Shown: positions 1 to 24,000 of the stretch, piece by piece
How positions within the stretch are numbered: the stretch's first letter is position 1
Layout: every line of letters starts with the position of its first letter
From: Siphonobacter curvatus
Lineage (GTDB): Bacteria > Bacteroidota > Bacteroidia > Cytophagales > Spirosomataceae
Direction of reading: 5' to 3'
NCBI RefSeq assembly: GCF_002943425.1
Contig: NZ_PTRA01000002.1
Coordinates: 100,090-124,089 of the forward strand
Length of the DNA stretch: 24,000 nt
Position numbers and translations under genes: made by a program
Notes under the pieces: generated by a model
Seen by the model: the letters and a program-made list of their open reading frames with translations, nothing else
Databases searched by the model: none
Told to the model about the DNA's origin: nothing

Positions 1-1121
1 CGGTTGAAACCAATGCCCCTAACTCCGATTACAAACCAGCTTTCCCGGGTCAGACGAGAATCGCCGGTGTTAAATCAAAAACCGCTTATGAAGGCAAAGT
101 CCTTGCCGAAGGACTTAAAAATCCCTGGGGAGTTACCAGTTTGCCTGACGGCCGTTTGCTGATTACCGAAAAAGGAGGTACGATGCGAATTGCCAAACTT
201 AGTGGTGAACTGAGTGCACCCATTACGGGTATTCCAACCGTCAATTCGGATGGCCAGGGTGGCTTGCTGGGCGTGCGGGTAGACCCTGCCTTTGAGCAAA
301 ACCGGATGGTATACTGGGTGTTTTCGGAAAAACTACCCGAAGGAAACCTGACGGCAGTAGCCAAAGGAAAGCTTTCCGCTGACGAAAAGAAAATTGAAGG
401 TGCTACTGTCATTTACCGGGCTACGCCAGCGTATAAAGGGGACTTACACTATGGGGGCCGCATTTTGTTCGACAAACAGGAAAACCTGATTATCAGTACG
501 GGCGAACGTTCGGATACCATTACCCGGCCGCAGGCTCAGCTGCTTAATTCAAGCCTCGGTAAAATCATTCGGATTACGAAAGAAGGAAAAGCCGTGGCAG
601 GAAATCCTTTCGAAGGGAAAGCAGGAGCCAAGCCAGAACTGTATTCGTACGGTCACCGAAATGTACAGGGTTTAGCATTTCACCCCGTTACGGGCGACCT
701 ATGGGAGGATGAATTCGGACCCCGGGGTGGTGATGAAGTAAACCGGATTGAACCGGGTAAAAACTACGGCTGGCCTACCATCACCTACGGTATTGAATAC
801 AGCGGTAAAAAAGTAGGAGCGGCCATTCAGCAGAAAGAAGGCCTGGAGCAGCCGGTGTATTACTGGGACCCGGTGGTATCTCCCAGCGGTATGACCTTCT
901 ACAGCAGTGACAGTATTCCCGAATGGAAAAACAACCTGTTCATCGGAGGATTGAGTAGCACGCACATTGTCAGACTAGTGATTGAAGATAATAAAGTGGT
1001 AGGTGAAGAACGCCTGCTGGATAAAGAAGGTCAACGCTTCCGTGACGTAACCCAGGGCAAAGATGGAGCCTTGTACGCGATCACCGATCAGGGAAGACTC
1101 TACCGAATTTACAAAAAGTAA
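1..1121 (+). CDS. PQQ-dependent sugar (glucose/sorbosone) dehydrogenase, beta-propeller; 5' end cut by the window edge
   Basis: The listed ORF 141..1121 begins at an internal TTG. The same frame stays open back to base 3 (VETNAPNSDYKPAFPGQTRIAGVKSKTAYEGKVLAEGLKNPWGVTSLPDGRLLITEKGG...). The LPDGRLLITEKGG, YGHRNVQG and NYGWP stretches are typical of soluble aldose sugar dehydrogenases. Confidence 0.8.
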   Translation, partial: VETNAPNSDYKPAFPGQTRIAGVKSKTAYEGKVLAEGLKNPWGVTSLPDGRLLITEKGGTMRIAKLSGELSAPITGIPTVNSDGQGGLLGVRVDPAFEQNRMVYWVFSEKLPEGNLTAVAKGKLSADEKKIEGATVIYRATPAYKGDLHYGGRILFDKQENLIISTGERSDTITRPQAQLLNSSLGKIIRITKEGKAVAGNPFEGKAGAKPELYSYGHRNVQGLAFHPVTGDLWEDEFGPRGGDEVNRIEPGKNYGWPTITYGIEYSGKKVGAAIQQKEGLEQPVYYWDPVVSPSGMTFYSSDSIPEWKNNLFIGGLSSTHIVRLVIEDNKVVGEERLLDKEGQRFRDVTQGKDGALYAITDQGRLYRIYKK

Positions 1122-1129
1122 ACCCTTGT

Positions 1130-1169
1130 AACCCGGATCCGCTGACAAAGTGGGTTCGGGTTCTTTTTT
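1130..1169 (+). terminator. Rho-independent terminator of the dehydrogenase gene
   Basis: A stem runs 1130-1141 / 1151-1162 (AACCCGGATCCG / TGGGTTCGGGTT; 12 pairs, 3 of them G-U) with a 9-nt loop. A T-run follows at 1164-1169, 9 nt after the stop codon. Confidence 0.7.
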
Positions 1170-1249
1170 ATGTATTCTTTCCTGCAGTTCTCTTCCCACC
1201 GAAAAATCGCCATTGATGGCCTGAGAAAGGCTTATTTCCTGGAATAAAA

Positions 1250-1325
1250 TCACAAAAAATAAGCCCTGAGATTTCGATACAATGCTTTAGTTCGAGGGAA
1301 CGGACGCATATCGAAATCTCAGGGC
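1250..1325 (-). terminator. Probable terminator of the alpha-glucuronidase gene (17-bp perfect inverted repeat)
   Basis: GCCCTGAGATTTCGATA (1263-1279) is the exact reverse complement of TATCGAAATCTCAGGGC (1309-1325), with a 29-nt loop. On the minus strand the stem is followed by TTATTTTTTG (complement of 1253-1262). It lies 66 nt downstream of the minus-strand stop at 1391. Confidence 0.55.
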
Positions 1326-1390
1326 ATTCAAAAGAGTGTAAAACGTTGAATTACGTACTTCATTGAACTGAGTTTCAACGAAGAAATTTA

Positions 1391-3499
1391 TTACCGTAAT
1401 AAATAAACGTTTACCGATTCTTTCACGTCTACTAAGGTACGTTTGGGTTTTTGAAATGGAGCCGGAATAGGACGTTGGGCGTATTCCTGTAGATAAAGTA
1501 CCCAGGCATCCCGCCACCAGATGGCCTCCTCATATTGCGTACGAAGTCGCCCTGCGACGTCGGCATGTAAGACAGGGTCAACGGCTGGTTTAACCTGAGC
1601 CCATTCCCGCTGCAACCATTGTACGGAATCAGCACCCGTATAGAAATGCGTACAAAGTTCATCCCAGAGGTTGCGACCCGAGGAGAGGGGTTTGTCCCAG
1701 GGAACGTGATGAAACCAGAGCAAGTAGGGGAGAGGACACGTTTCCGCATCTGCCCAGCCTTTTTGAACCTCGGGGTGATACTGGGAAAGTGCATTACTAC
1801 CCGTAGCGGTACGGTTAAAACCTAGTCCTATGGAATCTGCCCGGTGGTAATAAACGGCGGTCCAGTCCGGACGGGGGCTTTTGTTCTGCCAGGGCTCTGG
1901 AGCAAAGTGTACTCCTGCCCAGGGCCGGGAAAGGCCCATAGGTGCGTTGTAATTGACATAAATATCCCGCGAACGGAGCAGCATATGACGAATCCTGCGT
2001 ACCGCTTTGGGCTCACGCGTCAATGACATCCTAATCCACTCCTCAGCGATTTGTTCGGAAGTCAGGGAATGGTCCCAGGCCAGTCTTCCAAACGCATACC
2101 AGTTCGCCTGAGCCAGCGGGTGACCCGTCCAGTTGCGATCCGAACCCGTATTGGCTACGCCCGCCATCAGTGTTCGTTCATACCCGTGTAAGCTGCCGTC
2201 AATTACTTTGGCTACCGTCGAGCCTTTCCCCGAAACGTAGGTATCAGCATCGAGGCACTCTTTAAACAGGGGAGCTTCGTATACCAGATGTGTAGCAAAA
2301 CCCAAGTATTCCTGGGTAAGTTGAAACTCCATGCCCAGGGGCGTACGGGGCATCCGACCAAAGATGGGTGAAAAAGGTTCGCGGGGCTGAAAATCAATCG
2401 GACCGTTTTTTACCTGTACGATCACCTTGGAACCAAATTTTCCGTCAAAAGGCACAAACTCTTCGAAAGCAGCCTTGAAGCGATCAGCGTTGGGGTCGGC
2501 TTTGTACACGAAAGCTCGCCAGATGACCACACCGGGGTAGGTTTTCATGGCTTCGTCCAGCATGTTGGCTCCATCTGCGTGCGTACGATCATAATCCTGT
2601 GGACCAGGCTCGCCTTCTGAATTGGCTTTCACCAGAAAACCACCGAAATCTGGAATGGTCTGGTAAATTTCTTTCACCTTATTGAACCACCACTGGCGAA
2701 CTTGCGGATCTAGAGGGTCCGACGTCTTTAAACCACCGAGTATTTTTGGGGCTGCAAAGTTCACCGATAGATAGACCTTGATACCATAAGGTCGGAGTAC
2801 GTCGGCCAGAGCGGCTACCTTTTTCAGATATTCGCCCGTCAGCAGGCGAGGACTCGCATTGACATTATTAAGCACTGTTCCATTAATGCCTATGGAAGCA
2901 TTCGCCCGGGCGTAATCGCGGTACCGTGGACTGATGGTTTCGGGTAATTCATACCATTTCCACATCGATTCCCCCGCATAGCCCCGCTCGATGGTTGCGT
3001 TGGGATTGTCCCAGTGATTAAGCATCCGAAATTTTACTTTCGGACGGCTAACGACGGCCAGTGAATCCAGGGGCCGATTCATCTGTAACTGACGCAGCAG
3101 GGCGAAGACACCGTATAAGACACCCGCATCAGTTTGGCTGATAATCTGGAGGTTATCCTGCCGTTTGACAATACGGTAGCCTTCAGGGGTAAGATCCTTT
3201 ACATCCGCACCCATCGGCGTAACGCGTAACAGGATACCGCCAGTCCGGTTGCCAGAAGCCTTTACGGAGGGTATGGATTGTCCCAATAGTCCCTTCAAGC
3301 CCTGCCGTAACTCGTCCGTTGCCGTATTCAGGATGGGGGATGAACCTTCCGTTGCGATGAACTGCATGGATCGGGTGTAAGACGTCCGAAGGGAAGCGTT
3401 CGAAATTCGGTCGTATTTGAGCCAGAGTTGGTACCCGTCGTCGCCTTTAGCCAAAGGAGCCAGTAGCAGCAGGTACAAGAATAATAATCGCTTCATCAA
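1391..3499 (-). CDS. aguA: Alpha-glucuronidase, glycoside hydrolase family 67, secreted
   Basis: 702-aa ORF with an N-terminal signal peptide (MMKRLLFLYLLLLAPLAKG) followed by the GH67-typical start DDGYQLWLKYDRI. Length and overall sequence fit GH67 AguA. All overlapping ORFs are short antisense or out-of-frame. Confidence 0.9.
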   Translation of the reverse strand: MMKRLLFLYLLLLAPLAKGDDGYQLWLKYDRISNASLRTSYTRSMQFIATEGSSPILNTATDELRQGLKGLLGQSIPSVKASGNRTGGILLRVTPMGADVKDLTPEGYRIVKRQDNLQIISQTDAGVLYGVFALLRQLQMNRPLDSLAVVSRPKVKFRMLNHWDNPNATIERGYAGESMWKWYELPETISPRYRDYARANASIGINGTVLNNVNASPRLLTGEYLKKVAALADVLRPYGIKVYLSVNFAAPKILGGLKTSDPLDPQVRQWWFNKVKEIYQTIPDFGGFLVKANSEGEPGPQDYDRTHADGANMLDEAMKTYPGVVIWRAFVYKADPNADRFKAAFEEFVPFDGKFGSKVIVQVKNGPIDFQPREPFSPIFGRMPRTPLGMEFQLTQEYLGFATHLVYEAPLFKECLDADTYVSGKGSTVAKVIDGSLHGYERTLMAGVANTGSDRNWTGHPLAQANWYAFGRLAWDHSLTSEQIAEEWIRMSLTREPKAVRRIRHMLLRSRDIYVNYNAPMGLSRPWAGVHFAPEPWQNKSPRPDWTAVYYHRADSIGLGFNRTATGSNALSQYHPEVQKGWADAETCPLPYLLWFHHVPWDKPLSSGRNLWDELCTHFYTGADSVQWLQREWAQVKPAVDPVLHADVAGRLRTQYEEAIWWRDAWVLYLQEYAQRPIPAPFQKPKRTLVDVKESVNVYLLR

Positions 3500-3689
3500 A
3501 AGAACAGAGAGTTATACGTATGTTATACAAACGAATGAAGGCTTGAGAGCAATGGATTATCGCTTTGCAGAATAAACGTCAGTAACCAGGCGTATATCTG
3601 TTTTACCAGGTTTGGCAGTTCATCATTCGCAAAGCGACCCTGACACTCTATTACCTGTATCTATAGTAAGTCGGGGGATTACAACGGAG

Positions 3690-3710
3690 CGTAAATTTTA
3701 CGTGTAAAAA
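3690..3710. promoter_or_regulatory. Candidate operator: overlapping AT-rich palindromes upstream of aguA
   Basis: CGTAAATTTTACGTGTAAAAA contains TTTTAC (3696-3701), then gt, then GTAAAA (3704-3709). It also contains the near-palindrome CGTAAA/TTTTACG (3690-3702). It sits in the 290-bp gap between the NrtR-like gene and the aguA start. Confidence 0.3.
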
Positions 3711-3789
3711 TGACACTTATTTCGAAAAGCACAACGAACCACTCGTACTTTTTTTAAAAAAAATATACGAATAGTTAAAAATAGGAGCC

Positions 3790-4491
3790 TTAAACGCTTA
3801 GCTCCGGACTAGGAATAAAGTTTAGGAAAGCATTATGTGTAAGTTGATACTTATTGGAATTTACCTGGTACAGATAAGCTCCTCTGCGGGAATATCCCTT
3901 CTGTTTTTCATCTAATTTAGTTAATAGGCTGGTTGATAGTATTTTACGACTGAAGTTACGTTTATCAAATTCAGTATTATAGATCGCTTCGTATAGCTTT
4001 TGTAACTGAGGAATTGTAAATTTCTCGGGTAATAATTCAAAACCAATGGGGTGCTGAGCGGCCTTGTAGCGAAGCCGCTTAAGGGCTAAGTCTACCATGT
4101 CTCCATGGTCGAAGAGTAGGGGTGGTAGGTCGTAGATAGAAAACCAGCGAGCTTGAAACGTATCGGATAAGGTGGCCTCGTAATCATCAATTTTAATTAA
4201 AGAAAAGTAAGCAACGGACACCGTACGTGTGATAGGATCGCGATTGGGGTTACCAAAGGCATACAGTTGCTCCAGATATACATTTGTCAGGCCCGTCAGA
4301 TCAAAAAGAATACGGCTTGCGGCATCCTCCAGGCTTTCATTCGGTTGCAGCCATCCCCCCATCAATGACCAAGTTTCGGCCTCGATCCCTCGCTTAACGA
4401 GTAATACTTTTAGGCCTTCGCCATCAAAGCCGAAAATAATGGAATCTAAAGCCAGTAAATAAGGGTGCTGTTGTTGGTATTGATCTAACAT
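3790..4491 (-). CDS. NrtR-like transcriptional regulator (degenerate Nudix domain plus C-terminal winged helix)
   Basis: 233 aa. The Nudix-box region reads GWLQPNESLEDAASRILFDLTGL. The G-x5-E and terminal xGU positions are kept, but REUxEE is replaced by RILFDL, so the catalytic glutamates are lost. The C-terminal part (FTIPQLQKLYEAIYNTEFDKRNFSRKI) matches the DNA-binding tail of NrtR/AraR-type regulators, which are commonly found next to glycan-utilisation genes in Bacteroidota. Confidence 0.75.
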   Translation of the reverse strand: MLDQYQQQHPYLLALDSIIFGFDGEGLKVLLVKRGIEAETWSLMGGWLQPNESLEDAASRILFDLTGLTNVYLEQLYAFGNPNRDPITRTVSVAYFSLIKIDDYEATLSDTFQARWFSIYDLPPLLFDHGDMVDLALKRLRYKAAQHPIGFELLPEKFTIPQLQKLYEAIYNTEFDKRNFSRKILSTSLLTKLDEKQKGYSRRGAYLYQVNSNKYQLTHNAFLNFIPSPELSV

Positions 4492-4637
4492 GAACGCTCA
4501 CTCAGGAATGGACCACGCTTTAAAAATGTATTTTCTCCCAAGATAAAGCGAAAATGTTAACTTTTTGTTACAAGTTCAAGATAGACTTTCAAGCCGGGTT
4601 TATGGTTATACATTCCCCCGAATCATAGCAGTCCATT

Positions 4638-5690
4638 TTAGCCGGAAGGCTGCTCGATTATCAGAGGTGAACTGTCCTCTTGGTAATGTTCTAGGACTGC
4701 CCGAGCGTTCTTCATCATTCGATCCCTGAGCATGCGGGGCCGTAGTACCTTTATCTTCCCGCCAAAGCCAAGGAATTCCCGTTCCAGTTCAAAGTTGACA
4801 ATAACCCGGATGCGAAATACTGAACCCAATGAATCTTTGGAGAGCAACTCCTGCGACGCATGCAGGGGTTTCGTAACCACATAGGGGGCATTGGAGGCAG
4901 CAACCCAGAAAACCACTTCACAGTTTTTCTGACCAGGGGTCTTGGTTACGCCAATTACATCGGAATAAAAGGTTTGTAAATCCAGGATCTCGTTGGGGCG
5001 ATAGGCTTCATTCAAATCTTCCTGCAAGGCATGAATCCGATCTAAGGCTAACGTGAGAATAGGCTTACGCTTCTGATGCGATTGCCCGAGTATAAACCAG
5101 CGGTTGCGATACTCTTTTAACAGATACGGACTAAAACAGAACGTAGCCGACTGCCGGGCCCGGAAGGATTGGTACGTCATACAAAGCGTTGTTTTCGAAA
5201 CAATGGCCTTCCGAATGGTTTCGATGTAATTCAATCCCAGTAAATGCTCATTCTTTTCAAAATCCACTACTGGTAAACTGCTCGTTTGCTGGGTGTAAAT
5301 CTTGTCCTGCAGTTTACTAACCATTTCCCGCAAGTCCGCAAAGTGGTTCAGTCCTTTGAATTGTTGTAATAAACCCGCCACTTCCCCCAGGAGTTGCATA
5401 TCCTGAGCATTCAAAGGAATGTTGGTGATGCTGAAATGCTTATCGGCGTAGGTATAATACTTGCGGTCCACTACGATAATGGGAGCTTCATAGCCCAGTT
5501 TCGAACTTCGCATCATCTCCAGATCGGACTGAACGGTTCGACGGCTTACCCCCTTTTCAAGGCCCTGATACTCGTACAGGGCTTGTGAACAGGCTTCCAT
5601 CAAATCCTCCAGAGTCCACGTGCGGTATCGATTCTGCAGACATTGATCAATGGTTCGGTAGCGAATGAGGGCGTTGCGATTGAGCGGCAT
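4638..5690 (-). CDS. WYL domain-containing transcriptional regulator (N-terminal HTH)
   Basis: 350 aa. The N-terminus MPLNRNALIRYRTIDQCLQNRYRTWTLEDLMEAC...GVSRRTVQSDLEMMR is the HTH module typical of Bacteroidota WYL regulators. The central region (FSPYLLKEYRNRWFILG) fits the WYL core. It is transcribed divergently from the Ro60 gene. Confidence 0.8.
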   Translation of the reverse strand: MPLNRNALIRYRTIDQCLQNRYRTWTLEDLMEACSQALYEYQGLEKGVSRRTVQSDLEMMRSSKLGYEAPIIVVDRKYYTYADKHFSITNIPLNAQDMQLLGEVAGLLQQFKGLNHFADLREMVSKLQDKIYTQQTSSLPVVDFEKNEHLLGLNYIETIRKAIVSKTTLCMTYQSFRARQSATFCFSPYLLKEYRNRWFILGQSHQKRKPILTLALDRIHALQEDLNEAYRPNEILDLQTFYSDVIGVTKTPGQKNCEVVFWVAASNAPYVVTKPLHASQELLSKDSLGSVFRIRVIVNFELEREFLGFGGKIKVLRPRMLRDRMMKNARAVLEHYQEDSSPLIIEQPSG

Positions 5691-5723
5691 GAGAAAAAAA
5701 TTTCAGAAAATTAGAAATTATTT

Positions 5724-5752
5724 TCTACTACGCACAAAGACTGCGTAGTAGA
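5724..5752. promoter_or_regulatory. Perfect 11-bp inverted repeat in the divergent WYL/rsr promoter region (candidate operator or 5'-UTR hairpin)
   Basis: TCTACTACGCA (5724-5734), a 7-nt spacer CAAAGAC, then TGCGTAGTAGA (5742-5752), the exact reverse complement. It lies 34 nt from the WYL start and 40 nt upstream of the rsr ATG. Confidence 0.5.
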
Positions 5753-5791
5753 CTTAAACCTTTGTATCGTCAACGGAAAACAAAGACAGTT

Positions 5792-7354
5792 ATGAAATTC
5801 AATACAACGCCTCAACAAAGTCAGCCGATCCTGAACCATGAAGGAGCGAAAGCCTACCGCATGAATCCAGCTCTGGAGTTGTATTCAACCGTAGTAACCT
5901 GGTCTTTGAATGATACCTTTTACGAGCCCAATGATGAGCGACTCATCCGGATACGCAATCTGATTGCTCAGAATGATCCGGGTTTTGTAGCAAAACTGGC
6001 CATTTACGCCCGGCATGAGATGTATCTGCGTTCGGCTCCTCTGGTACTACTGGCAGAATTGGCCCGTATTCACTCCGGGGATGACCTCGTCGCCCGAATG
6101 ACGGAGCGGGTCATTGCCCGTGCCGATGAAATTACGGAGCTGCTGGCCTGCTATCAGGCTCTAAACGAACGAACCGGTTTGAAAAAACTCAATCGGTTAT
6201 CTAAGCAACTGCAAAAAGGGCTGGCTTCGGCATTTAACCAATTTGATGCGTATCAATTTGCTAAATACAATCGAAATACGGCTATCAAACTGCGGGATGC
6301 CTTGTTTTTAGTTCATCCCAAAGCTAAAAATCTAGCTCAACAGGAAATTTTCAATCAGATTGTAACCAACACATTACCTGTACCCTATACCTGGGAAACC
6401 GAATTGTCAGCGTTGGGGCAGCAAAAGTTTAAATTAGCCACAGAAAAAGAGGCTGCCTTTCAGCAAAAGTGGGAAGAACTGATCGATAGTAACAAACTGG
6501 GGTACATGGCTTTGCTGCGAAACCTGCGAAATGTGTTCGAAGCCGGGGTCTCGTATGCACATCTGAAAAAAGCCGTCAATACTTTAGCCTCGCCTGAACA
6601 GGTCGCCCGGTCGAAGCAGTTTCCCTTCCGCTATTTAGCCGCTTATCGTGAGTTACAGGGAACGGAAATGAAACGTCCTAAGCAGGAAGGCTGGATTGGA
6701 AAAGTTTTCAGTGGTCAAGGGTACGTAGGAGAGGTTTTGGACGGATTGGAAAAGGCCGTAGTTCAAAGTGCCCGTCGGATTCAGGGTTTCGATGAACATA
6801 CCCGCGTACTGTTAGCCTGCGACGTATCGGGCTCGATGCAGAAGCCTGTTTCACCGCAGTCCAGTATCTTACTTTACGATATTGGTTTGATGCTAGCTAT
6901 GCTGTTACAATCCCGTTGCAGGAATGTACAGGTTGGAATGTTCGGCGATAGCTGGAAGCGAATTCAGGTTCCTAAAAATCGAATCCTCGCCAATGTGCAT
7001 GAATTCTATAAACGAGAGGGAGAGGTAGGCTATGCTACTAATGGTTATCTAGTATTAAAAGAACTGATAGACCGCCGCCAGAAAATGGATAAAATCATGT
7101 TTTTCACGGATTTGCAGCTCTGGAACAGCGGCTCAGGGAGCGATCAGCTAAGTAAGCTGTGGGGGAAGTATAAACAGGAGATTCACCCTTCAGCCCGTCT
7201 GTATTTGTTTGACTTAAGTGGTTACGGCAAAACGCCCCTACAAGTCCTCCGGAATGATGTATACCTGATTGCGGGCTGGAGTGATAAAATCTTCGGGGTA
7301 CTGGAAGCCCTTGAAAAGGGTGAGTCAATTCTGGAAATGATTATGAATTATTGA
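5792..7354 (+). CDS. rsr: Ro60 ortholog (Rsr): TROVE domain plus C-terminal vWA domain
   Basis: The N-terminus NHEGAKAYRMNPALELYSTVVTWSLNDTFYEPNDERL...YARHEMYLRSAP is a TROVE signature. The C-terminal LLACDVSGSM is a vWA MIDAS DxSxS motif. The start is placed at ATG 5792 (MKFNTTPQQ) rather than the TTG at 5762 given by the ORF track. Confidence 0.9.
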   Translation: MKFNTTPQQSQPILNHEGAKAYRMNPALELYSTVVTWSLNDTFYEPNDERLIRIRNLIAQNDPGFVAKLAIYARHEMYLRSAPLVLLAELARIHSGDDLVARMTERVIARADEITELLACYQALNERTGLKKLNRLSKQLQKGLASAFNQFDAYQFAKYNRNTAIKLRDALFLVHPKAKNLAQQEIFNQIVTNTLPVPYTWETELSALGQQKFKLATEKEAAFQQKWEELIDSNKLGYMALLRNLRNVFEAGVSYAHLKKAVNTLASPEQVARSKQFPFRYLAAYRELQGTEMKRPKQEGWIGKVFSGQGYVGEVLDGLEKAVVQSARRIQGFDEHTRVLLACDVSGSMQKPVSPQSSILLYDIGLMLAMLLQSRCRNVQVGMFGDSWKRIQVPKNRILANVHEFYKREGEVGYATNGYLVLKELIDRRQKMDKIMFFTDLQLWNSGSGSDQLSKLWGKYKQEIHPSARLYLFDLSGYGKTPLQVLRNDVYLIAGWSDKIFGVLEALEKGESILEMIMNY

Positions 7355-7434
7355 TTTTAATAACGCTTAACGGTAAGGTTTTCACACCTAACTGTGCTTA
7401 GTACGGTACGGGCTAAGTTTTAGAAGCCCAGCCC

Positions 7435-7556
7435 AAAGGATGCCGTAGCATCGGGATACTTCGCAGCATGTAGGGGGGGGCATTATGACTTCGGTCAGGA
7501 TGGAGGTTCGAGTCCTCTTTGCGATACCCCGCTCCCGATTCGCCCGTCGCTCCTTT
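7435..7556 (+). ncRNA. Y-RNA-like module 1: tRNA-like cloverleaf with a UUCG-capped stub replacing the anticodon arm
   Basis: Leader box AAGGATGCCGTAG lies at 7436-7448. The T-arm is GGAGG-TTCGAGT-CCTCT (7502-7518). The stub is TGAC-TTCG-GTCA (7486-7497). The D-like arm is ATG-loop(TAGGGGGGGG)-CAT (7468-7483). An acceptor-like stem pairs 7461-7466 with 7519-7524. An outer stem pairs ATCGGGA (7450-7456) with TCCCGAT (7533-7539). A closing stem pairs AAAGGA (7435-7440) with TCCTTT (7551-7556). Confidence 0.7.
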
Positions 7557-7609
7557 CAATATCGTTATTGAACTTGAAATCCGTTCGTTACTTTTCTAAA
7601 TGCTTTTAT

Positions 7610-8368
7610 ATGAAAGATAGAATCGCTAGCCTTTTTATGGACAAAAGCGAAATTCCGCTTTTTTACATTGAAAGTGGGAGTCGGCTTTGGGGGATTGCCA
7701 GTCCCGATAGTGACTTTGATGTGCGAGGTTTTCACCTTCCGGCCAAAACAAATTACTTCGATTTTAAGAAACAGCGGGATGTATGGGAGGTAATGGATGG
7801 AGAACTGGATTTTGTATCATACGATCTGGATAAGATGTTTGGATTGTTACAAAAAAGTAACCCTACAGTTTTTGAGTGGGTGCGAGCCGATCTGATGTAT
7901 TGGAATGAACTACCTGATTGGGATACATTTCGTAGTGAAGTTAGCGAAAATATCAATTTTAAAGCTCTTTACTATCATTACCACTCGTTGGCTAAGAGTC
8001 ACTTTTACAAGCTGGAAAGCGATCAGAAGTTTACGTATAAAGTAGCGTTTTACTGCATGCGGGGTCTTCTGTCCGCGGAATTAGCCAGCCGGCAAGTAGT
8101 GCCAGAGCTTTTGATCGACGATCTCTTCAAGCAGTTTAATACTGAATCTGAGGTGATCAAACTTGCAAAGGCTAGTCTGGAAAGAAAAAGACAGCAAACG
8201 GAAAAAGAAGAAATAAAGGAAGAAGATAAACAAAAGATCATACAAGGCATTAAAGCTTATTTATATCGTTTTGAGAGCATTACGCCAGGAGGTAGTTCAA
8301 CTCAGGCAAAATTGGATAGAGTTCTAACGAATTATAGTGTTCAAATAAAATCCATGTTTTATGCCTGA
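7610..8368 (+). CDS. RlaP-type (YcgL-like, pol-beta superfamily) nucleotidyltransferase associated with RNA-repair loci
   Basis: The motif ESGSRLWGIASPDSDFDVRGFH matches the nucleotidyltransferase signature G-S-x9-13-D-x-D. The start is placed at ATG 7610 (MKDRIASLF), because the listed TTG at 7568 adds 14 poorly coding residues. The gene lies between tRNA-like RNA modules and downstream of rsr. Confidence 0.75.
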   Translation: MKDRIASLFMDKSEIPLFYIESGSRLWGIASPDSDFDVRGFHLPAKTNYFDFKKQRDVWEVMDGELDFVSYDLDKMFGLLQKSNPTVFEWVRADLMYWNELPDWDTFRSEVSENINFKALYYHYHSLAKSHFYKLESDQKFTYKVAFYCMRGLLSAELASRQVVPELLIDDLFKQFNTESEVIKLAKASLERKRQQTEKEEIKEEDKQKIIQGIKAYLYRFESITPGGSSTQAKLDRVLTNYSVQIKSMFYA

Positions 8369-8444
8369 ATGGATACCGGCTGGTATTAAAAATGCAGCTT
8401 TACAAAGCCGAAGGTGTTACTGACTTGGTAGCAAAAACTAGTTT

Positions 8445-8568
8445 TAAGGATGTCGTAGAAACGGGTTACTTCGTATGGAATCTACTGAGAGTGAGCCTAT
8501 TGACCAGGTCAGTAGGTAGGTTCGAATCCTCTGAAAGGTCACCCACCCGAATTGCTGGTTACTCCTGA
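8445..8568 (+). ncRNA. Y-RNA-like module 2 (degenerate paralog of module 1)
   Basis: Leader box AAGGATGTCGTAG lies at 8446-8458. CTTCG at 8469-8473 is at the same offset as in module 1. The T-arm-like element is GTAGG-TTCGAAT-CCTCT (8516-8532), with one U-C mismatch. A hairpin TGAC-CAG-GTCA lies at 8501-8511. The stem CGGGT (8462-8466) / ACCCG (8545-8549) covaries with the module 1 stem. AGGA (8447-8450) pairs with TCCT (8563-8566). Confidence 0.5.
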
Positions 8569-8598
8569 ATCATTACAACCCACCCGTTAACAAGAAAA

Positions 8599-8717
8599 GA
8601 AGGTGTCGTATCGCGGCGTTGCTTCGTGTCGCCGGTTCGAATCCGGCTCTGGTCAGCCAGGTAGCTCAGTAGGTAGAGCAGATTTTTGCCCCGAGCTTAT
8701 TACCCTTCTCCACCTTT
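8599..8717 (+). ncRNA. yrlA: YrlA-like Y RNA (module 3): circularly permuted tRNA mimic
   Basis: Leader box AAGGTGTCGTA lies at 8600-8610. The T-arm GCCGG-TTCGAAT-CCGGC (8631-8647) is perfect. It is followed by a closed acceptor-like hairpin TCTGG-TCAG-CCAGG (8648-8661), then TA, then a canonical D-arm GCTC-AGTAGGTA-GAGC (8664-8679). A stem pairs 8611-8618 with 8687-8694. A closing stem pairs AAGGTG (8600-8605) with CACCTT (8711-8716). Confidence 0.8.
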
Positions 8718-8838
8718 AAAGGTGCCGTAAAACAGTGATCCTTCGGTTAGAACATCCGTGCCGATGGGCCGGAAGGTCGCAGGTTCGAGCCCTGCCTTAT
8801 AGTTCAGTTAATAAAGCACTGTTTGCCTGTTGCCCTTT
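8718..8838 (+). ncRNA. Y-RNA-like module 4 (T-arm intact, D-arm decayed)
   Basis: Leader box AAGGTGCCGTA lies at 8719-8729. A variable-loop-like AGGTC (8774-8778) precedes a perfect T-arm GCAGG-TTCGAGC-CCTGC (8779-8795). The downstream TAGTTCAGTTAATAAAGCA (8800-8818) matches the module 3 D-arm segment at 14 of 19 positions, with the loop GG changed to AA. An 8-bp stem pairs AAACAGTG (8730-8737) with CACTGTTT (8817-8824). AAAGG (8718-8722) pairs with CCTTT (8834-8838), followed by a U-rich ATTATTTG. Confidence 0.55.
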
Positions 8839-9182
8839 ATTATTTGTGTAGCATTGGATTAATACGCTAATCTATACTTATTTTAAACGCTTAAACTTAT
8901 AATACAAAACTTGAATGACTTTAATATTTATAATCAACGAATTGTTAATTCTTCTCTAAGTATACATTAGGTAGTAATATGTAAGATTGTATTTAGTAAA
9001 TATCCTTATTAAATAGTTGCTTATCAAGTGGTGTGATTTGCAGTAAATTAAACGATTTAAACTTTAAATATTAATTAAGTAATAAAATAATTTAATCCAT
9101 AAGTATTATTTAATTTACTCAGGTATTAACCTCATATTTTGATAGAAGATTTTAAATAAAAAGTGTTTTCATTAATCATTTT

Positions 9183-9219
9183 AAAGAGTTGCCTGTTAGT
9201 TTACAGGCAACTCTTTTTT
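9183..9219 (+). terminator. Strong rho-independent terminator inside the AT-rich island
   Basis: AAAGAGTTGCCTGT (9183-9196) and ACAGGCAACTCTTT (9203-9216) form a 14-bp perfect stem with a 6-nt loop. The T-run spans 9214-9219. The better T-tract is on the plus strand. Confidence 0.75.
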
Positions 9220-9423
9220 AACTACACTTAATAAATGTAGTTAAGAATAATATTCCTCTAAAATAATTGACCTAACAAATGATCAAGATGCTTAAGTAAG
9301 GCTCAATGAGTAAGAAATGTACGATGTAGTAGCTAGCTCGATGCCCATAGCCTTCATCAAAATATGCTCAGAATTCATCTAATAACGTGATGTAGAATTG
9401 TGTTGTAGTAATTATTGATTTAT

Positions 9424-9445
9424 TTTGTAGTATTAATACTACAAA
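9424..9445. repeat. 22-bp perfect palindrome TTTGTAGTATTAATACTACAAA
   Basis: Read directly: 9424-9434 is the exact reverse complement of 9435-9445. It contains the TGTAGT motif on both strands. Confidence 0.9.
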
Positions 9446-9863
9446 TACATTTTGTACTTAAGAAGTAATGCTCATTTGATGATATTAAGCAATTAATATA
9501 TGTCATTAAATATCATAATTACTACTATAAAATGCGTAAGATATTTAGTATTTGTTTCAGTGTATCTTTTTTTTATAGTAAAGCTAGTTCTTATATACGT
9601 ATAAGTTTGTACAATAATTACTCAAGAAATTGTAGTTTTGTTAGTTTGAAAAAATATCAAAGTTTAACATTTAATAGTACTTAGCTATCTATTATGTGAT
9701 TAGCTGAGCTAAAATTTCCGAACTAGGTTTTGTCAGAATTCGAGGATCTGTTTTCGAATAATTGAATCAAAATGTATAGGAAATTACGATCCTTCCTATC
9801 AGCTGATACATGATTTAGCAATAATGGCAACTCTAGTTATCCTATTAGTCCTGATTAAATACC

Positions 9864-10592
9864 ATGAATTTATTGATTTTAGAAGATGAACGGAAAGCGG
9901 CGAATGAATTGAAACAATCTTTGGAAAACCTGAGGAGCGACCTTCACGTTTGTGCTATCCTGCCGTCCATTGAAGAAGCACGTACTTGGCTGTCCACTCA
10001 TGATGCACCAGATCTTATTTTTGCTGATATAATCTTATCCGACGGTAAAGTCTTCCATCTCTTTAAAGAGATAGAAGTAAAGTCTCCCGTAATCTTCTGC
10101 ACCGCTTACGATGAATTCGCTTTGGAAGCCTTTGAAGCGAATGGCATTGATTATTTACTAAAACCCATTGAAGAAGAAAAGCTACAGCGAAGTTTGGAAA
10201 AGGTAGAAAGGCTGAAAAATGTTTTTTCGCATCAGTCTTTTCTCGAAGACATGAGTCGCCCAAAGAATATATTCGTTCACTTTCGTGATAAGTTAATTCC
10301 TATCGAGCCTACGGCGATCAATTATATATATACACATAACCATGTCGCTTACATTCACACGGATTCCCAGCAGTATGAGATCCGTGAAACATTAGATGAA
10401 CTTGCTTTACTACTGCCTGAGCGTGATTTTTACCGGGCTAATCGACAATACATCATTCCACAGCGAAAAGTACAGCACGTAGAACGTAGTTTTACCCGAA
10501 AATTGACCGTAAAATTAACCGTACCTACTCCTCAACCCGTTGTAGTTAGTAAAGCCAGAGCATCTGAATTTTTACAATGGCTGAAAAACTAG
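9864..10592 (+). CDS. LytTR/AlgR-family response regulator (REC plus LytTR DNA-binding domain)
   Basis: 242 aa. The REC domain shows the acidic pocket LILEDE and the phospho-acceptor context LIFADIILSDG, followed by CTAYDEFALEAFEANGIDYLLKP. The C-terminal part (YRANRQYIIPQRKVQHVE) is typical of LytTR domains. No kinase gene is adjacent. Confidence 0.85.
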   Translation: MNLLILEDERKAANELKQSLENLRSDLHVCAILPSIEEARTWLSTHDAPDLIFADIILSDGKVFHLFKEIEVKSPVIFCTAYDEFALEAFEANGIDYLLKPIEEEKLQRSLEKVERLKNVFSHQSFLEDMSRPKNIFVHFRDKLIPIEPTAINYIYTHNHVAYIHTDSQQYEIRETLDELALLLPERDFYRANRQYIIPQRKVQHVERSFTRKLTVKLTVPTPQPVVVSKARASEFLQWLKN

Positions 10593-10617
10593 TTGTAATC
10601 AGAAAAATAATTTTCCA

Positions 10618-10643
10618 TGACTGTCCTCTTCAGTCGGTTTTTT
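10618..10643 (+). terminator. Possible terminator after the LytTR gene
   Basis: GACTG (10619-10623) and CAGTC (10631-10635) flank a 7-nt loop, followed by GGTTTTTT (10636-10643). The stem is short. Confidence 0.4.
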
Positions 10644-11114
10644 GCCCACTTCAGCATTTTATAGGCTAATATTATCAATTGCTTACTTAATTTCGTTAGA
10701 GAGAGCCGCTTATCAGAATCACACTTAAGCAGATTTTTTTAACAGTATTAACGATCAATTATCATGCCGCCTTTATGCTTTTCAAGCAATTTTCTGCTCC
10801 TTGCTACACATTGCCTATTTATATATCAGATACACCATCTGTTAGTAAAACAGTTTACGTTCATTTCTAATGTTGGCCTGCTAGAGATTTGAAATATACT
10901 TTCATTTCATACTCCGCATTCATCTAGCAATTTGTCGGGATAGTATCAATCTTAAAGATTGAGAGAATCTGTTTATGAACATGCTATATAGTATAGGAAC
11001 CGCTTACGCGAGGCAGAACCAACCGATTACTTTCCCACACCCAGGTCTTCGAAAACGGAGATTCTTGAGTCTTAATACTTTTCAATACCAAACTTTTTCG
11101 AGTCCAATTATTCT

Positions 11115-11768
11115 ATGAAAAATGTCCTCATTTGCGAAGATCACCCCGTCGTAGGTTTAGGAATCAAGTACTTATTAGAATCTAACTTTCCTAAATTGAA
11201 CGTTTACCTCTGTAGTGATTATGAGCAAGCCTTGCACTACTTTAGCACATTGCCCATTTATATGCTAGTACTAGATTTGAATGTGCCGGGGGGTAATTCA
11301 ATCAAAATGCTGGAAACTTTTCTTTACAAACAACAGCAAGCTCGCATACTGGTTTTTTCGGCCTATGATGAAAAAGTTTACGCTTTACCCTGTCTGAAAG
11401 CGGGTGCAAAAGGTTATATCTCCAAGCACGCTGCTCAAGAAGAGGTACTGCTGGCGGTTAAAACAGTATTTAATAATGAGAAATATTTAAGTCCTCAAAT
11501 GCGGCAGGTTAGTATTGACAAACTGCTCCATCAGGCCGAGGAAGTCCATAACAATCCTTTGGAAAATCTATCAGATCGCGAAAAGGAAGTTTTACACTAC
11601 CTGGTAAAGGGCTATGGCCCCGCTGATATTGGACGGCAGCTCAACCTACATATATCCACCATCAGCACGGTCAAAAATCGGGTTTTTAGTAAGTTAGGGG
11701 TCAACAGTATCGTCTCCTTACTCGAAACCATGCGAGTACTTCAAAGTACGCCTTCCGTAGCAGTATAG
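11115..11768 (+). CDS. NarL/FixJ-family response regulator (REC plus LuxR-type HTH)
   Basis: 217 aa. The REC domain carries CEDHPVV and MLVLDLNVPGG. The C-terminal LSDREKEVLHYLVKGYGPADIGRQLNLHISTISTVKNRVFSKLGV is a LuxR/GerE HTH. Confidence 0.9.
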   Translation: MKNVLICEDHPVVGLGIKYLLESNFPKLNVYLCSDYEQALHYFSTLPIYMLVLDLNVPGGNSIKMLETFLYKQQQARILVFSAYDEKVYALPCLKAGAKGYISKHAAQEEVLLAVKTVFNNEKYLSPQMRQVSIDKLLHQAEEVHNNPLENLSDREKEVLHYLVKGYGPADIGRQLNLHISTISTVKNRVFSKLGVNSIVSLLETMRVLQSTPSVAV

Positions 11769-11782
11769 ACTTTTTGTTTACG

Positions 11783-11833
11783 AAGCTTGACCAGCTACTC
11801 TGAAAACCTCAGAGTAGCTGGTCAAGCTTTTTA
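11783..11833 (+). terminator. 21-bp perfect stem-loop plus T-run between the response regulator and kinase genes (terminator or attenuator)
   Basis: AAGCTTGACCAGCTACTCTGA (11783-11803), loop AAACC, then TCAGAGTAGCTGGTCAAGCTT (11809-11829), followed by TTTTA. It sits 15 nt after the regulator stop and 10 nt before the kinase ATG. Confidence 0.65.
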
Positions 11834-11842
11834 CCTACTTTC

Positions 11843-14800
11843 ATGGTATCAAGAATACTTACAGTTTGGCTGATTAGCTGTGGCGTATTGGTAGGCTTAC
11901 CGGGTTATGCTCAAACCTTTCACATCGAACAGTATACAGACGATAATGGTCTGCCTCAAAACAGCGTAAAAAGCATTGCTCGGGATGCTGAAGGGTTTCT
12001 TTGGCTAACGACGGAAGCCGGGCTAGTACGATTTGACGGGAAACAATTTTACACGTCCCTTCATACGCATAGCCAACGTTTTAAGTCATTGTATCCAGAT
12101 CTTTCTGCCGAGGGGAAAAGTTTATATGCCATCAATGAAAAAAACGAGTTTATAAAAATTAAGAACGGTAAAACGTATCCCAAGCAGACCTACTATCAAC
12201 CCCATCTCAAACCCCAATTACCCTCTTTCCCGCTGAGCATTTCTACGGGATTACCGGATAATTATTTCATGTTAGACACTGTTCGCAAGTATCTGATTCC
12301 TATAAAGAATAGTAGTTTTTTTCTGTGTACACATACTACCCTGGATGCATATGTACAGGGCAAAAAAGCGTGTAGTTTCAAAAGGGAATTCAGCAATTTC
12401 AAGCACCTATTCCGGCTGGGTACTAGTTTATTCGAGTTTCGGCCTGATGGAAAGATGAAACGGGTTAGCGAAGAACAACCACGCCTTTTTCCGTTAACGG
12501 GAGATATTCTTCTTAATCCTTCGTATAAAACGTCAAAGCCTACTATACAACTCTACTGGAACAATGCAGCGGATCAGGCCTTCCTGTATTTGGAGGGTTG
12601 TCTGTACCAACTGAGCCAAACGACGGATGCTTTAAAAACCGAGCTAATTTTAAAAGACTTTGATTTCTCACAAGTCAACATTGCTAGTGTATATTATGAT
12701 TCAGTATATAAACGGGTTTTTTTGGGAAGCTTAAGTCAAGGGCTATACGTATGTACCCGAATGGATTTTCAAACCCTGTACCTGAAGGAAGGTGGTCAGA
12801 CGAATGTATTCTATGCCCAGTCTCGATTTCAGGATTCGAGTGTAGTAACGAATAAGGGGGTGGTCATGCGGCCCAATCACCAGCGAACCGTACGTAAGTA
12901 CTTGACCGCTCTTGCTCAAACTAAATTTGATCGGTATATGATGGCCCTCGATCGCCATCAGAATATCTGGACTACCAGCGAAAATAAACTTTATAAATTC
13001 AATGCAACTGGCGACCGTCTACTGCAGCAGTGGCAGCTTCCTGGGCACATTTCCTGTATCTATCAGGGTGATCAAGGACCCCTCTGGATTGGCGTTGATG
13101 GGCAGGGTATTTTCCAGGTAGATGAACAGCAGCAAGCTCCCCAGCTTTACCTCAAAATGCCTAAGGTACGCGTCTCCTACTTTCTATACGAAAATGCCGA
13201 TAAGTTATGGGTAGGGACCTACGCTGGACTTTTTAATATTCAAGGCTCTGCCCGCAAGGTGACTTGGGTACCAGCATTTGATCAGATATATATTCGAAGT
13301 TTACACACTTCCAAAATCGGTGAAGTATGGGTTAGCACTGCTGAAAATGGTATTTATCTGATTCAGGGAACAAAAGTGACACACCTACCCCTAGATCCGC
13401 ATCGTTATATGGCCCAGGCCCATTGCATGATGGAAGACCGTAAGGGCTATCTCTGGATTACTACTAATAAAGGCTTATTCCAGGCGGCTAAGGAGGACTT
13501 GCTTCGGTTTGCTGAAGGAAAAAGCGACGGAACTATTTATTACCATCATTATACCAAAGAGCACGGTTTTCGTATCAATGAATTCAACGGTGGCTGTGAA
13601 CCCTGTGGTTTACGCGTACAAGATCGGTATTTTTCCTTACCTACTTTAAATGGATTGGTGTGGTTTGAACCGGAAAAGATTAAGCCGGAACTACCGGAGC
13701 AGAAAGTACTCATTGATCGTATAAGCCTGGATGGAGCTACGCAATTTCTGTCTTCGGATACCCTTGTACTACCCCCCAATCATACACCCTTAACCATTTA
13801 CGTTACTACGCCATACTTTGGTAATGTCAATAACCTACGCCTGTCCTACGCGTTTACCGCCGATGATGAAAAAGCAAACAGTTGGAATGAGCTCAATAGC
13901 GTTAATCGAACCTTTCAACTTACGCACTTAAGTCCCGGTACGTACAAGCTATCCGTTCGGCTTACGAATGGTTTCGGAAACGATAATTACTCGGTTTGCC
14001 ACCTTACGGTAATCATTCAAAAGCCTTGGTATTTGCGTACGGCATTTTTGATAATCATTGGAGTCATCGCAATGTTATGCGTGTACGGAATGATTGAACT
14101 TCGATCTTCGTACTTAAAGAATAAAAACCGGAAGCTGGAAGCCGTCATTTCCGAACGAACGAGTGAACTCAAACAAATGCTCGCCCTCGTAGAAAACTCA
14201 CAGCAGGAATTGCTCTGGCGAAAATTCATTCAGGATCATATCATTGCGGCCATAAGTCATGATGTAAAAGCTCCCTTAAGGTACGTCGTCGACTTGAATC
14301 AGCTCGTCTATCAGCATTTTCAGAAAGAAGGAACTTCCCCTACAATGTTGGAAATGACTAAGGGAATCTATGATTCGACCTTTCGAATTCAACAATTGAT
14401 CAATAATTTACTGGAGTACGTAAAACCCCAAATGAAGCAGTCGGGAAGCGTATCCTTGCAACCGGTGAATCTTCACGAGCTGGTCACGAATAAAATTTCA
14501 TTCTTCCGGGATAGTGCCCGTAAAAATAGTACAACCGTGGTAAATCGTGTGGCGAATGCCTTGAGCGTGACCAGTAACCCCGAATTACTAGCCATCATTA
14601 TTCATAACTTATTAGATAACGCAATCCGCATTACTAAAAATGGCTACGTAACGATAAAAGCTCAGGAGATGGAGTCCGAAACTCATTTGTCCATTCGCGA
14701 TACGGGCCCTGGCATGCCTTTAACTTTAGTAAACTGGATCAATCAGCCCCAATCGCGTAGTTTAGAAGAGGCAAGTAAGGAACTACCGCCGCAATTGGGT

Positions 14801-14947
14801 CTGGGATTGATTATCCTTAAAGATTTAAGTCAGTTATTAAAAATCCGACTCACGGTGCTTTCCCAAGAAAGGGGAGGTACGGAGGTGCTACTCATCTTTC
14901 AAAACCAGATGCCGGAAGATTTTGAAGTAAACACTCATTTCAGTTAA
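11843..14947 (+). CDS. Sensor histidine kinase with periplasmic two-component-regulator propeller repeats and a Y_Y_Y domain
   Basis: 1034 aa with a signal peptide. It has repeated propeller-type segments (FLWLTTEAGL, LWIGVDGQGIF, LWVGTYAGLF, VWVSTAENGIY, LWITTNKGLF). It also has a TM helix (AFLIIIGVIAMLCVYGMI), H-box SHDVKAPL, N-box HNLLDNAIRIT, G1 IRDTGPGM and G2 GLGLII. There is no receiver or AraC domain. Confidence 0.9.
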   Translation: MVSRILTVWLISCGVLVGLPGYAQTFHIEQYTDDNGLPQNSVKSIARDAEGFLWLTTEAGLVRFDGKQFYTSLHTHSQRFKSLYPDLSAEGKSLYAINEKNEFIKIKNGKTYPKQTYYQPHLKPQLPSFPLSISTGLPDNYFMLDTVRKYLIPIKNSSFFLCTHTTLDAYVQGKKACSFKREFSNFKHLFRLGTSLFEFRPDGKMKRVSEEQPRLFPLTGDILLNPSYKTSKPTIQLYWNNAADQAFLYLEGCLYQLSQTTDALKTELILKDFDFSQVNIASVYYDSVYKRVFLGSLSQGLYVCTRMDFQTLYLKEGGQTNVFYAQSRFQDSSVVTNKGVVMRPNHQRTVRKYLTALAQTKFDRYMMALDRHQNIWTTSENKLYKFNATGDRLLQQWQLPGHISCIYQGDQGPLWIGVDGQGIFQVDEQQQAPQLYLKMPKVRVSYFLYENADKLWVGTYAGLFNIQGSARKVTWVPAFDQIYIRSLHTSKIGEVWVSTAENGIYLIQGTKVTHLPLDPHRYMAQAHCMMEDRKGYLWITTNKGLFQAAKEDLLRFAEGKSDGTIYYHHYTKEHGFRINEFNGGCEPCGLRVQDRYFSLPTLNGLVWFEPEKIKPELPEQKVLIDRISLDGATQFLSSDTLVLPPNHTPLTIYVTTPYFGNVNNLRLSYAFTADDEKANSWNELNSVNRTFQLTHLSPGTYKLSVRLTNGFGNDNYSVCHLTVIIQKPWYLRTAFLIIIGVIAMLCVYGMIELRSSYLKNKNRKLEAVISERTSELKQMLALVENSQQELLWRKFIQDHIIAAISHDVKAPLRYVVDLNQLVYQHFQKEGTSPTMLEMTKGIYDSTFRIQQLINNLLEYVKPQMKQSGSVSLQPVNLHELVTNKISFFRDSARKNSTTVVNRVANALSVTSNPELLAIIIHNLLDNAIRITKNGYVTIKAQEMESETHLSIRDTGPGMPLTLVNWINQPQSRSLEEASKELPPQLGLGLIILKDLSQLLKIRLTVLSQERGGTEVLLIFQNQMPEDFEVNTHFS

Positions 14948-14988
14948 CAAACAGTTGATCGAACCGTAGGTCTATCTCGACTCAGAAA

Positions 14989-15028
14989 ACTGTGGATCGT
15001 TTAGCCCAAAACGATCCACAGTACTTTT
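14989..15028 (+). terminator. Rho-independent terminator of the kinase gene
   Basis: ACTGTGGATCGTTT (14989-15002) and AAACGATCCACAGT (15009-15022) form a 14-bp perfect stem with a 6-nt loop, followed by ACTTTT. Confidence 0.75.
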
Positions 15029-15195
15029 GACGTATAGCTTCATCAGGTATACGCCTTACCCATGCGTTCCGGCCTTTCCGTTCAGCTTCAAACGTTTATC
15101 GAATTCCGGTAGAACTTCCCCTTCGAAGGAATGTTTTTTTTACAATGTATACCGATCCCCACTTTTTTGTAATTACATAAGCAAGTATATAAACT

Positions 15196-17448
15196 ATGCT
15201 GACTACTGACAAAAATGCTTTTGGGCAGCCCTTTGTTCGTACCGAACAGGTTTCACAGTGGGCGTTAGGGGTGAAAGAACAACTGAAGCAGGCGAGCATA
15301 GAAGCCACGACTTTTCGTTGGGCCCAGGGAAAGCTACAGACGGCCTTGGATGACCATTCGTTCTGGTTATTCTACGAATTTCCGAATAAAGGAAAACTGG
15401 CTATCCGTACCTGTTATGATCAGCACCTGACGGGTAACGTACGCAACCACAAGAAGAATAAACAATCGGCTGAATGGGAGGTAGAAGGTTCACTGGGACT
15501 TTTCAGTATTAACCTGGAAATTTACGAATCCGGCTTGTTGCGGTATACCACCCGACTGACACCCCGGCAAGCGTTTACCGTACAGGGCTTTCCCCGGGAT
15601 ATCTATTTCCTTAACGCCGACAATGACCCCATGGAAACTGCGGGTAAGATGTATATCAAACAAAGCGGACCTACGGCGGGTCTGGTGTATGCTTCGGTCA
15701 CGGAACCGCTGGAAGGTAGTTTTTTTTACTTCCAAAACTTAACTTCTCTAAATGAATATGGATATCTAACGCAAACCGAACCCAGTGGCTGTGTATCGGC
15801 TCAGTGGCCGGAGCTGGGTTTTAGCTTACCCGCGGCCGAACAGCCTTTACCCGCGGAAAAGAAAATTACGCTAAGCGATGCATTTCTGTATTTAAATGAA
15901 ATTATTCCTACGGATGAATTCGAGGGAGCGGACCAGTTTTTGGAGGCGATTGGACTAGTTTATCCTCACTTACAAAAACCCGAAACGGCGTACTACGACT
16001 GGCCCAAAGCCTCCCAGCGAACTATTGATGCGTTAACCAAAGCCGGCGAATGTGGCAGGCAGATCCATAATAAATTTTATGTCAACGCCTACGTAGGTTC
16101 TACGGACAAGCCTCCCGAAAGTATGGTGCAACTGGCGATTTTGGTGCCGCTCTGGGAATACCAGCAGTGGCTGGGCGAGCCCATAGAACTACTGGAGAAA
16201 CTCCGACAAAGCATTCCTTCTTTTTACGATGAACAAAAGGAAACAATTGTTCGCTGGTTGCCCGGCGAAACGTTTAAAAAGGAGGAATTGAGTGAAGAGG
16301 AAGACCCGGATAAAATCGATTCCTGGTACCTGGTTCATATCCTCATGAATCTGGCCCGGTTGGCCGAACATGGCGATATGCAGGCAAAGGAGCTGTTCCT
16401 GAAATCGCTCCAATACGTTAGGAATGCGGCTCATCATTTCAAGTACGAGTGGCCCGTATTTTATCATGCCGAGAGCCTGAAAGTACTCAAAGCAGAAACC
16501 AGTGAAGGTAGGGGAGGTGAGCTGGATACGCCCGGACTTTACTGCCACATCATGCTTCAGGCGTATGAAATGACCCGGGATACCTTATATCTGGACGAAG
16601 CAATCCGTTCAGCCGAAAAACTAATCGGCAAAGGCTTCGACCTGCTGTACCAGTCCAACATTACCATGATGAGTGCTTTGACCCTGGTGAAGTTGTGGAA
16701 ACTCACCGGTAATCACTTGTACTATAAGTTAAGTAAACTCAGCATTGCTAACCTCATTGCCCGTATGTGGGTTTGGGAGTGTAGCATTGGCCTGGGTAAA
16801 TACCGGAGTACCTTTTTGGGCGTCGCTCCCTTGCGGGATGCCGAGTACCTAGCCGCTTATGAAGAAGCCGAAATTTTTGCTACCGTACTCAATTACCTGA
16901 AGGAATTGGGTAGTGATGTGCCGGCTCCCATCCGGCAGATTTCCAGTGAGTACTTCAAGTATCTGTTGCACCGGGGAAGATATTATTTCCCAACGGAATT
17001 ACCCCCTGACATGATCAGTGAAGAACCGCGGGAGGGGCACATTGCTCCGAAATTGCCCATTCCACTGGAGGACATTCCGACGGGCCTAAAAAAAGCGGGT
17101 TCGGTAGGCCAGGAAGTATACGGAGGAGCCATGCCCTATATCCTGACTACGTATGCGTATAAGCGTTTTGACCCGATGCCGGTGATGCTGTTTTGCGAGT
17201 ACCCCATTTACCACGCCGAATACGACATCCTCGGCCCAAAGCAAGGATATGCGTTATTCCGCTTGGGTGGAGTGGCTGAGTTTACGTGTCGGGTTCGGGT
17301 AATCGCTCTGGGTAAATCGTTACCACTTATTCAACTCTTCGATGCAACAACGGATGAGCCCATACCACCACAGGACGAAGCCCGCCAGTATCAGGAATTT
17401 ATAGTGCAGGGTGACCAGCAAATACGGCTGGAGTGGTCACGTTCGTAA
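15196..17448 (+). CDS. Large conserved-looking hypothetical protein, cytoplasmic; the C-terminal half may be an alpha/alpha-toroid fold
   Basis: Uninterrupted 750-aa ORF with an ATG start and no signal peptide. The N-terminal half is strand-rich. The C-terminal half has amphipathic helix repeats (WYLVHILMNLARLAEHGD, HIMLQAYEMTRDTLYLDEAIRSAEKL, MMSALTLVKLWKLTGNHLYY) reminiscent of (alpha/alpha)6 barrels. I do not recognise the family. Confidence 0.6.
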   Translation: MLTTDKNAFGQPFVRTEQVSQWALGVKEQLKQASIEATTFRWAQGKLQTALDDHSFWLFYEFPNKGKLAIRTCYDQHLTGNVRNHKKNKQSAEWEVEGSLGLFSINLEIYESGLLRYTTRLTPRQAFTVQGFPRDIYFLNADNDPMETAGKMYIKQSGPTAGLVYASVTEPLEGSFFYFQNLTSLNEYGYLTQTEPSGCVSAQWPELGFSLPAAEQPLPAEKKITLSDAFLYLNEIIPTDEFEGADQFLEAIGLVYPHLQKPETAYYDWPKASQRTIDALTKAGECGRQIHNKFYVNAYVGSTDKPPESMVQLAILVPLWEYQQWLGEPIELLEKLRQSIPSFYDEQKETIVRWLPGETFKKEELSEEEDPDKIDSWYLVHILMNLARLAEHGDMQAKELFLKSLQYVRNAAHHFKYEWPVFYHAESLKVLKAETSEGRGGELDTPGLYCHIMLQAYEMTRDTLYLDEAIRSAEKLIGKGFDLLYQSNITMMSALTLVKLWKLTGNHLYYKLSKLSIANLIARMWVWECSIGLGKYRSTFLGVAPLRDAEYLAAYEEAEIFATVLNYLKELGSDVPAPIRQISSEYFKYLLHRGRYYFPTELPPDMISEEPREGHIAPKLPIPLEDIPTGLKKAGSVGQEVYGGAMPYILTTYAYKRFDPMPVMLFCEYPIYHAEYDILGPKQGYALFRLGGVAEFTCRVRVIALGKSLPLIQLFDATTDEPIPPQDEARQYQEFIVQGDQQIRLEWSRS

Positions 17449-17487
17449 GGTCAAATTCTATTTACTCACGTTAGATAATTTTTAACA

Positions 17488-18246
17488 ATGCAACAAGCTA
17501 CGCAAGCACACACCCAGGTAGAAAGCCTGGAAGGAAAACGTATTCTGTTAACGGGCGGTACAACGGGTATCGGTCGGGCGATTGGAATTTTACTCGGCTC
17601 CTACGGAGCTACACTTTTCACTTTTGGACGCCACCAGGAGCAACTGGACGAAACACTAGCGGCCATTCGGGAAGCTGGCGGAAAAGCTGATGGCATCATC
17701 GCCGACGCAGCGAAGCCGGATGACATCAAAAAGGTATTCGGGCAGGTAGATCAGCAGCTGGGCGGACTTGATATTCTGATTAACGCGGCAGCTTTGGCAG
17801 CGGGTTCCATTGATGAAATGCCCGATGAAGAGTGGCGGTACGTCATCGAAACCAATCTGATGGGCTATCTAGCTACGACAAAAGAAGCCCTAAATCGCAT
17901 GAAGCTTCAGCAAAAAGGTCACATCGTATTGATTGGCTCGATGAGTGCGGATGTACGGGAGGAAGGCAGTTCTGTATACGTGGCTACTAAAGCAGCCATC
18001 CAGGGGTTTGCCGAAAGTTTACGGAAAGAAGTCAATAAACTCGGTATCAAGATAAGTCTGATTGAACCCGGAGCGGTAGGTTCGGACATGCAGCCCACTA
18101 CGCCCGAAGAAGAACGCGAAAAACAGAAAACGGGAGAAATGTTGAGAGCAGAAGACATTGCGGTTTCCGTTCATTATATCCTGACCCAACCGCTTCGCTG
18201 CGACGTCGTTTCTATCCAGATCCGTCCGCACTTACAACTGATTTAA
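17488..18246 (+). CDS. Short-chain dehydrogenase/reductase (SDR)
   Basis: 252 aa with the cofactor motif TGGTTGIGRAIG, NAA, and the catalytic S...YVATK (YxxxK). It starts 40 nt after the preceding gene and is probably co-transcribed with it. Confidence 0.9.
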   Translation: MQQATQAHTQVESLEGKRILLTGGTTGIGRAIGILLGSYGATLFTFGRHQEQLDETLAAIREAGGKADGIIADAAKPDDIKKVFGQVDQQLGGLDILINAAALAAGSIDEMPDEEWRYVIETNLMGYLATTKEALNRMKLQQKGHIVLIGSMSADVREEGSSVYVATKAAIQGFAESLRKEVNKLGIKISLIEPGAVGSDMQPTTPEEEREKQKTGEMLRAEDIAVSVHYILTQPLRCDVVSIQIRPHLQLI

Positions 18247-18268
18247 GGTACATTCTAGTTTTACCAAA

Positions 18269-18311
18269 GGCAGGCTCCGGGCGATTGATTTCCCGGAGCC
18301 TGCCCTGTTTT
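18269..18311 (+). terminator. Rho-independent terminator after the SDR gene
   Basis: GGCAGGCTCCGGG (18269-18281) and CCCGGAGCCTGCC (18292-18304) form a 13-bp perfect stem with a 10-nt loop, followed by CTGTTTTG. Confidence 0.7.
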
Positions 18312-18462
18312 GTATAAATGCCATCATCTTTAGTACGTATAGAAATAAAAAAACAAAAGTTCGTACGGATAATTCAATATCAGTTTTAATCAGCTCTTAG
18401 CTTCATAATTAGATAACATTCGCGTGGTTTTAGGATAATCTAGCCGCATTTATTTTGCAGCA

Positions 18463-19323
18463 ATGAAGAAGGTATTGAGTTTGGTTTTGATGATACAGGG
18501 AGCATTCGCGGCCTGCGGGCAGTCAGTGCAGATTCAGAAATCAATGACCATTGATTCGCTGGGAGCAGGGCAGGGGGTAAATTATATCGATGGAAACGTG
18601 TACCTCTACGGCGATCGGGAGGTGGGAATCATTCGGGAATATATTTTAAAAGACAACGAACTTCAGTATACGCAGAAAGAAGTACAGCTAAGCATCGATT
18701 CCAAAGACCTGATCAATCACCCAACGGGCATCGCCTATCAGGCCGGAAAACCGGTATTCATCGGAAACAGCATTCGACTTAATCCCGAAGGAACGCAATG
18801 GAAAGCCGTTATCTATCAGGTAAACTGGGCCGGCTTACTCCAGAGCGGAACCCTCCAGGGAAATCTCATCCATACCATTGAAGATGATGCCTGCATTCAG
18901 GGGACTCGTCCTGAGTACGTACAGTATGAGGGCCGCTGGTACGTAGCCACGGCTGATTACGGGAATAAGGCCAATGAAGTCCGGTTGTATGATCCCCAGG
19001 CCCTGGCGGCAGCCTCAAAAACCTCAGAACCAGGTATTCTCTACAAAAAATTCACCTGTTCTCCTTGGGTACAGAATCTCCATTTCATCCCGGATAAAAA
19101 TATTCTGGTATTGATTCAAAATCAGATTGTGGGCCGTCGCTGGCGATTGACTTTTCTGGATTTGAATCAATCCCTTGCTCAGGGAAAAGAACGCGTGTTG
19201 AAAGTAATAGACTTTGATAAATCCGATGAACTGGAAGGGTTTACCTTAACCCGTAACGGAGAAGTAATTCTGGTGACTTCATCCAAACAAGAGAACGTTC
19301 ACTGGGTAACGTTCGACTACTAG
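18463..19323 (+). CDS. Hypothetical lipoprotein / secreted protein
   Basis: 286 aa. The signal peptide ends in a lipobox-like AFAAC (MKKVLSLVLMIQGAFAACGQS). The rest is strand-rich and I do not recognise the family. Confidence 0.6.
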   Translation: MKKVLSLVLMIQGAFAACGQSVQIQKSMTIDSLGAGQGVNYIDGNVYLYGDREVGIIREYILKDNELQYTQKEVQLSIDSKDLINHPTGIAYQAGKPVFIGNSIRLNPEGTQWKAVIYQVNWAGLLQSGTLQGNLIHTIEDDACIQGTRPEYVQYEGRWYVATADYGNKANEVRLYDPQALAAASKTSEPGILYKKFTCSPWVQNLHFIPDKNILVLIQNQIVGRRWRLTFLDLNQSLAQGKERVLKVIDFDKSDELEGFTLTRNGEVILVTSSKQENVHWVTFDY

Positions 19324-19439
19324 TATCCGCCATTTTTCTTACTAACCAACCCTTTGAGCTAGCTAAAGTCCTCTGGTTCTCTTGAATCAGAACCGCTGGC
19401 TATGGCCTGTTTTCAGCACATTCAACTACTACACTATAC

Positions 19440-22400
19440 ATGCAGAAACGTGTATCTTTTCCCTTGCGTAAAGCGGCGACGCTCCTGAGTCCGCTTTGCC
19501 TGTTGGTGGTTCTGGCAACTACCAGCGATGCTTTCTCCCGAACACCCGAGCCACGGCCAAGCTCCTCGCGGGCTCTGGTCAAAATCACAGGCATTGTTCG
19601 TGATGAAAAAGGAGAAGCCCTCTCGGGCGTAACCGTGAGCAGCAAAGGTACCACCCGCGGTACCATTACGGATGCCACGGGGAAGTATACCCTCGAAGTG
19701 GAAGAGGGCAGTACGCTGGTGTTCTCCTTCATTGGCTACGTCTCTCAGGAAGTAGTAGTGGGCAATCGTCAAGTTCTTGATGTACAGTTGCAGGAATCCG
19801 CCAGTCAGCTCAACGAAGTAGTGGCCGTGGGTTATCAAACCGTTCGTAAAAGCGATGTGACCGGGGCCATTTCCAGTGTAAAAGCCAAGGAACTGAACCT
19901 TTCTACGCCCACGGTTGGACAAGCTCTGGTTGGGAAAGTAGCCGGCGTTCAGATTTCGCAGGTGAGTGGGGCTCCCTACGTCAGTACCAAAATTCGGGTA
20001 CGGGGTGTCGGCTCCATCAATGCCAGTGCGGATCCGCTGTATGTCATTGATGGTTACCCGGCGGGACCCGATGTCTTCATCAATCCCAATGATATTGAGT
20101 CGATTGACATCCTGAAGGATGCGGCTTCGGCGGCTATTTATGGTTCACGGGCGGCCGGTGGCGTTGTACTGATTACCACCAAACGAGGCAAAGAAGGCAA
20201 GGGCCGCCTGGATTACGATTACCAGTTTGGCCTGAATCAGCTCAGCAAAAAAGTAGATCTGCTGAACGCCGAGGAATTCGCTCAACTGCACATTGACGGC
20301 CACAATAACTCGTACCGTGATCTGGTTCGCAATTCGGGGCAAACCTGGAACGACGCCATGTTTTCCGATAACAACGCGACGCGGATTGCCCGGGTGGGAA
20401 ACGCCAGTAGCGTGAGCATCCCAGTGGAAATCTATGACTTCGCTACTCAGACAATGATCAAACCGAAGTACAATACCGATTGGCAGGATGAACTCTACCG
20501 CACGGCTTCCGTACAGCGGCATAACCTGAGCTTCTCGGGTGGTACCAAGGATGTTCGTTATGCTTTGAGTGGCGGTTATCTGAATCAGGAAGGGATCATT
20601 GTGAGTACCAAACAGGAACGGATGAACCTGCGGGCCAATCTGGATGCTCAGGTAAACAAACGTCTGAAGATTGGAGCAAACCTGGCCCTGACTTCCAATA
20701 CCAATCGAGAAGTAGAGGAAGGCCGTTTTGATAAAGGGCCGATTCTGGGGGCTTTAATCTATGCTCCGTACTTCCGGGCTTACAACGACGATGGTACATT
20801 GTCCAAATTTGAATCTTCTTCCCAAGGGCCCCTGTACGCTTATCAGACAGTCGAAAACCCCGTTGCGGTAGCGATGGAAACGATTATTCGTCGCCGGGGC
20901 TCGCGGAGTACTTACAACGGAAACGCCACCTACGATCTGCTGCCGGGCTTATCGGCCCGGATTAACCTGGGTATGCAGAACTACAACGAAAAGTACGAGT
21001 ACTATCTCCCCACCAGCCTGAGTAGCGGAAACAACGCTCCAGGTTCGGCTCAGGCCATTGCCGCCGCCACGGCTACGGCCCGTACCATTGCTCAGGTAGA
21101 TCGACTCGCTGAATACACGCTACATTATAACCGTCAGTTTGGTAAACACAGCCTCGACGCGTTGGCGGGGTATACGGCTCAGAAGTTTGAAAGTGATATC
21201 ATTAGCGTTTCAGCCCGGGGTTTTCAAAATGATCGCATCAAGGAAATTACCGGGAAAGGAGCTGATCCAACCAACTTTCTGTTAAATGTCGGCGGTGACC
21301 TGGGTACGCAGAAATACACCTGGACTCTGCTTTCGTACTTGGCTCGGGTGGGTTATAACTTTGATGAGAAGTACTACCTTTCGGCTTCCTTCCGCCGGGA
21401 TGGTTCTTCTCGCTTTGGTCCCCTTAACAAATGGGGCACTTTCCCTTCTGTATCAGCGGGCTGGAATCTTTCTAAGGAGAATTTCTACAATGATTTTCTG
21501 GGACAAAACTCTTCGCTCAAACTACGGGCTAGCTGGGGTTTAAGTGGCAATAACAATATTGGTAACTACAACTACCAGCAAGTGATGGCAAGTCCGGGGG
21601 GAGCCGTATTCGGGGGCAATGCCATCGAAACGGCTGTCTGGACCAACGGGATTCGTGATCAGCGACTGGGTTGGGAATCGACTTCGCAATTTAACTTTGG
21701 TGTCGATGCGGGACTGTTCAACAACCGACTTTTTGTGATTGCCAACTACTACATCAGTCGCTCGTTTAACCTGCTGTTCAATCAGCCCATTTCGGCCATC
21801 TCCGGAGCTTCCACCATCCTGACCAACCTTCGTGATTCCCGCGTGGAAAATAAAGGATTAGATCTGCAACTCGATGGTCGGGTGATCTCAACCCCTGATT
21901 TTAAACTGAACCTGAGTGGAAACTTCTCCTTGAACCGCAACAAGGTACTGAACATGGGTGGAGCCAGTACCATCATTACGAATGGTGCCGAGCGGTCATA
22001 CCTAACGCACATTACGCAGGAGGGTCAGCCCATTGGGATGTTCTACGGCTTTAAGGTGAAAGGCATGGTCCGCGAATCGGATATGGAAAATCTGGCCATC
22101 GACAATGCTAACTATAATTCCGCCACGCAGTCGTTCCCGGCCGGGTATCAACTGAAAGGTCCGGCCCGTTCTACCGCTTCCAGTAACCCCCTGCAACCGG
22201 GCGATTTGTACTTTGAAGACGTCAACGGTGATGGCGTAGTGAATGATGCCGACAAGCGGGTGATTGGCTCGCCTTATCCGAAGTTTATCTACGGTTTCGC
22301 CCTGACGGCCAGCTACAAAAACTTTGATTTCTCGTCTTCCTTCAACGGTTCCTACGGAAATGAAGTACTCGATGGACAGGACTATTACCTCTTCAACATG

Positions 22401-22787
22401 GAGGGCTCCGGCAACCAGTATTCCATCGTGAAGGAACGGTATCGCTCGGAGGCCGAGCCGGGCAACGGCAAAATATTCCGGGCTTCCCGGGGCGGTACGC
22501 AAAGTAACAGTACGCGGCTCTCGACCTTCTATTTGCAGGATGGCTCGTACCTGCGTTGTACCAACGTAATGCTAGGCTATAGTCTGCCTTCGAAGTGGCT
22601 CAGTGACAAAGGCTTGAGCAATGCCCGTCTGTACGTATCGGTGGACAACGCCTTTACCCTCACAAAATACAAAGGCTACAATCCCGAAGTAGATTACAAC
22701 AACGGAGCAAATCTCACCCCCGGTGTAGATTACGGAAAATATCCGCTGGTTCGGGGGTACAACGTAGGCGTGAAACTGAGTTTCTAA
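19440..22787 (+). CDS. SusC/RagA-family TonB-dependent outer-membrane transporter
   Basis: 1115 aa with a signal peptide. It has a carboxypeptidase-regulatory-like domain (ITGIVRDEKGEALSGVTVSSKGTTRGTITDATGKYTLEV) and a plug region (IESIDILKDAASAAIYGSRAAGGVVLITTKRGK). The C-terminal barrel end is YNVGVKLSF. Confidence 0.95.
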   Translation: MQKRVSFPLRKAATLLSPLCLLVVLATTSDAFSRTPEPRPSSSRALVKITGIVRDEKGEALSGVTVSSKGTTRGTITDATGKYTLEVEEGSTLVFSFIGYVSQEVVVGNRQVLDVQLQESASQLNEVVAVGYQTVRKSDVTGAISSVKAKELNLSTPTVGQALVGKVAGVQISQVSGAPYVSTKIRVRGVGSINASADPLYVIDGYPAGPDVFINPNDIESIDILKDAASAAIYGSRAAGGVVLITTKRGKEGKGRLDYDYQFGLNQLSKKVDLLNAEEFAQLHIDGHNNSYRDLVRNSGQTWNDAMFSDNNATRIARVGNASSVSIPVEIYDFATQTMIKPKYNTDWQDELYRTASVQRHNLSFSGGTKDVRYALSGGYLNQEGIIVSTKQERMNLRANLDAQVNKRLKIGANLALTSNTNREVEEGRFDKGPILGALIYAPYFRAYNDDGTLSKFESSSQGPLYAYQTVENPVAVAMETIIRRRGSRSTYNGNATYDLLPGLSARINLGMQNYNEKYEYYLPTSLSSGNNAPGSAQAIAAATATARTIAQVDRLAEYTLHYNRQFGKHSLDALAGYTAQKFESDIISVSARGFQNDRIKEITGKGADPTNFLLNVGGDLGTQKYTWTLLSYLARVGYNFDEKYYLSASFRRDGSSRFGPLNKWGTFPSVSAGWNLSKENFYNDFLGQNSSLKLRASWGLSGNNNIGNYNYQQVMASPGGAVFGGNAIETAVWTNGIRDQRLGWESTSQFNFGVDAGLFNNRLFVIANYYISRSFNLLFNQPISAISGASTILTNLRDSRVENKGLDLQLDGRVISTPDFKLNLSGNFSLNRNKVLNMGGASTIITNGAERSYLTHITQEGQPIGMFYGFKVKGMVRESDMENLAIDNANYNSATQSFPAGYQLKGPARSTASSNPLQPGDLYFEDVNGDGVVNDADKRVIGSPYPKFIYGFALTASYKNFDFSSSFNGSYGNEVLDGQDYYLFNMEGSGNQYSIVKERYRSEAEPGNGKIFRASRGGTQSNSTRLSTFYLQDGSYLRCTNVMLGYSLPSKWLSDKGLSNARLYVSVDNAFTLTKYKGYNPEVDYNNGANLTPGVDYGKYPLVRGYNVGVKLSF

Positions 22788-22792
22788 AATTG

Positions 22793-23048
22793 GTTTGAGG
22801 GTAGTTTCAGGTTTGAAGGCGTTTGAGAAAGTTTCAGGTTTGAAAAAGCGTTTGAAATGGTTTGAGAAAGGTTTGAAGGTATTTAAAAAGAGGTTGGCAG
22901 AGAAGAGAATTGTGGTCAAGAATCAGAACGGGAGTTTCATCTTTTAACCGGAACGTCTTGACCCGTGTATCCAGTCAAACCCTATACCAGCTCAAGCTTT
23001 ATACATACTCAAACTTAAAACCTAATCAAACCCATTCCAACCTCAAAC
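22793..23048. repeat. GTTTGA-unit repeat block with an inverted TCAAAC arm filling the susC-susD spacer
   Basis: GTTTGA occurs at 22793, 22811, 22821, 22838, 22850, 22860 and 22871. A tandem duplication of about 27-29 nt spans 22803-22829 / 22830-22858 (AGTTTCAGGTTTGAA..GCGTTTGA). The complementary TCAAAC occurs at 22975, 23009, 23026 and 23043. Confidence 0.8.
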
Positions 23049-23089
23049 TACTCCAACCAGACTTGCTCCCATTTTCAAGACATACAACG

Positions 23090-24000
23090 ATGAACAAAAC
23101 ATATTTTTCTATTCTGAGCTTATCGCTCCTGCTGGGGCTAGGTTCGTGCTCGAAGAGTTTTCTCGAAGAAAGTGATCCGAATGCCATTCCTTCCGCCGTA
23201 TTTTTTCAGACGGAGAATGATGTGAAACTGGCGGTCAACGGGGTGTACCAGTATCTTCGGAGTTCTGAAACGGTTGGCGAAAACAGCGGTTTGTATACCG
23301 ACGAACGCTCCGATGATACGGGCCGTAACGACAACCAGTCGAACGCGGGAGAACCCTTTCAGTTCAATGATTTTTCAATTTTGCCGAGTAATACCTACCT
23401 GAAACGTCATTGGCTGAACCTGTATCAGGCCATTACCCGCTGTAATCAGGTGCTCGACAACCTGGATAAGGTTAGCTACGCAAATCCGGAAACAAAGGCG
23501 AACTACCAGGCTGAAGTGAAGTTCATCCGGGGCTTCCTTTATTTTCAGCTCGTACGGAAGTGGGGCGATGTACCCCTGGTAACGCGGCAATTACTGCTGA
23601 CGGAGGAGGTAGCAGCAAACACCTTCCGCGAGAAAAAGGAAAAGGTTTACGAACAAATTGTGGCTGATGTGAAGGAAGCCACCGTTAGTACGCTGCCCGA
23701 TCATCAGCCGCTGTCGGGGAAAGGGCACGTTTCAAAAGTAGCCGCCTTTGCTTTGCTGGGAAAAGTGTACCTGACCATGGCGACTACGCTCGACGCGACC
23801 CATCGGACGGCCAACCTGAATCTGGCCAAAACCAATCTGATGGAAGCCTACAATCGTCGGACCTTTAAGGATTTGAAAGACATTCCGTACGCCGATGTAT
23901 TTGACGTGACCAAGAAATCCACCAATCCGGAAATCATCTTCCAGATTGTAAACCGGCAGGGCGACATCAATTTCTCTTCCAGTATTGCGGCCAATACGCA
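23090..24000 (+). CDS. SusD/RagB-family nutrient-binding lipoprotein; 3' end beyond the window
   Basis: Not in the ORF track because no stop is reached. ATG 23090 opens MNKTYFSILSLSLLLGLGSCSKSFLEESDPNAIPSAVFFQTENDVKLAVNGVYQYLRS...WLNLYQAITRCNQVL...AEVKFIRGFLYFQLVRKWGDVPLV. That combines a lipoprotein signal (GSC) with a typical SusD N-terminal region. The frame stays open to base 24000. Confidence 0.9.
   Translation, partial: MNKTYFSILSLSLLLGLGSCSKSFLEESDPNAIPSAVFFQTENDVKLAVNGVYQYLRSSETVGENSGLYTDERSDDTGRNDNQSNAGEPFQFNDFSILPSNTYLKRHWLNLYQAITRCNQVLDNLDKVSYANPETKANYQAEVKFIRGFLYFQLVRKWGDVPLVTRQLLLTEEVAANTFREKKEKVYEQIVADVKEATVSTLPDHQPLSGKGHVSKVAAFALLGKVYLTMATTLDATHRTANLNLAKTNLMEAYNRRTFKDLKDIPYADVFDVTKKSTNPEIIFQIVNRQGDINFSSSIAANT

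Follow-up and report, generated by a model that had tools for sequence, protein, structure and literature searches.

The locus described here lies in a 24-kb window of Siphonobacter curvatus DNA (the whole 24,000-nucleotide stretch analyzed) and is a genuine Ro60 RNA-surveillance operon, comprising four small Y-type RNAs, an RNA-end-repair enzyme, and one regulator. It is probably the version, in Siphonobacter, of a Ro60 (Rsr)/Y-RNA ribonucleoprotein operon that occurs throughout the Bacteroidota and belongs to the RNA-repair/RNA-quality-control class, and our verdict is that it represents a variant, without ligase, of a known RNA-repair system. Ro60, m1, RlaP, m2, m3, and m4 follow one another on the plus strand, and the WYL gene is divergent on the minus strand. 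The features are given below; scores of the RNA modules (m1 to m4) are those of R1, a covariance model built from 28 modules, the window's four included.

4638..5690, minus strand: WYL-domain transcription regulator (WYL and WCX; Pfam), divergent from Ro60
5725..5751, no strand assigned: perfect palindrome CTACTACGCA-N7-TGCGTAGTAG, one copy in the window, candidate WYL operator
5757..5764, plus strand: AACCTTTG, candidate Bacteroidota -7 promoter box with predicted promoter function, 5 nt after the palindrome
5792..7354, plus strand: Ro60/Rsr orthologue (TROVE ring and vWA; Pfam), likely start ATG 5792
7433..7557, plus strand: m1, Y-RNA-like, type A (68.4 bits, E 1.7e-15)
7610..8368, plus strand: RlaP-family Pol-beta nucleotidyltransferase, 252 aa (Pfam PF10127)
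8443..8569, plus strand: m2, Y-RNA-like, type A paralogue of m1 (62.7 bits, E 6e-14)
8596..8710, plus strand: m3, Y-RNA-like, the only YrlA-like module (70.5 bits)
8715..8840, plus strand: m4, Y-RNA-like (81.7 bits, E 3.5e-19; constrained fold)

Profile searches (Pfam) matched all three proteins, bearing out their identification in a preliminary description as a WYL regulator, a TROVE-vWA Ro60, and an RlaP-like nucleotidyltransferase. Ro60 scored above the cut-offs for both TROVE (E 2.8e-29, 103 bits) and vWA_Ro60 (E 2.6e-7, 31.2 bits), and its translation contains DVSGS, which fits the DxSxS MIDAS pattern. The mechanically called ORF starts at TTG 5762, and homologue alignments start at residue 10-11 of that TTG-started ORF. 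The best solved relative, matched full-length over residues 15-514, is the Ro60 of Thermus phage phiLo (9KOP/9L5Y; E 1e-28). By sequence, the protein is a distant orthologue of characterised bacterial Rsr, to which it bears little likeness, and the NCBIfam Rsr equivalog NF041674 was not reached (27.6 bits versus a cut-off of 900). RlaP matched PF10127 with 149.3 bits (E 2.1e-43) against a cut-off of 23 and carries the signature ESGSRLWG...SPDSDFDVR. It is 24-25% identical to RtcB-linked Bacteroidota RlaPs, in an alignment with which G23, S24, D33, D35, and D37 of the Pol-beta G-S...D-x-D catalytic signature are invariant, and sequence searches detected no solved relative. The regulator matched WYL (E 1.2e-11, 44.9 bits) and WCX (E 2.9e-11, 44 bits), with no Pfam HTH match in residues 1-150; PADLOC matched its ORF to Cas-associated WYL models. 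Its best PDB match was weak (7p5x_AY, "Transcriptional regulator-like protein," E 0.008), an entry that we take to be mycobacterial PafBC.

The palindrome ahead of Ro60 has counterparts among 52 related Bacteroidota Ro60 loci. The window and these loci together contain 78 copies of its core, CTRCGCA-N7-TGCGYAG, versus 6.4 in shuffles, and the core lies upstream of Ro60 in most loci. In relatives it also precedes RtcB and RlaP units and occurs inside RNA arrays; some loci have a second copy near the WYL gene, and many palindrome-bearing loci have no adjacent WYL gene. WYL homologues were found by tblastn in 27 of the 52 related loci, on the strand opposite Ro60 and adjoining it in most, and by ORF clustering in 21. 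From this co-occurrence, the palindrome is likely to be the WYL operator. The Bacteroidota -7 promoter box has the consensus TAnnTTTG, and most Ro60-proximal palindromes are followed, at near-constant spacing, by CTTTG or a near-like box ~10-12 nt past the core.

Within the window, R1 found exactly four matches, all on the Ro60 strand, in agreement with the number and order of modules first reported. Under the Y-RNA membership criteria of Chen et al. 2014 (80-130 nt in length, a long stem formed by the 5' and 3' ends, and a location on the same strand within 4 kb of Ro60), the modules are 115-127 nt long, have paired ends, and lie on the plus strand 79-1486 nt downstream of the Ro60 stop. m1 consists of a closing stem, a CGUA loop, stem 2 (AUCGGGA/UCCCGAU), a hairpin ahead of the T-arm, and the T-arm itself (T-loop 7505-7515), and orthologous first modules occur in related loci L002-L006 and L045. 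m2, which aligns with m1 and with relatives' type A modules, has an 8-bp hairpin ahead of its T-arm (T-loop 8519-8529), and m3 has a T-arm (8634-8644), an intervening stem-loop, and a D-arm (GUAGCUCAGUAGGUAGAGC). In m4, stem 2 (AAACAGUG/CACUGUUU) and a T-arm (8782-8792) are followed by the U-rich tail UUUAUUAUUUGUGU; m4 probably ends the transcription unit, the tail sequence suggesting a terminator role.

The modules had been called tRNA-like, a term that needs qualifying: the T-arm is GGUUCGAnnCC in all four, and covarying, ARAGORN called no tRNA in the window, and a canonical D-arm is present in m3 only, with that of m4 looking degenerate by eye and none in m1 or m2. In a covariance search with Rfam, YrlA (RF02553) matched m3 with 44.6 bits (E 1e-7), under the gathering score of 69, and did not match m1, m2, or m4 at E ≤10. 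No Rfam family reached its gathering score in the window, nor did YrlA in the 11 related loci scanned.

When single sequences were folded, the energies of the modules were no better than those of shuffles (z +1.2 to -0.9). Covariation supports the structure, as seen in 28 modules aligned by MAFFT without fitting to it. There, 93.9% of cells form standard pairs, versus 73% in shuffles and 43-53% with partners slid, and in 17 of 21 base pairs both partners vary; the observed value was reached by 0 of 500 shuffles on four of five measures and by 2 of 500 on the fifth. Among 150 model-aligned modules, 97% of cells are paired and 20 of 21 pairs show compensatory changes. For stems 1 and 2, 91-98% of cells pair, with compensatory changes in 13 of 16 pairs (28 modules) or 15 of 16 (150, model-aligned). 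Across the window and the 52 related loci, R1 found 273 modules, all 273 on the Ro60 strand, clustered beside Ro60 in 52 of 52 loci. On these comparative grounds, the four modules are real and Y-RNA-like, not chance repeats. That they are decaying tRNA genes or functionless repeat debris is a reading to which we give almost no credence. T-loop sequences, the degenerate D-arm of m4, and, in several relatives, an overlap of ARAGORN calls with R1 modules (e.g., L009 7649-7724, L030 7930-7997, and L039 8256-8324) would fit it, but closing stems, which tRNAs lack, covary strongly, so that it is already contradicted; moreover, UG-Y-CGUA and UACUUCG, motifs that are not those of tRNAs, stay unchanged over 150 copies from several Bacteroidota orders, and every one of the 273 copies keeps the strand and position relative to Ro60.

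Common to the modules are a Y-RNA-like closing stem, these two invariant motifs, and the tRNA-type T-arm. Unpaired U9, G13, A16, U27, and C32 are the same in every one of the 150 modules, and this conservation of unpaired bases suggests that the invariant loop is a protein-binding site. The motif sits at the same position as the Ro60 site of Y RNAs, which is CGAA or GNCGAAN0-1G (PMC4201824; PMC12135203). Against reading it as the Ro60 site, the modules carry CGUA (147 of 150), one base off the CGAA shown to be important for binding by phage Ro60.

The survey of related loci changed how the composition of the window locus is to be read. Four paralogs had been taken as an expansion; relatives carry a median of five modules per locus and up to nine, so four is ordinary for the phylum. 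Pfam searches of the scanned ORFs of at least 100 aa upheld the reported lack of RtcB, RtcA, and a sigma-54 activator in the 24-kb window. This lack does not set the locus apart as a separate system, since 20 of 52 relatives have RtcB (17 loci) or an Rnl1-like ligase with Pnkp (3 loci) in the same locus. The window locus looks like either a reduced variant or one whose ligase is encoded elsewhere in the genome. Overall, the component identities and the absence of RtcB, RtcA, and RtcR from the window stood, whereas the expansion, the separate system, and the proposed role of the RNAs, to which we now turn, were not supported.

From the position of the RlaP gene, the tRNA-like modules had been suggested to be dedicated RlaP substrates or guides, for 3' tailing or repair, in a self-contained cassette needing no ligase. 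The gene does lie between modules, on the same strand and without its own operator, and Pseudomonas RlaP favours nicked tRNA-like substrates (PMC12776372). RlaP genes from a different clade are present in 12 of 52 Ro60 loci, RlaP pairs being among the parts that relatives often add, and RlaP and Ro60 systems are therefore likely to be functionally linked in some way. However, in those loci RlaP adjoins RtcB after the array and not among the RNAs, and 40 of 52 Ro60/Y loci have no RlaP within 6 kb. The subfamily of the window RlaP has abundant homologues (59-65% identity among the best 120 listed), and in eight of eight non-Siphonobacter contexts there was no Ro60, RtcB, or Y module within ~6-7 kb, where the contig allows; this solitary occurrence argues against a dedicated substrate or guide role. 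RNA ligases (RtcB, ATP-grasp) were found neither in the 24-kb window nor beside the eight stand-alone homologues. The only relatives that share the interleaving are Siphonobacter sp. BAB-5405 (L001) and a run assembly nearly identical to it (L058). Because this RlaP stands alone elsewhere and is interleaved in Siphonobacter only, its position inside the array is best read as a Siphonobacter-specific insertion into a pre-existing Y-RNA array, and we consider the substrate or guide proposal improbable.

A further possibility, compatible with our preferred reading of the locus as a Ro60/Y-RNA operon but one that we hold only tentatively and think rather unlikely, is that the Ro60 regulon can be induced to defend the cell against toxins that cleave tRNAs or anticodon nucleases that phages trigger. 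The tRNA-like module heads would serve as decoys or sensors, the spare tRNAs of relatives would top up the pool, and cut tRNAs would be mended by RlaP and ligases. Among relatives, 13 of 52 have 3-14 tRNA genes in arrays interspersed with the Y modules. The anticodons in these arrays are skewed: Phe, Lys-UUU, His, Gln-UUG, Pro, Arg-ACG, Tyr, and Asn are common, Gly and Val are missing, and no more than two of the 13 loci have Ala, Ser, Cys, and Met. This set overlaps the classic targets of anticodon nucleases. YrlA has been raised as a possible competitive inhibitor of anticodon nuclease (Hughes et al. 2020; PMC7790460), and stand-alone RlaPs adjoin integrases, Abi, and toxin-antitoxin genes. 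The window, however, has neither tRNA genes nor a ligase, and about one-third of family modules have no match to either arm pattern (T or D). PADLOC models do not cover Ro60 or RlaP, and no experiment is known to tie Ro60 to phage defence.

For the Ro60/Y-RNA operon itself, we propose that the palindrome at 5725-5751, adjacent to the promoter-like box, is probably the binding site of the WYL regulator, which would control one unit from Ro60 to m4, although RlaP could have its own promoter. The transcript would be cut into four stable RNAs of ~115-127 nt. In each, the closing stem and invariant loop (U-bulge, G-Y-CGUA, and UACUUCG) may form a Ro60 docking site, and a variable head carries the tRNA-type T-arm; covariation supports this structure. 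By analogy with the Deinococcus and Salmonella Y RNAs, the heads may connect Ro60 with partner enzymes or act as tRNA mimics. RlaP would be a stand-alone 3'-end-healing nucleotidyltransferase, its gene inserted into the array in the Siphonobacter lineage and co-expressed with it. Two Pseudomonas RlaPs, and only those, have been shown to add one or two NMPs to RNA 3'-OH ends (PMC12776372), and by analogy the window enzyme may restore one or two nucleotides on damaged RNA ends ahead of repair or decay. A ligase would be provided from elsewhere in the genome, or would not be needed.

Several known systems come closest to this arrangement. The rsr-yrlBA-rtcBA operon of Salmonella Typhimurium likewise has a divergent regulator gene, Ro60 followed by same-strand Y RNAs with tRNA-like T and D arms, and an RNA-repair context (PMC4201824, PMC7790460). 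Unlike it, the window has no RtcB, RtcA, or RtcR and four RNAs instead of two; its regulator is a WYL protein with a palindromic candidate operator, whereas RtcR is a CARF/sigma-54 activator; and its loop motif is CGUA instead of CGAA, with only m3 resembling YrlA, below threshold. Deinococcus radiodurans Rsr/Yrn1/PNPase (RYPER) and Thermus phage phiLo Ro60-Yrl1/Yrl2, the latter with the closest solved Ro60, share the Ro60 ring and adjacent Y RNAs of stem, internal loop, and stem, and Yrn1 also shares the T-arm. In contrast, the window RNAs are downstream of Ro60, not upstream, the sets are larger, and any tethering partner is putative. Pseudomonas rtcB-rlaP-rtcA encodes an RlaP-family enzyme with the same catalytic signature (PMC12776372), but the window RlaP is not flanked by RtcB or RtcA.

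Another close class is that of the RtcB/RlaP/Ro systems, in which a TROVE protein is paired with a tRNA-like RNA partner and RlaP is predicted to restore lost 3' nucleotides. Burroughs and Aravind reportedly described these RNA-repair systems by comparative genomics in 2016, also listing WYL-type regulators. As cited in PMC7824862, RtcB/RlaP/Ro (ROT/TROVE) RNA-repair systems were defined by comparative genomics. Relatives of the window locus contain the full set of parts, whereas the window itself lacks the ligase behind RlaP's name and its RlaP belongs to the stand-alone subfamily. As first claimed, nothing that characterises this locus type was found in the searchable literature, and in literature other than Burroughs and Aravind 2016 we found no description of the Y-RNA subfamily, the multi-copy arrays, or the conserved operator. 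Among RNA-repair systems already known, the locus is a Bacteroidota version that is as yet uncharacterised, and it carries an apparently undescribed subfamily of Y RNAs.

Pfam domain matches agreed with the preliminary description for the three proteins of the locus, a WYL regulator, the TROVE-vWA RNA-binding protein Ro60 (Rsr) and an RlaP nucleotidyltransferase. Its claim of four RNA modules also held, as the covariance model R1, built from an alignment (A1) of 28 modules, had exactly four matches in the window.

Features of the Ro60 locus in the window
4638-5690, - strand: divergent regulator, WYL + WCX domains (Pfam)
5762-7354, + strand: Ro60 ORF, TROVE + Ro60-type vWA domains (Pfam), likely start ATG 5792
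7433-7557, + strand: Y-RNA-like module m1 (R1, 68.4 bits)
7610-8368, + strand: RlaP, PF10127 (Pfam E 2e-43)
8443-8569, + strand: module m2 (R1, 62.7 bits)
8596-8710, + strand: module m3 (R1, 70.5 bits)
8715-8840, + strand: module m4 (R1, 81.7 bits)

ATG 5792 is a more likely Ro60 start than TTG 5762, because homologue alignments begin at residue 10-11 of the mechanical ORF and because a TTG start would overlap the promoter-like box 3' of the palindrome described below. The closest solved structure to Ro60 (5792-7354) was Thermus phage phiLo Ro60 (9KOP/9L5Y, E 1e-28); the PDB sequence search returned no Deinococcus or Xenopus Ro60 chain at the E 0.01 threshold and no match for RlaP. The sole solved relative of the WYL protein was 7p5x_AY (weak, E 0.008), a "Transcriptional regulator-like protein" that we take to be the activator PafBC. 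As the preliminary description had stated, no RtcB, RtcA or sigma-54 activator was encoded among the scanned window ORFs of at least 100 aa. The rest were ordinary Bacteroidota genes by Pfam (GH67, glucose/sorbosone dehydrogenase, NrtR-like Nudix regulator, response regulators, hybrid histidine kinase, dehydrogenase, and TonB-dependent SusC-like receptor), and two remaining ORFs had no Pfam match. Neither Ro60 nor RlaP had a defence-system model in PADLOC. The nearest relative of the window was Siphonobacter sp. BAB-5405 (locus L001), with a 96% identical Ro60 and 89% identical DNA over 7 kb. Between m4 and a LytTR response regulator lies a 1-kb non-coding spacer (8850-9860) with a GC content of just 21-29% (neighbouring stretches, mostly 36-50%). 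It had no Rfam match at gathering thresholds and was 79% identical to L001, versus 89% for the whole region.

ARAGORN called no tRNAs in the window, and we therefore rejected the modules as tRNA genes. At gathering thresholds, Rfam identified no family in the window and no YrlA in the window or 11 related loci. Relaxed thresholds gave a YrlA match at m3 alone (8597-8713, 44.6 bits, E 1e-7; gathering score 69), and in E-value mode YrlA was found only for m3 and its Pedobacter orthologue, both below threshold. We also asked whether the modules had been described earlier as the Pedobacter motif Pedo-repair (RF01715; Weinberg 2010, PMC2864571) and dropped this idea, as RF01715 had no match at E ≤10 over the Pedobacter WYL-RtcB-Ro60-Y region.

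Single-sequence MFE folding was uninformative (z-scores +1.2 to -0.9), so the structure was taken from comparison instead. A repeat search found four copies of TGYCGTA...CTTCG in the window, in the same modules as GGTTCGAnnCC T-loop-like sequences, and a common plan was read by setting the window modules beside those of close relatives. From the 5' end, it consists of the stem 1 5' strand AAGG(A) with a bulged U and G-Y, the CGUA internal loop, the stem 2 5' strand (~8 nt of free sequence), WUACUUCG, a variable head, the stem 2 3' strand, UUG, 4-6 nt, U-Y, and the stem 1 3' strand R-C-(Y)CCUU. The Y and R positions covary, GC with GC and GU with AC. In A1, a plain MAFFT alignment fitted to no structure, standard pairs filled 93.9% of cells, versus 73% in column shuffles and 43-53% with slid partners, and 17 of 21 pairs had changes on both sides. 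The observed value was reached by none of 500 shuffles on four of five measures and by 2 of 500 on the fifth.

The label "tRNA-like" fits the modules in part: all four have a T-arm, but ARAGORN recognized none as a tRNA and only m3 has a canonical D-arm. Like YrlA, m3 alone also has a stem-loop 3' of the T-arm. The D-arm of m4 is degenerate, and m1 and m2 have a hairpin 5' of the T-arm and no D-arm. Both m1 and m2 are orthologous to the first (type A) module of Sphingobacteriales loci; their many differences outside the conserved core and unmatched flanks speak against a recent duplication made by RlaP insertion. Between the Ro60 stop and m1 (7392-7423), a hairpin followed by a T-run scored as terminator-like, and loci L003 and L045 have a stronger GC hairpin just after the Ro60 stop. 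The 7392-7423 hairpin may act in attenuation, adjusting how much Y RNA is made per Ro60 mRNA.

A single search of genome contigs with Ro60 as the query yielded 52 Bacteroidota loci, from Pedobacter, Mucilaginibacter, Chryseobacterium, Pontibacter, Chitinophaga, Hymenobacter, Fibrella, Haliscomenobacter, and Bacteroidales MAGs, among others. R1 identified 273 modules (E ≤0.01) in the window and these loci, and their linkage to Ro60 was strict, as all were on the Ro60 strand and beside Ro60. Each locus had at least one module (median, 5; maximum, 9). The four of the window, which the preliminary description had regarded as an expanded set of paralogs, are slightly under this median, and there is therefore no expansion within Bacteroidota. 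The R1 seeds were chosen with a motif pattern, yet the 46 of 52 loci that gave no seeds also yielded same-strand, Ro60-adjacent matches. The best 150 of the 273 modules were aligned to R1, an alignment that therefore leans towards the structure of the model; in it, 97% of cells were paired and compensatory changes were seen at 20 of 21 pairs. Unpaired U9, G13, A16, U27, and C32 were identical in all 150, and CGUA was present in 147. By simple patterns, 173 of the 273 modules had a T-loop, 78 a D-arm, 74 both, and 96 neither. ARAGORN tRNA calls overlapped R1 modules at L009 7649-7724, L030 7930-7997, L038 7661-7742, L039 8256-8324, and L033 8033-8118, which suggests that annotation pipelines may mislabel such modules as tRNAs. 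Chitinophaga dinghuensis (L032) has a second, apparently split Ro60 copy (4346-5470 and 5554-5879) upstream of the main one, with two Y modules and a candidate operator of its own.

The general gene order among relatives was a divergent WYL gene, Ro60, Y modules, in some loci tRNAs and an RlaP pair, and then RtcB or a Rnl1-like ligase with Pnkp. The WYL regulator was found in 27 of the 52 loci by tblastn and in 21 by ORF clustering. RtcB was encoded in 17 and RlaP in 12, the latter usually as a 255-aa and 355-aa pair directly 5' of RtcB. In three loci (L012, L029, and L049), RtcB is replaced by a T4 Rnl1-like RNA ligase and a Pnkp kinase-phosphatase that follow the Y array (e.g., L029 8048-10104). 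About three fifths of the 52 relatives are ligase-free within 6 kb. The window has the order Ro60 - Y - RlaP - Y - Y - Y, without a ligase.

Arrays of at least three tRNA genes were present in 13 of 52 loci, among them L010, L017, L022, L028, L031, L033, L034, L038, L039, L043, and L047. They comprise 3-14 bona fide genes between Ro60 and RtcB, interleaved with or after the Y modules (e.g., L039 8667-10333; L038 8167-10441). The commonest anticodons, by number of array loci, were Phe-GAA (11), Lys-UUU (10), His-GUG (10), Gln-UUG (9), Pro-UGG (8), Arg-ACG (8), Tyr-GUA (7), and Asn-GUU (7). Gly and Val tRNAs were absent from all 13, and Ala, Ser, Cys, and Met tRNAs occurred in at most two. Unlike these loci, the window has no tRNA genes.

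The 100-bp spacer between the WYL gene and Ro60 contains a perfect palindrome, CTACTACGCA-N7-TGCGTAGTAG, at 5725-5751, with AACCTTTG 3' of it at 5757-5764. This putative operator is conserved: its core, CTRCGCA-N7-TGCGYAG, has 78 occurrences in the window and related loci together, versus 6.4 in shuffles. A CTTTG box or one much like it, which resembles the Bacteroidota -7 promoter element, follows most Ro60-proximal copies at a near-constant spacing of ~10-12 nt. In most loci the palindrome is ~40-100 nt 5' of the Ro60 start, including, with its CTTTG box, in loci without an adjacent WYL gene. Copies also lie before RtcB and before RlaP, and some loci have one within or before RNA arrays; in several loci a second copy is near the WYL gene. 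The palindrome and CTTTG unit was also seen at L003 4423, L006 684, L014 1290, L028 8609, L030 1084/2961/5940, L036 2441, L043 8185/10334 (within the RNA array region), and L048 10046. Since the unit precedes Ro60, RtcB, RlaP, and the Y array, it suggests one regulon of several transcription units in relatives. The window has one palindrome, and we infer that a single regulated promoter may serve Ro60 through m4, the stem and U-rich tail of m4 likely forming the end of the transcription unit. A scan of the window for promoters of the sigma-70 type, which is not applicable to Bacteroidota, and for terminators gave counts at or under shuffle expectation.

The window RlaP has the ESGSRxWG...SPDSDxDVR signature in common with RtcB-linked RlaPs, with an identity to them of just 24-25%. 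It belongs to a subfamily of ~253 aa that is abundant in Bacteroidota (59-65% identity among the 120 best listed matches). Outside Siphonobacter, the subfamily stood alone in 8 of 8 independent contexts (Pedobacter, Saprospiraceae, Algibacter, Nubsella, Paludibacter, a further NCBI assembly, and two JGI metagenome contigs), with no Ro60, RtcB, or R1 match within ~6-7 kb where the contig allowed. These 253-aa genes (L053, L054/L055, L056, L059-L063) lie in variable islands of small unannotated genes, with integrases, IS110 transposases, ParE and HicA toxins, and AbiJ- and AbiEii-like genes among their neighbours, a context unlike RNA-ligase operons. The interleaved position of RlaP is lineage-specific: the window shares it only with L001 and with L058, one near-identical run assembly. 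It is most simply read as the insertion of a stand-alone RlaP gene into a pre-existing Y array, which counts against a dedicated RNA-enzyme pairing. The proposal that the RNAs are dedicated substrates or guides of the nucleotidyltransferase thus found no support. Independent capture of a second RlaP clade by a Ro60 locus fits RlaP and Ro60 acting in the same pathway.

Several mechanistic steps can be proposed. Ro60 would bind the CGUA loop; a GNCGAAN0-1G motif has been described at the place in the 5'/3' stem where Rsr potentially binds (Chen 2014, PMC4201824), and binding by phage Ro60 depends on every CGAA base, each with a 3-4 fold contribution (PMC12135203). The RNAs would be processed out of the operon transcript, as the operon name rsr-yrlBA-rtcBA implies for Salmonella (PMC7790460). 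Module heads may tether partners or mimic tRNA (PMC4201824, PMC7790460), and RlaP would restore 1-2 nucleotides at damaged 3' ends (PMC12776372), a prediction summarised in PMC7824862. A joint Bacteroidota-wide reading, which we put forward tentatively and with considerable doubt, is a single operator-controlled "tRNA-damage regulon", probably WYL-governed, that would combine Ro60 with an array of 3-9 diversified Y RNAs, members of a CGUA-type subfamily below the thresholds of Rfam, and in many loci with interleaved spare-tRNA arrays of a recurring anticodon set. RtcB, the Rnl1-like ligase with Pnkp, and RlaP would be plug-in healing modules. The Y-RNA heads would counter anticodon nucleases as tRNA decoys or adaptors, and the window would represent a minimal form of the regulon, ligase-less and with a captured defence-island RlaP.

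Comparative genomics has outlined RNA-repair systems of the Ro/RtcB/RlaP kind, and the locus is one of these; its component parts are known already. The window falls outside the Salmonella operon type, lacking RtcB, RtcA, and RtcR, and its modules, with their CGUA motif and below-threshold scores, fall outside Rfam YrlA. In the literature that could be searched, we found no description of the Y-RNA arrays of Bacteroidota, of their signature, or of the predicted operator; an earlier mention of Bacteroidota Y RNAs is possible. Work on Ro60 and Y RNAs of bacteria has, to our knowledge, covered very few species (Deinococcus, Salmonella, Mycobacterium smegmatis, and one phage). The loci described here add a large, strongly covarying, previously unannotated Y-RNA subfamily (273 copies, invariant CGUA/UACUUCG signature), a simple predicted switch composed of one palindrome by a promoter-like box and a WYL sensor protein, and natural combinations with RtcB, the Rnl1-like ligase and Pnkp, RlaP, and tRNA arrays. 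A covariance model of the subfamily would improve genome annotation across the phylum, and the window offers a natural experiment, a ligase-less operon with a captured stand-alone RlaP. Together, the three gains make testable the role of the Ro60 RNP during RNA damage and the signal sensed by the WYL regulator.

What the first reader, a model, noticed from the sequence alone, without database searches (positions are those of the whole stretch)
7435..7556. Module 1 uses the opposite topology: standard-order cloverleaf, UUCG-capped anticodon stub, open acceptor stem continuing into a long helix
Between rsr and the nucleotidyltransferase gene the elements occur in normal tRNA order. There is an acceptor 5' strand (7461-7466) and a 3-bp D-like stem with a loop containing a run of eight G (7473-7480). 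Then comes a 4-bp stem capped by a canonical cUUCGg tetraloop (7486-7497) where the anticodon arm would be. A 4-nt variable region, the T-arm (7502-7518) and the acceptor 3' strand (7519-7524) follow. Instead of ending in CCA, the helix continues (ATCGGGA/TCCCGAT, then AAAGGA/TCCTTT). Two different ways of embedding a tRNA mimic in a Y-RNA scaffold within one locus would be unusual. The G8 tract is also a potential slippage site.
Basis: inference. Interest (0 to 1): 0.7.

Follow-up and report, generated by a model that had tools for sequence, protein, structure and literature searches.

The report
Pseudoknotted tRNA-like Y RNA beside rsr

Summary
Window 7435-7556 (+) is a real, conserved RNA gene. 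A covariance model built from relatives scores it at 119 bits. The same RNA lies just downstream of rsr, on the same strand, in 60 of 80 Bacteroidota rsr loci.

- the terminal stem (7435-7456 / 7533-7556);
- the acceptor-like helix (7461-7466 / 7519-7524);
- the T arm, and the normal (non-permuted) order of elements.

Two parts are wrong. The "D-like stem" is not conserved (33% paired, no better than shuffles). The "4-bp UUCG stub" is the tip of a 9-bp hairpin (7481-7502).

The G8 tract is not a loop. Its first four Gs are complementary to CCCC at 7526-7529, just 3' of the acceptor strand. This pairing is kept through compensatory variants in relatives and paralogs (GAGGAA/UUCCUC, GGAGG/CCUCC, AGGUGA/UCAUCU, GGGUGA/UCACCC). 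Together with the acceptor-like helix it forms a pseudoknot.

Rfam 15 and ARAGORN do not recognise the RNA, and I found no paper describing it. The closest precedents are D. radiodurans Yrn1 (same orientation) and YrlA (permuted). I file it as a new variant of a known kind. Its function (Rsr binding, partner recruitment in an RNA-repair operon) is inferred, not shown.

The parts
7435..7440 (+). P1, 5' strand of the terminal stem (AAAGGA); pairs with 7551-7556
   Evidence: Six pairs. Covariation at A4 columns 6/198 (UA 42, AU 26), 9/195 (GC 61, AU 12) and 10/194 (GC 51, AU 24).
7440..7449 (+). Conserved 5'-strand motif A-UGCCGUAG-C (family consensus AUGYCGUAR), the putative Rsr/Ro60 contact. 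Partly paired with 7542-7550 around a 2-nt bulge (7547-7548).
   Evidence: A7440, U7441, G7442, C7444, G7445, U7446 and A7447 are invariant in 60 sequences. Pair 7443-7549 covaries (CG 47, UA 25). The motif resembles the GNCGAAN0-1G motif of bacterial Y RNAs (PMC4201824).
7450..7456 (+). P2, 5' strand (AUCGGGA); pairs with 7533-7539
   Evidence: Six of seven pairs show changes on both sides (helix 3).
7457..7463 (+). Invariant UACUUCG. The UAC follows the stem like the YUAY motif of YrlA. UCG (7461-7463) begins helix a.
   Evidence: Invariant in all 60 aligned sequences. The same motif occurs in the other Y-RNA types of these loci.
7461..7466 (+). Helix a, 5' strand (UCGCAG), the acceptor-like helix; pairs with 7519-7524
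   Evidence: Strong covariation. Within the genus, UCGCAG/UUGCGA here against UCGUAG/UUACGG in L081.
7473..7480 (+). G8 tract. By alignment it is helix b 5' strand (7473-7476, register ambiguous), a spacer G, the conserved GG (7478-7479) and one more G.
   Evidence: Relatives read GGGGG-N-GG-N. Complementarity to the downstream C run is kept through variants. RNAalifold predicts the pairing on its own.
7481..7502 (+). Hairpin c: 9-bp stem (7481-7489 / 7494-7502, one A-G mismatch at 7485/7498) capped by UUCG (7490-7493). Relatives carry GNRA or other loops.
   Evidence: All nine pairs have changes on both sides in A4 (helix 6).
7503..7517 (+). T arm: 4-bp stem (7503-7506 / 7514-7517, with an optional G7502-U7518 pair) and 7-nt T loop UUCGAGU (7507-7513)
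   Evidence: The stem covaries (A4 column pair 113/148: AU 26, GC 23, UG 14, CG 10). G7506, U7507, U7508, C7509, A7511, U7513 and C7514 are invariant.
7519..7524 (+). Helix a, 3' strand (UUGCGA)
   Evidence: See helix a.
7526..7529 (+). Helix b, 3' strand (CCCC). Pairs with the start of the G tract, crossing helix a, which makes the pseudoknot.
   Evidence: The fixed-column test is uninformative because both strands are homopolymers.
7533..7539 (+). P2, 3' strand (UCCCGAU)
   Evidence: helix 3.
7540..7556 (+). 3' strand of the Rsr-binding stem and P1 (UCGCCCGUCGC-UCCUUU)
   Evidence: helices 1-2. U7547, U7551 and U7554 are invariant.

Best explanation
Window 7435-7556 encodes a roughly 122-nt noncoding Y RNA of a subfamily I call "type A". 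It is co-oriented with rsr and immediately downstream of it.

Its 5' and 3' ends pair into a long stem (P1, a bulged helix carrying the conserved AUGYCGUAR motif, then P2). By analogy with all characterised Y RNAs, this stem is the Rsr/Ro60 docking site.

The distal "head" is tRNA-derived and in normal tRNA order. It is not a cloverleaf. It consists of:
- an invariant UACUUCG junction;
- a short acceptor-like helix a;
- a 9-bp tetraloop hairpin c where the anticodon arm would be;
- a canonical T arm, followed almost directly by the 3' strand of helix a;
- a G-run : C-run helix b. Its 5' strand lies between a and c, and its 3' strand lies 0-4 nt after a'.

The order a < b < a' < b' makes a pseudoknot. 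The a'-b' linker is very short, and the a-to-b linker is 6 nt or longer in most members (58 of 66). I therefore infer that a and b stack end to end on a continuous 3' strand. That would extend the T-arm/acceptor-like stack into the Rsr stem, with hairpin c projecting from the junction.

Likely function (inferred, not shown): a compact, nuclease-resistant, tRNA-like handle on the Rsr ring. It would recruit or present a tRNA-binding or RNA-repair partner such as RlaP, RtcB or PNPase, or gate access to Rsr, within a WYL-regulated RNA-repair operon.
For: Family and context:
- Model R1 finds this RNA at 119 bits. It finds type-A copies at 85 bits or more in 60 of 80 Bacteroidota rsr loci, and all 228 hits are on the rsr strand.
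- It is also present in Siphonobacter SORGH_AS_1065 (116 bits).

Structure:
- The whole structure is 79.8% paired, against 66.5% in shuffles and 45-48% in slid registers. 32 of 43 pairs show double changes.
- Helix a has a covariation score of 0.313 against 0.127 in shuffles (0 of 500 reached it), and all slid registers scored 0.11 or less.
- Helix b is complementary in every type-A member. It is kept through GAGGAA/UUCCUC, GGAGG/CCUCC, AGGUGA/UCAUCU, GGGGC/GCCCC and GGGUGA/UCACCC.
- Own-partner duplex energy averages -10.14 kcal/mol, against -9.42 +/- 0.17 for permuted partners (0 of 5000 as low).
- RNAalifold predicts helix b independently.

Ties to Y RNAs:
- The motifs shared with Y RNAs are a GNCGAA-like 5' motif, YUAY and the T arm (PMC4201824).

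Operon context:
- The neighbours are a WYL-WCX regulator, TROVE/Ro60 and RlaP here, and RlaP or RtcB in relatives.
- RlaP adds 1-2 nucleotides to damaged RNA 3' ends (PMC12776372).
Against: - There is no expression, end-mapping or Rsr-binding evidence for any member.
- Helix b is mostly invariant G:C, so the fixed-column covariation test is not significant. Its support rests on about five variant lineages and on register-free tests, which relatedness can inflate.
- Single-sequence folding is not more stable than shuffles (z = +1.5).
- The 3D arrangement (coaxial a/b, linker paths) is reasoned from linker lengths only.
- Helix a is short: 3-7 contiguous pairs, median 4.
- No D-loop partner for the T loop is evident, so tRNA-like here means only the T arm plus an acceptor-like stack.
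Confidence: 0.7

Rival explanations
1. One reading: a standard cloverleaf with a 3-bp D-like stem whose loop holds the G8 run, a 4-bp UUCG-capped anticodon stub, a 4-nt variable region, a T arm and an open acceptor stem.
For: Every element can be drawn on this one sequence. The Rfam tRNA model aligns acceptor plus T arm to 7460-7526 at 12.8 bits (E = 4.1).
Against: - The D-like stem is paired in 32.7% of cells and is not above shuffles.
- Its 3' strand (7481-7483) belongs to the covarying 9-bp hairpin c.
- The G run has a conserved, covarying partner 3' of the acceptor strand.
- ARAGORN finds no tRNA, and 12.8 bits is far below the tRNA gathering score of 29.
Confidence: 0.04
2. There is only a nested three-way junction and no pseudoknot. 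Helices a, c and T form, while the G run and C run stay single-stranded and are conserved for another reason, such as protein contacts or tertiary contacts with the T loop.
For: With fixed columns helix b shows no covariation beyond composition. The conserved GG could in principle serve as a D-loop-like partner of the T loop, as G18 and G19 do in tRNA (general tRNA knowledge).
Against: - When the G run changes (GGAGG, GAGGAAAU, AGGUGA, GGGUGA), the C run changes to match. This holds in separate lineages and in paralogs within one locus.
- Variant G strands pair much worse with other members' C strands (for example -10.6 against -5.8 kcal/mol).
Confidence: 0.15
3. Helices a and b are alternative, mutually exclusive conformations. 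The RNA would switch between a tRNA-like form and a form that sequesters the C run.
For: Crossing helices joined by short linkers can be sterically strained. The G tract allows register slippage.
Against: - The two helices share no nucleotides.
- The a-to-b linker is 6 nt or longer in most members (58 of 66), roughly what is needed to span both helices if they stack.
- Nothing in the alignment suggests a competing partner for either strand.
Confidence: 0.07
4. It is not an independent RNA. It would be a structured 3' UTR of rsr, a leader or attenuator of rlaP, or a decaying tRNA pseudogene.
For: It lies in the 213-nt gap between the rsr and rlaP reading frames. No sigma-70-like promoter was found within 7300-9300 near it. 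A weak terminator-like hairpin sits at 7392-7411.
Against: - In most relatives it is followed by further Y-RNA genes, not by rlaP.
- It shares its closing stem and motifs with the YrlA-like RNAs of the same arrays.
- Its structure is conserved, with covariation, across classes of Bacteroidota. A pseudogene would not show that.
- Co-transcription with rsr followed by processing is normal for Y RNAs (PMC4201824).
Confidence: 0.04

Closest known systems
Deinococcus radiodurans Yrn1 (Y RNA 1)
   Same: It is an Rsr-linked Y RNA with a terminal Ro60-binding stem. Its head carries a T arm preceded by an anticodon-arm-like hairpin, which is the orientation opposite to YrlA. It has no full D arm (PMC4201824).
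   Different: - Yrn1 is described with three stem-loops and no pseudoknot.
- It lies upstream of rsr.
- No orthologues were found outside Deinococcus.
- I could not obtain its sequence, so homology was not tested.
YrlA (Rfam RF02553), the tRNA-mimicking Y RNA of Salmonella, Mycobacterium and others
   Same: It is encoded next to rsr on the same strand. It shares a 5'-strand GNCG(A/U)A motif, a YUAY-type junction motif and a canonical T arm. A YrlA-like copy sits in the same operon at 8597-8713.
   Different: - YrlA is circularly permuted (T arm, closed acceptor hairpin, D arm), and its anticodon stem opens into the Y stem.
- The RNA here has the acceptor-like helix opening into the Y stem, no D arm, and a pseudoknot.
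- The Rfam YrlA model gives no hit on 7420-7575 even at E <= 10.
tRNA and tRNA-like domains (for example the tmRNA tRNA-like domain and viral tRNA-like structures with pseudoknotted acceptor arms)
   Same: It has a T arm with a UUCGANU loop directly 5' of an acceptor-like 3' strand. There is a weak Rfam tRNA alignment (12.8 bits). Building a tRNA-like shape with the help of a pseudoknot has precedents in viral tRNA-like structures (my own knowledge).
   Different: - There is no free 3' end, no CCA, no D arm and no 7-nt anticodon loop.
- The pseudoknot joins the D-arm position to the post-acceptor trailer rather than forming the acceptor stem itself.

Membership tests
Bacterial Y RNA (Rsr/Ro60-associated ncRNA) | Encoded within a few kb of rsr on the same strand | tested here: met
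   It starts 81 nt after the rsr stop codon. All 228 model hits in 81 sources are on the rsr strand.
Bacterial Y RNA (Rsr/Ro60-associated ncRNA) | Long stem formed by pairing of the 5' and 3' ends | tested here: met
   P1, P1b and P2 (7435-7456 / 7533-7556) covary.
Bacterial Y RNA (Rsr/Ro60-associated ncRNA) | Conserved 5'-strand Ro60 motif (GNCGAAN0-1G in YrlA-type RNAs; GGUCCGA in metazoa) | tested here: inconclusive
   An invariant G-Y-C-G-U-A-R sits at 7442-7448. It differs from the published motif at one position (U for A).
Bacterial Y RNA (Rsr/Ro60-associated ncRNA) | Physically bound and stabilised by Rsr | not testable with these tools
   This needs immunoprecipitation or a binding assay.
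YrlA (RF02553) | Matches the Rfam covariance model at its gathering score | tested here: not met
   There is no YrlA hit on 7420-7575 even at E <= 10 with lax filters.
YrlA (RF02553) | Permuted order: T arm, then closed acceptor hairpin, then D arm, with the anticodon stem opening into the Y stem | tested here: not met
   The order here is acceptor 5' strand, hairpin, T arm, acceptor 3' strand. No D arm follows the T arm.
YrlA (RF02553) | Conserved T arm and YUAY junction motif | tested here: met
   The T loop core is invariant. AUAC here, and UUAC or CUAC in relatives, directly follows P2 (motif as described in PMC4201824).
Yrn1 (D. radiodurans) | T arm preceded by an anticodon-arm-like hairpin, in the orientation opposite to YrlA | tested here: met
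   Hairpin c (7481-7502) directly precedes the T arm (7503-7517).
Yrn1 (D. radiodurans) | Sequence or structure homology to Yrn1 itself | not testable with these tools
tRNA | Cloverleaf with D arm, 7-nt anticodon loop and 7-bp acceptor stem, recognised by tRNA finders | tested here: not met
   ARAGORN finds none. The Rfam tRNA model scores 12.8 bits against a gathering score of 29. The D stem is unsupported, and the hairpin has a tetraloop.
RNA pseudoknot | Two helices whose strands interleave (i<k<j<l), each supported on its own | tested here: inconclusive
   Helix a is strongly supported. Helix b is supported by compensatory variants, a permutation test and RNAalifold, but not by the fixed-column test. 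The interleaved order is 7461 < 7473 < 7524 < 7529.

The most novel reading that the evidence does not exclude
Bacteroidota rsr operons may encode a set of Y RNAs that present the same tRNA body opened at three different places:
- at the acceptor end (this type A, locked by a pseudoknot that sequesters a CCA-like C run);
- at the anticodon loop (YrlA);
- at the D loop (the RNA at 8712-8849).

Type A would be the most conserved member and a previously unannotated, phylum-wide Y-RNA class. It would also be the first Y RNA with a pseudoknotted head. The different openings would orient the tRNA-like handle differently on the Rsr ring, for different repair or decay partners such as RlaP, RtcB and PNPase.
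Probability: 0.4. Interest if true: 0.75.

Novelty: new variant of a known kind. Interest (0 to 1): 0.62.

Why it matters
Y RNAs tether Ro60/Rsr to effectors. Only two bacterial architectures have been described: YrlA, which has a solved head domain, and Yrn1, which has no known orthologues.

A third architecture that is widespread and strongly conserved would change what "tRNA mimicry" by Y RNAs means. Here only a T-arm/acceptor-like stack is kept, and the D arm is replaced by a pseudoknot.

This also gives experimentally tractable organisms for study (Flavobacterium, Mucilaginibacter, Pedobacter, Bacteroides). The sequences can serve as a seed alignment for an Rfam family. Several permutations of a tRNA body occur in one WYL-regulated operon with RlaP or RtcB. 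That offers a direct handle on how Rsr-Y RNPs take part in RNA repair.

The work also corrects gene calls. In L081, for example, the called RlaP start overlaps the RNA.

Tried and rejected
- **Rfam and ARAGORN.** An Rfam gathering scan of the whole window and ARAGORN found nothing at the locus. Lax Rfam scans gave only sub-threshold tRNA (12.8 bits) and mascRNA (11.4 bits) alignments.
- **Single-sequence folding.** MFE folding pairs the G run with the T-arm 3' strand. This alternative has no comparative support: 58.9% paired and not above shuffles.
Rejected.
- **Fixed-column covariation for helix b.** Uninformative because both strands are homopolymers. I replaced it with register-free duplex and permutation tests.
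- **Mutual-information scan for tertiary pairs.** It returned mostly the Sphingobacteriia/Flavobacteriia split and no convincing extra contact.
- **Invariant GUA/UAC pairing.** RNAalifold proposed 7445-7447 with 7457-7459. It conflicts with the covarying P2 and never varies, so I did not adopt it.
- **Comparison with D. radiodurans Yrn1.** No supplementary files were held, and PDB searches did not reach D. radiodurans Rsr.
- **Exact look-up of this window's Rsr.** Nothing on record.
- **Literature.** Searches for a pseudoknotted or Bacteroidota-specific Y RNA found nothing. The library lacks many subscription papers.
- **A tRNA-like L-shape with helix b acting as the D stem.** Rejected on geometry. 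The 0-4 nt a'-b' linker cannot reach from the top of the acceptor-like helix to the elbow. This is inference only.

Full report
**Context.** The window comes from a Siphonobacter-like member of Bacteroidota. The closest locus is Siphonobacter sp. BAB-5405, whose Rsr is 96% identical. The gene order is:
- a divergent WYL-WCX regulator (4638-5690, minus strand);
- rsr, the TROVE/Ro60 gene (5762-7354);
- the RNA in question (7435-7556);
- an RlaP-family nucleotidyltransferase (frame 7568-8368; the likely ATG is at 7610);
- three further RNA modules (about 8440-8578, 8597-8713 and 8712-8849);
- an AT-rich spacer.

Rfam at gathering thresholds and ARAGORN report nothing in the window. At a relaxed threshold only 8597-8713 matches YrlA (44.6 bits, E = 4.8e-8, gathering score 69). 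That match shows the permuted order of T arm, closed acceptor hairpin and D arm.

**Checking the observation.** On its own the sequence is not unusually stable (MFE -37.7 kcal/mol, z = +1.5). The MFE fold keeps only the outer stem and the acceptor-like helix. The question therefore had to be settled by comparison with relatives.

**Relatives.** I fetched 80 Bacteroidota rsr loci. The 5' motif GG?ATG[CT]CGTAG occurs 76 times in the 80 loci plus the window, nearly all just downstream of rsr. A MAFFT alignment of 60 non-identical module-1-type sequences covers Sphingobacteriia, Cytophagia, Flavobacteriia and Bacteroidia (A2). It shows these invariant blocks:
- AUG-CGUA (7440-7447);
- UACUUCG (7457-7463);
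- the T-loop core G-UUC-A-UC (7506-7514);
- parts of the 3' strand.

I built covariance model R1 from this alignment without the G-run/C-run helix. It scores the window copy at 119 bits. It finds type-A copies at 85 bits or more in 60 of the 80 loci, usually as the first RNA after rsr. All 228 hits at E <= 0.01 lie on the rsr strand. Window 8440-8578 is a diverged paralog at 69.9 bits. A further Siphonobacter genome (L081) has the RNA between rsr and rlaP at 116 bits.

**What the covariation supports.**
- P1 (7435-7440 / 7551-7556), the bulged helix carrying the conserved motif (7442-7445 with 7545-7546 and 7549-7550), and P2 (7450-7456 / 7533-7539) all covary.
- The acceptor-like helix a (7461-7466 / 7519-7524) is strongly supported. 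The middle pairs read CG 37, UA 22, GC 5, AU 2 and CG 22, UA 14, AU 6, UG 6, GU 4. The covariation score is 0.313 against 0.127 in shuffles (0 of 500 reached it), and all slid registers scored 0.11 or less.
- Within Siphonobacter the helix changes from UCGCAG/UUGCGA to UCGUAG/UUACGG.
- The hairpin in the anticodon-arm position is 9 bp long (7481-7489 / 7494-7502). All nine pairs show double changes. Its loop is UUCG here and GNRA or other in relatives.
- The T stem (7503-7506 / 7514-7517) covaries.

**What the covariation does not support.** The MFE alternative that pairs the G run with the T-arm 3' strand is also unsupported. The "4-bp stub" is simply the top of hairpin c.

**The G tract.**
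- In relatives the region reads GGGG(G)-N-GG-N and is followed directly by hairpin c. A run CCCC(C) follows the 3' strand of helix a after 0-4 nt.
- The two runs are complementary in every type-A member.
- The complementarity survives change: GAGGAA(AU)/(AU)UUCCUC in a paralogous lineage (L018, L026, L028, L033), GGAGG/CCUCC (L036), AGGUGA/UCAUCU (L041), GGGGC/GCCCC (L032), and GGGUGA/UCACCC or GUGA/UCAC in the module-2 paralogs of L001 and this window.
- Own-partner duplex energies average -10.14 kcal/mol, against -9.42 +/- 0.17 for permuted partners (0 of 5000 as low). Variant G strands pair poorly with other members' C strands.
- RNAalifold on the MAFFT alignment predicts this helix on its own.
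- The fixed-column test is uninformative, because homopolymers pair in any register. I therefore rate helix b as probable rather than proven.

The strands are ordered 7461 < 7473 < 7524 < 7529, so helices a and b cross. The head is a pseudoknot, not a cloverleaf.

**Inferred architecture (inference from linker lengths).**
- The a'-to-b' linker is 0-4 nt in nearly all members.
- The a-to-b linker is 6 nt or longer in most members (58 of 66; mode 6, median 7).
- The b-to-c linker is 2-6 nt and holds a conserved GG.
- The c-to-T linker is 0-1 nt (read from the alignment).
- The T-to-a' linker is usually 1-3 nt.

The simplest arrangement has a and b stacked end to end on the continuous a'-b' strand. 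That continues the T-arm/acceptor-like stack towards P2 and the Rsr-binding stem, with hairpin c projecting from the junction. A tRNA-like L-shape with b acting as the D stem seems sterically excluded by the short a'-b' linker. No D-loop-type partner of the T loop is apparent.

**How it likely works.**
- Shown: a conserved structured RNA is tied to rsr in position and strand. It has a terminal stem carrying a motif like the published Ro60 motif (GNCGAAN0-1G, here GYCGUAR), a YUAY-type junction and a T arm. All of these are shared with YrlA-type Y RNAs (PMC4201824).
- Inferred: it binds Rsr through the stem. Its compact pseudoknotted head acts as the effector module, meaning a nuclease-resistant handle that recruits a tRNA-binding or RNA-repair partner or gates Rsr.
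- The operon partners fit this reading. RlaP is present here and in Sphingobacteriia/Cytophagia, and RtcB plus TatD in a Flavobacterium locus. A WYL-WCX regulator was found upstream in the loci examined (L035, L048, L081).
- RlaP adds one or two nucleotides to damaged RNA 3' ends (PMC12776372).
- RNase P or RNase Z release of a tRNA-sized species seems unlikely. The acceptor-like helix is short (3-7 contiguous pairs), and the C run that occupies the CCA position is paired. This is untested.

**Comparison with what is known.** Chen et al. 2014 already noted that D. radiodurans Yrn1 and YrlA carry their T and D elements in opposite orientations. In Yrn1 the intervening stem-loop corresponds to the anticodon arm, and Yrn1 lacks a full D arm. 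Type A shares that orientation. However, Yrn1 is described with three stem-loops and no pseudoknot, lies upstream of rsr, and had no orthologues outside Deinococcus. I could not obtain its sequence, so homology stays open. Type A fails the YrlA tests (no model hit, no permuted order, no D arm) and the tRNA tests. I found no paper or Rfam family describing it, within the limits of the library.

**G-tract variation.** The tract reads GGGGG-U-GGG in Siphonobacter SORGH_AS_1065, G8 in this window and G7 in strain BAB-5405. A U-to-G change appears to have fused the helix-b strand, the spacer and the conserved GG into one homopolymer, which then varies in length. At least four Gs remain available for the CCCC partner. 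Assembly error in homopolymers cannot be excluded.

**Verdict.** The object is a real, conserved Y-RNA-type gene with a non-permuted tRNA-derived head. It is a new variant of a known kind and of moderate to high specialist interest. Its function is inferred only.

Noticed in passing
window 8712-8849 (+); relatives L012:6315, L017:6262, L016:6635, L003:6274: The fourth RNA module looks like a tRNA body opened in the D loop. The order is Y stem, UCCUUC-GG-UUA, GAAC (8750-8753), an anticodon-like arm (8755-8773), the T arm (8779-8795), CUUAUA, GUUC (8802-8805), AGUU, then Y stem. The D stem GAAC/GUUC becomes GAGC/GCUC in L003. Relatives keep a closed acceptor-like hairpin after the T arm, which the window copy lacks. 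This would be a third permutation in the same operon.
   Followed up: partly
window 8440-8578 (+); L001:6639-6777: Module 2 is a diverged paralog of module 1 (69.9 bits with model R1). It has the same architecture but different pseudoknot sequences: helix b is GUGA/UCAC (GGGUGA/UCACCC in L001), and helix a is built from CUUCG with YGAAAG. It lacks the conserved GG.
   Followed up: partly
window 8597-8713 (+): A YrlA-like RNA with the permuted order (T arm, closed hairpin, D arm). It scores 44.6 bits, below Rfam's gathering score of 69, so standard annotation would miss it.
   Followed up: partly
L001-L080, about 5550-6900 in each locus (downstream of rsr): Each Bacteroidota rsr locus carries an array of about 3-7 Y-RNA-like genes on the rsr strand. 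They share the AUGYCGUAR ... YUACUUCG stem and junction but have different heads: type A, YrlA-like, D-loop-opened, short hairpin types, and a small T-arm type (GGUGAAACCGCGUAAGCGG-T arm). Model R1 gave 228 hits.
   Followed up: partly
L081:4613-4749 versus the called gene at 4669-5523: In Siphonobacter sp. SORGH_AS_1065 the annotated RlaP reading frame starts inside the type-A RNA, so the start codon is probably called too far upstream. In this window, likewise, the mechanical ORF starts at TTG 7568, but an in-frame ATG at 7610 is more plausible.
   Followed up: no
window 4638-5690 (-); L035:2134-3165; L048:1994-3031; L081:1856-2899: A WYL-WCX regulator is conserved divergently upstream of rsr across Cytophagia and Flavobacteriia. 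This suggests the rsr / Y RNA / RlaP (or RtcB) operon is controlled by a ligand-sensing WYL protein rather than by RtcR.
   Followed up: no
PDB entries 9l5y and 9kop: The only solved structures matching this Rsr at E ~ 1e-28 are two recent "TROVE domain-containing protein" entries. Xenopus Ro60 (1yvp) matches only weakly (E = 1.8e-4 with a profile), and D. radiodurans Rsr was not retrieved.
   Followed up: no
window 8840-9860: About 1 kb of very AT-rich sequence with no long ORFs follows the RNA array. It contains a terminator-like hairpin near 9185-9220 and precedes a LytTR response-regulator gene. Its role is unexplained.
   Followed up: no

What the first reader, a model, noticed from the sequence alone, without database searches (positions are those of the whole stretch)
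8411..8838. Conserved 5' leader box AAGG(A)TGYCGTA...CTTCG defines the paralogous modules; tandem units share a palindromic junction
Four modules start with the same box: AAGGATGCCGTAG (7436), AAGGATGTCGTAG (8446), AAGGTGTCGTA (8600) and AAGGTGCCGTA (8719). Each has CTTCG 22-23 nt downstream (7459, 8469, 8622, 8741). A fifth partial box, AAGGTGT, lies at 8411. Each box has a complementary CCTT-containing segment at the module 3' end (7551-7556, 8563-8566, 8711-8716, 8834-8838). This gives the long imperfect terminal helix expected for a Ro60-binding stem. Between modules 1 and 2 there are apparent compensatory changes (CGGGA/TCCCG versus CGGGT/ACCCG; GC/GC versus GT/AC next to the box). Modules 3 and 4 abut at a 14-nt perfect palindrome, CACCTTTAAAGGTG (8711-8724). 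The 3' strand of module 3 can therefore pair with either leader, which allows alternative or inter-module pairing. The box is a good candidate for the Rsr recognition element.
Basis: seen in the sequence. Interest (0 to 1): 0.7.

Follow-up and report, generated by a model that had tools for sequence, protein, structure and literature searches.

The report
Ro60-binding handle of bacterial Y RNAs
The repeated box is the conserved core of a stem that closes four small Y-RNA-like genes next to the Ro60 (rsr) gene; it is a Bacteroidota version of a known Ro60-binding motif, and the palindrome between two units is incidental.

Summary
The four boxes and the downstream CTTCG are at the stated coordinates and are far beyond chance. 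They mark four ~112-124-nt modules (7435-7556, 8445-8568, 8598-8709, 8717-8839) downstream of an rsr (Ro60) gene.

Comparison with 52 Bacteroidota rsr loci and 120 metagenome loci shows that the "AAGG" part is only a variable, covarying helix. The conserved unit is: 6-bp helix, bulged U, G-Y:R-C, an asymmetric loop (5' CGUAR / 3' YGCYUKUY), a 7-bp helix, then WUACUUCG. Covariation is strong: 14 of 15 pairs show double changes, with a score of 0.93 against 0.26 when shuffled.

GYCGUA is a U-for-A variant of the published bacterial Y RNA motif GNCGAA, which resembles the vertebrate GGUCCGA that Ro60 contacts. Module 3 is YrlA-like (Rfam 44.6 bits, below the gathering score). Modules 1, 2 and 4 carry other heads.

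In a search that started from the motif, 29 of 31 well-formed hits with enough flank lay beside rsr.

The 14-nt palindrome and the fifth partial box are not conserved in the sister strain. Module 3's 3' strand is 8702-8709, not 8711-8716.

Verdict: Y RNA paralogs sharing a probable Rsr-binding handle, a new variant of a known kind. Rsr binding is inferred, not shown.

The parts
4638..5690 (-). WYL/WCX-domain transcription regulator, divergent from rsr
   Evidence: Pfam WYL and WCX. A homolog lies divergently upstream of rsr in 24 of 52 genome loci.
5762..7354 (+). rsr, the Ro60 ortholog (TROVE plus vWA_Ro60)
   Evidence: Pfam PF05731 at 2.8e-29 and PF25045. Matches the phage Ro60 structures 9KOP and 9L5Y at E=1e-28. 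96% identical to Siphonobacter sp. BAB-5405.
7435..7556 (+). Module 1, a Y-RNA-like gene. Layout: s1 AAAGGA, bulged U7441, GC, CGUAG, s2, AUACUUCG (7456-7463), T-arm-like hairpin 7502-7518, 3' strand 7534-7556.
   Evidence: 8/8 and 6/7 closing pairs. It belongs to the conserved 'first module after rsr' family of 17 sequences. Weak tRNA hit of 17.9 bits. 3.3% divergence from the sister strain.
7568..8368 (+). RlaP (PF10127) nucleotidyltransferase. The likely start is the in-frame ATG at 7610.
   Evidence: Pfam 2.4e-43. The family adds 1-2 NMP to the 3'-OH of damaged RNAs (PMC12776372). A close ortholog sits at this position only in Siphonobacter.
8411..8417 (+). The 'fifth partial box' AAGGTGT. 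A chance match, not part of the system.
   Evidence: No CGTA or TTCG follows. Not conserved in L001. The spacer is 27.6% diverged. No profile hit.
8445..8568 (+). Module 2, a diverging paralog of module 1. Handle UAAGGA-U-GU-CGUAG...UUACUUCG, 3' strand ...UGCUGGUU-AC-UCCUGA.
   Evidence: 7/8 and 5/7 closing pairs, the weakest of the four. 8.1% divergence. The box G is mutated to A in the sister strain. It aligns with the module 1 family.
8598..8709 (+). Module 3, YrlA-type Y RNA. The handle is followed by T arm, closed acceptor-like hairpin, UA, and D arm (TAGCTCAGTAGGTAGAGC at 8662-8679). 3' strand AC-CCTTCT at 8702-8709.
   Evidence: Rfam YrlA RF02553 at 44.6 bits, E=4e-8, over the full model, but below the gathering score of 69. 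8/8 and 6/7 pairs. 0.9% divergence.
8711..8724 (.). 14-nt palindrome CACCTTTAAAGGTG spanning the module 3/4 spacer and the module 4 leader. Incidental.
   Evidence: The upstream half is not conserved in L001, with 2 of 7 spacer positions changed. It is not the module 3 closing strand.
8717..8839 (+). Module 4, Y-RNA-like. Handle UAAAGG-U-GC-CGUAA...AUCCUUCG, then GGUUAGAAC, a hairpin, T-arm-like hairpin 8779-8795, and 3' strand UGCCUGUU-GC-CCUUUA. It is followed by a U-rich tail.
   Evidence: 8/8 and 7/7 pairs. It belongs to a conserved family with 20 of 25 pairs compensatory. 3.3% divergence.

Best explanation
The window carries an rsr (Ro60) cassette with four Y RNA paralogs on the rsr strand. 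Each RNA closes on itself through a shared 'handle'. The handle is a 6-bp variable helix, an invariant bulged U, a G-Y:R-C step, an asymmetric sequence-conserved internal loop (5' CGUAR opposite 3' YGCYUKUY), a 7-bp variable helix, and an almost invariant WUACUUCG.

By homology with GNCGAA in other bacterial Y RNAs and GGUCCGA in vertebrate Y RNAs, the handle is the docking site for the Rsr ring. The variable apical 'heads' would be the effector-binding or gating part. Module 3 has a YrlA-type permuted tRNA mimic. Modules 1, 2 and 4 have T-arm-containing tRNA-like folds.

Shown here: the motif, the helices and their covariation, the conserved loop, and the linkage to rsr. Inferred: transcription from the rsr strand (possibly as one rsr-M1-rlaP-M2-M3-M4 precursor that is then processed), physical binding to Rsr, and a role with RlaP and exonucleases in quality control or repair of structured RNA and tRNA under a WYL regulator.
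For: - The boxes are at the exact coordinates, with about 0 expected by chance.
- Of + strand TGYCGTA boxes, 165 of 271 have at least 14 of 15 closing pairs. The figure is 0 of 42 on the minus strand and 3 of 271 after shuffling.
- Covariation on 125 modules: 97.4% of cells paired, 14 of 15 pairs with double changes, 615 compensatory cells against 162 shuffled, and a score of 0.934 against 0.259 shuffled and at most 0.21 when slid.
- Unselected positions are nearly invariant. UACUUCG is held in at least 115 of 132, G49 in 120 of 132 and U54 in 131 of 132.
- Anchoring on TACTTCG alone recovers TGYCGTA at a fixed distance 149 times, always with U at the bulge and never with CGAA.
- All 194 profile hits at E<0.01 are on the rsr strand. 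186 are downstream of rsr, at a median of 473 nt.
- In the reverse search of metagenomes by motif, 29 of 31 well-formed hits with at least 3 kb of upstream flank have rsr on the same strand. Only 2 of 22 chance-type hits do.
- Module 3 aligns end to end with Rfam YrlA.
- Published motif and contacts: PMC4201824. CGAA lies in an internal bulge of phage Yrl RNAs that were shown to bind Ro60: PMC12135203.
- Modules are more conserved than the neighbouring rlaP coding sequence (0.9-3.3% against 8.5%).
Against: - No binding or expression data exist for this organism.
- The motif is CGUA, not the published CGAA.
- No module reaches the Rfam YrlA gathering score, in the window or in 15 other Bacteroidota loci.
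- Single-sequence folding energies are no better than shuffles, with z from -1.2 to +1.3.
- The genome loci were fetched through Rsr, so that linkage is partly by construction. Only the metagenome test is independent.
- On phage contigs, well-formed handles lie in tRNA arrays with no rsr found in the flanks or on the contig for about 9 contigs. A partner other than a cis-encoded Rsr is therefore possible.
- Module 2 has a weaker stem (12 of 15) and drifts faster, so it may be decaying.
Confidence: 0.7

Rival explanations
1. The handle is a recognition or processing platform for some factor other than Rsr. Candidates are an RNase that excises units from tRNA-like polycistrons, PNPase, RlaP, or the WYL regulator. 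On this view the linkage to rsr is indirect.
For: Phage contigs carry well-formed handles, including minimal 65-74-nt units, embedded in arrays of 5-21 tRNA genes with no rsr in up to 13 kb of flank. In many Chitinophagales loci the modules are interleaved with tRNA genes. WUACUUCG is conserved even where it has no pairing partner, and it has no counterpart in the published Ro60 site.
Against: 29 of 31 independent metagenome hits lie beside rsr. Two of the phage 'orphans' have rsr elsewhere on the same contig. WYL and RlaP are present in only some of the loci, while rsr is in nearly all. The core resembles the published Ro60-contact motif. Phage Y RNAs could use the host Rsr.
Confidence: 0.17
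2. The modules are decaying tRNA or dimeric-tRNA pseudogenes with no function of their own. The box would be a relic leader.
For: All modules have T-loop-like GGTTCGARYCC. Module 1 gives a weak tRNA hit. ARAGORN calls tRNAs inside some homologous modules. Module 2 is drifting.
Against: ARAGORN finds no tRNA in the window. Closing helices outside any tRNA fold are maintained by hundreds of compensatory changes across the phylum. Modules 1, 3 and 4 are more conserved than the adjacent coding sequence. Distinct module families are conserved across orders.
Confidence: 0.03
3. The palindrome at the module 3/4 junction lets the 3' strand of module 3 pair with either leader, giving regulated alternative or inter-module folding.
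For: A perfect 14-nt palindrome exists at 8711-8724.
Against: The upstream half belongs to the 7-nt spacer, not to module 3's closing strand (8702-8709). It has 2 substitutions in the sister strain, while both flanking modules are 97-99% conserved. Other loci have unrelated U- or A-rich spacers. A palindrome with no loop can form at most about 5 bp.
Confidence: 0.03
4. The box is a DNA-level signal, such as a promoter, a recombination site or a mobile repeat, rather than an RNA element.
For: It is a short invariant sequence repeated at the start of each unit.
Against: The Y of G-Y covaries with a base more than 100 nt downstream (C:G 85, U:A 35), and the flanking 6 nt covary with the 3' end. 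Occurrence is strand-specific. No sigma-70-like or Bacteroidota -7 box lies at a consistent distance.
Confidence: 0.02

Closest known systems
YrlA (Rfam RF02553; S. Typhimurium YrlA; Chen et al. 2014, PMC4201824; structure in Wang et al. 2018, bioRxiv 10.1101/312249)
   Same: It is encoded next to rsr on the same strand. The 5' and 3' ends pair into a stem that carries a short conserved 5'-strand motif. A conserved UA follows the second helix (YUAY). Module 3 has the same permuted tRNA mimic: T arm, closed acceptor-like hairpin, UA, D arm.
   Different: The motif is GYCGUAR, never GNCGAA. An invariant bulged U and a conserved 3' loop YGCYUKUY are present, whereas only the 5' strand is recognisable in the Salmonella and Mycobacterium RNAs. 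UACUUCG is extended and nearly invariant. Scores fall below the Rfam gathering threshold. Three of the four modules lack the D arm and have the T arm late.
Metazoan Y RNAs and D. radiodurans Yrn1
   Same: A bulged helix formed by the RNA ends is the Ro60 site. Both strands of the site are conserved here, as in Yrn1 and metazoan Y RNAs. In modules 1, 2 and 4 the T-arm-like hairpin lies toward the 3' side, the orientation reported for Yrn1 as opposed to YrlA (PMC4201824).
   Different: The sequence differs (GGUCCGA with a bulged C against U-bulge-GYCGUA). Metazoan Y RNAs have no tRNA-like domain.
Short Y RNAs: S. Typhimurium YrlB and Thermus phage phiLo Yrl1/Yrl2 (PMC12135203)
   Same: They are minimal stem, internal bulge, stem RNAs that carry the C-G-A/U-A motif, are encoded beside Ro60, and occur in several per locus. 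The 65-74-nt Bacteroidota and phage modules found here have the same plan.
   Different: CGAA against CGUA. The Bacteroidota units come in arrays of up to 8 or more and share the extra WUACUUCG element.
tRNA genes and tRNA gene arrays
   Same: T-loop consensus, tandem head-to-tail organisation, and interleaving with real tRNA genes in related loci and in phages.
   Different: No cloverleaf is accepted by ARAGORN or Rfam in the window. The closing stem with the conserved internal loop lies outside any tRNA fold.

Membership tests
Bacterial Y RNA (Ro60/Rsr-associated ncRNA) | Encoded within a few kb of the Ro60 ortholog on the same strand | tested here: met
   The modules lie 81-1485 nt after the rsr stop on the + strand. 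186 of 194 homologous leaders are downstream of rsr. 29 of 31 motif-first metagenome hits have rsr.
Bacterial Y RNA (Ro60/Rsr-associated ncRNA) | 5' and 3' ends pair into a long stem with a bulge or internal loop holding the Ro60 site | tested here: met
   Covariation on 125 modules: 14 of 15 pairs with double changes, score 0.934 against 0.259. Window modules pair at 12-15 of 15 positions.
Bacterial Y RNA (Ro60/Rsr-associated ncRNA) | Physically bound by Ro60/Rsr | not testable with these tools
   Needs EMSA or RIP. Only linkage and motif similarity are available.
Bacterial Y RNA (Ro60/Rsr-associated ncRNA) | 5'-strand motif GNCGAA(N0-1)G, or 'CGAA' in an internal bulge | tested here: not met
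   The motif here is G-Y-C-G-U-A-R, a 5 of 6 match. Among 152 handles anchored on TACTTCG there were 0 with CGAA, 149 with CGUA and 3 with CGCA. It is read as a lineage-specific variant, not a literal match.
YrlA (Rfam RF02553) | Score at or above the Rfam gathering threshold (69 bits) | tested here: not met
   Module 3 scores 44.6 bits (E=4e-8). Modules 1, 2 and 4 give no hit. There is no YrlA hit at the gathering score in 15 other Bacteroidota loci.
YrlA (Rfam RF02553) | Permuted tRNA-like domain: T arm, closed acceptor-like hairpin, UA, D arm | tested here: met
   Met for module 3 only (alignment; D arm at 8662-8679). It is not present in modules 1, 2 and 4, which have no D arm and a late T arm.
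YrlA (Rfam RF02553) | Conserved YUAY after the second helix | tested here: inconclusive
   The phylum consensus is W-U-A-C (U 130, A 115, C 128 of 132). In the window, module 2 has UUAC, module 1 AUAC, module 3 UUGC and module 4 AUCC.
tRNA gene | Cloverleaf accepted by ARAGORN, or Rfam tRNA at 29 bits or more | tested here: not met
   ARAGORN finds 0 genes in the window. The best Rfam tRNA score is 17.9 bits, for module 1.

The most novel reading that the evidence does not exclude
Bacteroidota and their phages maintain large, diversified repertoires of Y RNAs that share one Rsr handle (U-bulge, GYCGUAR, WUACUUCG / YGCYUKUY-RC). The heads differ: tRNA-like, anticodon-loop-like or minimal. These RNAs are embedded in or next to arrays of tRNA genes for typical anticodon-nuclease targets. 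The repertoire would act in tRNA-centred conflicts in one of two ways. It could serve as adaptors that direct Rsr and exonuclease, or RlaP repair, to particular damaged tRNAs. Or it could serve as decoys for tRNA-cleaving toxins, with phages supplying their own handle-bearing RNAs to co-opt or block the host Rsr.
Probability: 0.2. Interest if true: 0.75.

Novelty: new variant of a known kind. Interest (0 to 1): 0.45.

Why it matters
Y RNAs are the obligate partners of the Ro60 autoantigen, yet the RNA features that bacterial Ro60 recognises are known only from a handful of species. This analysis defines a two-stranded, covariation-supported handle for a whole phylum. It has invariant positions (bulged U, G11, U54, UACUUCG) that can be mutated directly.

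Current Rfam-based annotation misses these RNAs. One Rsr may be served by three to eight different Y RNAs. That makes the 'one handle, many heads' idea of Y RNA function testable in cultivable soil and gut Bacteroidota, a phylum whose commensal Ro60 orthologs are discussed in the lupus literature.

For genome annotation, these units should not be called tRNAs or left as empty intergenic DNA.

Tried and rejected
- Rfam at gathering thresholds gave nothing in the window.
- Single-sequence MFE folding of each module and of the 411-nt tandem gave z-scores near zero. It is not informative by itself.
- Sigma-70 promoter and terminator scans, and a search for the Bacteroidota -7 box TAnnTTTG, gave no consistent signal. 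Transcription units remain unresolved.
- A relaxed box search that allowed CGAA and any bulge base produced mostly false positives in coding DNA and was dropped.
- Extending the helix through the internal loop (G11·U54, U12·K53, A13-U52, R14-Y51) gave no covariation. It was rejected as a helix and kept as a conserved loop.
- The fifth partial box and the palindrome were rejected on conservation.
- Literature searches for Y RNAs or YrlA in Bacteroidetes found nothing in the held library. The supplements of Chen 2014, two reviews and Burroughs & Aravind 2016 were not available. Prior listing of some Bacteroidetes YrlA candidates therefore cannot be excluded.
- Residue-level comparison of Rsr RNA-contact residues was not attempted.

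Full report
**1. The observation**

AAGGATGCCGTA is at 7436 and AAGGATGTCGTA at 8446. AAGGTGTCGTA is at 8600 and AAGGTGCCGTA at 8719. Dinucleotide shuffles give about zero matches, and there is no further copy in the 24-kb window.

CTTCG follows each box at a fixed distance. Each unit also contains a T-loop-like GGTTCGARYCC. AAGGTGT is at 8411 and the palindrome CACCTTTAAAGGTG is at 8711-8724. The sequence-level observation therefore holds.

**2. Context**

The ORF at 5762-7354 is a Ro60 ortholog with TROVE and Ro60-vWA domains. The ORF at 7568-8368 is an RlaP nucleotidyltransferase (PF10127). The divergent ORF at 4638-5690 is a WYL/WCX regulator. The Rsr protein matches the solved phage Ro60 structure.

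The RlaP family was recently shown to add one or two nucleotides to the 3'-OH of damaged RNAs, including tRNA (PMC12776372). ARAGORN finds no tRNA in the window, and Rfam finds nothing at gathering thresholds. With E-value reporting, unit 3 (8597-8713) aligns end to end with YrlA (RF02553) at 44.6 bits and E=4e-8. That is below the gathering score of 69. Unit 1 gives only a weak tRNA hit.

**3. Relatives**

A scan of species-representative genomes with the Rsr protein gave 52 Bacteroidota loci. The nearest is Siphonobacter sp. BAB-5405, at 96% protein identity. TGYCGTA occurs in tandem + strand copies just downstream of rsr in almost all of them.

For each box I looked downstream for the complement of the six bases before the T, plus R-C opposite G-Y. 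Nearly all array boxes have a perfect partner 60-250 nt away. The six bases differ freely between units, for example AGGAGG/CCTCCT, GAGCGG/CCGCTC and CCGGAA/TTCCGG.

When a second 7-bp helix is added, 165 of 271 + strand boxes reach at least 14 of 15 pairs. The figure is 0 of 42 for minus-strand boxes and 3 of 271 after shuffling the downstream sequence.

**4. Anatomy of the conserved unit**

In 132 distinct units with an 8-nt 3' loop, the 5' strand reads as follows:
- a variable, purine-rich 6-nt helix strand;
- U;
- G-Y;
- C-G-U-A;
- R at 88%;
- a 7-nt helix strand;
- W-U-A-C-U-U-C-G, with positions 23-29 held in at least 115 of 132 although they were not selected for.

The 3' strand reads: helix strand, Y-G-C-Y-U-K-U-Y (G in 120 of 132 and the penultimate U in 131 of 132), R-C, helix strand.

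On an ungapped alignment of 125 units (A2), 97.4% of cells pair and 14 of 15 pairs show changes on both sides. There are 615 compensatory cells, against 162 in shuffles. The covariation score is 0.934, against 0.259 shuffled and at most 0.21 when partners are slid. These units were chosen for good pairing, which inflates the percentage paired but not the diversity of pair types.

Pairing across the internal loop shows no covariation, so it is a sequence-conserved loop and not a helix.

Anchoring only on TACTTCG gives 244 sites against about 56 expected. It recovers TGYCGTA at the fixed distance 149 times and TGYCGTT 19 times. The bulge base is always U, and CGAA never occurs.

The real box is U-G-Y-C-G-U-A-R, and CTTCG is part of a longer element, UACUUCG.

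**5. The four window units**

| Unit | Coordinates | Outer-helix pairs | Inner-helix pairs |
|---|---|---|---|
| M1 | 7435-7556 | 8/8 | 6/7 |
| M2 | 8445-8568 | 7/8 | 5/7 |
| M3 | 8598-8709 | 8/8 | 6/7 |
| M4 | 8717-8839 | 8/8 | 7/7 |

All four have an 8-nt 3' loop.

M3's closing strand is AC-CCTTCT at 8702-8709, as the Rfam alignment also shows.

M3 has the YrlA order: T arm, closed hairpin, UA, D arm. M1 and M2 belong to a family that is typically the first unit after rsr across several orders (17 sequences). M4 belongs to another family (UUCGGUUAGAAC, hairpin, T-arm-like hairpin) in which 20 of 25 predicted pairs show compensatory change. Across the phylum the heads range from YrlA-type to T-arm-only to none at all (units of about 68-72 nt), while the handle stays constant.

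**6. Comparison with the sister strain**

| Region | Divergence from Siphonobacter BAB-5405 |
|---|---|
| M3 | 0.9% |
| M1 | 3.3% |
| M4 | 3.3% |
| M2 | 8.1% |
| rlaP | 8.5% |
| rlaP-M2 spacer | 27.6% |

In M2 the box G is changed to A in the sister strain. The rlaP-M2 spacer holds the 'fifth box', which becomes TGATGTCT there. Two of the seven bases between M3 and M4 differ, which destroys the palindrome (CCACCTTT to CTACCCTT) while both flanking units are conserved.

The palindrome and the fifth box are therefore incidental. M2 looks like a drifting duplicate of M1, created around the rlaP insertion. A close RlaP ortholog sits at this position only in Siphonobacter.

**7. Specificity for rsr**

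A profile of the 5' strand finds 194 hits at E<0.01 in 457 kb. All are on the rsr strand, and 186 are downstream of rsr at a median of 473 nt. In the window it finds only the four units.

Those loci were fetched through Rsr, so I ran the reverse test. A metagenome scan for TGYCGTARNNNNGNGWTACTTCG returned 120 loci. Among hits with at least 14 of 15 closing pairs and at least 3 kb of upstream flank, 29 of 31 have an Rsr homolog, always on the same strand. Among hits with at most 12 pairs (chance matches), 2 of 22 do.

**8. A caveat from phages**

The same pattern in IMG/VR gave 23 loci. Well-formed handles, including minimal 65-74-nt units, sit inside phage tRNA arrays. L177 has 21 tRNAs, L187 has 15, and L190 has 13 tRNAs plus a tmRNA.

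Rsr is in the flank in seven loci, often just downstream of the unit. It lies elsewhere on the same contig for two more, L183 and L190. It was not detected for about nine contigs. That search kept only the best 80 of 115 hits, and the loci cover only part of each contig. These RNAs may use the host Rsr, or the handle may have another partner. This is the main rival explanation.

**9. Comparison with what is known**

Chen et al. 2014 describe GNCGAA(N0-1)G near the 5' end of YrlA and YrlB. It overlaps the sequences needed for Rsr binding in D. radiodurans and resembles the GGUCCGA contacted by Xenopus Ro60. They also describe a conserved YUAY. The UA of that motif makes a kink in the YrlA crystal structure. 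Phage phiLo Yrl RNAs, identified by a CGAA in an internal bulge, bind phage Ro60.

The Bacteroidota handle matches this plan. It differs in five ways:
- U replaces A in the core;
- the bulged U is invariant;
- the 3' loop is conserved;
- UACUUCG is extended;
- the units are multiplied, at 3-8 per locus.

No YrlA hit reaches the gathering score in 15 Bacteroidota loci. I found no paper on Bacteroidetes Y RNAs in the held library. Chen's supplementary tables were not available.

**10. Verdict**

The finding is real. It is best read as the 5' half of the Rsr-binding handle of four Y RNA paralogs. It is a lineage-specific variant of a known kind of RNA, not a new kind. Rsr binding is inferred. The palindrome-based pairing idea is not supported.

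Noticed in passing
L010, L017, L022, L031, L033, L034, L038, L039, L043, L047 (e.g. L038 6167-8441, L039 6667-8333): In many Chitinophagales and other Bacteroidota rsr loci, the Y-RNA-like units are interleaved with or followed by arrays of 6-15 genuine tRNA genes on the same strand. The set includes Lys-UUU, Asn-GUU, Asp-GUC, His-GUG, Tyr-GUA, Gln-UUG, Glu-UUC, Phe-GAA, Arg-ACG, Pro-UGG and Leu-UAG, which is reminiscent of anticodon-nuclease targets. There is no such array in the window.
   Followed up: partly
L177 3883-4014; L187 259-387 and 1828-1948 (minus strand); L188, L190, L192, L195, L176, L180: IMG/VR phage contigs carry well-formed handles, some only 65-74 nt long, inside large phage tRNA arrays (up to 21 tRNAs, one with a tmRNA). 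For about nine contigs no rsr was detected. Where phage rsr is present, it is often immediately downstream of the unit.
   Followed up: partly
L009 5649-5724, L030 5930-5997, L038 5661-5742, L039 6256-6324: ARAGORN calls 'tRNAs' inside some homologous units. There the UUCG of the second box starts a 4-5-bp stem with a 7-nt anticodon-like loop (e.g. CUGUUAA, UUCAGGU), followed by a T arm. These are likely mis-annotations of Y-RNA heads.
   Followed up: partly
window 4638-5690 (-): A WYL/WCX regulator is divergently transcribed from rsr. A homolog occupies the same position in 24 of 52 genome loci and in many metagenome loci. This is the place that RtcR holds in proteobacterial rsr-rtcBA operons.
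   Followed up: partly
window 7392-7421: A hairpin (GCTTAG...CTAAG) followed by TTTT lies between the rsr stop and unit 1. It was flagged as terminator-like and is fully conserved in the sister strain. It overlaps a loose Bacteroidota -7-like TAAGTTTT. Its role as terminator, attenuator or promoter is not resolved.
   Followed up: no
window 7557-7609: The sister strain has a 23-nt deletion just after unit 1 that removes the TTG start listed for the rlaP ORF. The in-frame ATG at 7610 is the more likely start.
   Followed up: partly
window 8418-8429 and 8503-8514: A 12-nt inverted repeat (11 of 12 complementary) links the spacer upstream of unit 2 with the interior hairpin of unit 2. The spacer arm is partly altered in the sister strain. 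It may be a remnant of the duplication that made unit 2.
   Followed up: no
window 8850-9860: About 1 kb of AT-rich sequence after the array has no ORF of 80 aa or more, and is followed by two response-regulator genes (LytTR at 9864-10592, LuxR-type at 11115-11768). It was not examined further.
   Followed up: no

Follow-up and report, generated by a model that had tools for sequence, protein, structure and literature searches.

A probable YrlA-type Y RNA with a permuted tRNA-like head downstream of the Ro60 gene of Siphonobacter curvatus

What is encoded by the 115 bases at positions 8597 to 8711 of a 24-kb stretch of the Siphonobacter curvatus genome (24,000 nucleotides, referred to here as the window), in which an earlier note, made from the sequence, had seen a circularly permuted tRNA mimic resembling the bacterial Y RNA YrlA? 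We find that the forward strand of this module very probably encodes a YrlA-type bacterial Y RNA, a small non-coding RNA as judged from both sequence and comparison. In addition to Rfam, we used two covariance models, namely, a clade model (R1) and a leave-out model (R2) from other Bacteroidota Ro loci, with Siphonobacter excluded. For sequence comparisons, we used 26 relatives, selected with a regular expression and aligned with plain MAFFT, and 150 clade modules collected with the model. The locus comprises the following features.

4638-5690, reverse strand: divergent WYL/WCX-domain regulator gene (Pfam PF13280, PF25583)
5762-7354, forward strand: rsr, Ro60 orthologue with TROVE and Ro60 vWA domains (PF05731, 2.8e-29; PF25045, 2.6e-7)
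7434-7558, forward strand: sister module between rsr and rlaP (R1 31.7 bits, R2 31.3 bits; 95% identical to L001)
7568-8368, forward strand: rlaP, PF10127 nucleotidyltransferase gene within the Y RNA array (Pfam, 2.4e-43)
8444-8570, forward strand: sister module (R1 31.3 bits, R2 31.5 bits; 91% identical to L001)
8597-8711, forward strand: the whole module under study, putative YrlA-type Y RNA (Rfam RF02553, clade models R1 and R2)
8716-8841, forward strand: sister module (R1 46.8, R2 47.2 and Rfam YrlA 15 bits; 97% identical to L001)

With the gathering threshold applied, the sole Rfam match across the window and 15 related loci was one tRNA, and E-value mode was needed. YrlA (RF02553) was the best Rfam family for the module and aligned over the full length of the model (8597-8713 against model positions 1-114) with 44.6 bits and an E value of 1.5e-8. 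A search against a YrlA covariance model, which the earlier note had put forward as a check, thus gave a full-length match, but one that lies under the gathering score of 69 bits. Modules of the Bacteroidota clade score 34 to 50 bits against the Rfam model, and we attribute the sub-threshold scores across Bacteroidota to the range of the model's seed and not to this module itself. R1 gave 105 bits and R2 gave 97.8 bits (E value of 2e-26), the latter matching only the three neighbouring modules elsewhere in the 24 kb. The 24 kb contain a single instance of the pattern of T-loop, hairpin and D-arm, and 100 shuffles contain none. In class terms, the module is an ordinary representative of the already known YrlA class; it is the phylum that escapes the standard database model.

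We rejected a genuine tRNA gene, given that a standard-order cloverleaf with a free-ended 7-bp acceptor stem and an anticodon arm is absent and that ARAGORN found no tRNA genes over the whole window. A search with the tRNA model RF00005 at E values up to 10 gave no match between 8200 and 9000. The module itself has no anticodon arm, and its acceptor-like stem is a closed 5-bp hairpin. Its head carries the tRNA parts in a permuted order, as follows.

8626-8630, forward strand: variable-loop equivalent GUGUC (G46 = G8628, C48 = C8630)
8631-8647, forward strand: T-arm (GCCGG 8631-8635, UUCGAAU 8636-8642, CCGGC 8643-8647)
8648-8661, forward strand: closed acceptor-like hairpin (UCUGG 8648-8652, UCAG 8653-8656, CCAGG 8657-8661)
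8662-8663, forward strand: UA linker, equivalent of tRNA U8/A9 (U in 129 and A in 108 of the 150 modules of the clade alignment)
8664-8679, forward strand: D-arm (GCUC 8664-8667, AGUAGGUA 8668-8675, GAGC 8676-8679)
8680-8686, forward strand: A26 equivalent and 3' junction GAUUUU (A8680; A in 113 of 150)

The variable-loop equivalent, T-arm, UCAG-closed 5-bp hairpin, UA, D-arm and A26 all lie where the earlier note had read them. The T-loop UUCGAAU is of the tRNA type, with the equivalents of U54, U55, C56 and A58, and the D-loop AGUAGGUA supplies those of A14, G15, G18, G19 and A21; every nucleotide that takes part in the Levitt pair, in the three base triples and, as G18/G19 with U55/C56, in the elbow of tRNA and of the YrlA of Salmonella Typhimurium is present. 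The Levitt pair 15:48 is G8669:C8630 in the window and covaries in the clade (G:C in 76 modules, A:U in 26, other combinations in 9), and the G46 column is a G in 116 of 150 modules. The UA linker has its counterpart in the conserved 65-UA-66 of S. Typhimurium YrlA (10.1101/312249).

The stems of the head are also supported by changes on both strands. Double changes were found at all five pairs of the T-stem, with 98.9% of cells paired over the 150 modules. The acceptor-like hairpin has five pairs here, the outermost being a U8648-G8661 wobble; compensatory changes occur at all 6 modelled pairs, and its length and sequence vary from genus to genus, every genus being different. In the comparison with the sister genome, the sole substitution within the head falls in the loop of this hairpin. 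The D stem GCUC/GAGC is identical to the Rfam YrlA consensus stem and invariant among the 26 relatives, a set that was selected by regular expression; in the 150 model-collected modules it does show compensatory changes, with one pair, for example, being UA in 91, GC in 12 and CG in 9. The compensatory changes in orthologues on which the earlier reading depended are hence found in the T and acceptor-like stems and in both outer stems, and in the D stem for the larger set.

The ends of the module pair into a two-part stem, referred to here as the foot: first P1, which has a conserved bulged U, then the unpaired CGUA and lastly P2. The 3' ends of the modules were set by constraint folding.

8598-8606, forward strand: 5' strand of P1, AGAAGG, bulged U8604 and GU, pairing with 8702-8709
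8607-8610, forward strand: CGUA, unpaired, clade counterpart of the Y RNA CGAA (column counts over 150 modules)
8611-8618, forward strand: 5' strand of P2, UCGCGGCG, extension equivalent to the anticodon stem, pairing with 8687-8694
8619-8625, forward strand: 5' junction UUGCUUC, counterpart of the clade-invariant (W)UACUUC(G) and of the YrlA YUAY
8687-8694, forward strand: 3' strand of P2, UGCCCCGA, pairing with 8611-8618
8695-8701, forward strand: 3' side of the internal loop between P2 and P1, GCUUAUU, which fits the clade pattern G.Y.U.UU
8702-8709, forward strand: 3' strand of P1, AC and CCUUCU, pairing with 8598-8606

P1, the presumed Rsr/Ro60-binding helix, contains a perfect 6-bp stem (8598-8603 with 8704-8709), shows double changes at 8 of its 9 pairs in the 150 clade modules and keeps its bulged U in 147 of them; at its last pair, C/U covaries with G/A. 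P2 has 8 positions, with compensatory changes at all of these pairs in relatives. The pairing of 8611-8618 with 8687-8694 had been proposed with one C-C mismatch, and we confirm both the stem and the mismatch (C8614-C8691) and add a G8618-U8687 wobble. The placement of this stem where a tRNA has its anticodon stem holds in part: the flanking stem pairs, but an internal loop (8619-8625 on the 5' side, 8681-8686 on the 3' side) separates it from the core, so that there is no direct continuation as in an anticodon stem. Judging from the sequence, this loop offers only about 2 pairs beside the core, between the 8680-8686 side and 8622-8625.

That the anticodon-equivalent stem leads into a Ro-binding helix is supported by the joint covariation of P1 and P2, with double compensatory changes at 16 of 17 pairs in the 150 modules and at 15 of those 17 in the MAFFT alignment of the 26 relatives. 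The 5' motif is a clade variant. Y RNAs carry a CGAA or GNCGAA motif (PMC4201824, PMC12135203), and the published form GNCGAAN0-1G, a presumed Ro60 contact, is unmatched here, with 8605-8612 reading GUCGUAUC. The clade consensus is G-Y-C-G-U-A, in which U replaces the first A of GNCGAA in 145 of 150 modules; the four CGUA columns are C in 149, G in 148, U in 145 and A in 133 of the 150. The GUCGUA of the module has the same position and context, after a bulged helix, as canonical GNCGAA. The conserved YUAY, which is associated with a kink in YrlA (PMC4201824, 10.1101/312249), is likewise unmatched: both the window and the sister genome read UUGC at 8619-8622, and the window has a G where 86% of clade modules have the A of UACUUCG.

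Taken over the whole module, RNAalifold recovered P1 with its bulged U, P2 and the T, acceptor-like and D helices from the plain MAFFT alignment of the 26 relatives, with compensatory changes in 24 of 32 pairs. Among these relatives, 94% of cells are paired, compared with 35 to 48% when the partners are slid, and the covariation score is 0.70 versus 0.08 to 0.15 in the slid controls, a value reached by none of 500 shuffles. For the 150 modules, paired cells amount to 95%, and double changes occur at 31 of 32 pairs. The module is 98.3% identical to that of Siphonobacter sp. BAB-5405, whereas identity is 91.5% over the coding sequence of rlaP and 73% over the adjacent spacer. Folding of the single sequence, another check named in the earlier note, gave a mixed outcome: in the minimum-free-energy (MFE) structure of the full module, which has a z-score of -1.0, the outer stem, hairpin and T-arm are retained, whereas the D-arm is mispaired. 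For the core alone (8626-8680), the MFE structure is exactly the three hairpins, at 56% of the ensemble and a z-score of -2.07. The reverse strand of the module folds with a lower z-score, -2.9, which we discount because the G-U pairs U8648-G8661 and G8618-U8687 are compatible with the forward strand only and because 261 of 262 model matches in related loci lie on the Ro strand.

The genetic neighborhood points in the same direction. On the forward strand, rsr is followed by rlaP and then by the module, whose start lies 1,243 nucleotides from the rsr stop, within the approximately 4-kb criterion for the YrlA class. The protein encoded by rsr, presumably the partner of the RNA, is 96% identical to its counterpart in Siphonobacter sp. 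BAB-5405. With the full-length Rfam match, a Ro60 gene 1.2 kb upstream and covariation of the 15:48 pair, the proposal of a YrlA-like permuted tRNA mimic is well borne out. The divergent WYL/WCX protein likely regulates transcription of the rsr operon; in 24 of 52 related loci, a homologue is encoded upstream of Ro, on the strand opposite to it. Scans for sigma-70 promoters and terminators, which do not model Bacteroidota promoters, performed no better than on shuffles.

The array consists of four co-oriented modules, one of them upstream of rlaP, and only 8597-8711 has a complete tRNA-like head. The other three share the foot: 7434-7558 has a head with a T-arm (7501-7517) and without a D-arm, 8444-8570 has a degenerate head that contains a T-loop, and 8716-8841 has a long variable region, a T-arm (8779-8795) and a single hairpin in place of the acceptor-like stem and D-arm. 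We also considered 8369-8443 as a further module and rejected it; the segment matches no model and is only 73% identical to the sister genome, and it is therefore probably spacer. An exact match to GNCGAANG within it (8408-8415) is absent from the sister genome.

All 52 sampled Bacteroidota Ro loci carry an array of 1 to 9 modules on the Ro strand, typically 4 or 5 per locus and approximately 250 in total, and the matches on that strand adjoin Ro. The modules have an almost invariant foot in common (GG, bulged U, GYCGUA, P2, UACUUCG, UU-R-CC) and differ in their heads, some having the full tRNA mimic, others just a T-arm or a short hairpin. Between 6 and 15 real tRNA genes are interspersed in the arrays of many genomes. 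A scan of viral contigs for the foot motif gave 108 matches, mostly single and near chance expectation, and the model confirmed only approximately 9 contigs; some arrays do lie on predicted viral contigs. None of the papers that we searched contains both YrlA and Bacteroidetes. It is conceivable, and we put it forward tentatively, that the module is the tRNA-like member of an apparently undescribed Bacteroidota-specific Y RNA system. If so, Rsr would act as a hub for a set of RNA adaptors that can be exchanged for one another, with a possible link to tRNA damage and replacement.

The tRNA-like head could also be explained without Ro. One such explanation is a tRNA decoy that soaks up or competitively inhibits a tRNA-targeting enzyme (e.g., an anticodon nuclease or another ribotoxin) or guides tRNA-repair enzymes of the RlaP type, the stem serving only for stability. 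YrlA's tRNA-like domain, which is uncut by anticodon nuclease, has been proposed as a competitive inhibitor (Hughes et al., PMC7790460), and the present module has no anticodon loop; moreover, rlaP lies inside the array, RlaP acts on the halves of cleaved tRNAs, whose 3' ends it extends (PMC12776372), and real tRNA gene arrays stand beside Ro in many related loci. However, across the approximately 250 modules it is the foot (GG-U-GYCGUA, UACUUCG, UU-R-CC) and not the head that is most conserved, the same foot is common to modules without a tRNA-like head, and the modules adjoin rsr on its own strand. Only 5 of 52 related loci have rlaP near Ro, for which reason we rejected RlaP as a general effector. 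We consider a Ro-independent decoy unlikely, and since decoy activity is also compatible with Ro binding, it would be a refinement more than an alternative.

Two further readings treat the tRNA likeness as a consequence of processing or of descent. The module might be a tRNA-like signal without a function of its own, at which RNase P, RNase Z or similar enzymes cut the rsr-rlaP transcript and the neighbouring RNAs. The spacing of the modules, 4 to 26 nucleotides, leaves no room for separate promoters, RNase P cleaves the YrlA of Mycobacterium smegmatis (PMC4201824), and related loci have real tRNAs set among the modules. Yet a loop closes the 5-pair acceptor-like stem, which leaves no junction of 5' leader and acceptor, and Chen et al. 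(PMC4201824) ascribe the cleavage by RNase P solely to the 7-bp stem of the M. smegmatis RNA. A punctuation mark would, furthermore, have no need of a conserved foot with covarying P1 and P2, and in three of the four modules the full tRNA-like head is missing; we regard this reading as very improbable. It is more improbable still, to the point of being scarcely credible, that the module is what is left, decayed and non-functional, of a pair of neighbouring tRNA genes, one having contributed the T-arm and the next the D-arm. The order of T-arm, spacer and D-arm is that of a tRNA-tRNA junction, and both the regular expression and the model also match true junctions of this kind, e.g., L017 3638-3719; a model of Sim and Wolin, cited in 10.1101/312249, also derives YrlA from dimeric tRNA transcripts. 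Against a remnant, ARAGORN found no flanking tRNA halves, the spacer is a covarying hairpin, the flanks are covarying P1 and P2 with invariant motifs, and the module is more conserved than the neighbouring coding sequence. A dimeric-tRNA origin may apply to the YrlA family, not as the present state of the Siphonobacter locus.

Returning to the Y RNA reading, the module would most likely function by docking on Rsr via its stem and presenting a tRNA-shaped domain to an effector. By analogy with known Y RNAs (PMC4201824, 10.1101/312249), the RNA would be made from the same strand as rsr-rlaP, and the module and its three closely spaced sisters would probably be cut from one long precursor. The foot of P1 and CGUA would then dock on the outside of the Rsr (Ro60) ring, and the tRNA-like head could recruit or occupy a factor that binds the tRNA elbow. 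In RNA quality control or repair under stress, the RNA would in this way serve Rsr as a tether, a gate or both. Candidate effectors are PNPase, for which there is precedent in other bacteria, and RlaP, which is local but not generally linked to Ro loci.

These findings assign to 115 bases without annotation an RNA name, a predicted fold and Rsr as presumed partner, and they single out testable residues, i.e., the bulged U8604, CGUA at 8607-8610 and U8637, the expected pseudouridine site. They also indicate that the Rfam YrlA model, at its curated threshold, overlooks a whole phylum, and they provide a clade-specific covariance model and a putative variant Ro-binding motif, consisting of CGUA and a two-stranded helix with a bulged U. 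The variant CGUA motif can be used to ask which RNA features Ro60 reads, and for the effector question, natural head-swap comparisons are offered by the Bacteroidota arrays, where several YrlA paralogues and sister modules that are not tRNA-like have an identical foot.

The closest known relative is the YrlA class, whose members are bound and stabilised by Rsr and carry pseudouridine 55 (made by TruB) and dihydrouridine (made by DusA) (Chen et al. 2014; Rfam RF02553), and for which the S. Typhimurium tRNA-like domain is available as a crystal structure (PDB 6CU1; PMC4201824, 10.1101/312249). The Siphonobacter module shares with S. Typhimurium YrlA the order of 5' stem strand, variable loop, T-arm, closed hairpin, UA, D-arm and 3' strand, the GCUC/GAGC D stem, the same T- and D-loop residues for the elbow, triples and Levitt pair, a short (class I-like) variable loop and the location 3' of rsr on the same strand. 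It differs in its score against RF02553, which falls short of gathering, in having GUCGUA instead of GNCGAA and UUGC where YUAY is conserved, in an acceptor-like stem of 5 instead of 6 pairs, and in a Levitt pair that is G:C instead of A:U; the locus lacks rtcB, rtcA and rtcR and has the WYL regulator and rlaP instead. Unlike in Salmonella and Mycobacterium, where just one strand of the Ro helix, the 5' one, is recognisable, both strands are conserved, along with the bulged U.

The YrlA of M. smegmatis is likewise a Y RNA with a tRNA-like head; it is bound by Rsr and shares one precursor with a second Y RNA, features in which the Siphonobacter RNA would resemble it if it behaves as proposed. 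It lies upstream of rsr, whereas the Siphonobacter module lies downstream, and its own acceptor stem is 7 bp long; RNase P cuts the M. smegmatis RNA, and CCA is added to it. Cleavage by RNase P and CCA addition are unlikely for the Siphonobacter RNA, since its 5-bp closed stem would not be opened by RNase P and no CCA is expected. The conservation of both strands of the terminal stem, with a bulged nucleotide marking the Ro-binding helix, is shared with Yrn1 and Yrn2 of Deinococcus radiodurans and with metazoan Y RNAs, whose motif, as cited in PMC4201824, is GGUCCGA with a bulged C; metazoan Y RNAs, however, have no tRNA-like domain. D. radiodurans also has several Y RNAs side by side next to rsr, transcribed as a polycistron together with a tRNA, but Yrn1 has a T-arm without a clear D-arm and its parts are in another orientation. 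Lastly, red algae and a number of archaea have circularly permuted tRNA genes, which resemble the module in placing the T-arm before the D-arm, in an acceptor stem that a loop closes initially and in ends that pair at the position of the anticodon stem (10.1101/312249), but they are precursors of real tRNAs with an anticodon and depend on a splicing endonuclease pathway that is absent from bacteria, whereas the Siphonobacter RNA has no anticodon arm.

Module 3 (8597-8711, forward strand) had been described in the earlier note as a circularly permuted tRNA mimic of the YrlA type. Reading the forward strand, we found every element listed there in place, along with a further outer stem:

8598-8603 with 8704-8709, forward strand: outermost stem, a perfect 6 bp, beyond the flanking stem
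8611-8618 with 8687-8694, forward strand: flanking stem (P2), containing a single C-C mismatch (C8614/C8691) and a single G-U wobble
8626-8630, forward strand: variable-loop-like GUGUC
8631-8647, forward strand: T-arm GCCGG/UUCGAAU/CCGGC
8648-8661, forward strand: acceptor-like hairpin UCUGG/UCAG/CCAGG, five pairs, the outermost a U-G wobble
8662-8663, forward strand: UA
8664-8679, forward strand: D-arm GCUC/AGUAGGUA/GAGC
8680, forward strand: A8680

The 24 kb contain a single instance of the combined T-loop, hairpin, and D-arm pattern, which none of 100 shuffles reproduces. Among Rfam families searched in E-value mode, the YrlA family RF02553 was the best for 8597-8713, aligning end to end with 44.6 bits (E 1.5e-8), below its curated gathering score of 69 bits; at gathering scores, no family passes in the window. 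No tRNA-model match is listed for this region in E-value mode, and ARAGORN found no tRNA in the window. All Bacteroidota YrlA-type RNAs tested reach 34-50 bits on RF02553, and scoring below the gathering level is characteristic of the phylum rather than peculiar to this locus. To avoid circularity, we rebuilt the clade covariance model leaving out both the window and the sister genome, Siphonobacter sp. BAB-5405; this model matched 8596-8711 at full length (97.8 bits, E 2e-26). The identification as a YrlA-type RNA was correct, so the surprise is small. Module 3 is a further member of a kind that is already known: YrlA RNAs have been reported close to Ro60 in over 250 bacteria belonging to 10 or more phyla (PMC4201824, 10.1101/312249).

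Folded on its own, the core (8626-8680) adopts exactly the three proposed hairpins, at 56% of the ensemble and z -2.07; the fold was less distinct for the whole module, with a z-score of only -1.0. The reverse complement scores lower (-2.9), which is uninformative, since the complement of any structured RNA folds too. G-U pairs in the stems become A-C mismatches when read on the other strand, and 261 of 262 matches to the full clade model (53 sources) lie on the strand of the Ro60 gene. A mechanical 38-amino-acid ORF with a GTG start (8603-8719, forward strand) overlaps the module; there is no sign that it is coding, and the region is conserved in the manner of paired RNA stems. Module 3 is 98.3% identical to its counterpart in BAB-5405 (113/115), with one of the two changes in the acceptor-like loop, compared with 91.5% for the coding sequence of rlaP, a neighboring nucleotidyltransferase gene.

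Compensatory changes in orthologues had been named beforehand as a test, and these were found across 52 Bacteroidota Ro loci. A regular expression for the T-arm/hairpin/D-arm core matched downstream of Ro, on its strand, in more than half of the loci, with a middle hairpin that varies in length and sequence while staying self-complementary. In a MAFFT alignment of 26 full modules, whose ends were set by constraint folding, RNAalifold recovered five helices, namely, P1 (7 pairs, a bulged U, and 2 pairs), P2 (8 pairs), the T-arm, the acceptor-like hairpin, and the D-arm, with compensatory changes in 24 of 32 pairs. Here, 94.0% of cells were paired, versus 35-48% with partners slid by 1-3 columns, and the covariation score was 0.70, versus 0.08-0.15 when slid and a level reached by 0 of 500 shuffles. 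The D stem, for which the regular expression had selected, was invariant in this set; we therefore used 150 modules collected with the full clade model, where the D stem also shows compensatory changes. Double changes affect 31 of 32 pairs and 95.2% of cells are paired in this larger alignment, which is fitted to the model's structure and leans towards it. The Levitt pair (D-loop position 15 versus the last variable-loop base) covaries as well (G:C 76, A:U 26, other 9).

When read at the sequence level against the published description of PDB 6CU1 (10.1101/312249), the window has all the residues for the elbow, the triples, and the Levitt pair (G8669:C8630):

Elbow, forward strand: G8672/G8673 (G18/G19) with U8637/C8638 (55/56), plus U8636-A8640 (54-58)
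Triple 8-14-21, forward strand: U8662-A8668-A8675
Triple 13-22-46, forward strand: C8667-G8676-G8628
Triple 9-12-23, forward strand: A8663-U8666-A8677

The helix adjoining the core in the place of the anticodon stem could form only about two pairs (C8625-G8681 and U8624-A8682, or else U8623-A8680 and C8622-G8681) and is separated from P2 by an internal loop, consistent with the kinked, variable anticodon-equivalent region of YrlA (10.1101/312249).

Clade models detect four modules in the window and nothing more above 12 bits. The Ro60 gene rsr lies upstream of module 3 on the same strand, in keeping with the YrlA reading:

4638-5690, reverse strand: WYL/WCX regulator, divergent orientation
5762-7354, forward strand: TROVE/Ro60-vWA protein (Rsr), 96% identical to the BAB-5405 Ro protein
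7434-7558, forward strand: module between the rsr stop and rlaP start, 31.7 bits with the full clade model, 95% identical to the sister genome
7568-8368, forward strand: RlaP nucleotidyltransferase (PF10127)
8444-8570, forward strand: module sharing the foot, with only a degenerate T-like loop (GGUUCGAAUCC at 8519)
8716-8841, forward strand: module sharing the foot, with a long variable region and a good T-arm (8779-8795)
Other neighbors: GH67, GSDH, NrtR-like regulator, Reg_prop/Y_Y_Y sensor kinase, a set indicative of Bacteroidota

All four modules share a foot (P1 with a bulged U, CGUA, P2, and U(A/C)CUUCG) and a GGUUCGA-type loop. The D-arm and acceptor-like hairpin occur only in 8597-8711, making module 3 the sole YrlA-type member; the other three resemble the YrlB-type or T-arm-only Y RNAs of Chen et al. 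(PMC4201824). The first (7434-7558) has the foot AAAGGA-U-GCCGUAG ... AUACUUCG ... GCUCCUUU and a head with a UUCG-capped hairpin and a T-arm (GGAGG/UUCGAGU/CCUCU, 7501-7517) without a D-arm, while in the last (8716-8841) a single hairpin replaces the acceptor-like stem and D-arm. The three modules 3' of rlaP are only 4-26 nt apart, leaving no room for separate promoters, and the four RNAs are likely made from one precursor, as are Y RNAs in M. smegmatis and D. radiodurans (PMC4201824).

Several further features surround the array. A 9-nt direct repeat, ACCCACCCG (8541-8549 and 8578-8586, forward strand), is kept in both copies in the sister genome; the second copy, 3' of the P1 3' strand of 8444-8570, would give that module a perfect 7-bp P2 (8460-8466 with 8582-8588), and the repeat may reflect an alternative fold or a duplication. 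Directly after the rlaP stop, 8369-8443 (forward strand) is 73% identical to the sister genome, has no model match, and contains an exact GNCGAANG match (GCCGAAGG, 8408-8415) that is not conserved there; it is probably a spacer and not a further module. The rsr stop is separated from the first module by 79 nt (7355-7433, forward strand) that are 96% conserved; within them, a terminator-like hairpin precedes a UUUU (7392-7411 plus tail) and might serve for attenuation or for processing between rsr and the RNAs. The 1 kb 3' of the array (8850-9860) has no ORF of at least 80 amino acids and a G+C content of only 21-33%. By eye, it contains a strong terminator-like hairpin that the scan tool did not list (9187-9219, forward strand: AGUUGCCUGU, 6-nt loop, ACAGGCAACU, CUUUUUU).

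Y-RNA-like modules are found on the Ro strand in all 52 loci, with about 250 full-length matches and 1-9 modules per locus, typically 4-5 (9 in L032; 8 in L007, L017, L026, and L039). About 110 of the best 150 modules have the full tRNA-like head, so that a locus commonly holds several YrlA paralogues. In L010, L017, L022, L031, L033, L034, L038, L039, L043, and L047, the Ro strand carries 6-15 genuine tRNA genes in arrays directly next to the modules or interspersed among them (L033, for instance, has tRNA-Pro at 7043-7116, then a YrlA-type module at 7117-7252 and tRNA-Gln at 7449); no such genes occur in the window. Upstream of Ro, L050:2329-2463 (forward strand) reads as T-arm, 7-bp hairpin, D-arm, T-arm, hairpin, D-arm, and anticodon-like arm (loop CUGUUAA), in which ARAGORN called no tRNA; it may represent an RNA with two tRNA-like heads or capture a stage in the origin from dimeric tRNAs that has been proposed for YrlA. 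The clade model also finds YrlA-type modules and small arrays on predicted viral or proviral contigs (L085, L088, L090, L095, with up to 8 matches, L104, L110, L111, L122, and L124). The other ~100 motif matches in the IMG/VR viral collection look like chance.

To the observed fold, conservation, and rsr linkage of module 3, we would add Rsr binding, modifications, and an effector by analogy with published work (PMC4201824, 10.1101/312249, PMC7790460). The foot would dock on Rsr, and the tRNA-shaped head would engage a tRNA-elbow-binding effector and/or gate access to the Rsr ring, as part of a response for RNA quality control or repair. The divergent WYL regulator probably controls this response; in 24 of 52 loci, a homologue of it sits upstream of Ro on the other strand. 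RlaP, which in vitro extends the 3' ends of cleaved tRNA halves by 1-2 nucleotides (PMC12776372), would be an attractive partner at this locus, yet only 5 of 52 loci have rlaP near Ro. A Pfam scan of nine ORFs in the window (141-14947) showed no rtcB, rtcA, or rtcR. It is much less likely that module 3 is a Ro-independent tRNA decoy, a processing signal, or the remnant of a tRNA junction; each of these readings leaves unexplained a conserved, covarying foot that is common to modules without a tRNA-like head.

Species tables aside, no paper in the literature searched named YrlA together with Bacteroidetes; the CGUA variant of the foot and the phylum-wide array size are points that a specialist might follow up. 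Module 3 has GUCGUA in place of the canonical YrlA 5' motif GNCGAAN0-1G (PMC4201824), and the 150 clade modules give the foot consensus G, bulged U, G, Y, C, G, U, A, at frequencies of 89-99%. UACUUCG at the top of P2 is invariant in the clade; the window has UUGCUUCG there, hence a G for A in the YUAY element. Whereas the 5' strand alone can be recognized in Salmonella and Mycobacterium YrlA, according to Chen et al. (PMC4201824), P1 is conserved on both strands in the Bacteroidota clade, and covariation links the Y in GYCGUA to the R in the 3' UU-R-CC (C-G 92, U-A 49).

Follow-up and report, generated by a model that had tools for sequence, protein, structure and literature searches.

What does a kilobase of extremely AT-rich DNA without open reading frames (ORFs) do directly upstream of a response-regulator gene? 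The island in question (positions 8840–9863) lies in the window, by which we mean the whole 24,000-nt stretch of Siphonobacter curvatus DNA that was analyzed. The original prediction saw in it a possible dense binding platform for the LytTR-domain protein encoded next to it. We compared the island with the rest of the genome (G000) and with related genomes, of which the two closest, G003 and G005, share the locus. In Cytophagales, hardly any binding sites of response regulators have been mapped. The island very probably holds, at its centre, one conserved composite operator built of TGTAGTA heptads. The features discussed below are collected in Table 1.

Table 1. Features of the island and of the genes that follow it (window coordinates)
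Feature	Position	Strand	Description
Conserved tail past the last Y-RNA module of the rsr–rlaP–Y RNA operon	8840–8899	+	94–100% identity to G005
Intrinsic terminator	9183–9222	+	Perfect 14-bp stem, 6-nt loop, T-run
Inverted repeat ACTACA-N9-TGTAGT	9218–9244		Adjoins the terminator downstream; species-specific
Composite operator	9396–9445	+	Heptads A and B direct, C inverted
Heptad A	9404–9410		
Heptad B	9426–9432		22 nt after A
Inverted heptad C	9437–9443		
Weak unit-like heptad TATAGTA	9523–9529	−	Matrix score 9–12; block kept in G005, partly in G003
Weak unit-like heptad TATAGTA	9574–9580	+	Matrix score about 11; kept in G005, not in G003
Weak unit-like heptad TTGAGTA	9619–9625	−	Matrix score 9–10.5; only partly conserved
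Probable promoter zone of the LytTR gene	9602–9640	+	−7 boxes TAnnTTTG at 9602–9609 and 9633–9640
Receiver and LytTR response-regulator gene	9864–10592	+	Pfam Response_reg and LytTR
Terminator-like hairpin after the LytTR gene	10618–10645	+	Consensus scan
NarL/GerE-type response-regulator gene	11115–11768	+	Pfam; rival candidate binder
Hybrid propeller kinase gene	11843–14947		Follows the NarL-type gene

Composition and transcription signals of the island

The G+C content of the island was 25.4%. The genome as a whole has 48.2%, and its intergenic gaps of at least 400 nt have 40.5% (5th percentile 31.6%). No other ORF-free gap of the 6.39-Mb genome contains a 1-kb stretch with so little G+C (27% or less). 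Between 8368 and 9864, ORFs of 60 aa or more were absent, which agrees with the AT-rich, ORF-free region first described. The longest small ORF had 50 aa. The plus-strand small ORFs of 34 and 50 aa were rejected as candidates, because single-base indels relative to G005 cross them and the reading frame is not kept. No tRNA genes were found.

An Rfam YrlA match (8597–8713, 44.6 bits) belongs to a YrlA-like array that precedes the conserved tail of the operon. From 8900 on, identity to G005 drops to 53–69%. G003 has lost WYL–rsr–rlaP, and ORF-free DNA is what remains there of the rsr operon next door. Of the spacer itself, G003 retains no more than the relic of the Y RNAs, the blocks with the operator and the −7 box, and the last 50 nt ahead of the ATG. 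As the operator was kept there though WYL–rsr–rlaP was lost, it appears to travel with the LytTR gene. The hairpin behind the LytTR gene indicated that this gene is monocistronic. We regard the island as probably a non-coding spacer, which leads from the rsr (Ro60)–rlaP–Y RNA operon to the monocistronic LytTR response-regulator gene.

The left third of the island carries a plus-oriented terminator with a perfect 14-bp stem, as had been predicted. The hairpin (9183–9216) had a folding energy of −22.2 kcal/mol (z = −6.9) and a U6 tail on the plus strand versus only U3 on the minus strand, so it combines a stable, G+C-containing stem with a U-run. It escaped the consensus terminator scan only because the stem takes up part of the T-run. 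The stem was kept in G005, and no terminator was found at the aligned place in G003, a genome without the rsr operon. Most probably, this terminator would close transcription arriving from the Y-RNA operon. The right third likely contains the promoter of the LytTR gene, as suggested by two TAnnTTTG boxes, which were the only exact Bacteroidota-type −7 matches in the island and were both on the plus strand. The box at 9633–9640 was kept in all three species, whereas the TGTAGT that overlaps it at 9631 was not. The LytTR transcript is predicted to start at about 9615 or 9647.

The TGTAGT motif and its recurrence in the genome

TGTAGT was found on the plus strand at 9236, 9325, 9404, 9426 and 9631, TGTAGA at 9391, and the complement ACTACA at 9221 and 9438, exactly where the first reading of the sequence had placed them. 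Counting both strands, TGTAGT/ACTACA occurred seven times versus 0.90 expected, and none of 2000 dinucleotide shuffles reached seven. It was the most over-represented hexamer in the region (Poisson P 5.6e-5). After correction for all hexamers, the enrichment that had been claimed was still borne out at P about 0.04, as roughly 4% of 1000 simulated regions held any hexamer as extreme. Other AT-rich islands of the same genome contained 0–4 copies in 1–9 kb.

Only the copies at 9404, 9426 and 9438 were conserved in G005, and those at 9221, 9236, 9325, 9391 and 9631 were not. The inverted repeat behind the terminator and the 22-nt perfect palindrome at 9424–9445, both pointed out beforehand, are real. 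The inverted repeat folded with −9.8 kcal/mol (z −4.1); both of its arms were mutated in G005 and scored below 6 with the unit matrix. The motif count was a true signal, though most single copies were noise. TGTAGT copies outside the composite and weak sites are species-specific. In the 24-kb window, all unit-like matches but one fell within 9404–9625. The proposed dense platform thus came down to one conserved composite site with three weak unit-like sites, and the part of the proposal that stood is the conserved core upstream of the LytTR gene.

In the composite site, heptads A and B are direct copies of TGTAGTA, each extended to the conserved unit TGTAGTAAT-nn-TTGAA. Heptad C begins four bases after B, and the two form the palindrome. 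Positions 9396–9444 (49 nt) are the longest perfect run of the island relative to G005. A 20-nt operator core was invariant in G000, G005 and G003, and the rest of the G003 spacer was unalignable. All three species have the site 460 nt ahead of the LytTR start codon (ATG) and in the same orientation. Exact −7 boxes come no closer to the operator than 160–200 nt; counted from heptad B, the two nearest lie 176 and 207 nt downstream. We also considered the site as a promoter itself and rejected this, since no consistent TTG/TAnnTTTG geometry was found within or just after the units. A Bacteroidota LexA box was rejected as well, because LexA boxes there are GGA-N5-TCC and CTAA-N5-TTAG (PMC8565304). 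The composite site is very probably a real transcription-factor operator.

The same architecture occurred at about ten (9–10) intergenic sites of the genome, with TGTAGTAAT-type units in pairs or triplets at 6–7 loci. For a spacing spectrum, heptad pairs with at most one mismatch in 14 were counted over the whole genome. Direct repeats peaked at 22 nt with seven matches, and the other spacings had fewer than one on average. Convergent heptads peaked at 11 nt, again with seven matches. In each peak, six of the seven were intergenic. TGTAGTA-N4-TACTACA occurred seven times with at most one mismatch (6/7 intergenic), and three of these were identical 18-mers. Only spaced arrangements were enriched; the half-site TGTAGTA alone had an intergenic enrichment no greater than that of control heptamers.

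Orthologous operator sites were conserved in G003 and G005, while their flanks diverged. The direct-repeat pattern had seven matches in G000, nine in G005 and six in G003, versus 0–2 dissimilar ones in five other Siphonobacter genomes. For the palindrome, the counts were seven, six and five, versus 0–2 in other Siphonobacter genomes. The architecture was seen only in the three Siphonobacter genomes that have both the LytTR regulator and the NarL-type regulator downstream of it; as these are close relatives, the phyletic match counts as a single evolutionary event rather than three. When metagenomes were scanned with the 18-nt core of the operator, 89 stretches were returned. Of these, 80 were examined, and all of them lacked a second heptad 22 nt further on as well as any other similarity to the window. 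The nine operator spacers that were checked had lengths of 415–1495 nt versus a median of 117 nt. Several sites point to the end of a convergent gene and not to a gene start, and no fixed distance from the other operator sites to any −7 box was found. Since every one of the approximately ten sites is in a long intergenic spacer, here as in the two closest relatives, they would probably define a small, lineage-specific putative regulon.

Could the TGTAGT excess be due to chance, or to base composition in DNA that is AT-rich and of low complexity? The marginal significance of the island-only enrichment after hexamer correction and the loss of five of the eight motif copies in G005 would fit such an effect. 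However, the spacing-specific peaks are nearly all intergenic, the sites are conserved at orthologous positions, an exact 18-nt palindrome occurs three times in the genome, and reversed-pattern controls gave only 0–4 matches. The genome-wide spacing spectrum and the conservation data already contradict chance, which we consider hardly credible. It is somewhat less far-fetched, yet still very improbable, that the island is a scar, left by an element integrated at the tRNA-like Y RNAs or by a decayed AT-rich gene; an integration remnant had also been proposed originally. Its composition is extreme for the genome, the whole block 9813–17500 is lineage-specific, and in G003 the neighboring rsr operon did decay to ORF-free DNA. 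The signs of an integrated element were nevertheless missing. There was no att-like repeat of the Y-RNA 3′ end downstream (longest matches 9–12 nt), and no mobility domain among the ORFs of the window. The island was single-copy in the genome, and collections of plasmids and phages contained nothing that matched it. Translated similarity was found neither to the rest of the genome nor to the 592-aa gene after the Y RNAs in G001, and both relatives that share the locus have the spacer at the same position. Most of the island is also better conserved than the spacer at 10593–11114. The proposal of an integration remnant thus found no support.

The main products of the spacer could instead be non-coding RNAs, either an sRNA ending at 9183–9222 or short operator-driven transcripts, and the roughly ten operator-bearing long spacers would then be unannotated small-RNA loci. 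We consider this improbable, though more plausible than a scar. It fits the strong plus-oriented terminator and the unusual length of all operator spacers. It also fits hairpins within 10–130 nt after three other sites, and the C14 spacer, where the operator is followed by an exact −7 box, by 85 nt that G003 conserves at 100% and by a strong terminator. On the other hand, some of the hairpins are terminators of convergent genes. The spacers have no sequence in common beyond the operator, and there was no Rfam match in the island, besides the YrlA-like array, or in eight other operator spacers. Within the island, no exact −7 box lies between 8840 and 9183, positions 8900–9150 are the least conserved part relative to G005 (53–76%), and the fold of 9446–9585 was no better than that of shuffles (z −0.5). 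We thus retain the operator as the preferred reading of the island, a reading that leaves the extreme AT content unexplained.

Candidate binding proteins

The operator is most likely bound by one or the other of two response regulators that are specific to this lineage and whose genes follow closely downstream. The LytTR protein has the acidic pocket, D55 and K100, and no kinase gene is adjacent to its gene. Its orthologues were found only in G003 (94%) and G005 (84%), and the best match in other Siphonobacter genomes had 46% identity. Distant homologues from other genera (at most 45% identity) had no TGTAGT motif upstream. The NarL-type regulator is restricted to the same three genomes within the genus, with an additional 61% paralogue in G005, and no close homologue was found among 300 genomes sampled from the order. 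Its gene lies 1.7 kb downstream of the operator, behind the LytTR gene and its terminator, and its own upstream spacer (10593–11114) has no operator site. In G005, a 2.6-kb segment absent from G000 holds the paralogue behind an AT-rich spacer with an array of three units, which are spaced 22 and 21 nt and lie 510–550 nt upstream of the gene. Paralogue and array thus came into G005 as one.

The LytTR protein might dock as tandem monomers and autoregulate its gene. The NarL-type protein might dock as head-to-head dimers every two helical turns and control the LytTR gene. Neither model accommodates all sites easily. A symmetric dimer does not sit well with the non-palindromic units, whose conserved right half is TTGAA instead of an inverted heptad, and LytTR monomers do not sit well with palindromes whose heptads are 4 nt apart. 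Binding by the LytTR protein, the original proposal, gained from a conserved operator with LytTR-used geometry upstream of its gene and lost its exclusiveness to an equally good candidate. From these features, we put forward either regulator only tentatively as the binder, with equal standing. A factor other than these two is a less probable binder.

Such a factor would be a regulator encoded elsewhere, either another LytTR protein or an unlinked helix-turn-helix dimer, and the LytTR gene of the window would be merely one more target of a real operator. The genome has 26 LytTR-domain genes, and a perfect palindrome is a kind of site that would serve many dimeric regulators. The sites are flanked by about 20 genes, a number at which a regulator among the neighbors is not rare. 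A complete kinase–redoxin–LytTR cluster of the LytS type (G000:C12:158438–161728) lies 2.7–5 kb from a three-unit site (C12:155735–155786). Its LytTR protein, however, has homologues of 56–62% in G002 and G006, genomes without the motif, and its own upstream spacer has no operator site. Moreover, two independent arrays lie about 0.5 kb upstream of response-regulator genes, either the pair in the window or the paralogue. We consider a regulator from elsewhere rather unlikely.

Returning to the two regulators of the window, a bolder and quite speculative scheme is that the one hybrid kinase feeds both of them, the LytTR protein, which lacks a kinase of its own, and the NarL-type protein. The main targets would be small RNAs or micro-genes that lie unannotated in the long AT-rich spacers, and the island would be the hub. 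If this were true, the flanking protein genes would not be the main targets, and one regulator would control the other at the island.

Comparison with known operators

The outcome is an operator defined to the base pair and a set of about ten spacers, in three species of Siphonobacter, that are candidate targets; it is a result of local value and makes no general point. It offers two predicted binding models, tandem LytTR monomers and NarL-type dimers phased at 22 bp, and each has a counterpart among known systems.

LytTR operators consist of 9–11-nt repeats, 11–13 nt apart (period 20–23 nt), without a shared consensus (PMC4847170). The island has at least two imperfect repeats of this kind, and the 22-nt peak corresponds to a 13-nt spacer. 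Similar to the operators of AgrA at agr P2/P3, YpdB at yhjX, VirR, ComE and PlnC/D, the arrays have two or three units with imperfect 9-nt repeats and a 22-nt period, and lie upstream of a receiver–LytTR gene in the same orientation. In contrast to these operators, several sites here are perfect palindromes with only 4 nt between the heptads, no promoter was found at the usual short distance, where known operators sit just upstream of the core promoter, and no LytS-type kinase partner is encoded beside the gene. The sequence is also unrelated to the AgrA consensus. The AgrA-like half-site named in the original prediction did not hold up: the window contains a single, unpaired copy of GTAGTTAAG, which G005 has in mutated form, and paired ACAGTTAAG-like 9-mers 12–13 nt apart were not found.

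BvgA, a member of the NarL family, forms head-to-head dimers on inverted heptads, with a spacing of 22 bp between dimers, and its promoters combine a high-affinity inverted-heptad site with sites every 22 bp on one helix face (PMC7250471). Differences from the BvgA-activated Bordetella promoters (Pfha and Pptx; NarL/FixJ) are that the heptads here are separated by 4 nt, that the non-palindromic units carry the conserved TTGAA instead of degenerate heptads, and that no core promoter visibly adjoins the array. The similarities are a primary site of two inverted heptads (TGTAGTA-N4-TACTACA) and the 22-bp phasing known from BvgA (PMC7250471), which was seen at six intergenic sites and in the three-unit arrays. 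As a further similarity, a NarL-type regulator is encoded downstream and has the same phyletic distribution as the operator.

Composition and left part of the island

The island (8840–9863) lies between the Y-RNA array and the LytTR gene, and its coordinates in the original prediction were all correct. No ORF of at least 60 aa was present in 8369–9863, the longest being 50 aa, confirming it as ORF-free. Its G+C content was 25.4%, compared with a mean of 40.5% for intergenic gaps of at least 400 nt (5th percentile, 31.6%), so the extreme AT-richness was also borne out. The host genome (G000; 6.39 Mb, Siphonobacter, Cytophagales) has 48.2% G+C, and the window is its segment C12:100090–124089. 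Genome-wide, only the island had a 1-kb stretch of ≤27% G+C inside an ORF-free gap. At ≤28% over 1 kb, 21 AT-rich islands were counted, and only two had no long ORFs: this one and C14:73051–74050.

TGTAGT/ACTACA occurred 7 times in the island versus 0.90 times in dinucleotide shuffles, in line with the predicted excess. It was the most over-represented hexamer; any hexamer was equally extreme in ~4% of simulated regions. Other AT-rich islands of the genome had 0–4 copies per 1–9 kb. No conserved small ORF and no match to a known RNA family were found in the island. Decayed coding sequence was not detectable as its origin. An integration scar was looked for and none was found, and the proposal of an integration remnant is not supported.

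Features around the island (window positions) and heptad operator sites in the genome (contig positions)
Feature	Position	Remark
Glucose/sorbosone dehydrogenase, GH67, NrtR-type regulator		First in gene order
WYL regulator		Minus strand; after NrtR-type regulator
rsr (Ro60)	5762–7354	
RlaP nucleotidyltransferase	7568–8368	
YrlA-like Y-RNA array	up to ~8838	Rfam YrlA, 44.6 bits, E 3e-8, below gathering score
Island	8840–9863	
Receiver-LytTR response regulator	9864–10592	
Terminator-like hairpin	10618	3' of LytTR gene
Spacer		520 nt, between LytTR and NarL-type genes
NarL/GerE-type response regulator	11115–11768	
Hybrid propeller histidine kinase	11843–14947	
Operator site	C1:3162321	
Operator site	C12:109493	Window site; 9396–9445, heptads A 9404–9410, B 9426–9432, inverted C 9437–9443
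Operator site	C12:155735–155786	Three units
Operator site	C12:366726	
Operator site	C14:73093	
Operator site	C16:275973	
Operator site	C16:22770	
Operator site	C16:43810	
Operator site	C13:45506	
Weaker operator site	C12:125134	1 kb past window end

The predicted strong plus-strand terminator was recovered as a hairpin at 9183–9216 (−22.2 kcal/mol, z −6.9), with a tail of U6 on the plus strand and just U3 on the minus strand. Its stem was kept in the sister genome G005; in G003, a genome without the rsr operon, no such hairpin was found at the corresponding place in the alignment. No exact Bacteroidota −7 box (TAnnTTTG) was found in 8840–9183, and the least conserved stretch of the island was 8900–9150. 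Most simply, the hairpin would stop transcripts that read through from the Y-RNA operon; a small RNA of its own, ending there, is less likely. The first 60 nt of the island (8840–8899) were 94–100% identical to G005, as Y RNAs are, unlike the downstream sequence. They are probably part of the final Y-RNA unit, or of its signal for 3' processing or termination.

Conservation in sister species

The locus was shared with two other species only. In Siphonobacter sp. BAB-5405 (G005), the gene order was as in the window. The whole 20 kb aligned at 88%, and 7580–10592, including the island, at ~84%. The other, a Siphonobacter MAG (G003), had flanks of 91–92% identity and lacked WYL, rsr, and rlaP. 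It had 2.2–2.4 kb of ORF-free, low-G+C DNA between NrtR and the LytTR gene (L048:5708–8091, G003:C53), to which only four blocks aligned: 8670–8809, 9393–9448, 9616–9674, and 9813 onward. The first is a relic of one Y-RNA module, 73% identical. WYL, rsr, and rlaP have been lost there, leaving ORF-free DNA with the relic; in this lineage, the Ro60 cassette is therefore dispensable and subject to decay.

Identity to G005 was uneven along the island: 94–100% in 8800–8899, 53–76% in 8900–9149, and 70–86% in most of the rest. The longest single perfect run was 9396–9444 (49 nt), and a 20-nt core around heptad A was invariant in all three species. The TGTAGT-type copies at 9221, 9236, 9325, 9391, and 9631 were not conserved in G005. 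The predicted LytTR-binding platform was partly supported: a real conserved operator adjoins the LytTR gene. It is a single composite site, not the dense platform proposed, and either of the two adjacent response regulators may bind it. The AgrA-like half-site did not hold: its 9-mer at 9237 occurs once and is not conserved.

Exact −7 boxes in the island occurred only at 9602–9609 and 9633–9640, both on the plus strand. The second, in block 9616–9674, was kept in each of the three species; the TGTAGT overlapping it was not. We infer that 9600–9650 is the promoter zone of the LytTR gene. We read the operator as belonging with this gene, since loss of the rsr operon left it in place. At 9747–9779, ~100 nt before the start codon of the LytTR gene, a 33-nt block was perfect versus G005 and was not retained in G003. 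It may belong to the 5' leader.

Block 9813–17500 (LytTR gene, NarL-type regulator, hybrid propeller kinase, and a 750-aa ORF lacking Pfam domains) had no counterpart in five other Siphonobacter genomes. Its G+C content was 35–44%, below that of the genome. Protein identities to G005 were 83% for LytTR and 79% for the kinase versus 94–96% for flanking proteins, indicating that these two diverge faster.

A recurring, regulon-type heptad operator

Pairs of the heptad TGTAGTA (≤1 mismatch in 14 positions) were counted at every spacing over the whole genome. Direct pairs peaked at 22 nt start-to-start with 7 matches, 6 of them intergenic (the 13% of the genome outside ORFs of at least 100 aa). Other spacings averaged less than one intergenic match. 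Convergent pairs, TGTAGTA-N4-TACTACA, peaked at 11 nt, again with 7 matches (6 intergenic). Both arrangements were combined at three sites, including the window site, and an identical 18-nt palindrome occurred three times. Aligned units were 22 nt long: TGTAGTAAT-nn-TTGAA and six variable bases. Bacteroidota LexA boxes did not match the motif and were ruled out.

Orthologous sites were kept in G003 and G005 while the surrounding sequence diverges, and one G005 array has three units. In the 24-kb window, all unit-like matrix matches but one fell in 9404–9625, and this clustering upstream of the LytTR gene recurred in both sister species. The matrix scans are partly circular, being trained on the same sites; the spacing spectrum is not. 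The nine operator-bearing spacers measured were 415–1495 nt long versus a median gap of 117 nt. They have nothing else in common, so the operator is not a dispersed repeat. The flanking genes were heterogeneous: a TonB-dependent receptor with DUF4249, DUF4202, SusD, two T9SS-secreted proteins, a sugar transferase, a luciferase-like monooxygenase, and an MscS channel.

Besides the island, the genome has just one ORF-free AT-rich spacer, that on C14 (C14:73056–74002, locus L051:3964–4910; 28% G+C). Some 130 nt past its operator lies an exact −7 box (TATATTTG); the ~85 nt that follow match G003 at 100% identity, with a strong terminator at their end. The stretch is a candidate small RNA without Rfam match. 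At C1:3162170–3162924 (locus L050), a 755-nt spacer splits a TonB-dependent receptor gene from its usual DUF4249 partner; it holds a terminator and the operator, together with a second hairpin and a block kept in three species. The three-unit array on C12 (locus L070) has the terminator of a gene for a T9SS-secreted protein on one side and a sugar-transferase gene on the other.

Candidate binders of the operator

The direct-repeat pattern had 7, 9, and 6 matches in G000 (the window genome), G005, and G003, versus 0–2 dissimilar matches in five other Siphonobacter genomes. The palindrome had 7, 6, and 5 versus 0–2. Orthologues of the LytTR protein occurred only in this trio (94% and 84%; next best 46%), as did those of the NarL-type regulator (99% and 94%; none in the rest of the genus). 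Outside the genus, no close homologue was found of LytTR (≤45% identity in the GTDB species set) or of the NarL-type regulator (300 genomes of the order). Because the trio are close relatives and count as one evolutionary event, the phyletic pattern cannot separate the two. For LytTR, the operator is directly upstream of its gene in the same orientation, and the units have a second conserved element about one turn away, as expected of a monomer spanning two major grooves. For the NarL-type regulator, the perfect two-heptad palindromes, with four central bases variable between sites, are a symmetric-dimer signature. A 2.6-kb segment of G005 (L161:1501–4112, G005:C163:103500–106111) was absent from G000, where its flanks are only ~97 nt apart. 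It carries a 61% paralogue of the NarL-type regulator after a 1.4-kb ORF-free spacer, the most AT-rich part of which (22% G+C) has three units, spaced by 22 and 21 nt, 510–550 nt before the ATG. Operator and NarL-type regulator appear to move as one module. The segment was inserted beside a LytTR paralogue.

Several observations spoke against both regulators. Across the sites, no promoter recurred at a constant short distance, and several of them point to the end of a convergent gene. LytTR-domain proteins number 26 in the genome. A complete LytS-type system (His_kinase PF06580-redoxin-LytTR cluster, C12:158438–161728) lies 2.7–5 kb from the three-unit site; its LytTR protein has 56–62% homologues in two genomes without the motif. 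Judged from sequence, the LytTR protein is a tentative candidate for the binder, and the NarL-type regulator is an equally tentative one. Binding by another factor is unlikely, and it is less likely still that the operator is not a protein-binding site. LytTR sites are 9–11-nt direct or inverse repeats with 11–13 nt between them (PMC4847170), a geometry matched by the heptad operator, in favour of LytTR. In favour of the NarL-type regulator, BvgA, of the NarL family, occupies inverted heptads as head-to-head dimers whose centres lie 22 bp from each other (PMC7250471).
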